In this document: positions 1-64,000 of the stretch, piece by piece | How positions within the stretch are numbered: the stretch's first letter is position 1 | Layout: each line of letters starts with the position of its first letter | Assembly (NCBI GenBank): GCA_965644265.1 | Contig: OZ286462.1 | Location: 69,812,001-69,876,000 of the forward strand | From: Glycera tridactyla | Lineage: Eukaryota | Reading direction: 5' to 3' | DNA length: 64,000 nucleotides | Notes under the pieces: generated by a model | What the model was told of the DNA's origin: nothing | Databases searched by the model: none | Seen by the model: only the letters and a program-made list of their open reading frames with translations | Position numbers and translations under genes: made by a program

Positions 1-12949: not shown

Positions 12950-15900
12950 TATTATGTACCTAGAATCATACTAAGCTTAGTGATCACACTGCAAGGTTGA
13001 CTCGAATGGGAAAATGAAACAAATATGACGTTTCTTTCATAAGTCAGCCTAGGTACGGGAAACCAAGGCTCAGATCGATATTGAGGATGTTACTAGAGAA
13101 ACAGAAAAGATTATTTCGAAAGGATGTGGCAGTGCACGTATGACGATGGATATGACTTCACATATGAAGTTGTTAACTCCATAGCACTATAATTCGCTGT
13201 GAGTACAGTTAGAGATCTGACCATCCACCGTCGGTTTCAATAGTGACAGCCGTCGGAATCGTATCTGAAAATGCAACAAACTGCAGATAACGGTGCTTCT
13301 GTACTATTTTGTTTGTTTGTGTGCAGGGCGGACATTACTCGTAGAAGTCGCTTTAGCCCATTCAAATTGCCAATTAGTAATCAACCCAGTGCTCATCCGG
13401 TAGTCATTTTTGGAAGAGAGGTTCAATCTGTTGAATTTTGAATTTATCATTTTTTTATGATTGCATTCGCGTGCGTGTTTACCGGGTTTTTTCATGTGAT
13501 ATATTTATGGAATCTCATTATAGCGTCACTACCTATCTATAAGTATTATTTTTCGGACAGGCACTCACACAATCACCTGTCCTATCTGCGTATGATTCGT
13601 TGATGATTGTGTCGTCGTGTCAGTTCAGCACTTGGAGGGGATCTGGCCAGTCGGATAGGTCGCATCCTGATAAAGCTATATTCATTCAGCGTACCTGCTA
13701 CCCATCCTCACATCACTCTTGTAAAAACTAACAGCAATAGCATCCCTTATACATGTGAGTCATGTTAGAAAAAACCACATGTGGCTCCATCACTTCCTCA
13801 CATCGACAACTCGGTAGATTTCCTTATCAATAACAATTGGATTCATCACTGTCATTATTGGACACCTTGGGGGTATACTTGTACTGGTATCAGCCAGTAA
13901 ACTGTGTCCTGTTCCTAGCCAATGTGTTGAATGTGTTGAAATTCTTGAACTGTTTTTGGACAGGTATGCGTTGTCATGATGAGAAACATATTGCACGAAA
14001 GGAATTTGTTCTCTGGCCTAACATGATTAGACATTTAGCGAAAGCTGACAGGATTCGAACATGCATCAATTATAATCAAGACTTTCAACAAGAATATCTC
14101 ATCCTCAACATACACACAAACATTCAAGCACAAAATTAGAGAGTTTTGAATCAAATTTTACATATATGGTTTTGCCATATTCGGGTCAGATCTGACCCAA
14201 ACTGCCGCTATTCATGATCACAAGGAAATCATACACTCATTCACTTGAGCATGATAGTAGAGGTTTTAAATTCAATTTCACAAGTGGGATTGTACCATAT
14301 CAAGGTCAGACCTAAAGCGGAATAGCTAATTGTGGCTATTTATCACCAACAGAAAACCGATGGTTGAGAAATGTGGTGTGAAGCATCAGCCACTACTTCA
14401 ATGATGGCGATACAGCCCATGATTACAAGCCACAACAAATGGTGCAGCGCGGATCCATAACAGGCATCCATCATCGATATCTGGCCATATCTGACAGTTG
14501 CTTCCGCAGTGACGCTGATCCGCCTAATTGGCGCTCAATAGCAAGAAGCCATATATGTTGATAGAATTTTACCACGCTTCAACGATGATAGGATTGACAT
14601 GGCATATCATGTGAATAGAGGTGGGTGATAATGTCCGAGCTCTCTCCCACGCAAGCCCTTATTTGTTTTGAGATGAGGCGCTTGGTATTCGTGCTGGTGA
14701 GGTACCCGTATACATGAGAAGGGCCGGCATATTCCGAGGATTGGGGCACACAGGCAAATAGGAAGAGAAAGATCGGACGGTCAAACAATATGACGAGCAA
14801 ACGGACGAAAAACAAATAGACAGACAGGCGGAAATATAAACAGAATGTGGAAATGGGAACACACGAAAAAGAGAGAGGAATACAAAGACAGACGAAGAGA
14901 CCAACAGACGAAGAGACCAACAGACAGCGAAGAGGCTGACAGACAGACAGTAAGACAGACAAACAGATGGAACGATGGACGGACAGATGGATTGACACAC
15001 GGACTGACCGACCATCGGATGGATAGACGGGCGGACAGACAGCCGGACATGCAAATAGACAGACAATCAGACGTATATGCAAGAAGACGGACAGACAGGT
15101 GGACAGACAGACAGATGGACAGAGGAGAGACCGTACCGTGAGCTGAAGGCAGAGGAGCGTTGTCCATGCATGAACTAGTTCTCGTACTCGGTTGCAGAAA
15201 GGATGACCGATCAATCCGACCCGACGGCGATTGATTATCGATCAAATCATTACAATCATGAACCCCCATTCAAAGATGGGCATGCACGGTATTCTAGAGG
15301 CTTGTAGCGACAATACGGACTCGAATCATGATGGGTACTTCGTCAAATCTCAACCAGCAGGTGTCATATTTCCACATAAGTGTATGGGATAAACTCGACT
15401 TATACTGAATTATAAACATATCTAAAATATGACGACATCCTCTCATAATCAGATTGGGACCACAGTTTGAAAAGGTCCCAACCGATCAGGACCTCTCTTT
15501 CAGTCGACCCCGGCGGACCCTGTCCCACGTATCTACACTAGATGCTGTTGGCTCTGCTTTGTGTACATCCAGTATGGGGTTGATTGGTGGTAACAACCAC
15601 AGGGTACAACGCTGGTGTACATCAAGTACCCTTTGGCCGCCAGAATAGGGATTGCCAATGACCGGTCTGGGGGTATAGGATAGGGGCAGATGTTCGTGTG
15701 GGCTTCGATTTTGGACCAGCAATTGGATTCCAGGCAGACTGGGGCATAAAAGACATGATAGCTGTCTGATTTCCAAATTCAGCTAGTTGGCGTCAACGAG
15801 ATTCATCATCTAAGCGAGCACCAACGGAAGAGAGTTCTATCTCCATAGGTAACTTCAGGGCTCCTGTTCCTAACATTGTGGTGATCCCCTAGAAGATTGT

Positions 15901-18900
15901 CTGTGAACATTTGTTGGGCTACCCGGAAAAGTCGCTGCAACTCGGTCCACTGCAGGTGCGATTTCATGTGTGATGATCTTCCTTTTCGGGAAGATGAGAG
16001 GTGGTAATCAGGGTGGTGGCTATGAATAGGATGATATACAATGCAGGGTATGGTACAGAGGTCAGCTTGCAGTCCGTTCAATATGATCATCCCCTAGAGA
16101 ACAGCCATACCAATCTCGCCTAAAGTGGTGACTGGGTTCGATCATGTATTGCAATTAAAACTGACATGCTGCAACAAATATGCCCTCATAATCTCAGGTG
16201 CAGTACTTCATTCTTTGTCTTCTAGTTATTATCAAAAATGTAATGATACGTGCATGTATCGGAAACAAGCTTACAAACCACACTGTTACTGACAACATCC
16301 TGACAATATGAAGAGGGTGTCCTAATATTAGTCAAGGGATCTTGCAAGGTCAATTTGGGTCCCACAATTTGTGTATATCCCATTGCAGATGGAGTTTCTT
16401 CAAAATCTAAATAAACGCTTCCTGAAAATGAATTTATCATCAAAGGAACACCAACTGTTTTAGATTGCAATCCTCACCCATTTATTACAGTGTATCCGCT
16501 TGCATGAGATACCAACCGACGTTCATTGGATGCAGGGCGCTGAGCTGCTTGGCAGGATGGCTCATACAAGCAGTCACCAGTTTTCCAACATTAGGCAAAA
16601 AGTCAAAGGGCAGGTGAGACCAGAGGCAAACTGAGGACGGAGGTAGCCAGCAGGCCCTTCAATTAGTACAAATTGGCTTAATTAGATTTAGAATCCCAGA
16701 AAGATGCATATCGACAGAGCGCAGATGGCCCATTAGTTGCTTACATTAGACTGGTGTTGAGCAACCGTTACTTGCCTACCTATCTGGCCCCATCAGCCGC
16801 CACCATGAGCATCCCCTTGCCTATTAAACAATTCCCATCCTCACCTCTCATGAATACCTAATGAAAGCATGTTCATCGCCAGGCCCCCCTTCAACAAACT
16901 CTATTGATACTCGCCTGTGTTGTATAATGGCGGGGAAAACGGCTTCCATTAATTGAGGTCCCTCTGCGCTAGTGATATCGAGTTAGCTGAGCTGCTTTGC
17001 TGGTTTGTCGCACGATGGGACGCGTTTACCCGGAAGTCATCAACAACTTTGGAGCTTCAATAACTACAGGTATATTTGTGTATATACATACATGTACACG
17101 CACATACACACACATGTATATATATATAGATAAATGAAAATAATAATGAATAAATGAATAAATAAATGAATAGATAAATATATATATATATATATATATG
17201 ATTTTAGAGATGAGTGAATGAATGAATATTTAAATGGTTGGATAGGTGAATGAGGAGATAAAATGATAAATGTCAGTGGATCCTACGCCTTAGAGGGGCA
17301 AACCCTCGTAGGAATTGATTTTCTTGGATTCGTCAAAAGATATCGAAAATTGTTGTTTGGAATATCATTTTGTGTACAAATGCAAAGATTTGTATGATAC
17401 TAAGCTTATGAATAACTAATGTTATAATTATTCTGCCTTGCAGCGTGTTCTCACAGTTAGACAAACATGATAAACTTCAGTGGGTCCTACTCCTTTGAGG
17501 ACCAAAGCCTCATAGGAAGCTTTTCCTTGGATTTGTCTCATAAATGAACTACTGGCATTTTGGAAAAGTCATTCTTCTTTGGTATAGCAGAGATCATGGC
17601 AGATCATCTCGGATGTGGTATACATACCCGAATCGTCATTGTCCACGTCAATAATGTCTCCCTATGTACAGCCGCATCTAGCAGTAACTCATTTCAAGGA
17701 CAGCCATTCCGATCTCGACCTTCGCAGCCAATCTACAAGATCACGCTGATCAAAAACACTCGATTTCAATCACGCAGTTTTATAGCTTACTTCATAGCTT
17801 AGTTCATTTCAACAATGATATCACCAATGATATGCATAGGACACAGACAGAGCTGTTGGTTCATTTGCCCGTTTGTTCTAGCTAATTTGACAAGAGATGC
17901 GGAACTATATTTTTGGAGTATCAGTTCCTGTCTACAGATGCAAGGATTCGTATAATACCAAGCTGATGGATAATTGATGGCCAGCGTTCTTCAGCCTTGC
18001 TGCGTGTTCTCACTGTGAGATAAAATGGCATATATTATCGGGAATCATTCCTGATGGACCATGCAGGGAACTACATCCCATGGGAATTAGCAGCATTGAT
18101 CAAGGCGGTTGATCTATAGTGCAGATAGGGTAATACCTCTCGTGTGAATTGCTCGGGTAACGTAAGATTACATATAAGACCGTGATGAGACATTTGTAGA
18201 AATGTATAGAGGTGGTCCTTGGTTACTAGAATGGTTACGAGGATGAAAATCTGAATGTTCCATGAATGGGATGATGCCTCGTACGTCTTTGACTTGTGGG
18301 AGCGGTAGGACAGCAAGTAGGACAGATGATTGCTACTATGCCACCTACCAGCTATCAGCCAAGTAACTGTAACCATAACTGTAAATCATTCAAGATATTC
18401 AGGTCTTGTATTGGAAGCATTCCTACACAAATCAGAGTTGAATAGAAGTAGCAATCACACTATGAAATGATGTCTAAACTACCAATTCCATATAAACTCT
18501 GAATAAATAAATGAAACAGAAATGCCATCTAATTGGATGATTGTGACCAGGAAATATCAGTGGGCTCGGTCAGACTAAGGAATATACCATATTCGCGATG
18601 ATGGTGTCGTGGTTTTATCTCTTGGAACACTATTTACTTTTGCGATCCTACACATATCAGCAAATGAATTCAGGTGGGAGTGGCTCGTATTATACTCCTA
18701 CACCGCTCAATCATCATTACACCCACCCAAGTATTCCCAACCGGTTATTGTATTGTGAATATAATGGATCTAATGGTTATACCCTCCCTGATGTCTGTGA
18801 TGTTGAATGTGAAACACTCATGGTGTAGTATAACCACATGCACCTCCTGATGGCCCGCATTGTTTCTTCCCCAGGGGGCTTTCCCTCTTTGTTCTAAGTC

Positions 18901-19120
18901 CATGAATAGTGCGTCATCTCAGGNNNNNNNNNNNNNNNNNNNNNNNNNNNNNNNNNNNNNNNNNNNNNNNNNNNNNNNNNNNNNNNNNNNNNNNNNNNNN
19001 NNNNNNNNNNNNNNNNNNNNNNNNNNNNNNNNNNNNNNNNNNNNNNNNNNNNNNNNNNNNNNNNNNNNNNNNNNNNNNNNNNNNNNNNNNNNNNNNNNNN
19101 NNNATACATATATATATATA

Positions 19121-19298
19121 CAGTTGAACTTGTCCTAAGCAAGACTTGTACTAAGCAAGAACTTGTCCTAAGCAACAGGATTCTGTTCATCCCGCCAGAG
19201 TATTTTTCACTATATTTGACCTGTACTAAGCACGAACTTGCTCTAAGCACACACATTTTTCACGTCCCGCGACTTCATGCTTAGGACAAGTTTGACTG
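19121..19298. mobile_element. MITE family 2
   Basis: TA|CAGTTGAACTTGTCCTAAGCA ... TGCTTAGGACAAGTTTGACTG|TA, 178 bp, internal CTAAGCA repeats. Confidence 0.88.
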
Positions 19299-19944
19299 TA
19301 GATATATTGGGGTGGTGGTTTGTCAGATGTTTTGGATCTCGTAACCACCGACAAGGCTATTTGAGACGTCTATTCAACGTGCATCGGTGAATCCTCCTCC
19401 TACGGTCCGCGACGGTGAAATGCATATGGAGACCAGAGACACTAGTAGTATCTGCGATTTTCAAATCATCCCAAATACCGATGTGCGATGATGTTTGCTC
19501 AGAACTCTGGATATGAGCGTATTCAAACAATCAATAACACCTTCATACAGTCTAGTCCAGGAGCAATCCCCCTCTGGCGCATAGATCAATGATTCCAGAT
19601 ACACAAGCTGCTCCCCGAGAGACACCCATGTAGCCTATCAATTACATAATCACAAGCTTGGGTTAGGTCGATGTGAACGAGCATTACGTGAGCAATTGAC
19701 TAACTGCTCGAGTAAGCCCGACTGTGGAAATGATCGCAAAAATGGCGTCAGTTGATGACGTAATTCGAACAGCTGATGACGTGTTGATGACATTAGCGAT
19801 GATGTAATGTCTAGAATTAATGATGAAGGACTACCCCGTGTTGGAACCGCTGTGTATCTCATCGTATCGTAGTATGATCCTCTCTAATGCGACCTAAATG
19901 CTATCGATGTCTTGTATTACAGGAAAGTATATTTAACCCAAAAC

Positions 19945-20003
19945 GTGGCCTTTATAGGGAGGTGGTCTCTATAGAGAGGTGGTCTTTAGAGGAGGTTCGA
20001 CTG
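19945..20003. mobile_element. MITE family 1, right-arm fragment
   Basis: GTGGCCTTTATAGGGAGGTGGTCTCTATAGAGAGGTGGTCTTTAGAGGAGGTTCGACTG|TA; no left arm seen. Confidence 0.7.
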
Positions 20004-21699
20004 TATATGTACATATGTATATCTATATTTATGGTGTTGACGAGTTGACAAATAAGAAAACTTTCAATCGATCAATCAATAAATCATACACGCCATTATT
20101 CTGCAACCAAACCCAACCAAACCATCCCAACACCAACTTCACCTACAGTAAAGATAGGACTGATGTCGGTCTAACACGGATACTTCATCTTCGTAAGAAT
20201 TTTTGAAAGTTTACTGACACAGGCTGCTTCATAAGATAAGGCCCCTGATGTTATCACAAATATTCGGATAACTTCCCGACCGAATGCAATGTGTGCTTAT
20301 TGTCGGCGCCTGTCATCTGAATAAAGATTTGAGTATTTGTGTCTTGTCTCGAGGTGAAGTGCATTCTCACATTTGTCGATTTGGTGATCAATTTTCTCGT
20401 CAGGACTGATACTCCACAGGACTTACTCTTTAGGCCTGAATCGAATCACAACTTTGATGAGAACTGCGGATTAACTTTTGGATGCGGATGTATTTTCTCG
20501 AACTTCCACGACAATCACGCCAGGTGATCCGCCTAAAATTGATTCTGTGTATGGACAAATTATACATGTGAGACGTTTCCAGAGTAATGACATTATATGA
20601 GTTTCACACTCGTCTATGTGAGAAAGTTCTACGAGGTCAATGTAAACTGGTTTACAGTCTGGTATTCTCAGCAAGTTCGCACGACTTTGTAATCAATTCC
20701 TTGGTGGGTCCCTTCAAGTTTGGGCTTTTCTCATCTCCCCATACTACCAATAGTCAGGTACCTATTCACAGCTGGGCAAAGTAGAGTCGTGGGGAACTGA
20801 AATTTTGCTCGATTATCAGCGCACAGAGGACTCATGGATGTAGCACCTTATTCTCTGCACACAATTGTCAACAATGCTGTTAACGTGCACCTGACTCACC
20901 ACATCATAGACAATATGTTGGTACTGGGATGTGGTGTTGCTTTTGGCGTCGAAGCCAATGGATCATGTGTAAATCTGTCTTATGGTCAGTTTGCGATCGA
21001 TCACGTGGTGCTCACTGTGGTGTTGGCAGCGACTGAAGCGGTGCTGCTGGCATTGTGTTGATGCAGTGGTGGTGTAATGGTAGTGATAACGGTAGTGATA
21101 ACGGATACCAACATTGAAAGACAAGTCATCAGTTCAAGAAGGTACTTTGGGATTATATGCGCCATCTCTCAGTGGTCAGTTGAAAATTTACATACTATGG
21201 TTACCATGAACGAGCATCTGAAAATCCGACACAAATTTCTGCTTCCCTTGTCTGCTAACAATCACACGAAAGCTGGCAAACTACCAACCTTAGAGATGCA
21301 TTGCTTAAGTACCAGCACCCATCCATGTTTCAGCAACGACATTGATTGTTTTGCAATGCATGAGATTTACCATTCGCAATTTCTGCATTCGATAGAATAA
21401 CATGTTTCAAATGATAGGTCTCGCGCATGGGATGATGACTTGTATCAAGGTTTTGTGAAAGTACCCATATCAGGTATCTATCTTCCCACGCAGTAGAAAC
21501 CATTGCAAGGCAATTGTAGCTTCGGAGCCAACGTCCTTGATAGTATTAGTGCTTCTTTGAATGGTTGGTAACGTTGCACCTGTGACCCAGGCAGAATAAA
21601 AGACAGGAAAAGAGCTCTAGGCGAAGTCCTGAGGTTCGTACCATACAGGAGTATTACACTTGAACAGCATTTACACAGATACACACACGCGCACGCAAG

Positions 21700-22060
21700 C
21701 ACGCACACATTATTATCATGATTATAATTATTATTATTTTCTTTATCATCATTATCATTATCATTGTTATCATAATCATTNNNNNNNNNNNNNNNNNNNN
21801 NNNNNNNNNNNNNNNNNNNNNNNNNNNNNNNNNNNNNNNNNNNNNNNNNNNNNNNNNNNNNNNNNNNNNNNNNNNNNNNNNNNNNNNNNNNNNNNNNNNN
21901 NNNNNNNNNNNNNNNNNNNNCATTATCATCATTTTTCTCATTATCATTGTTACCATTATTGTTACTATTATCGTTACTATTATTGTTATCGTCATCATTA
22001 TATTGTTATTATCATATAGTTATCATTATTACTATCATGATCATTATTATTGTTATCATG
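21700..22060. repeat. (ATC/ATT)n low-complexity tract with an internal N run
   Basis: Trinucleotide-like ATT/ATC repeats; similar tracts at 54060-54110 and 63623-63880. Confidence 0.9.
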
Positions 22061-23261
22061 AAAAATCCATTTTTTTCCATCCTCAATGTCGGAAATATTT
22101 ATCGCAATGTATCCTCTTGATAATTCTGCACTTGAATCCTACATGAACATTTTGGGCGGAATGACTTTTGAGCGTGTTTGTGTGTGGGGGGAGGAGGTGG
22201 GTGGGGGTTGCTGTGTGTGCGTCCATTCATCACATCTTTCTCCTTTTTGTTGCACGTAGTTTGGGCAGAACATGTGCGATACACTCGGAATGCGGAGGAT
22301 GCTGGTAAGATATTGCATCCAGCATAGGCTGCATTCAACTATGGGCTTCTCTGTCACATCTATCGGAAAGCCCGCACGTCGAACTCAGGGGGTGCACGCC
22401 CTAAATAATGACATCGGTAGAAGTCGCCATTTTCGCCTCGACTGCGGTTCGCAAATTGGAGCTGTATCAATATACATCCATGAAAAGAGACAGGACGAGG
22501 GGGAAGGGCATGTAATGGAAAATGGAGAAAGAACAGATCGGGAGAGACAGACAGAGAGAAGAGAGACAGAGAGATAGAGAGATGCAGACATTGGCAGCGG
22601 AGCTTGAACGGAAAATCAATCAGACAGACAAACAGACAGATACCCAGAGAGACACACGAACTGACACACAAACAGACACACAGACGGACAGACAGTCACA
22701 GACGCTCTCCCGGACAGACAAACAGTCACACAGACATACAGACACAAAGACAGACACACTGGCAGACACAATGACAGACTGGCAGACAAACACACACACA
22801 CACAGATATTCATACAGTAGTTTGTTTATTTGTTTGTATGTTTGTTTATTTGATGTTTAACGGGTTGTATCAAGCCAGAGGATACAAATGCCGTTATTGA
22901 TATCATTCAAAGGGTGACATGTGTCTAATGATTGACAGGACAGTGTGGCCGATTGGCAACAACAGTCAGGACAAATGAATTTACCAATAAAACACCATTC
23001 CCGGAGCAGGTGTGAAGCCAATCTGGGGCATGTCAAACTTTAACATTCCATCACGGAGATCGCCTTTTAGTTACCACTCTGTGTCCAGAAGTACGACTAG
23101 AGTCTATTCTGATTCAAATGCTCATATTTTTCTTGGGTGACTTCATTCGGATGAGCATTCATAATAATGTATTATATTGTTCCTTCATACGAAATTGCTC
23201 CACTGACTTTGATAACTGTTTGTTCCTGAATTTCATTTTATAGTATCCATTACACATAACA

Positions 23262-23437
23262 CAGTAAAACCTGCTATAGTGAAATCCTGTCCACAGTGAA
23301 ATCCTGTCTACAGTGAAAAGAAAAATCTGGCCCGAACGTGTTTTTTTCACTATAATTGACCTGTATATAGTGTAATCCTGTTCACAGTGAAAAGAAAAAT
23401 CTGACCCGTGACTTTTCACTATAGACAGGTTTTACTG
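23262..23437. mobile_element. MITE family 3
   Basis: CAGTAAAACCTGCTATAGTGAAA ... TTTCACTATAGACAGGTTTTACTG|TA, 176 bp, internal CAGTGAAA repeats. Confidence 0.85.
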
Positions 23438-25599
23438 TAGTGCCAATCCAATATCTCGTGATTCGATCCTGATTCCAGTGATAATTTGCATCTAGATTAT
23501 AGTACCGGTCGACAACATCTGAATAGTATTATTAAATAAAATTGTACCATTCGAAATTTTCACCTGAAACTCCTTTGAATGCAGGCATAAACATGTGCTA
23601 TAACCCTCCATGGTCCATTGCAATCAATCTTATGCAATAAAAAGATACTTATCTCATCGCAAGATTCTGTAGGATTATGATTAACTAACTTTTGAGGGAT
23701 GGATTAGAATAGCCAGCGGAATGCCGATGATCAATTGTGTATATAGACCATAATGGGTCGACCTTGTAGTAATATATTGTAGTCCCCGAATGGACCAAAG
23801 TTAGATATGTCCCTGTTCAAAATGGGAATGTTTGCATGGAAGCTTACCAGATGTCGCACTTTGTGGTTCTCGTGTCAGAATTAGCTGATACATTTTGGTG
23901 ATTGGTGTACATTATGTTTGCTTGTCTGTGAGATAGGGTCAGATAGACTTTCTCGTTATTATTTCAGTAATCATGTTCATATCCACCCATTTCACGTCAG
24001 GGGTAGATACCCACAATCACCGAAAGTAACACAGCCTGAGTTCAGATATGCAATCCTGTAAATAATTGCTGACTTATGAATCTCTTCTCGGTCAACTTAA
24101 ATGCAATGGGCGTTGTGAGTTTGAAAATAGATTAGTTGTCATTTGTATAAAAGAAGGCATGAATAATGTTAAAGTGAGAATAAAGGTGAATTGATATAGG
24201 GGAATACGAGTATGAATGATATGCAACTTGGAGTATAGACGAAGTTGAATATATATGACGATTGGCTTTGTAAATAGACTATAACTGTAAATTGTATTTA
24301 TGCGTTCAATGAATTTCTGTTTGATTTATAGATGTACTTGGCTTAGACCATGTTGCTTAATACGACCGGATGGGGTTCTTCGTATCAAGCCGCATATTAT
24401 GTACTTTTTGTATATTAAATGACTTATACAATACAGATTTCTTACTGAAACATTTATATTGAAGTCATCTAAGTGGAATGGATTCTCAGTGCAATGAATC
24501 ACTTCTCATTTCGAGTGTTTGAGGCAGTGGCCTAGACGCTGAACATTTTGTGTCTATCGTGACTACTGTGAGTTTCGGGGGATATATTCGAACATCGCGG
24601 CCATTATTTGCGTCTGATAAGGAAAACATCAATGTTTACATGATGGGTACTAGAACATATTTTGGCACCTGTGAAGAAGATAAATTGTTTCGCAGAATCC
24701 CTTTGAGAGTGTGTATATAGGACGAATCCATTGTGGATTGCTTGGGTGGGCTGTTGATTGATTGGTTGCTTAAGGTCTAACGCTCTTTTCATCCCTACAT
24801 CGCACGATAGGGCCATCCCTTCTTCAGGCAAGCTGGAAAAATAATCATACGGGAGCATCCACTGCAAGTCGAATATACTACATACAACAAAGGCACGCTA
24901 GTACTTGTATTAGCCTCTGGGGACATCCTTCCAATGTGTTCGCTATGAACCATCAAATTCAGGTCATCCATATAAGAGATATATGATGCATGGCACGCAG
25001 AATTCAATGCAATATCACCAATCAACATTCATATGCCAGATATACCCCCCCCCCTCCCCCCAACATTTGTACTTAGACACAAAAGCAGTCCTGGCTCAAC
25101 ATGTGTCGATATTGTCATCAATCAACAGTCAGAGACCAGGTATAATCACAAAATATGAGCTCCCAGTTACTGATGAAGCCATAGTCATAACACACTTATT
25201 TCCCGAGTACATGTCATCTCACTCACTAGTCAACAGTCATGGCCCTACTCTATCCCCTGTATGAGTTATACCATCCACTCACAAACAGTCATAATCGAAG
25301 TATATCCGCCAAATGCTTCCGAAAATCAAAAGTCATAGGTCAGGCACATACCTCCTATTTTGTCTTCCCGATAACTTGTCAATGGTCTCCAAGTATACTT
25401 TCATCTCACCCACTGGTCAACAATCATAGTTCGAGCATATTTTCCAGAAAAATGCCATCCCAAACAATCCAAACATCTAACCTGCAAGATATGTCCCCCC
25501 AATCATTGGTGAAAAGTCATAGCCAAAGTGAATATCTGGGAGTGATCAACTATACAGGGAAATACGTAATGAAGCAGTGACATGATGGTAGTGAAATGT

Positions 25600-25911
25600 A
25601 TGACTCACCTCATGACTCACCTCATGACTCACCTCATGACTCACCTCATGACTCACCTCATGACTCACCTCATGACTCACCTCATGACTCACCTCATGAC
25701 TCATCTCATGACTCACCTCATGACCCACCTCATGACTCACCTCATGACTCATCTCATGACTCACCTCATGACCCACCTCATGACTCACCTCATGACTCAT
25801 CTCATGACTCACCTCATGACCCACCTCATGACTCACCTCATGAATCACCTCATGACTCACCTCATGACTCACCTCATGACTCACCTCGTGACTCACCTCA
25901 TGACTCACCTC
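25600..25911. repeat. 12-bp minisatellite (ATGACTCACCTC) x26
   Basis: 26 units counted; a 48-bp higher-order block of variant units occurs three times. Confidence 0.97.
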
Positions 25912-27849
25912 ATGCTCGGGCAGTATTTACCCTAGAAGAGTATTGAGACTGGCAACAGCTTTGGCAGTGAAACCAAATGTGATGGAAAAATTGATGAGAA
26001 ACTGGGGATGTATCATCTTCGATAGATGCGAAATGATGTAGATGTACTTATTTGCTCTCCAGTATCCTTAATAGCTTCTCCTGACTTACCTTGGCCGAAC
26101 TGTTTAGGCTTGAGCCTTTCTCATCTTCCTGGGGAATGTGCAACCACAATCTGAATAAGGTGAGCATGCTACAATTGCCATGAGCGCCTGTAGGAAAGTA
26201 GTCATTCACACCTCTGTGTGGTGTGTGTAGAGGTTCTACTCAGATACGTCAACACAGAACCGCCTTCTTTGTGAGACACACAAATACTATGGATCTAGGT
26301 GATGCTACTGGTCAGGTGCTGATTGGTGAACATTTTCCATTTTTACTGCCATTCTGAGCAGGATCTCTACTCCGCACCGTGATCAATGGCGTTTAGATTG
26401 GGACGGAAGTGACTGCACCTAGGTGTCAGTACACATATAAAGTACAGTTTCAAAGATTTACAAAGAAATAGATACATAAACGAAACGCATAATGGTGATA
26501 AACTAGGTACACATCAAGTTGATATCAGAATCGCACCTCCATGGACATGGCTGCCAGAGTTCGTGCGATTCATGACCAAACATTCAGAGGTCCTGCTGAC
26601 CTGGTATTTATATGATGAAATACACAGAAAAGATTTCATCCGATTCTGAGCTGTGTCACTGGAAATGTTCCACCTAAAACAAGAGCACTATTGTCCATAT
26701 TGGAGAATTTACACAATTGCTCATATCCAACACCTGCATTTTCAAACATGGGAATATGTTTATATTGAAGCTGTTTCGTCTTGAAACTGACGCACTCTCT
26801 CAATGCACAAGCATTCGGATAACTCCACCTCCAAAACAAATAACCTGTGACAGTTCATATGGAGGTGGGCCAATACACTAGTTTTTGTCATCATATACCC
26901 GCAGAGAGCACTATTTTCATTCAGTCAAAGAATGCCAATAAGAATTGCCCCGAACAATTCATACACGATGAAACAGTGAGAATGCATAGATATTTAGAAA
27001 AAAAGAATCATATTTCACCAGGTGATCCTTTTGTGTGGCCTCATTGATCATATAAACTTGAGGGTTCAAAACGAGATGAGATTGCTTTGATTCACCATTT
27101 ACCTGATTTCTACCATGGATACATTTGTTTTGGCTAATCAGGTAGCACGAAGATCATTCCACGTGAAATGTTCATGACAGGTAACTGACATCGGCAATTT
27201 TGCATACAACAGATTTGGCGATGATGGTATAGGAGATGTTGCGAGCATCACTCGATCCATTATCATTGAATGGGCATGAGGACGTTTGTGCCATGACAAC
27301 CAATATCAGGAGTTGTATGGAAATGAGTTGTGTACGTATTGCTCTGTTCTCTCCAAGTGGGGGTCAATATATTGGATGTCCCGTCTCTTTCTTATTATCT
27401 CGTCTAAAGTAGAGTTATCTGAATCAAGCTGGTGGCTAAGAGTCGTCCTTGTTCCGTGCGGATTTGCAAATGAGTATTTTTCGGAAAAAAATGATGTTAT
27501 TCTAGCAAGTTGTATGTCAATATTTCTGAACATTTGCTGGAATGATATCACAAACACCACCAAACCACCACTATTACTACTACCACTAAAGGCCACCTGA
27601 CCACCATCACAAGCAGCGCAACCATCACCACCATCACCCCCGTACAACCACTTTCACCATACCTACCACTATCACCACCGTCTCTACTGGATGTCTTTGT
27701 GTTGGCTAGAGTTGGCAGAGGTTACCTTATAGGACACATGACCTTGTAACATTTCCGTGACGATATTTTCTAAATGCATTTCCATAACCTGCATATTTGC
27801 CTGACCGAAAGGGAATGTTCCTTTTTGAGAAAGTGACCTCCCCATCCGA

Positions 27850-28233
27850 GTCAAGGAGACAGGGTGCGCGTGCGAGTGTGTGAGAGAGACACTGAGAGAG
27901 AGACGGATTGAGAGAGCGAGAGAGGCTATGCCGCTGGAGGGAGCAAGAGAATGAGGAGCACAAGGAGGAGCAGGCGCATGCACAGGGCCCTGCCAGCCAT
28001 CGACTCTTGTAGCCGGGACCCGTTCCAACACCGCTCCGACAACACGGAGAGAGAGCCAGCAACCCAAACATGACAATGGCCGAGCGTTACTGACACAAAC
28101 CACAAGCGACACCAACTCAAACCATCATCACCACCGACGACAACTCATACCTATCTCACCGGTCGTAATGCATTAGAACACACGTCTGTTCTGATTTCAT
28201 TCTCCTTCTTCAGGCTTCTAAAACGGAGACAAG
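27850..28233 (+). promoter_or_regulatory. Putative promoter / 5' UTR region of the GRIA-like gene
   Basis: GC- and GA-repeat-rich block just upstream of the ATG, including GCGCATGC. An acceptor-like TCTCCTTCTTCAG at 28201-28213 suggests a 5' UTR intron. Inferred from position only. Confidence 0.35.
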
Positions 28234-28339
28234 ATGCTTTCAAGGATGCTCGCGTCTACGGCCCTCGTCCTTATCATGCTTGTCACATGCGAGAAGACAT
28301 TCGGACAAGCCGACAAGGCCGAGAAACGGATCCCAATAT
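28234..28339 (+). CDS. GRIA: AMPA-type glutamate receptor, coding exon 1 (signal peptide)
   Basis: ATG at 28234 gives MLSRMLASTALVLIMLVTCEKTFGQADKAEKRIPI (hydrophobic signal-like stretch); ends T|GTGAGT (phase 1); joins exon 2 in frame. Confidence 0.85.
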
Positions 28340-30639
28340 GTGAGTACACCATGGTTTCTCTAGTATTTCTATTACTTATAATTTATATAGCTTCATGAAG
28401 AGATGAATATCGGAGTTGAATAGTGTTTCAAACACAGGGAGATCTTGCAAGTCGGAGCGGGGTCAACAGCCATCGACTAATGCGATATATATCCATTAAG
28501 ACGGGTGCATATTAAAAATGGATGTTTTATTAAGAAAAACTGCGTTTATATCCTCCAACGTTGTATGACCTCCTCAAACTACTCAAGTCCCGCTTCCGTT
28601 CGTCCATATATGTCGATTATGCTTGTCATGTCCTTTCCTGATACCACCCTACACCCTTTCTAAACGTACAATCCACATATTCCGACCAGATATTGACCAC
28701 CACAGCTACTCGTTTCAACATGATAAAGAGAGAATTTCTTATCAGTTTGAAATATCTGCAGCATCTGGATTTTTTTCGGCTACATTTTCGAATATGTTTT
28801 GAGAAAGAGCTGTGCTTTTTAGACAACCAGAATGCTCCACCCACACAAAACCCCGATCACTGCGAATGCTTGATATCGATAGTACAACTATGCAATTGCT
28901 AATTTTAAGACTGTACCGAGTTTCATAGCATATGTGTTGGAGTTAGGAGAGGTTCCACAGACATAGTATTGATGTCTGGTGTTTCCCAAAATGTTAAATG
29001 GAGGGGTCTGACCGTGTATGGCTAACGGTGGAGCTGTAGACATATCAATGCAGGCACTAACGGTGGGCGGAATGTCGGCGTGACACCTAGTGGCGATTTG
29101 GTTTATTACGCAGGCACTGTAAGGCCGCCCGTGCCGGGTTCTAAAGCAGGCGGGCTGAGGTAGTACTGGTCTGCTGCGCAGGCAAACTCGGCGCCTCACA
29201 CAGCGGTCATTTGAAGGTGAAATCTGTACGCCCACCCACCCATTCTATTTTGGGCCTTCCTTTCCATGAGTGATATGACAGGGTGGTGATGTCATGAACC
29301 CTTCTGTTTCGTTCCAATCATTTATCTGGGCAAACCATAGATTTAGTTGTCCAGTGGTCGTATTTTCTCCTTTTGCATTTTATCCACATTGGTAAAGACA
29401 AGAGGGCATGATCTCTGAATGGATGCAGATACTTATATTTAGAACTCGATTATGATATATCAAGCTTTTGAATAATTGTGCAGTCTCAAAGGGCGTACTG
29501 GCTTGATGAAACTTCTATTCAGATAAGTAATGGTATTTGTACATGTAGTGGAATGATCGGTTGCCCCACCCGAATTTGGAAGTAAGTAATTTGTCTGATT
29601 GACATACCACCTACGCCACCATATTTAGCTGATATACCTGACATAGTGATAAGACTTCTTGAGATATGTTTGGATGTGTGAAAAAGTGTGAAATTACAGC
29701 TTTGCAGTGAGATATATATATTTTACCTTGCGACTAATCTGTGAACTGAATAGATCTTCATCTGAATAAGGACCGGATTTCATCCTGATCTGGGTGATAG
29801 AGAAGAGTTAATTTCAAGAAATCTACACGTGAGCNNNNNNNNNNNNNNNNNNNNNNNNNNNNNNNNNNNNNNNNNNNNNNNNNNNNNNNNNNNNNNNNNN
29901 NNNNNNNNNNNNNNNNNNNNNNNNNNNNNNNNNNNNNNNNNNNNNNNNNNNNNNNNNNNNNNNNNNNNNNNNNNNNNNNNNNNNNNNNNNNNNNNNNNNN
30001 NNNNNNNNNNNNNNNNNNNNNNNNNNNNNNNNNNNNNNNNNNNNNNNNNNNNNNNNNNNNNNNNNNNNNNNNNNNNNNNNNNNNNNNNNNNNNNNNNNNN
30101 NNNNNNNNNNNNNNNNNNNNNNNNNNNNNNNNNNNNNNNNNNNAAAATAGGGTTGGTTGTATCTTACATCAATCTTGTAATCTTCGAAAAGGGAATAACC
30201 ATCAGGATGTAACATTACAGTAGATGCTGTTCAAAACACAAACCCCAAACTCCCTGGCATCCCATCGATGCAATGACCAGCAAATTTGTTCCATTATTCA
30301 CATGGTGTCCATATAATTGGCTTAATGCTGCTGATCCATGAAACCTGAGGGTGCATGACCAGTTTGATAAGTATAATACTTCTTGATTGAAGTTTGGACA
30401 CAGATATTATTATCTGGGCTTTGAATGATGTGAACTGCGATCTTGCCATGACATAAGGCTTCATCGCACCAGCCATGGATTTGGACATCTCGGACAAAAA
30501 TAGCTCATTATGCAACCATCATGTCATCATATGAGATCGACTGCAAGAATTTCCATAATATGCGGGACTGCGCACTGTGTATTGTTCATTGGGAAGAAAA
30601 ACCGCAGGCATATGTCAATGAGATCCATGACAGACAGAT

Positions 30640-31520
30640 CAAATCTGGAATAAGTCATGATTGCAGGTGTATCAATCACTTTCTGGCTTATCAAACCTGG
30701 AATAAGTCGTGATTGCAGGTGTATCAATCACTTTCTGATTTATCAAACCTGGAATAAGTCGTGATTGCAGGTGTATCAATTACTTTCCGGTTTATCAAAC
30801 CTGGAATACGTCATGATTGCAGTTGTATCAATCACTTTCTGGTTTATCAAACCTGGAATAAGTCGTGATCTCAGGTGTATCAATCACTTTCTGGTTTATC
30901 AAACCTGGGATAAGTCGTGATCTCAGGTGTATCAATCACTTTCTGGTTTATCAAACCTGGAATAAGTCGTGATCTCAGGTGTATCAATCACTTTCTGATT
31001 TATCAAACCTGGAATAAGTCATGATTACAGGTGTATCAATTACTTTCTGATTTATCAAACCTGGAATAAGTCATGATTGCAGGTGCATCAATCACTTTCT
31101 GGTTTATCAAACCTGGAATAAGTCGTGATCTCAGGTGTATCAATCACTTTCTGGTTTATCAAACCTGGAATAAGTCATGATTGCAGTTGTATCAATCACT
31201 TTCTGATTTATCAAACCTGGAATAAGTCATGATTGCAGGTGTATCAATCACTTTCTGATTTATCAAACCTGGAATAAGTCATGATTGCAGTTGTATCAAT
31301 CACTTTCTGATTTATCAAACCTGGGATAAGTCGTGATCTCAGGTGTATCAATCACTTTCTGGTTTATCAAACCTGGAATAAGTCATGATTACAGGTGTAT
31401 CAATCACTTTTCGGTTTATCAAACTTGGAATAAATCATGATTTGCAGGTGTATCAATCACTTCCTGGTTTATCAAACCTGGAATAAGTCGCGAGTGTAGG
31501 TGAATCAATCACTTTCTGCT
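30640..31520. repeat. 52-bp minisatellite, about 17 copies, in intron 1
   Basis: TCAAACCTGGAATAAGTC(A/G)TGATTGCAGGTGTATCAATCACTTTCTG(A/G)TTTA at 30691, 30743 and onward. Confidence 0.95.
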
Positions 31521-34236
31521 TATTGTCTCTATCTATATATGTATAGCCATGATTTCATTCACATTGGATATCACCCCAGACAGGGCCATTAACTGAGATA
31601 TGACTGGTTCTACTCCATTTCCATGGGTTCTCGCTTCTACACAATATAAAAACCACGTGTGGACAATTTTGGTTTGGGGTAACCTCGACTTTGTGGAGGT
31701 AGCGCCCTCCGTGAGTATCAGAGTCATATTTCATTTATTGGCTATGTCATGGGATACCACGAGACCCTAATCATATTAGAGGACTATTTGACTGAGCAGT
31801 GACTCTATTATTCGGTCATCGGCACGAAAGCGACATTTTATTTCAAGCCTTCCAATATTCATTGCATAACCTTTGACAGATCTTAGACAGGCATACACGT
31901 GTGTGCACCTTCATTAGTTCGCGTGTGCGAGCGTTTGTGCGTGCACGTGTAGGCGCGAGAGGAGAGGGTAAAGGTCAGATGGAGATGATAGCTGATGTGT
32001 GAGGGAGGATGGACGGATGGATTTACAATGATAGATCTATTCGCCTGCCTAATACCTCTGATTACCTGCCAATCTGCCTGCCGATATGCCTGTCCCTGCA
32101 ATAATCCTAGTGGATCTCCCCTACGACAACTAGCACAATTTTGTACACAAAATGACCTACTTGATGAGTACCAATACAAGTCTATGTTATTCGAATTGTT
32201 CGGAATTGTAATCCTCCTCATTTTATCGCATTGGTTTAGCAAGACATCTAGGAATCTAAGAGCTCATGATGTAGCTGACCGACACATACTTTTCTAGACT
32301 CAGTTTGCTTGAAGACTGAAATTAATTGCCCACTGAAGTAGCAAACCAATGAACATAATTATTGTTCAACTCATAGTTTGATTGGAAATTGAAATTGATT
32401 TTTCACATTGCTTAGCAACCGATATAATTCTCGCCCAACTCAAAAGTGTTGATAGAAATCGAAGCTATTTCCTTTTTGGTGCAGCTGAGCAACTCAAAGT
32501 TTGCCCGCAAATCGAAGCAAACTACATCTTGACGTAGCTGATCAACTCATATAATGTTCACCCAACTGAGTTTGTCTAGAAATTGAAGCATCTCACTCAT
32601 TGATGAGGCGAACCGACTCCTGATTCTTGCCATGGTGGAGGTATGTTGGTAGAATTGTCATTTGCATGAGTTCACCCTTAGTACGTCACAGAGAGCACTC
32701 AAAATTGGATGTTTTCTTGCTGGTATACAGTAGGGAAAGTTTCCGGTAGGATTGCTCAATTCTTCAGCTTTTTCATGAAGAGAAATCGAAAAGTACCAAA
32801 AAAAATAAGAATAGAAAAAACATTTCCTCGGGTTAATTCCCAATGACTGTCTATACGAGATTTTTGAACCGGTCATAACTTCAGTCTCTGATAATCCTAC
32901 TCAGGTTGAAAAGACGTTAATTCCAACTCAATCAATCAATCGCTGGAATCCACAGCTGCCCAGGATGCATGATCTATCTTGATTGCATGACAGCGGAAGT
33001 ACCGTTGCACGAGGCAGCTCCTGTGAGAAGCGCCATCTCGTGTTTTCTCATATCATGACTTTTGCGCGGTTTAACATCGTGTATTCCAAATAGTGAAACC
33101 CACCAGCCCCCCCCCCCCCCCCTTCCCCTCCTAACTGACAGGCACTACCGTCACATGACAGATCCGGAAATTACATCACAGGAAGGTGTCAGCCAACAAG
33201 TCGCGAGATATTTCCAGCCAGTGCAATTTTTATGTGGGCTTTTTCAACGTGACATCTCTCTTGATAGGTGGCGCTATGACGCAGAAATCCATATGGATCA
33301 CATATATGCATAATTTATTACCATGTTAATGGATGTTAGGCTGGATCGCGTGAGATATGACGAAGGCAGGTTATTTATATACATGTCAAGAGGTGCAATG
33401 ATGTCGTGGTTACAATCTCTCAGGAACAATGCGGAGATAGCGAATATCAAGAGGGCCTTGTGGGAAATCTCCTACGAAATTTGATATTAGCTGGAATAGA
33501 TGTGTTGGTACCACACTGCTGTTATCGATATTATGCTCTTTGCCATCTGACTTATGGCCTGTATTTTTGCCATACATAGTACAGGCCGAATTCGTCCAAC
33601 AAAAATTATCGTAAACTTGACAAGCAAATAATCAGATTGTTATACGAAAATGATGCAATGCAATGTATTTTTCTCAGAGTGAGATCGCTGATGGCTTCAT
33701 TCTGGCATGATATCACATTATGATTTCCCTAAACATGCACAGGATATCCATTTATATGATGATATTGCCTAATACATGCGCCAACCATGCAACGGATGTT
33801 TCTGTTCTCTGACCTCAGCTGAACCTTGTTCAGATCTTCTGGCTGGCTGTGCATGTGGCTGACCTGTTCCCACTTCAACCACCACAACCAGAANNNNNNN
33901 NNNNNNNNNNNNNNNNNNNNNNNNNNNNNNNNNNNNNNNNNNNNNNNNNNNNNNNNNNNNNNNNNNNNNNNNNNNNNNNNNNNNNNNNNNNNNNNNNNNN
34001 NNNNNNNNNNNNNNNNNNNNNNAACTCACAAATATTCCCAAAGTGAGCTATGTAGTCTCGAATCGATCTGGAACGTTCAGGCCACTTGGACAAATGTGAC
34101 ATTCGTACCCGAAATAATGACTTCAACTCATTACATTTAAAGCGATAAGTTTCAGGGGTCACCGGGACCAGTTAGTGTTCAACCATTTAGTTCTAATTAG
34201 TTCCATTCTCATCCATGTTGTTTTCCTTTGTTTCAG

Positions 34237-34386
34237 CATCAATTTTTGACCTGAGTTCGACACAATCCCGAGCAGCTTGGAGTTATGAGTTGTTGAACAT
34301 CAACTCCAACACGGAAACCAAGCTCAAGTTGGATGATCATTCACAGAAAATCTCTGTCAATGACAGTTTCCAGCTTGCTACTACAA
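34237..34386 (+). CDS. GRIA: GRIA-like exon 2 (ATD start)
   Basis: TTTCAG acceptor, GTGAGT donor, 150 nt, phase 1/1; SIFDLSSTQSRAAWSYELLNINSNTETKLKLDDHSQKISVNDSFQLATT, matching the iGluR ATD '...DSF...' region. Confidence 0.88.
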
Positions 34387-34938
34387 GTGAGTAAAACATT
34401 ATGTGGGTGAGCTGACGATGCAGACAAACAGACGGACAGGCAGACAGACAGCCTTTTTCCAATGAGAAGATCCTCGATCAGACGTTCGAATGGGCCATCG
34501 CCGAGTCGAACTTTTGCGCCCTCTCTGATATCAACTGAGTAACGCTAGTTCCGCTTTTGCACGTTAGTTGACGCTGCACGTACGCGCCCATGCCTGTCAC
34601 TTTCCTCCCCGGGTCCCTGCGCCGCCGCTTGGGGCGGGTTGGACGCAAGAAAACAGGCGAAGTCACTTTCTGAACAAATGAGTGACACTGCGCTCTTTCG
34701 CAGTGCTGAGCATCCTCTACCGTCGTCACAACGTTTGACTGTTTATTCATTCGACAGTGTATTTCATCTCCTTCAATTTTACTCGAATTTCGATGTAGCT
34801 GATTACATTGAGAGACAAGTGAGGCTCAAAACGTAGGAAAATTACTTAACATTGTCCTGAAAAAGCGTTCCTAAAAGTCGCCTCCATTATTATGAATCGT
34901 ATAGATTGGTGCATCTTTGTATCCTTTTTGGTTTGCAG

Positions 34939-35187
34939 TGTGTTCGTTGATGGCGGGAGGAACATTCGCCATGTTTGGTATACATAGTATGCGGACTTTA
35001 AACACGGTGAAATCATTCACGAACGCCTTCCACATGCCGTATGTGACTCCCAGTATGGCTGTTAACATGACAGGTCAGAATCTGGGCTACATGATCTTCA
35101 TGCGACCCATGTATACCAAGGCCATCACAGATGTCATCAAACATTACAAGTGGAAGAAGATCTACTACCTCTATGATACGGAAGAGG
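34939..35187 (+). CDS. GRIA: GRIA-like exon 3 (ATD)
   Basis: TTGCAG acceptor, G|GTAAGT donor, 249 nt; CSLMAGGTFAMFG...SFTNAFHMPYVTP...MRPMYTKAITDVIKHYKWKKIYYLYDTEEG, typical of the AMPA-receptor ATD. Confidence 0.93.
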
Positions 35188-35210
35188 GTAAGTGCGGTGA
35201 AATGATGCTA

Positions 35211-35388
35211 CAGTCGAACCTGCCCATAAAGACCACCTTCATTTGCATCAAAAAGTGGTCTTTGTAGGCATGTGGTGTTTATAGAGGAGTCATTCACTGT
35301 TGAAAATACCATCATGATTGCAACTCAGGGTGGTCTTTATAGGCAGGTGGTCTTCATAGAGAGGTCGCCCATGGAGCAGGTTCGACTG
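35211..35388. mobile_element. MITE family 1 copy in intron 3
   Basis: TA|CAGTCGAACCTGC ... GCAGGTTCGACTG|TA, 178 bp. Confidence 0.88.
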
Positions 35389-36161
35389 TATTTGATAGGA
35401 AAATGCGCTATTAGCTTGCCGGTTGACTGATCGGATGAGTGGTTGTTTTTTTTTTTATTGATTAATGGGTTGGTTAGCTGTTTGCTTTGGTAATCGATAG
35501 CTGGCTGGTTTGTTGTCTTCTAATATTACGCAAGACCATGCAATGGGCATGGGTGGGATCATTCCGGACTCCTAAAGATGATCCCTGGAGGAAGGTGAAT
35601 TATTAAGAAATTCACAAACACTCAGAGTGCTATCTTCATGGAGTGAATGTTCGAACAAAAATGGCTGACTAGCTGGCTGGTTTACTGACTGGCATTGGAA
35701 GTTGGCTGGCTGTTTGAATGCTTGTCTGTTCGATTGAATGGTTAGTCATTCGACCAGCGGTTTGATTGATTGTCTACTTCATATGTGGATTGCTTGATTG
35801 ATTGACTTACTGATTGATTGATTGACTCACCGCTTGATCGACTAATTGCATGGATGGTCGATTTTGAATGATTGTTTCAATGATTGATCGGTTGACTGAC
35901 CAAAGGACCTTTTTTTTCTTTATTTCGTTATATTAGATTTGGCCCAATCCGTCGTGTGGAGAAAAATCCACCATGGGCTCAATAAACACTGTAGCTATTT
36001 CACAAGTTTGAACGATGTTTTTTATACCCTATCTAATGATAAACGCCTATTGTTACCGGATTAACAATATTCGGGACTTACTGAGCTCTTACTTTTCACA
36101 ACACGATATTTTAATTGTGAGACGGAATCAAATGCTTACATTGCATTTTCCCGGCCTACAG

Positions 36162-36358
36162 GAATGATTCGCCTGCAACAACTGTTTGACTACATGTTAC
36201 TGGAAGACATGGATATCAGAGTGAGTGTATTCCGGGTCAACGGTGCTGATGATGCCTATGAGACACTAATGCAGTTGGATCGGGATTTTGAAGATGGAGA
36301 TAAAAGGGTCATCCTGGATCTGCCAAATAGTGTCAACGAACAGCTGCTGAAAAGTCAG
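36162..36358 (+). CDS. GRIA: GRIA-like exon 4 (ATD)
   Basis: TACAG acceptor, CAG|GTATGT donor; GMIRLQQLFDY...DKRVILDLPNSVNEQLLKSQ; phase 1 to 0. Confidence 0.92.
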
Positions 36359-36982
36359 GTATGTATATCAATGATAATGAATATGATTATTGCTAGATCT
36401 TTTTGGAAAAATATGGTCAGTGTGAAGATTCCTTCCAATGTATCGATACCACTGTAGGGTGGATATCATGCTAATGAAAAGATACCATGTTTTTCCATTC
36501 ACTGAATTATTCTTCTAATTCACTGTCCCTGATATCGACTGAAAATTTGCCTTTTCCTTGATAAACGAAACAGTATTCAACATCAACTCTTAACTGATAT
36601 ATTCAATAATTCTCTTCTCATCTAGTAATATGCCCTTCGCATCATATGATTTTTGTCGGAAATATGAATAGGTCATTCAGGTCTAGGGCAAGACAATCAT
36701 GAATGATATTTTGAGTATCATCATGTTCGTTTCTTACAATTCAGTGTGGTTATCATGGAGGCAATATATATATATATTACAATCATACCATAGCAACACG
36801 CACTACACCTCGTGTATTGTCTTCTAATTATCTACTTGAAATGACCACACTAGTTGGTCATGAACAGGGTGATTGGTTGGTGGATTCATGCGAATGTTTC
36901 TTTCCGTCTCTATTTTTGACTTAATCAGATTTTCATCTTTTTTTTTTTTTGATAGAATTCTCTCTGACCTCATTTTTTTCAG

Positions 36983-37030
36983 CAAACGGACACACGTCGT
37001 GTCAGGTTCCATTACGTGATAGCGGGGCTG
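36983..37030 (+). CDS. GRIA: GRIA-like exon 5 (48-nt small exon, ATD)
   Basis: T-rich TTTCAG acceptor, GTGAGT donor; QTDTRRVRFHYVIAGL, homologous to the GluA 'YHYI.ANL' motif. Confidence 0.85.
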
Positions 37031-37272
37031 GTGAGTAGAAATACCATTAAATGAGATTCCCTGGGACATGTTAACATCATGACCTACGATATGCCATATG
37101 AAATATCTAGAAAATAGACATCAATAGGCGCTCAGACCCTTCTCATTCTCACAATATTCATGAAATTTCAGCTTCGGAGAGGCATATAAGATTCGAGATA
37201 TTCCATGAATTGGCATAGTTTTCATGATCAGATGTATCCATCTCTTCCACCTGGCAACTGGAATGAATGGTA

Positions 37273-37467
37273 CGGACTATCCACTTTACCTAGACAGTCC
37301 TCTGAAGACAACTTCTCTATATAGATGACCTCTCTATAAAGACCACCTTGGGTTGCAACCGTGGTAGTATTTTCAACAGTAGATGACCTATCTATAAAGA
37401 CCACTTACTAATAAAGGCCACTGTTTCTCACGCGACCGAAGGCGGTCTTTATAGAGAGGCTAGACCG
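37273..37467. mobile_element. Diverged MITE family 1 copy in intron 5
   Basis: TA|CGGACTATCC ... GGCTAGACCG|TA imperfect TIRs; internal TATAAAGACCAC repeats and the GCGACCGAAGGCGGTCTTTATAG motif shared with 12772. Confidence 0.72.
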
Positions 37468-37939
37468 TACTTGACGCTACTGGTGCCATCCTGGGGTGTG
37501 ATTATAGTAAGAAATACCGGCGGGGTGTGATCGGCTTGTTTTTCCCACCTTGGTGCGACGACTGCCGCCGGGAATCCCGAGGCCGCCCTATCACACCCTC
37601 AAAATGACATTGGTCGTGAGAGAACATAAGAGTATTTCCTACAGTGAACAACCTCTCTAGAAAGACCGCCTCGCTACAGATGCCATGTTTTATGGTACCA
37701 CGGGTGGTCATTGTAGATAAGTCTGACGGTGGATGCTGGGAGTATATGCTAGTCCCAGGTGGATGACAAGTGAGAAGTGTCGGGGGGGGGGGGGGGGGTG
37801 CAATTTGCCCCATCGTGTACGCTTCACTGGTCACAGACAATGCACGCACGGACCTTGTACCTCGAATGGGGTCAGCCTTACGACTCACGCCGACCGCACT
37901 ACCTCTTCAGAAGTTCATATTCACATGTTTGACTTGTAG

Positions 37940-38101
37940 GGTGTGAGTGAGCTCACTCTGGGTGCGTACGAACACGGCGGTATCAACATGACCGGTTACC
38001 AGCTTGTAGATTTTGACAAAGAATTGGCAAAGACATTTTTTGAACTTTGGTCTCGAATGGATCCAGCAAGTTATGAAGGTGCCGGAGGCCGCAAGATCTC
38101 G
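37940..38101 (+). CDS. GRIA: GRIA-like exon 6 (ATD)
   Basis: TTGTAG acceptor, GTAAGA donor, 162 nt; GVSELTLGAYEHGGINMTGYQLVDFD...WSRMDPASYEGAGGRKIS. Confidence 0.92.
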
Positions 38102-38719
38102 GTAAGATAGAAATGTAACTTAGTGAATGAATGTATGATGTATTTTATGAATGTATGATTATCATATGATATTGAAAGTGCTATGAAAGTTTTATCACAT
38201 GTTTATATTCTATGTACCACCATATTTGTAAAGTGATCCCGATTTCATCACGGCTTCAAAAGTTCCTCGCATATTCTCCATTTTCCTATATTCGATATTG
38301 TGTTACCAGTCTTCACGAAAAATGTCCAGCCACTCTCCCATTGGAAGAGCCGATTGAAAAAAACAGACTCTCGAAAATAAGTTCAGTCTCCCGAACTTGT
38401 GGAAGTTCAAATAGGAACACGACTGAAACGGGCAATTTCGAGAGCAAGATATTTGTTTGATCGAACATCTAATGGAGATGTGAATCCCATCTTATCTCTG
38501 TCTCCTGAGTGACTGCCCTGTCCCACACACCCATTTTTTCTGAAGTTTGTTCTTCAGTGAACTATGTACACATGTATATGCAATAAGGTTTTGCTGTTGG
38601 AGAAATCAAAATTGAAGTGTTCTCTTTTCTCAGTAAATCCACTTTCTCATCAACTGGGAAATTCTGACTCTCCAATTACGATAGTGCGTGATGAAATAAC
38701 TTGTTTGTCAACTAATTTC

Positions 38720-38950
38720 TATTATCCAACATGGGATTCAATGGCTTTGGTCCGAATTCATCCATGGTATTATAGTATACTTCTTCGACTAGTGTACTCG
38801 AATATGTCGAGACAAAAGTTGCAATACCAGGAAGAAAGGAATATGTGTGTATTATGTGTGCAGTGGGATATTTACTGGTGGATGCTATTGTAGATAACAC
38901 AATCTCTTTCAGTATGAAGCCGCTTTAGCAGTGGATGGTATTCGAACGTT
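38720..38950 (+). pseudogene. Diverged tandem duplicate of the intron end, acceptor and first ~12 codons of exon 7
   Basis: 38720-38950 aligns with ~38985-39210. TTTCAG|TATGAAGCCGCTTTAGCAGTGGATGGTATTCGA (YEAALAVDGIR) at 38913 versus TTGCAG|TATGAAGCGGCATTAGCAGTGGATAGTATTCGT at 39171. Confidence 0.8.
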
Positions 38951-39170
38951 CATTCAAAGAATATTTTGTCACACTATTTTCCATTATATTACATGGGAAT
39001 CAAAGACATTAGGTTCATTCATGGTATGATCGTATACTTCCTCGAAAAGTGTACTCGAATATTTGAACACCAAAATCCCAATCATTGGATGTAATGAATA
39101 TATATGTATTATGTGTGTGGTTGAATCTCTATTAGTGAGTGCAATGTATGATACCTGGTGATTTTTGCAG

Positions 39171-39371
39171 TATGAAGCGGCATTAGCAGTGGATAGTATT
39201 CGTATGATTGAGAATGTCATGCACAAGCTTGGGGGTACACGAGGGAAAGTATTCCGGGAGGTGTTGAAGAATGGCAAGTTCTACAATAATAATACGGAAG
39301 GCATCGACTGTGACAGCGAACCTGTCAATCCCTGGAAATATGGACAAGAAATCATGAAGATCATGAAAAAT
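39171..39371 (+). CDS. GRIA: GRIA-like exon 7 (ATD)
   Basis: TTGCAG acceptor, GTAAGT donor, 201 nt; YEAALAVDSIRMIE...IDCDSEPVNPWKYGQEIMKIMKN. Confidence 0.93.
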
Positions 39372-39915
39372 GTAAGTATTGCAGTAAAATAAACGTGGCC
39401 ACATTTTCAAGATTCATAGATTGTTACGAATGCAGAAATGTCCAGATGATTCATTTTCCTAGATGGATGATTTCGTTGGTGTTTTTCACACATTTATTGA
39501 TTTTGGAAATTTATCTGATCTGTGANNNNNNNNNNNNNNNNNNNNNNNNNNNNNNNNNNNNNNNNNNNNNNNNNNNNNNNNNNNNNNNNNNNNNNNNNNN
39601 NNNNNNNNNNNNNNNNNNNNNNNNNNNNNNNNNNNNNNNNNNNNNNNNNNNNNNNNNNNNNNNNNNNNNNNNNNNNNNNNNNNNNNNNNNNNNNNNNNNN
39701 NNNNNNNNNNNNNNNNNNNNNNNNNNNNNNNNNNNNNNNNNNNNNNNNNNNNNNNNNNNNNNNNNNNNNNNNNNNNNNNNNNNNNNNNNNNNNNNNNNNN
39801 NNNNNNNNNNNNNNNNNNNNNNNNNNNNNNNNNNNNNNNNNNNNNNNNNNNNNNNNNNNNNNNNNNNNNNNNNNNNNNNNNNNNNNNNNNNNNNNNNNNN
39901 NNNNNNNNNNNNNNN

Positions 39916-40019
39916 AATTCGATGGATTGTCAGGTCGAGTCGAATTTGATGAGTACGGCCTTAGAAAAGGGTACCATTTAGACGTACTAGAAATCAACTT
40001 TAACCGTGGGATGGCAAAG
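39916..40019 (+). CDS. GRIA: GRIA-like exon 8 (ATD; 5' end hidden in N run)
   Basis: FDGLSGRVEFDEYGLRKGYHLDVLEINFNRGMAK, ending AAG|GTAATT. The acceptor and first bases fall in the N run ending at 39915; expected start is about 39912. Confidence 0.88.
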
Positions 40020-40454
40020 GTAATTCAATCAAATTATTCTGGTGTGGACATTCATAGCTCGAAGTCTGGCTCTTTGTAGGTGGACCTGACAGAATGTACA
40101 TAAGGTTAAAAGTAATGGTATAAGACAATTCACGAAATAAATTGATCTTTGTTTATTAGGAAAGATTGAGATTTCATTTAGGGTATGTAATTCAAGACGG
40201 AATTTGAAACAGGAGATGGCAATAATATCTTGGGAGTAAACTTTCGTGAACAATCTAAAGGCTATTTGGGGGATAACTTGATGACAGTTTATGGCATATG
40301 ATGTTTGATTTTGTTGTATGCTAGACTGAGCATGGCTTTAAGGGCAAGCATGGCTTGAGTGTTTCAGTTCGAGGAGTACGCAAAAATAAGTATATAGTTT
40401 GAGATTTCACCGGCTAGGATAATGATGAATTCTGAACTGTTCCATATTTTTCAG

Positions 40455-40565
40455 ATAGGACGATGGACGTCAGACGATGGCTTAAAGATAGAAAACCCAT
40501 CTCTAGTGCGACCAAAAGGCGACAACCAGATCCTCAACAAGACCCGTATCGTCACGTCCATCCTG
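40455..40565 (+). CDS. GRIA: GRIA-like exon 9 (ATD-S1 linker and first S1 strand)
   Basis: TTTCAG acceptor, GTAGGT donor, 111 nt; IGRWTSDDGLKIE...NKTRIVTSIL (compare GluA 'NKTVVVTTIL'); ends in phase 0. Confidence 0.92.
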
Positions 40566-42749
40566 GTAGGTTGTGTCCATTCATTTGCTCATAACCAGTG
40601 AGTTTCGTGAGAAGTCTCAATAATTCAGGAGTTGACCCATGTTTTAAATCTGACCAGACGCTCATGACATATCCCTCGACATTGAGCAGCTGGACAGTTA
40701 TCAGTCTGACAACAAATATTCTCGAGATTGTCTCGTATTTTGCATGTATAAATTTAGAATCAAGATATTCGACCCCCCCCCCCCCCCTCCCATGAACTTC
40801 ATGATTTCATTGGATTTTAATGAGGTTCAAAATTTCATCTCTTCAGTAACTTCCAACATATATACAGTAAACATCTTTTGTGAGACCGCCCCCCCCCCCC
40901 TATTCCATCAATATGCGGTCACTCCAAAAGGGTGGTCTCTCATTGAAGGTATATTTGACTATATCAGATAGAGAAGAAGTGATGAAAGGCATTCTCTCAA
41001 AAGAGGGCAGTCTCCTAAAAGAGGGGTCTTCGAAAACAGATTCCACTGTACTCACTCATTGTGATACAGTGACCAACGCAAGTAAATGAATGAATGGTTA
41101 TGTCGCCATAAAGATATGTGTTGACAGGTCCTTCCGAAGTGAGACATGATCACATCCACCGATCATGTCTGTTGGTTAGTTCATGTTTCCTATCACTTAG
41201 CCCCACTTTGCACGAACAGTTTGGACAATCACGCAAATTTCTCCAGAAAAAAAGTAAAATTGGCGAACCTCATGATAAAGTAAAGTAAAATTCAGCTTAT
41301 GGCCATCATCGACCCCATTCGTAGCAAACGCTCGTTGTCACCTCGACGTATCCACAAGACTAGGACGACACCGTAATGCTCATGATTTTGAAGTAAAGTC
41401 ATATCAATGAAGATGGGGATGCCCAGGATGGCCGGGAGGCTGCTAGAAACATTTCTACACAGTAACTATCGTGTGTTGAAGCCCTGGCCCAATAAATCAT
41501 AGCAGGAATCTCCACCTGATGTGATCTCAAATATTATATCGCACATGGGAAGGCGCACTAAAACCTCTCATTCTGTACCAGAGGGTATGATACTATCATC
41601 AAGAACACATTAGATAGAATTTCTTCCTTTCATCATACATCGAGCTTCATCAACAAAAATGGTACATTGCCAGATTTCGACGTCCAGCCCATATGGATCA
41701 AATGGATCGTATCCATGGTGACCAAATCCATATCCATGTTGGTAGTTCTAGTGATCTGTGGATATAAGGCAATACTCCAAAGACTTAGCATATCACATAT
41801 TCCGACCCCACCAACTGCTAAGAAAAAAAAATTGCTAATCTTTTCGAGAGCGACATTCTATTCAGTAAGTCATGCCATTGCGCCCCAGCGTGTGCATACA
41901 GCCTTGCAATATGCCCGTTTCTTGTCGAGCTGATGAAATAGACAAGAATAGCTGAGGATCGATTGCGAAGATGTTACATGAATTTTTCACTGCATGATTT
42001 CAACAATGACACGGTGAATATGATGAAATATCACCTGACCTCTCCGCGATCCAGCCCCATAATTCAATGGAGAGACCTTTGAACCTGCCCATCATTGATT
42101 TTCTTTAGCTGTGTAAATGAGTAAGAATAATAGTAGCTTTATATTGGGCATGATTATCATGATGGCTTTCATTGAAGGTGTCCTGCGTGACGTATGCCCT
42201 TCAAGATTGATTAGTGACTCGAGAAATTTTATCATTTCCATGTCTAATAACCATATCGCTAAGAAGAAGTCGCCAAGGTAATCCCTAATCGAAAAGTATA
42301 TACATTCTGTGTGTATTATTATTTCATTATTTGTTAAACTGACGCATGTATCCGTATAGCGCGGACGGAGGCGCTCATATATGTATACTTATATGTACAT
42401 GCATATGTATATGTATGTATATATATATAATATCCATGTGATAACTCGACAGTTTATTTCAGAATCATCACGGTAGGTTGGGCATTTTTGTCACATGGAT
42501 TAATTTTCTTTCAGAGCGCAATCGCAGTAGATGCGGCCATTTTCATGAGGTGCAGTTCATGTTTTATTATAGGATGTACTCAATGTATGAAACGGCTATA
42601 TTCCAATAGTTTGTTAGCTGATGATTCCTGGTAATTTCGACGGACCGACTCACATTCAGTATTATGACCTCAACTATGTCAGTGGAAGTTGCATCAGAGA
42701 AGAAAGTATGTCTAAATTTCATAGCCGTGTGTCACATGTGCCCCATTGG

Positions 42750-42905
42750 ATTCTGGGCCGGCGTGCAATGGGTCTGGGGTTCAATCCCCGGTCCTACCAT
42801 GCAGGAATGTTTCACCCTTCATCTTCGCTCCTCCTTGGCAGGTGGTCTGATTTAGCCTACTTAAGTGCAGAAAATGGACCTAAAACCTTAACATTTCATT
42901 TAACA
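42750..42905 (+). mobile_element. tRNA-derived SINE-like element
   Basis: B-box-like GGGGTTCAATCCCC at ~42776, followed by a body (GCAGGAATGTTT...CTCCTTGGCAGGTGGTC.GATTTAGCCTAC..AAGTGCAGAAA.TGGACCTAAAAC) that recurs nearly identically at 62149. 5' boundary is approximate. Confidence 0.65.
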
Positions 42906-44725
42906 TTTCGTTTCCCCATTGGATTGATCTTTGTTATCATTTTCATATGCAACTCTCGAATATACTGAACATTTTGTACTTGTAAAACAATGATCAGAGA
43001 TTGATGGTGGTGCTGTACGTGATCACAGACCAGTCACAACTCCCCGCCCTCTTCCTCGTCATACACATGTGTGCACGAGAGAGTTCAAAATGCTATCACA
43101 TATGGTGATTTGGGCCCTACAATGATCACACCTCTCAATCTATATTAGCTGATAGCGTCCTTTCAGGTTACCGACAGTGGTACTGGACTCAAACTGCCAA
43201 ACAACCAAAATGGAATAATTCAGCTTGATGTTCCCTCATTGAGTCCATCCTAACTTGCTTGGACAACTCTATACTTGGACTTAGTGAGCTCCCCCCTTGA
43301 ATCGAAGAGGGTGATCATGTACTACTGATGCAATATTTCCGCGATCCTTTCATAGTCATTCAAGCCTATGGGTTCAGCTGAGCTTTCTCTTCAGAGGTCC
43401 AGTTTCCCTCTGCATTGGCTGAAGTACCACATTTTGAAGAATATTTGCAACAGTCATCCTCTGCTGCAACTTCCTGAAACTTACACTGTCATATCACGCA
43501 TAAGAATTAAATATTTCAATTCCATTATTCGACCAGGTTTCGATACATTATACGATTGGCGTCATTGTCTTACTATATTTCCCATGAAACGCTATGTCAT
43601 ACAAACAATCCGGTTTTGGCAAATCTAATGTCTTCCAGATATCCAATTATTGAATGTGAGTCATTCTGAGTTTATTGAATGGTATGTCTCTTTCAGCGAC
43701 TGTTAATAATGTCTATGTAGATCAGTGGGATATAAGATGTTCATATCTAATGATATCGATTGCACTTTGACCGATATCACCGAAATGTACACACTGCATT
43801 CTGTTATCTGATGAATGTTACTGTTTGAGGATATGTGGTATTTGATGTAGATTTCTTGTATTTAGGCATAAACTATAATTAGGTTATCTATAAAACGTAC
43901 TAGATAGCTAGCTGTTAATCATCATAAATGCAGAGGTAATGATTAAGATCTATAAGATTTTCTGTGAGTCGACCTGAGCTTGTTCTATTTGAGTCTGATT
44001 TGTATTTGAATCTTATTCTATAAGCACCCTGCTAATTACCTCTGATAAGTTCCTCTATCTCTGTCTTCATCAAACACTATTTGGCGCACTTCTATATCTG
44101 ATCTCCACATGCTAACCCTCGTAGCACCTGAACTCTGAATGTGCATGGACCCTGTTTTGGGGATGGGGTACCTTGGAACCCAATGATATGCTTGATCTGA
44201 TTTTCAAATATAACCGTGTGATTTTTGAAAAAGCTTCATTTTCCTATTGTCTCTTTTGAGACAATCCTGATTTGAGATTTGTACGAATACAGGAGAGACT
44301 GCCATGAGTGCGATGCTCCTGTGATTGCCAATGAATAAATTGTCCTGTCTCATTATTCTTGAAACAAGACTGGCGTGTCGGTAATTGTTAAGCCCACACC
44401 CATATATAATTGTCTGGTCCTAATATTTCTGACCGCAATAATCTATTTTCTAACTAAAATACCAGAGAACAGACATGAGAAAATTTTCCCGATGCGAACA
44501 ATTAGGTATTCCAAAAATTCTCAAAGAAACCGGGCATATACGTCATAAATGGTTTCCAAGGTAATCCCTGGTCTTGTCATTCTATACGCCTGCGATACTA
44601 AATCCATCACATCACAACCATGTGTTTCCCTAACTTTGCTGCTGCGAACAAATCCAAACCTCTCAACGGCTAATATGTGGATAATCGTCTATGTATTTCC
44701 AACTTTTTCACTTTGATACTTGTAG

Positions 44726-44944
44726 ACTGAACCTTATCTGATGAAAAAGATGCTAAATACAACCATGGAGGGTGGGCACCCTCCTATTGCAAACCATGTC
44801 TTCGAGGGCTATTGCGCCGATATTGCCAAGAAGGTAGCGGACCTTATCGATATAACTTACATAATAGTGCCCGTCAAAGACGGTGCTTATGGCGGTGAAA
44901 AAAACGGGTCCTGGAACGGGATGGTTGGTGAGCTGGTTAGAAAT
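44726..44944 (+). CDS. GRIA: S1 ligand-binding exon, variant A
   Basis: TTGTAG acceptor, GTAAGT donor, 219 nt; TEPYLMKKMLNTTMEGGHPPIANHVFEGYCADIAKKVADLIDITYIIVPVKDGAYGGEKNGSWNGMVGELVRN. Confidence 0.92.
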
Positions 44945-45454
44945 GTAAGTGTGACAGGGGCGGTGCTGTGGTATAGCACCTCGGCGCTCTCTATACTACT
45001 ACCAACTTCCCGCGCCACGTAGATCTCAAATTAGTGGCTTCGTGTTTTCAACATGCACACGTTCGGATATCTCCGCCCGTCTTCGGGGATTCTTACGGCA
45101 ATGCGCGAAGTTTCACGAAAGGCAACCGGAAATATCCGAACGACTAACGCTACTAATGCAATGAATGTGACACATCCGGACCTCATTAAACTAAAGAAAT
45201 GAAAGCTATAAAGAAGATTTGTAGATAACTAAGCAATACTAACACCTAACTGGCGAAGGTCCACTGGATGTAATCATATTCCTTTCATTCCCATTATATA
45301 TCTATCTATATATCTATATAACATTACTTTATTAAGTAGGAGAATGCTAATACTTTTAACTTTTGAAGCATGTGTGGCGCGGATTGAGCATTTACGGCAT
45401 GATTTGAATTGGACGCGATTTTTTATCTTTGCATTCTGCTTGCTCCTATTACAG

Positions 45455-45673
45455 ACCGAGCCCTACCTCATTCAAAAGCCTAGTAATCAATCGCTGGATG
45501 GCCAACCGCCCATTGGTAATATAAGATACGAAGGCTATTGTTCCGATCTGACTAAGAAAATCGCCGAACTACTCGAAATTGAATACATCATTATACCCGT
45601 TAAAGACGGCAAATACGGTGCGGAGGGTTCCAAGGGAGAGTGGGATGGTATGGTTGGGGAACTGGTCCGCAAC
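45455..45673 (+). CDS. GRIA: S1 ligand-binding exon, variant B
   Basis: TTACAG acceptor, GTAAGT donor, 219 nt; TEPYLIQKPSNQSLDGQPPIGNIRYEGYCSDLTKKIAELLEIEYIIIPVKDGKYGAEGSKGEWDGMVGELVRN. Confidence 0.92.
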
Positions 45674-46315
45674 GTAAGTTCCAGCTATGTGTCTGTGGGC
45701 ACGATGGCTCTTAGGTCCGAATTTGGTGCGCTTTGTCACCCGTGAAATTTGAGTTTGGTTGTTTCTTGTTTGCTTCGGGTGTTCTCGTAAAGTTTTCTTG
45801 CTACGGTGGCTTCAGCTTTAGTGAACAAAAAACACAAAGAATTTTGTGACACCAGGTTCTATCTCACTAAAAGTCACCTTGGTAACAAGCTGAATTTTGT
45901 TGGAGATGACGATCCTTCATCTCAGAATTTGTTTTTGCTTGTTGGCTTTGAATTTTGAGTCTGGACAAAAAAGCACCGCGATTGCAAAACTTCGATTGGC
46001 TAATGTCGGAAATGCCCGAAGTGGAGAGGAGCAGTCGGACTGGGGGTCGGCTCACTAACGTGTAGATACAGTCCAAAATAGGTGGGGTTGTTCACAAATG
46101 CTTTGCGTATCAAACCATAGCAGGTGCAAATACCTACTTCTAATTTGGAATGTAGCTACATGATATTGAACCGAATCCCCGGGCAGTGTCGTTCGTACCA
46201 TGTGTCTAACCTTTGTAGTGGGCATCTCTATATATATCTATTTATATTCACATGTCCCCTAGCACCAGCTAGTCACATCCCATGTTCAATGTTTGCCTTC
46301 TCGTCCAATCTGCAG

Positions 46316-46440
46316 ACAGGAGACCGGCAGGTGGCGACGGAATACAGAGACCCGCCTATGATTCAAGATGGCCAACCTCTAATTTAGCACTGACCTTCGC
46401 GAAATGTAGTACACACTACGGCAAAACAAAAGACGGAATT
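46316..46440 (+). pseudogene. Probable decayed fifth copy of the S1 variable exon (B-like pseudo-exon)
   Basis: Pyrimidine-rich acceptor (TTTGCCTTCTCGTCCAATCTGCAG) and a first codon ACA (Thr), as in all four copies. GATGGCCAACCTCTAATT matches B's GATGGCCAACCGCCCATT at 15/18. Further patches CGAAAT..TACA and AAAGACGG follow in B order. Stop at 46385-46387; no matching donor found. Confidence 0.4.
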
Positions 46441-47876
46441 CCTTTCCATCATTTCAAGACATTATAGCTACAAAAGTACTGATGGGTTGTCTACAAAGAT
46501 ATATACTTTTCGCTAGTATTCCAAACCTTTTCATCATTAAATGATGAATCCATAGCACATCTGTTTCTTCCATTGGCAGAAAAAGTGCTTAACACAGGGC
46601 AAGTGGTATTGGATTTAGGTCATTGATATGAAGTCTTTCTCCCTACATAATGAAACTTCCACACATCGAAAGGATATCTAATATACTATCTGTATTCAAA
46701 TATTCTTTCACTCATTAAATTCACTGTAGAAAGGGGGGAATTGTATGTATTCTACAATATAGGTTAGAATGATAATACACATATATACATATATATATAT
46801 ATATGACATACATAACCCTTATCAGTATATTCTATTCATTACATTCATTGTGATGAGGAAAAGATAATAAAGCATGCACACAATGCATATCACAATATTA
46901 CCCCATCGATTGTATCTGCAATGGGGAGGAGAATATAGATGGAATGGTAAGTATAATGTATTATATACACAAGACATATCCAGAAATTCTTCCATTCTTT
47001 ACATTATTTATGGCGAATATCTTATACTTAAAAGGTATCATGATTCCTTTCATTCATTACATAGATTATGCAGAGGCAGCTACAATATGTTATCATTCTT
47101 TGAGTAATATATTTGTGTGGCATTTCATACATATCGGAGATAACTGAATTGTAAAGAGGTTCGCTGTCGAATTCTAATGTCAGTGCTATATTAGAGGTGT
47201 ATTGTCCTAGGTTCCTCGTCATATGCTGTTGTGTTACCTGAAGCAGTCAAACGTTCGCCACTAACTCACAATCAACTTCTCTACGATAACTCACACAAAT
47301 GTGACTCAATTTCAACTAAGCTTATACGTGTATAACCAACATAAACGGTGACAAAAGAGTGCACAAGATATGCCACCTAGGCGGCTGCTTTATTTTTGGC
47401 TGGCTGCTACACGATCACCCATCACCGGGCAGCGTCCAACTGTTGCTAAGCAGCATGTTGATAATGTTTGTGAATTTGTGATATCTGTGTCGTACTACAC
47501 CCATTTGTTGTCATAGCAACCACCACCTGGCCACACAAGCGTGATGTAGATGCGCGTGAACGAAAGCTGGGAACAAAAATATTGGTTAAGCTAGGTCCGA
47601 CGCGTCTATGAACTATAACTGTAAATATCCTGTGCTTCCAACTGCAAGATAATCAGAAATATATAAGGAATGATGAAGGGTATATTTCGTGTCGCAGGAG
47701 TACCTCATATGGTGTCGGAAAATGTGCCCTTTCCTTTGTTTACTTTCACACCATAGCTCGTATTCGGCGGCTTTCCTGAGTGTCCAGGAGCACGGAAACA
47801 TAATGCACTCATGGTTTCCTACTGACTTTCTTTCGATGAATATATATGGCACGCTGTTTGACATTCCTCCTTGCAG

Positions 47877-48098
47877 ACCGAACCTTACCTGATCCAAAAA
47901 CCCATGAACCTATCTACCCGGGATGGTAATCCGCCTCTTGGTAATGTCAAATTCGAGGGTTATTGTGCGGATCTGGCTAAGAAAATAGCCCAACTGGTTA
48001 CCATCGACTACCTTATTATACCCGTCAAAGATGGTAGCTACGGTGCAGCGGATAAGAACGGTTCTTGGAATGGCATGGTTGGAGAACTTGTTCGAAAT
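47877..48098 (+). CDS. GRIA: S1 ligand-binding exon, variant C
   Basis: TTGCAG acceptor, GTAAGT donor, 222 nt; TEPYLIQKPMNLSTRDGNPPLGNVKFEGYCADLAKKIAQLVTIDYLIIPVKDGSYGAADKNGSWNGMVGELVRN. Confidence 0.92.
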
Positions 48099-51000
48099 GT
48101 AAGTGTGTGAGTGATTGTGGAATTCGGATGGAAGAAGTTAGAGCTGGCCTGTGTGTGTGGCAATACAAAATGGCATCCATCGCATCCGGCAGCAGGGTAA
48201 AACCAGAACACTTCATAGAAATAGGCATGTACATCCATTTTCTGAAATAATACCAGTATAATAGATAGGTGACATGGGGTTCTCCCATAATTGCGCTGCA
48301 AATATTCCAATTGAAATTTCTTCACATATGTTCCTACAGAAGTTAGTTCGTCCCCAGACCTTGAAAGGAATCATGGTTGTGTTGATAAAATGTGATGATG
48401 CCGATTGTGCTGTTTGCATCACCAGGATAATATTAACTATAATTACGTTAAATGCGGGGAGAGGGGGCAGTCGATTCACATGGTAAAAATATCCCTTTTG
48501 AAGTGGAAAAAGAGTGTACATTGAAGGTTCCTCCCTTTTATTCACTTGCTAGATGGCTGTGATTATCATGAAGATTCGCGTTCTAGAAGAAGTGTCCGGG
48601 TTCTTAGAGAGGGTTGGATATCCCATGTCTTATACAAACATACTGTTGTACATAGGTTCTGCAGTCGAGAAAATGGAATATGTCACTTTACGAAAACACG
48701 ATCTAAGATTGGATTGCTCCTGATTGCATTGTGTCGGGATTGGTCCATTAGTAGTGAAATTACCAAGAGAAAATAATATAGCAAGCAATGTCTTGTAAGC
48801 CCTTGAGATAGGAGTTGTTTTGGTTCAACTTGACATGAAACAGGTCTCATCATAGAGAGATCAGAATACCATGTCTTCCCTAGTCAGGACAAAACCGTAG
48901 TTTTCAAAATATAACAACCATACGATAGATAAAGAACTTGAAAGGGTTGAACATTGTTAAGAGGTGGCTTCAGTTCAGGTGGCTTCAGTTCAGGTTTTGC
49001 TTGGTTGCGAGATGTGAATGTTACCAGTTTGTACTTGTCACACATGGCTGGTCTACAAGTGTGAATTCGTCGGTTCAACCAGTGGACTCCTTTTGTAGAA
49101 TGATGTGGTAGTCGCTTTCTCTCCTCTCCCAGTCTTGGTATCACCTCTATCTGGTGCTCTCACATTTACAGATTTAATTCAGCTCTGCTCATCAGGTTCT
49201 CCTGTAATCCCCGAGTGATGGGTTCTATGTATACACACACTCACGATTATATAGATATACATATCTTTGATTAGGAAAACCGAGATTTCTTTGGTTACTT
49301 GTCCGATATTTATTTCATTATTATCACCAAGTAGTCGTCCATTTGATTGATTTCAGTCATATATCATTTTGCGACAGACTTTAGATTATTTGCCATCGAT
49401 AATCGGACCTAAACTTTCTGGTCATTCAATTGTAATCTTATATATGGCAACTGTAGAAACACTATTCATTTCACTCAACACATATGTGCTTGGTCATATC
49501 ACATGAGGGCCATATTAGATGCGCTCATCAATACTTATCCAGGACGTTTTGACTCCTGAAGATATTTCGATGAATCAAAACTCATTTGACACAGCAGCAG
49601 ATCATTCATGTTTGTAGCAGATCGCTGGCTCTATATTTCCTACGTTTACAAGGACATTAGCTTCTCTTTCCATTGTTATGATTAGGATTACGACCGTTGT
49701 ATCCTGCTCATCGATATCAACTGACACGTCAGATATACGATATTTCAGTGAGATGCATGGACGCCAATGGAAAATCTTCTATTGTTGAACTGGGTCTGAA
49801 ATAAATCTGCCAATTGATGAGCATTTTCCTAGAATGGTGTGGTGTATATGGGATCGTGACCGATATTGTGACATGCATTTAGTCCTATTTCGACCTTGAT
49901 GAAGTTCTCCTATGAGGGCGGCCTCAATATCTCATAGTTGGTACTACTAATGCAACTGTGCTACTAAGGTGGCGCTGTTCAGATATAACTAATGCAACCA
50001 TTGAAGGTTTCGTATCTGAAAGATTAACTTTTAAGTCCAAGTTGCTCAAATCAAAATTATCCCTGGTGATCATTGCTCCTGGAATTTTTCTTTATTCTAA
50101 TGAGGAGGATGACTCCGTGTATTTTTGTCTCCAGTCACTGACAACCATATATGGTACAGAGCCTCTTACTGCCTGTTTTTGATCCACTAAATTTGAAAGA
50201 ACTTATCAGGAGCTGGAGAAAGAGGTAAGTTGCATGATGAATACTCAAACGAAAGGGGAGCCATGAATGTGGAGACTCATTGCTTTAGACTTTGTCACAG
50301 CATAATATCATGTCAGTGGCTCATAGAAATAGCCTTACAGGAGACACTCTCGATAAATTACCAATGTGGTGGCAGATGTCACCCCTTAACTTATTGTGAT
50401 ACATTCAAAAAATCAAATGATCCCTAACCTGAATGACCCCCCGCCCCAGCCTAGCCACTAGTAGATATTATACAAATGATCCCTCAGCCAAATTACCCGT
50501 TAGCACATCCGAAAACTCAGGTCAGATCAATCAATTGTTACTGTTAGAATTTGAGGTTATATGGAGGGATGGGTCTTGAGGAATTCTCAACTGATGAGTA
50601 GAGGCACTAAGGTTTACCAACGCTAAGTTCCCAGTAGACTGGTGTTGCTTCTTGGACACATATCGATCCAATCTATACCATAGAGTCCACCAGAGAAGTT
50701 TGACTGATCCAGGCAACTGATTTTCTGAGAGATCATTCGATTGATTGATCCAATAAGAATCATCCTGGCTAAGATCAGGATCAGTCTGAGTAATACATGG
50801 ATTATTCCAAGTGATATCATAATTATAAGATAATTATGAGTAAATGCCGGATGATTCCGAGTGATAGCAAGACCATCCCAACTGATATCAGGATCATTCT
50901 TATTCATAGCGTGATCATTCTGAGTGACATGCAGAAAGTGCCATGTAGAAGACATCATCTTGGATGCAAAGCTCATTTGGCAATGACTGAATAACCTGAA

Positions 51001-53030
51001 TTGAATATATCGAATCGTGCCCTTCTTGCTACTGGAAATATGTTCCAGTACACATCGACATTCAACCACTTAGAATTCACCATATCAGTATAATTGGAAT
51101 TACCAGATATCGGCAACATTTCAACATAGTTACAAGAAGTTTTTTCTCTTTTATGAACCAATATTTCGTAATATTAGGTATGCCTACCATCGAACCGCAT
51201 TTGCATGACGTTAGATACCTGCGTCATATCCAGAGACCACTGATGTTAACAGCATTAAACCGATACAATCGATCTCTGACTGATTTTGTCTTATACCAGT
51301 TCAAAGGCACCAAAGCCTTCTGGGGATGAAAGAAATACGAACATTGTTCTCCATGGGAGTGCCTCGCTAAAGGATGTTTCGATCCAAGCTACTAATAACA
51401 TCAGTGTACATAGTTGTAAGTGAAATGAAACCACACTCAATCGATAGAGAACAGAACCAAGATCACTGCCGTCAGTTGTGTGTTTTTCATGAAATGGGAT
51501 CCATACCAGACACATGCCATATAAAATGGTATCGGAATGCTGAGCATTTGAACATAAATAGTCAGTTAGCCTATCATTGTCATAGAAAACACGATGAAGT
51601 GATTTGCATACGTGCCGACCAAGAGATACTGGCATTAGCTCACCACCTGACACACTGGTGAAGGGCAAATAGAAAAAAAGTAATGAATCAAAACAATCTC
51701 GACTTACTCCTACACTTGAGAACGATTGGTGAAGTAAGTGTCATGACGAAGCGTACTCTTTTATCAACATTGAGTTAATCATCTAACACATCAGTGAATC
51801 ATGCGATATTATTCCTATCCTAGGATATAACTGTTGAATTAGGTTACACACATATCTATCATAACACACTAGCAATGATGACCTCAATACATTGGTGATT
51901 CACATGACTTATCTTCACGCTTGAATACAACTGTTGAAGTGAGTTGCACATGTATCGAGTATAGGAGAGTTGAATAAATGGGTTCACCCTTCAGCTATCC
52001 ATGCGACTTTTCCTTGCCCTCTTATACAATTGATGAAGTCAGTTGCATATAAATCAACTAGATGACACTAGCATCAATTTGTTTAACATGCATCCGGTAT
52101 ATCAATGAAATGAGTTACTATCAATGTCGATCAATAGTATGGAAATATGACATCCTATTCGATTTTGAGTGCTTGATGTCTCATGTGACTCATTAACCCC
52201 GAGAAACTGGTCAATTCGAACCCGAAACATTTCATGACCACATATAAATTCGAGGCAGAATGCACCACAGTATTCCCACATATTGCACGTAAGGCATTGT
52301 TAATGGGCAACGCTATATGCTTTTTTGACCATTTCCTATTTCCTCATGATAATGATTGATATTCTATGATATTGATACATCCCGAGTACGCCCGAAATCA
52401 TCCTGTGAACAAAATATTGCCAATTATTGGGGGCAACGATGAACGGTCGTTCGAGAGACCCATTGCTTTGATCCCAGCTTCGCTTCATTGTCTGAAATGC
52501 TACATTTTCTTCTTTCGTGGCATGCGGACTTTGGTTTCTGCTGATGCATCGATTCTCCGAATTCCCTCTCTTTTTCTGAGAAGCCTACAAACACAACTTG
52601 GCCAATCTATATCCAGTAACTTTTTTTCATTGGTTTTGCCACAATAACGATCATTCTTTGGTATAAACTCTATTTATCACGGGGCATGTCTTTTTTGCAT
52701 CGCTGCTTTGTCCTGCTTGCTTTCCGTTCTCGGTGAGTTTCCCTTATTTGCACAATTGGGCTCGATTATGAGTGTGGAATACATTTATACAATCCTAACT
52801 CGACTCACTGAGGGAGATGAACATAGAAGGGGTGTGGGTAGTTTTAGGGATATCAACAAGCTGCTATACTGCTAGTGATGAAAGTTCTATAGGCTTCTTG
52901 ATACTAGATGAACATACTGGTACCCGTAGCTTTTCTCAAGACTGCTTACTGGGAATCATTCCCATTTGACTGCTTCCGAGTTATTCATTGATGAGTGAAG
53001 TAGCCTCGTTCATTTTTACCTGGATTTCAG

Positions 53031-53267
53031 ACTGAACCTTTCTTGATGGAACGAAAAGGCTTGCCTGTGAATGGTGAGCCCATGGTTGGGGATGTCCGAT
53101 TTGAAGGCTATTGCGTTGAGCTCAATCGAAAGTTGTCTGAAATGATAAACTTCACATATGTGCTAAGACTTGTGAAAGATGGGAATTATGGTTCCCCTGC
53201 GAAGAATGCTACAGATGTGAACACTACGGATGAATGGAATGGTATGATAGGGGAACTGATCCGTAAT
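53031..53267 (+). CDS. GRIA: S1 ligand-binding exon, variant D
   Basis: TTTCAG acceptor, GTAAGT donor, 237 nt; TEPFLMERKGLPVNGEPMVGDVRFEGYCVELNRKLSEMINFTYVLRLVKDGNYGSPAKNATDVNTTDEWNGMIGELIRN. Confidence 0.92.
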
Positions 53268-56200
53268 GTAAGTCCCTTTTGGACCTGGGTGACTAGTGTG
53301 GTCATGACTTTGGTGTGGCCTGATCTGAGATTGTGTCATACTATGGTATGTCAAGAGGAGGAGTTTGTCTCACGTCTTAGTCATAATCACCTGGGATGTC
53401 CTGGGTCTTTGTCTCCTTGTCTACCTTCTTGGCCTGACAGCTTCAGATGAATCGAACTCCTACTATTTTGCTTTTTATCCTGGATGTTCCTGCATCTCAT
53501 CTTTCTATATATATTTGACAAGAGCCTGAATTACTAGCTAGTCATCACATACGGAATGCCGATCTACCAAGAGAGGCTTCTTTCTCATGTGTATACTAGG
53601 TATAGGGAATCAGAATGAGGAACTAGATGAGGCATGCTGGATCGTTGTATATAGGTTTTGGATGAAGTCTGTTTTTTCCATGTGAGATTGATGTTGCATT
53701 CGTCTCTAATCAACACACGACTCTTGCATATGACTAACTTGCATGCCATATTCAGTATGAAGAAATGCAGGGAGAAAACCGAACTAAAATCAAGTGCCAA
53801 TTGATCAGCTGTGAGGAGTTCCTCCAATTGATGGTGGCGAGGACGACTGCAATAACTATGATGCTGATGCTGAAGANNNNNNNNNNNNNNNNNNNNNNNN
53901 NNNNNNNNNNNNNNNNNNNNNNNNNNNNNNNNNNNNNNNNNNNNNNNNNNNNNNNNNNNNNNNNNNNNNNNNNNNNNNNNNNNNNNNNNNNNNNNNNNNN
54001 NNNNNNNNNNNNNNNNNNNNNNNNNNNNNNNNNNNNNNNNNNNNNNNNNNNNNNNNNNATTGTGATGGTGATGGTGATTTTGATGGTGATGGTGATGGTG
54101 ATGGTGATGTTGTTCTCGAAGGCGAGGGGATGAAGTGACCTGTTGAATGGGATGATGAGAGGCAGGAAGGCCTATGAAGTAGGATGGAGAGAAGGGCTAT
54201 GTTGATGATGAGTGTGGTATGATGAGTGGAAGTAGTAGCTGACGGGGCTAGGGTGATCATGATCACCCTTCGTATCCTGGTCTCAAACTCAGTCTTTTTA
54301 GGGTCGGATATGCCAAGGGAGAAAGACCGAAGACGTAAACAGACGCCTGTTCCTATGCGGATCTGTTCAGATTTATCCCCAGAAGAATACTGTCGCACCG
54401 TCGAGTATCATTCAGTAACATATCCACATTGGACCCCCTGAATGCAAATTATTTTGAAGGAAATGCATCACGAACTGATTGATTCAGGCCTATTTTATGT
54501 GATACCAACGGACAGGGGCACTATTGAGAATACCAATGAGGAATACTATGACGGGATTCATAAAACATCCAGCGCATGATTATCACCCCTCCTTCGACTG
54601 ACGACTTCCTCCCTGAAATCTTATTCACCCTGCTCTGTTTTATGCCCCTTGCGATTTTCTACCTTTTGCCCCATCCCTTCCATCCCCATAGTCTGGCGCG
54701 CTGCATTCTTTTCACCAGCAGCTTCATTTTATGTTACAGTTTCCTCGTATCTTTTTACGATTTGTAACTTTGCAATCTTCAATTTCAGATTGAAACTAGT
54801 ATTTTGTTACGATGCATTCTTAGGAAAGAAAGAAAACAGTTTTGGATGTGGCATACGATTTCTACTGAAACCCTATATAGCTTACCGAATGAGGCTGACA
54901 GGTATAATTGCCTGACATCCTATGTCTCACGCTAAATCGATACTATTTCATGGGATGGTCGATTATTTGTTTCACATTCCATGAGCTCATATTGAGACGC
55001 CAATGAAATGGATATTGGTTGGATCATTCTGGACTCAGAACGAAAGGTGAAAATTTCTGGAATAAACAGACATTCAGCGTGTCATCTCTTTAATTCATGG
55101 GGTAGTCGATTTAAAAGTTTGTGCACTTATCTCAATTGCAATGGTGACTTAATGGGTCCCTCGTGCTGCTATGGCAAGACAACCACTCGCCAGATATCCG
55201 ATAATCTTTCGGAACTGCCAAAATCCTTCCATCATATATGAAAGGCCGTGGAACATGATGATATACTTTTGCAAGCGAGTTTTATGGTTCCGCCTTCGAT
55301 TCGGATGGTAATACCATCCGAATTGCATACCTGTCTATCCCCTTGTAGTATGCAATCCATTTTTCTGTAATGCTTCTGTCATATTTGATGGAATTTTGGC
55401 TGACAAATGGATCACAATCAAGGCAGCCTCCGCGAATTGTGTATTGGATCTCTATCAATAGGAGATTGGGCAAGAGTGTCAGCCATTAGGAATAAGACTG
55501 CATGAGCTGGATATCAGAATTGACGATAGACAACCTGTACACCGTGGCCATGGCTCCGATAGAACTTTTGCAGCCAATGCCAGTCGATTATGTCTTCGAT
55601 AATGACCAATTACGAAAAAAAAAACTTTCTGAACATTCAATAAATTGAGAAAAGAGAAAGTAGTCACAAGATGCACATCTTGGCTATAAAACTGTCCACA
55701 TCATTCAGCTTCCACTGTCCATAATACCATGATTATGTCAAATTTCTTCAGAATTTTTCAATTGTTCTCTCTGGAGAATTGATAAAACGTCTTTAGAGAA
55801 AGTTGCTGAATACATTCATCATATCAAATGGAGCTTTCTGACCCCTGCCTCCTGGTATCATGATGTGAGTTCACTCGACTATGAAAGACGATTTGAACGA
55901 CTGCTGACAAAATATTTTCCTGAGTATTTACACATATTCAAGACTGTCTAGTGAATATTCTGTAAGCATGATGTATCTTTTCAATGTCAGAGTGCTATTT
56001 CAATCAATAGTGCAATGAGTGACTGGCATGAGGGGCAATCTGAAATGGTAAGAAGAAAGTCCATGTGATCAAATCTGGACGGACTGTATCTCAAAAAGAG
56101 GTACATATCGAGTAAGCGATACTTAGCTGGATGATTCTGGAAAATCAGGTCCATGTTATAGAATATGTGATATTCAGTAGTGTCATGCCTTGGGAGGATG

Positions 56201-57436
56201 GGGTATCATATGACGTACATATGACGAAATATATGATAACTGGTCACACCAGGCCTCATACGTATGCTAAATATGTTCGAATATCTGATACTCGCAATGG
56301 CGATGACATATGTGACTCTGATCGTGTCGTATCTGAAAGTGGGGTACGTTTGATAGAATGATAGTATTTCAGCTCAATTTAAATTATTGCATATTTGCAT
56401 GAAAGGCTGATACTTTCGTACTAGTATATGGTGAAGCAAATGATGTACAAATGTGATTTGTCTCTCTTCACTTGACTAGCTGAGACTGGCATATAACGAG
56501 GAATGTATAGTATAGTCTCAGATCAAAGCTTTCTATTGTGGTCAAACAGGCCTTGTAACCAATTATATGACTGAAGTCTAATCGAAAATCGTATCTTATT
56601 GGTATGAGAATTCCATTTCAATGACCAACAAATAAGCAGGAGGAAAAAAGAGTTAAGGACATGAATCGGTGACATTCCACACCGGATCTGTTCGTATAAC
56701 GGTGATGAGGGATATGGTAGCCTATATTACTCTGTCTCTAATTTCCATTCTTATAGTACATACCAAATCTCTATACATACTAATGAACATCCCTTAATGG
56801 CCAATAAATATCCCACGATGAATATTGATACCAACACCACATTTACCCAGATTCTATGATTGAATTATTCCCTCAAAATGTAACTCCACCAGGAGGAAAT
56901 AATTTGATTTCTCTCTCCATCCTAAGACTGCAAATACGTATAATTTTCAAAATAGCCTTATAGTAGGCATGCATTACTATGCATGGGTTTTCACACATGT
57001 TAATATTTTATAAGAAATTTAGGAATATGGCGCGCATTCTGATTTTCACTGTAGAATATATACTTAAATTGATTTGCACATTCACATCTTCACGACTGTA
57101 TAGATGAGTTATGCTGTGACTAATATTTTCCCATAGTTTGCATGTTGCATGTTTTCTTTTGATGGTGTACACCTATGCTGAATATTCATGCATGAAATTT
57201 ATGTGTTATCGTCGTCTATTTGGATAATTCGAGATACATGTTTTTGTGACTGTCATTGCAATTGATTGATATCATGACATTATTGGACCTGATGTAAAAC
57301 ATATGGCGTCTTCTTAACAAGATTGTGTAGGGATTAGTGTCTCTTGATGCCTAACAATAATCCATGAGTATGAATTGAAGTCAGTCGAACATCATCAGTG
57401 TAGATTGTGAGCTATCCAGTGATCATTTTATATTGT

Positions 57437-58530
57437 GAGCTACTGCTCTCTTCTCTCCCATGATCAGCGGACATTTTGATCTATTGCTGACATTTATCCC
57501 ATGATGAGTTTACATTGTCAGCTACTGCTCTCTTCTCTCCCATGATCAGCGGACATTTTGATCTATCGCTGACATTTATCCCATGATGAGTTTACATTTT
57601 GAGCTACTGCTCTCTTCTCTCCCATGATCAGCGGACATCTTGATCTATCGATGACATCATTCATCCCATGATGAGTTTACATTGTGAGCTACTGCTCACT
57701 TCTCTCCCATGATCAGCGGACATTTTGATCTATCGCTGACATTTATCACATGATGAATTTACATTGTGAGCTTCTGCTATCTTCTCGCCCATGATCTGCA
57801 GACATGTTGATCTATCGCTGACATTTATCCCATGATGAGTTTACATTGTGAGCTACTGCTCACTTCTCTCCCATGATCAGCGGACATTTTGATCTATCGC
57901 TGACATTTATCCCATGATGAATTTACATTGTGAGCTTCTGCTATCTTCTCGCCCATGATCTGCAGACATGTTGATCTATCGCTGACATTTATCCCATGAT
58001 GAGTTTACATTGTGAGCCACTGCTTACTTCTCTCCCATGATCAGCAGATATTTTGAACTATCGCTGACATTTATCCCATGATGAGTTTACATTGTGAGCC
58101 ACTGCTTACTTCTCTCCCATGATCATTGGATATTTTGATCTATCGCTGACATTTATCCCATGATGAATTTACATTGTGAGCTACTGCTATCTTCTCTCCC
58201 ATGATCAGCAGACATTTTGATCTATAGCTGACATCAATCCCATGATCAGTGCACATTGTGAGATAGTGCTGACTTCGATATTTGATAAGATATTCCATGT
58301 GCAGTCTACATTGTGAGCTAGTGCTGACTAATGTCCCATAAAAAGTGTACATTGTGAGATAGTCCTGACTTCTCTTCTATGATCAGTGCACATTCTGAGC
58401 TAGTGCTGACTTCTCTCCCATATTAAGTGTACATTGTGAAATAGTCCTGACTTCTCTTCTATGATCAGTGTACATTTTGAGCTGGTGCTGACTTATCATT
58501 CCATGACCGTTGATCATTGTGAGCTATCAC
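57437..58530. repeat. 82-bp minisatellite (dimer of 41-bp units) decaying into 41-bp monomers
   Basis: Units start at 57437, 57519 and onward; each has two related 41-bp halves, and only monomer-like units remain after ~58260. Confidence 0.92.
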
Positions 58531-60806
58531 TATCTTTTATTCCGAGTTTAATTGTTTGAATTGCTAGCAGCAATTACCCAGTTCACGTAACCATCACATG
58601 TGGTGAACGACGAAGATGCAATGCAGTTGTCTCCAACACAAGCGAAAGACCAGAAAAATGTTCCATATGACATTTTCTTGTGGCATTCATATGGGATATC
58701 GAGGATGCAGTGCATGGCAATGCACAGTTTCATCCAGGGAGTACCAAGTACTGTCTCAACAAGCAATGCATGTGGCATGAATGACGAAATAATGGCTGTG
58801 AAGGGTTCACGTTTTTCCTGAACTGTTCGTGTTTGAAGATGGATTCCATTCTGGGTTGGACCACCTCCTGGATTATAACATTTACCTTGTACCGCCATAG
58901 GTCCTACCTATTCACTCACCTGCATAGTCAATATCCGTGAGGAAATTACTGTGTGGTGTTTTCTGATTTTATACCACACAGAAAACAAGTAATTGCCCGA
59001 GCTTTTGCAAACCACGAGTGAATACTCATTGGCCACCCTGTATCTGGTCATGGGATGAAAGCAATATTTCACATGGGCTACAGAATGACTAATATCTACT
59101 TTTTGGAGTGAATTCATCAAACATATTCATGATATACAATCCATGGATTATTGTTCTGCATTCATACAAGATCTGCACGGAGACTGTTCATCATTAAGGA
59201 GAACATAGTTAGCACATCAATTATCACAACATTTTTTCCTCCTAGTTTCATAGAATTAGCCCTGACTAAGTGACAACACAATTCTGGGGGTGAAAGTCCA
59301 ACAAATATGATTATTCTCATACAAGATGTGAATCGAGATCAGACAGATTTGAGTATAATGTGAAACTAGCAATTCTGTTGAGATATTTTATTTGGATGCA
59401 GTTCTGAGATGCGGTGAGTAGCAATTTTGCTGAAGATCACACCACAATAGAGCTTTAGATATAGTAGACTGCACAATGATTGCACGGAGGAAGAACATTT
59501 CGAACTATTCATAGTTGCCACAATAACAGATTATGAATTATTTGGCATCAATATTTCTATAACATTTCGACGTCGGGTGATTAAGGATCGACCTTCGAGG
59601 ATTCGAAGAACCAATAAAAAGGCCGGAATCAGACTTTTTTCCGACTCATTGATAGGATGGCACAGGTAACAAGAGCGCAAAGCTGCGCTGAGTGATCTCC
59701 GATGAGAAAAAAAAAGGTCGTCGAATCGCCGTCCTTCGTGCGAGTACTGATCTCTGATTGGCTGGTTTTACGCACGCTATCTACAACTTCATTCATGAAT
59801 CGGCGCAGTGATCCATGAAACCTGGTAATAAGATGCGAACAAGGAGCACTATTTTTCCCCCTACAAATGATTATATCGACCAAAACATGGATTTTTCGAG
59901 ATTTATGCATACAGATAAGACAAATGGATGTCGAGGAATCCATTCATATGATCGTTTCCACTGTGAGTCTGATATTTCATCTATTATTTAGCCCCAAACA
60001 CTGGACTATTTGTGTGAAAAAGTAGTCCCGAATCTGTACGTAATAAACATGTCACCATGGAAGTGGGCGTGCCCAGAGAGGTTGATTGACAGGCATTTGT
60101 GCGTAGCTATACATCTCTGAGCGATTGTGTCTGAGTGCTTCGGTGATCGGCCACAAAAACGAGTGTTGAGAGAATTTCGTATCACGTAATCGATACTTTT
60201 CCTCAAATTGTCGTTCATCAGATCAATTAATCATCTTAAAATTGTGTTAGATTAGATCATTCGATCCTCTCACACATATCCAATCAAGATTCGTTTGATT
60301 ATATTGGCCTCGAGAGTCAGAATCGGCGAAGTTAGAAAGCATTTCAAGCAGAGAGGTGGCGGCATAATGATCTCCAACGGAGATCACAAAAACCAGCAAC
60401 ATCGCAGATATTTTGCATTTGCAGACGTAATGTCACGAATACGTAGACTTACGTGGTCAAATATGTCAGTTTATTCTAGCTTTGTTTCTGGTTTTCGGAC
60501 CTTTATGGTGCAAGAATAGCATGCAATCTCTCACGGTCGGACCAAATGTTGAGGCCTCAGGGTTTGGCATGATTAAGAAAACAATAGTGACAAACAGTAA
60601 GAAAGCATACGAATAAAAGAAAAATGTCTGATCCTTCATAAAATGCTATTAAGTAGTCTCGACGTAATGCCATGCAATCAAAATATAGAAGACCTATCTC
60701 ATTTAGAATAATCTATATATACATGTACTATATGATATGTGGATGAATTTCATTGACTACCAATCAGCCGAGGGTTACTGATCTGTAACTGATTTACATT
60801 ATCTAG

Positions 60807-61079
<273 letters not shown>

Positions 61080-61433
61080 TGATGTCATGTCCATTGTTAC
61101 ATTACATACCTGTCGAAGGTGGTGAATTGGGTACACATAGTATATTGTCCTATGATCACTATTGAATCATGTCTCTGTCATATATCCATTCATTCCCTTT
61201 CTTCATTCATTTATTCATTCTGTTATTCATCCGATTAATTATCTATCCATCAGTTCTCGATGGTTCAATCTATTATTCAATTGATTGATTACTTTATCTA
61301 CTTATTCATTCATTTAATCATTCATTGATTTATCTATCTAGCTATTAATTCATCTAATCATTCATATATTTTTCCATTATATATTACAATATATATAGCA
61401 GCTCAGGTACATTATTTTGCATTATCCCTGTAG

Positions 61434-61537
61434 GACAACACAGACGGGCCAACAGTGACGAATAATTTCACGATCTTCAACAGTTTGTGGTTCTCTCTTG
61501 GAGCTTTTATGCAACAGGGTACGGACATCGAACCCAG
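61434..61537 (+). CDS. GRIA: GRIA-like exon (M2 pore loop, Q/R site)
   Basis: TGTAG acceptor, AG|GTAGGT donor; [35 protein letters not shown]. Confidence 0.96.
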
Positions 61538-62089
61538 GTAGGTAGTCATGTTATTGCATATCATCATCACCATAAACCCATGGTGAAGATGGCGATAATG
61601 AAGAATAATATGGTCAACAAGCATTCGCTTGATCTGAAAATCATACTTTTTTTCGGTGTTCAAGTCTGGTCTGGTATCGGAATCTATAGAGAGAACATTC
61701 AGTGATACTTCTTCTAACATGAGCTTTTGACAAAAGTCAGAAATCCTTTAATTAGTTGTTGACTATGATATTAAACATGAATGTATCAGCGCTCTACACA
61801 TGAAAATGACTTTGCATTAGTTGATTACATACAGTACCAGTTGCTTCATCATTCACCACTCCATCTTCGATTGACTGATATTGGATGTAATTTGAGACCC
61901 ATCATATGGTCTAGCCTATATCGCCATCCAGCGAAGAGAACATCTATGGACAAAGAATATCCCCAACTGAACAGAAACCTTGGTGATAAATACCATTAGC
62001 ACTAAACCAACGTATCCTCACACGAGAAATAGTAGCACTCCATGAGCAACATGTCCACATGTCCATATGCGCATCATTCTGTGGGATCA

Positions 62090-62460
62090 TTCTGAATGGT
62101 CCAGCCATTTTTTCATTAGAACCTAACCAATTGTGACCAAGGCCATATGCAGGAATGTTTCCCCCCTATCTTCGCTCCTCCTTGGCAGGTGGTCCGATTT
62201 AGCCTACTCAAGTGCAGAAAGTGGACCTAAAACAACACCATTTCCATATACGTTTACCAGGATAGTTTCAAACACAACATCGCCAGTGGTCCAGCAATTT
62301 TCTATTTAGAGCCTGACTAATTTTGACCTAGGCCATATACGTTTACAAGGATAGTTTCAGGCACAACATCGCCAGTGGTCCAGCCATCGTCTCATTAGAA
62401 CCTAACCAATTTTGATCTAGGTCATATACGTTTACCAGGATAGCTTCAGACATAACAGGA
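62090..62460. repeat. ~89-bp tandem repeat (about 3 units) just upstream of the M3 exon
   Basis: TGGTCCAGC...TAGA.CCT.AC.AATT.TGA.C.AGG.CATATACGTTTAC.AGGATAG.TTCA at 62097, 62287 and 62376; the first unit contains the SINE insertion. Confidence 0.85.
62149..62243 (+). mobile_element. 5'-truncated copy of the same SINE with target-site duplication
   Basis: Matches ~42800-42900; flanked by CCATAT at 62143-62148 and 62244-62249; interrupts an ~89-bp tandem repeat unit. Confidence 0.75.
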
Positions 62461-62481
62461 TTCTGCGTCCTTTTCTTGCAG

Positions 62482-62680
62482 GTCGCTATCTGGTCGGATT
62501 GTGGGTAGTGTGTGGTGGTTCTTTACCCTGATCGTCATCTCATCGTACACGGCTAACTTAGCTGCCTTCTTGACAGCGGAACGTATGCAGAGCGCTATTG
62601 AGTCAGCTGATGATCTCGCTAAACAGACCGAAATCAAATATGGAACTATAGAAGGAGGATCAACCATGGGCTTCTTCAAG
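62482..62680 (+). CDS. GRIA: GRIA-like exon (M3, SYTANLAAF gate, start of S2)
   Basis: TTGCAG acceptor; [66 protein letters not shown]; ends at a non-canonical AAG|GCAAGA donor. Confidence 0.95.
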
Positions 62681-63341
62681 GCAAGACCTATTCATTACTC
62701 ACTTGAGATAGATAACAGGAGTAAAAGGCAGGGGTACTCACAGATAGACAGACAGACAAGCAGACACACGCACACACGCACTCACACATTCAGATGAGCT
62801 GACACATGGGCGGTCGAATGAATAGAGGAATGAAGGAATAGTTAGACGGATTCATATAAATNNNNNNNNNNNNNNNNNNNNNNNNNNNNNNNNNNNNNNN
62901 NNNNNNNNNNNNNNNNNNNNNNNNNNNNNNNNNNNNNNNNNNNNNNNNNNNNNNNNNNNNNNNNNNNNNNNNNNNNNNNNNNNNNNNNNNNNNNNNNNNN
63001 NNNNNNNNNNNNNNNNNNNNNNNNNNNNNNNTTAACAATTGTATGATAATGTTGCTTAGATCTCCACTAAGAAATCACCTCATATATTCCTGATTTCACG
63101 CTAAGGTATATGATAAAATGCATGGTAGGATACTATTCATATGAGTGTCAAGTGCTGATTAATTGGTTGATAACCATTTTCCCCTGTCCTTTCCTTTCAA
63201 GCTTCGAATGCAATGCATATATGTACTTCTATATGCACCCCACACAACACATTAATTACTGCCGTATATCATATGTAAAATCCCATTGAATTTTCTCCTT
63301 GCTTCCATTATTCGACTGATAGTGATCTGGTTTGTGCACAG

Positions 63342-63437
63342 GGCTCATCGATTCAAGTATATCAGCGGATGTGGGCATTCATGAGTTCAGCAGATCCGTC
63401 AGTTTTCGTCAAATCAAATGAAGAGGGAGTTCGTCGG
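63342..63437 (+). CDS. GRIA: GRIA-like exon (S2)
   Basis: CACAG acceptor; [32 protein letters not shown] followed by GTAAG and then an N run. The exon end is uncertain: it may end at CGG|GTAAG or continue as VR into the Ns. Confidence 0.85.
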
Positions 63438-64000
63438 GTAAGNNNNNNNNNNNNNNNNNNNNNNNNNNNNNNNNNNNNNNNNNNNNNNNNNNNNNNNNNN
63501 NNNNNNNNNNNNNNNNNNNNNNNNNNNNNNNNNNNNNNNNNNNNNNNNNNNNNNNNNNNNNNNNNNNNNNNNNNNNNNNNNNNNNNNNNNNNNNNNNNNN
63601 NNNNNNNNNNNNNNNNNNNNNNATCATGCTCATTATCCTTATCATCATTATCCTTATCATCATCATTATCACTGTTATCGTTATCGTTCATTATTATTAG
63701 TCGTAGTAGCATTATCAAAATCATCATTATCATCATCGTTATCATTACAAAAAATCATAAATGACAGCACTTCGGTGATCGACCACGATGACGGCGATGA
63801 CGATACTCATGATGATAATTATGGTGATGATTGACGATTGACGATGACCACAAAGACGTTGGCGATGATAATCATGATGATCATCAATACTTACAATATG
63901 AAATGATGGTAGGTCCGATAGCAAAATGAATTTCTAGGCCTGCTGCAAGGAATGCGTATTAAAGACAATGCCATATCTTTAGATTTAAGATAAAACTGCA

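Follow-up and report, generated by a model that had tools for sequence, protein, structure and literature searches.

An AMPA-type receptor gene of Glycera tridactyla with four old, intact S1 exon copies likely makes alternative receptors

A glutamate receptor gene of Glycera tridactyla likely makes alternative receptors from four old and intact copies of one S1 exon. In the window (the whole 64-kb stretch of DNA analyzed), copies A to D are open exons on the forward strand, each flanked by AG and GT and each with phase 0 at both ends (Table 1). They measure 219, 219, 222, and 237 nt, and the introns separating them 510, 2203, and 4932 nt. A search with an exon profile found no fifth copy within the 64-kb window, and an exon-remnant lookalike at 46317-46380 was rejected when the profile did not recover it. 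Similarity between the copies is far above chance (E values of 1e-17 to 1e-33 in a blastp-type comparison). The original prediction let the feature begin at 44870, which falls within exon A, whose true start is 44726. Its motifs around the stacking tyrosine agree with the exon translations, its list of sequons is exact, and PF does replace PY in D, while Y(I/L)I(I/V)PVKDG is present in A, B, and C. D also has the insertion expected after YG, although of a different size: from YG to W the loop has 6 residues in A, 7 in B and in C, and 14 in D, an excess of 7-8 residues over A-C, and the predicted 5-6 is the net difference in exon length, or the excess of D over the 8-residue loop of GluA2.

Table 1. 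Features of the receptor gene and its S1 exon array, in window coordinates
Feature	Position	Strand	Remarks
Amino-terminal-domain (ATD) exons, single set	34239..40022 (approximate)	+	Profile search; the first, signal-peptide exon is not among them
Shared upstream exon (ATD-S1 linker)	40455..40565	+	Ends in phase 0
S1 exon copy A	44726..44944	+	73 aa; DGAYGG; Tyr405; Ala449; 6-residue loop 2; sequons NTT and NGS
A-B intron	44945..45454	+	Single-copy in genome search; conserved blocks 45015-45091, 45120-45185, 45257-45454
Predicted helices of the A-B intron	45030/45157, 45060/45142, 45163-45182/45258-45281	+	
S1 exon copy B	45455..45673	+	73 aa; DGKYGA; Tyr405; Lys449; no loop-2 sequon; sequon NQS
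Predicted 31-pair G-U-rich stem downstream of B	45752..46041 (45752-45783 with 46011-46041)	+	z -2.95 in sense, -0.27 in antisense
S1 exon copy C	47877..48098	+	74 aa; DGSYGA; Tyr405; Ser449; sequons NLS and NGS
S1 exon copy D (last-copy type)	53031..53267	+	79 aa; DGNYGS; Phe405; Asn449; 14-residue loop 2; sequons NFT, NAT, NTT
Downstream exon common to all copies: remaining S1 (including the Pro/Thr/Arg contacts) and M1	60807..61058	+	Starts in phase 0
Common exons for M2 (Q/R-site Gln), M3, and S2, containing the G-S-T motif	61434..63437 (approximate)	+	

By profile search, the array is housed in one complete AMPA-clade glutamate receptor gene, in which the ATD and the remainder are each present once and the S1 exon four times; the gene ends less than 2 kb past the window, as seen in L001. 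The domain order is ATD-S1-M1-M2-M3-S2-M4, with Y450, P/T/R, G-S-T, E705, Y732, and SYTANLAAF. Part of the residue numbering follows an excerpt of PMC5766834. Trees of AMPA and kainate receptors, built without NMDA, delta, or epsilon rows, group the host gene with AMPA receptors, split from the kainate-type rows (100/99, starred). Y450 is present in 4/4 copies, and P478/T480/R485, G-S-T, E705, and Y732 are encoded by single-copy exons, so that all isoforms would have the direct glutamate contacts in common, as originally predicted. From its sequence, the host is predicted to be an AMPA-type receptor gated by glutamate, with glutamate remaining the ligand throughout. Positions 402 and 704 of the host receptor are both Thr. 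The same domain order and ligand contacts are found in single-exon AMPA receptors of annelids and other protostomes: in Ridgeia KAK2192982.1, which is 81-93% identical to the host gene in three shared exons, in Capitella CAPTEDRAFT_167269, and in the Drosophila GluR1 LBD (5dt6); as database proteins, these have one S1 segment each.

Sequence relationships indicate that the array is old and is shared with a paralog and with genes of other animals. The adjoining paralog g2 has two S1 copies, the second of which (g2_2) forms a starred pair with B. L028, a complete gene, places three copies between flanking exons equivalent to those of the host gene; L023 and L024 have three copies each, and L025 and L021 at least two each. 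L023, L024, and L028 come from three other assemblies, and the A-then-B order is preserved in an independent assembly. A phylogeny of the copies with single-exon genes, proposed at the outset as a check, was run on 72 columns and is thus rough: the five array genes that were included fall together, apart from 11 single-copy genes (84/81, unstarred), with one change in 200/200 bootstrap trees; the last copies cluster, D with copy three of L023, L024, and L028 (87/89, unstarred); D groups with P0136 (100/97); and A, B, and C emerge as the younger subgroup relative to D that had been foreseen (98/92, starred, including P0010; 98/85, starred, in a second tree). The closest full-length relatives (P0290, P0297-type records, and P0298) have one S1 segment each, and a comparison of 169 full-length relatives turned up no two isoforms from one species that differ by a swap of S1 exons. 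The three profile matches in P0134, a copepod protein, reflect repeats of whole domains and not an S1 exon array, and the doubled S1 segments of P0279, P0281, and P0285 are identical copies that look like gene-model artifacts.

By codon comparison, every copy is kept under purifying selection and conserved in relatives. The copies are pairwise 41-69% identical, with intact frames and splice sites and saturated synonymous sites; between them, third codon positions are 30-48% identical and second positions 72-85%. For B-C, dN/dS is ~0.14, the remaining pairs being saturated. Copy A is identical to its counterpart in a relative (P0007/L021) at 62/73 residues (dN 0.09, dS 0.28, dN/dS 0.32), copy B gives a dN/dS of 0.17 against the relative's B, and copy C matches its closest homolog, P0006, at 63/74 residues. 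Much of the divergence among copies may nevertheless be neutral, because the S1 exon diverges fast even in single-copy orthologs (61-72% identity versus 97% downstream, in mites and ticks) and copy-to-copy variation tracks family-wide variation (Spearman 0.69).

The residues proposed to set the copies apart are conserved in part. Phe405 (PF) occurs in 5/5 last-copy (D-type) exons versus PY in 14/14 other copies with the site visible, Lys449 in 0/5 last copies versus 10/14 others, and Ala449 with a 6-residue loop 2 in both A-type copies. These A- and D-type states persist, whereas Ser449, the D insert, and the extra D sequons do not: P0006 has Lys in place of the Ser449 of C, and a D-type homolog, with Arg at 449 and a loop of 9 residues, has neither NFT nor NTT. 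Position 449, next to the stacking tyrosine, is the most unexpectedly variable column, though with P=0.047 as the best of 70 columns. N-glycosylation sites distinguish the copies less well than supposed; the loop-1 sequon lies at the same Asn in A, B, and C and hence does not separate these three, a loop-2 sequon is widespread among family members (124/250 homologs), and two of D's three are not kept.

In Dscam and 14-3-3 xi, RNA structure controls the choice within clusters of mutually exclusive exons; the mutually exclusive exons of human ATE1 are reportedly governed likewise. The array resembles these clusters and the insect nAChR alpha6 exons in its tandem homologous exons, which are of similar length and the same phase with canonical splice sites, and in its conserved intronic elements predicted to pair. 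Unlike in those clusters, the conserved helices are local to one intron, and a search for a docking/selector pair shared by every copy found none. Enforcement of exclusion through frameshift/NMD or too short an intron, one possible mechanism and not a requirement, is ruled out by the exon and intron lengths. Since neither could enforce the choice and the cluster is in frame, exclusion would have to be active, through RNA structure or splicing factors, and candidate RNA elements were mapped.

Conservation of the A-B intron extends to a relative, in which its predicted helices are kept. Its folding z is -4.7; identity to the relative is 189/228 in helices versus 205/282 outside (P=0.008), and a 131-nt insertion falls in a hairpin loop. 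The relative breaks 15 of the 114 predicted pairs and has gaps at 7, and both sides have changed in just 1. Identity over the whole intron (394/510) is not above that at four-fold sites (38/48), and the intron upstream of A fails to align. A second conserved stem was found in the array intron of L028/L023. Donor-to-acceptor duplexes formed no consistent pattern, an all-against-all scan of 20 kb gave 1889 stems dominated by chance, 4/122 folding windows of 150 nt were below z -2.5, and Rfam returned only two sub-threshold matches, both on an AT repeat. A 90-nt intronic match to g2 (55007-55089) was rejected as a regulatory element, being a dispersed repeat with 40 matches.

The reading that we consider probable is that these are mutually exclusive S1 exons, set on an unchanged glutamate site, that tune kinetics. 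If mRNAs took up one copy apiece, an either/or choice aided by splicing factors or by RNA structure in the introns, a given subunit would have one of four upper-lobe surfaces (loop 1, helix B, and residues 446-459). Loss of Lys449 and a longer or more acidic loop 2 would slow glutamate entry and exit, and with them activation and deactivation, by a few fold; B is predicted to be the fastest isoform, with A, C, and D 2-3 fold slower. Loop-1 and loop-2 glycans might adjust folding or partner contacts. The isoforms would likely differ in on/off speed and not in what they bind. An excerpt of PMC5766834 reports for GluA2 that activation is 2-4 fold slower in D447A-K449A and loop-2 mutants, that deactivation is ~2.4 fold slower in loop-2 mutants, and that desensitization is little altered in K449/loop-2 mutants. 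By this analogy, the expected tuning of gating would extend to kinetics including deactivation but hardly to desensitization; the GluA2 result may not transfer, because the lower-lobe funnel residues E657 and R661 are absent from the host gene.

It is rather doubtful that the exons, while mutually exclusive, are near-equivalent in gating, with the array kept for regulation (cell-type or stage splicing, partner assembly, or trafficking) and the differences at 449 and in sequons mostly drift. Near-equivalence would fit the 7 four-state columns among copies against 7.8 expected, the loss of significance at 449 after 70 tests, the absence of Ser449, the D insert, and two D sequons from homologs, and the statement, in an excerpt of PMC13648236, that residues of the upper lobe probably do not set ligand selectivity; the persistence of the type-specific states over long divergence and the side-by-side retention of saturated copies argue against it.

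An excerpt of PMC3979659 lists Y405 and Y450 near the glutamate pocket, with Y405 also lining a side pocket for bulky agonists, and PF is invariant among last copies, so that the copies might strongly change agonist/antagonist pharmacology or glutamate affinity, for example via Phe405 and the 449-452 cross-cleft surface. This seems improbable, as all direct contacts are common to the four isoforms, PF also occurs in 36/139 homologs, and Drosophila GluR1 (5dt6) carries Asn at 449, as D does. We think it very improbable that use is limited to one or two copies, that several are joined per mRNA, or that the array is an assembly artifact or a decaying duplication. All exon lengths are multiples of three, which would keep double inclusion or skipping in frame, but two copies per chain would, judging from the fold, duplicate part of one lobe, and an artifact or decay is at odds with the divergence, saturation, and intactness of the copies and with the A-then-B order retained elsewhere. 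One RNA run covered repeats but no exon of the gene, a result that speaks neither for nor against use of the copies.

Beyond exclusive exons that tune kinetics, it is tempting, though quite tentative, to imagine a splicing switch, ancient in annelids and directed by conserved RNA folds in the introns, that swaps the glutamate-funneling face of the AMPA receptor between Tyr405/Lys449 and Phe405/non-Lys449 classes. It would later have expanded to at least four versions, would parallel flip/flop independently in S1 by setting synaptic speed according to cell type, and would recur in the same genome in a kainate-type gene.

The classic example of exon swapping that tunes AMPA receptors is flip/flop, which, to our knowledge, is vertebrate-specific. 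By analogy, the array is most likely its S1 counterpart. As described in excerpts of PMC8257547 and PMC13520880, flip/flop likewise arises from tandem duplicated LBD exons that give homologous alternative segments, but consists of a pair of 115-nt exons at the S2 end that act at the dimer interface and on desensitization, and wrong combinations shift the frame, whereas all four exons here are in frame. The array differs further in having four exons of 219-237 nt at the start of S1, with Y450 and loops 1 and 2, in their lower identity, in its separate origin, and in an either/or use that is presumed; L001 has one exon for the S2 end. An excerpt of a 2026 survey of invertebrate AMPA receptors states that their splicing remains to be studied and that several of these receptors form only as heteromers (PMC13520880). 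Such an array would stay hidden in single-isoform gene models. If the proposed reading is true, the array would amount to a chimera made by nature, with four upper lobes on one constant background, and would directly test whether K449 and loop 2 set binding kinetics in native receptors.

The four segments A to D are real exons, 41 to 69% identical to one another in pairwise comparison. The motifs, the PF of D and all eight sequons proved to be as listed, but the insertion of D after YG, put at 5 to 6 residues, is a local insert of 7 to 8: the loop between YG and W (loop 2) has 14 residues in D versus 6, 7 and 7 in A, B and C, and 8 in GluA2. Because the ATD exons and the S1b/M1, M2, M3, S2 and M4 exons each occur as a single set beside the four S1 copies, with the gene ending less than 2 kb past the window by a profile of full-length relatives, the copies are an exon array inside one gene, not four genes.

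Exons located in the host gene (window positions)
Feature	Position	Strand	Basis
ATD exons, one set	34239-40022	+	profile of full-length relatives
Linker exon	40455-40565	+	profile of full-length relatives
S1 exon A	44726-44944	+	AG/GT ends, phase 0/0, frame open
S1 exon B	45455-45673	+	AG/GT ends, phase 0/0, frame open
S1 exon C	47877-48098	+	AG/GT ends, phase 0/0, frame open
S1 exon D	53031-53267	+	AG/GT ends, phase 0/0, frame open

Shared-exon trees (27 rows, with 8 named proteins removed by a motif filter, and 34 rows, with 3 removed) place the host gene within the AMPA group, separate from kainate-type rows (100/99). Over three shared exons, the closest full-length proteins are P0298, at 88 to 94% identity, and Ridgeia piscesae KAK2192982.1, at 81 to 93%, so the gene probably comes from an annelid. 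The shared exons at window 60807-63437 and L001:39-191, beyond the window, carry odd residues: M1 has an Asn where the neighboring paralogue g2 has Val, the residue following [11 protein letters not shown] is Ala instead of the Val of relatives, and the LE motif reads Thr-Glu, not Leu-Glu as in g2. Minisatellites lie in the window at 57327-58538, ~30860-31370 and 25570-25770, their units 41/82, about 52 and 12 nt long; the genome spans 2.04 Gb.

The S1 copies are old and under selection, with identities of 30 to 48% at third codon positions and 72 to 85% at second positions; B and C differ by a dN of 0.20 and a dS of 1.39, the remaining five pairs being saturated. The g2 gene, 630 kb away and identical to the host gene at 303/329 residues of the shared exons, has two S1 copies, with no D-type copy seen. 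Since B is sister to one of them (99/97, starred), the A/B/C split likely predates the duplication of the two genes, although gene conversion may have occurred instead. The first g2 copy (L007, G000 C10:69225180-69225398, minus) is strongly diverged, with Gly449 and a long branch, and fits none of A to D. Together with g3, in which one S1 exon was seen, these genes place three AMPA-type genes within 0.7 Mb (G000 C10:69.2-69.9 Mb). Another AMPA-like paralogue (L018, G000 C47, about 73759150-73759990) has 2 to 3 decayed fragments of the S1-exon 3' half downstream of its intact exon.

We surveyed 85 loci (78 from metagenome contigs and 7 further stretches of the same genome), many too short to reveal an array; by a strict rule, four contain at least two full S1 copies. 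L028, a complete gene, carries three copies flanked by the same exons as in the host gene, L023 and L024 have three each, the first partial, and L025 has two. A fifth locus, L021, has A followed by B, its second copy being cut at the contig end. In the shared-exon tree, the five array genes included form one group versus eleven genes whose contigs show a single copy (84/81, unstarred), and array presence requires one change in 200/200 bootstrap trees. The S1-exon tree (41 rows, 72 columns) recovers the A/B/C types as a starred group, which confirms their proposed status as a younger subgroup than D. D groups with P0136 (100/97), counted as D-type by this grouping, and with copy 3 of each of L023, L024 and L028 (87/89, 86% of bootstrap trees). 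The array is older and more conserved than could be seen originally.

The S2 exon just before E705 is duplicated in two relatives (L028:8837-9550 and 12046-12847; L023:4229-4562), and L028 also has a pair of M4-type exons. These may be second and third alternative clusters; neither doubling was seen in the unmasked window or g2. Six S1-exon ORF types (P0011, P0012, P0017, P0022/P0024, P0044 and P0072) tied to a 5,733,638-base contig form a starred group adjoining that of the A/B/C types; another animal may thus have a larger array, or a cluster of genes.

Some variant-specific residues are conserved. Phe405 is present in 5/5 D-type copies and Lys449 in 0/5 (N, R, Q, Q, H), versus Tyr405 in 14/14 and Lys449 in 10/14 other copies with the site visible, the exceptions being A, its orthologue, C and the first g2 copy. 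The A orthologue retains Ala449, the 6-residue loop 2 and both sequons, whereas Ser449, the D loop length and two D sequons are not kept in the nearest homologues: Lys449 stands in the closest C-like ORF, only tentatively an orthologue of C in the tree, and P0136 has a 9-residue loop 2 and, of D's sequons, NAT alone. Residue 449, within the putative cross-cleft contacts (449 to 452), is the most unexpected column, with four different residues, but its P of 0.047 is the lowest among 70 columns. It is Lys or Arg in 198/250 homologous segments and Asn in Drosophila GluR1. Four-state columns number 7, versus 7.8 expected, and variation among A to D tracks family entropy (Spearman 0.69, 64 columns). 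PF occurs in 36/139 homologues. The loop-1 sequon (19/139 homologues) is common to A, B and C, and the loop-2 sequon is so widespread (124/250) that B stands out for having lost it. The individual residues are less special than proposed.

Glutamate contacts are shared, as proposed, with Y450 in all four copies and the other direct contacts in shared exons; a 2026 study links no upper-lobe residues to ligand choice (PMC13648236). Y405 is described as near the ligand pocket (PMC3979659). According to one GluA2 study, glutamate is funnelled by K449 and loop-2 residues R453, D456 and K458; D447A-K449A slows the rise from 190 to 410 µs, and R453D and a triple mutant slow it to 610 to 730 µs, with deactivation lengthened from 1.5 ms to about 3.6 ms (PMC5766834). 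Desensitization was hardly altered in these mutants (PMC5766834). Since the exons exchange these funnel positions, kinetic tuning would be the best-supported effect, with the caveat that the host gene lacks E657 and R661, their lower-lobe partners in GluA2.

From the anatomy, selection and the fold, we infer that one of A to D would be spliced into each mRNA; among 169 full-length relatives, no same-species isoform pair swapping the S1 exon was found. Neither frameshift decay nor steric hindrance can enforce exclusion, because all four exon lengths are divisible by three and the introns between copies measure 510 to 4932 nt. A kainate-type gene of the same genome (L013, G000 C11:32738334-32738797, minus) has two S1-exon copies, and the intron between them, at 62 nt, is so short that steric exclusion is likely there.

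The A-B intron, single-copy in the genome, folds more stably than its shuffles (z of -4.7 with 100 shuffles and -3.1 with 10; opposite strand, -2.7); 3/14 folded regions reach z of -3 or lower. The intron at 40569-41078, directly after the upstream shared exon, has z of -3.2 (10 shuffles) and contains a dispersed repeat. Against L021, the A-B intron aligns well, with a local score of 389, versus 27 for the intron upstream of A, which is within the range of shuffles (up to 29). Identity is 394/510 over the whole A-B intron and 316/341 in three blocks, drawn after the alignment was seen, versus 38/48 at four-fold sites. The 17 predicted helices comprise 114 pairs: 82 show no change, 9 differ on one side yet still pair, 1 differs on both, 15 are broken and 7 contain a gap. 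A 131-nt insertion falls in the loop of an invariant 11-pair hairpin. Between copies 2 and 3 of L028 and L023, a 13-pair closing stem is kept around a diverged loop, and a 31-pair G-U-rich stem is predicted 3' of B, on the sense strand only. A stem scan and donor/acceptor pairing found no docking site common to the copies. Compared over two sequences each, the A-B intron and the intron between copies 2 and 3 show constraint that fits RNA structure.

The array may work like flip/flop (PMC8257547), but it is not flip/flop: exon, lobe, number and origin all differ. The splicing of invertebrate AMPA receptors is named as still to be studied in PMC13520880. Searches of the open-access literature yielded no account of an S1 exon array in any iGluR gene. 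Tandem mutually exclusive exons are a common device. The original observation is confirmed and its interpretation partly supported.
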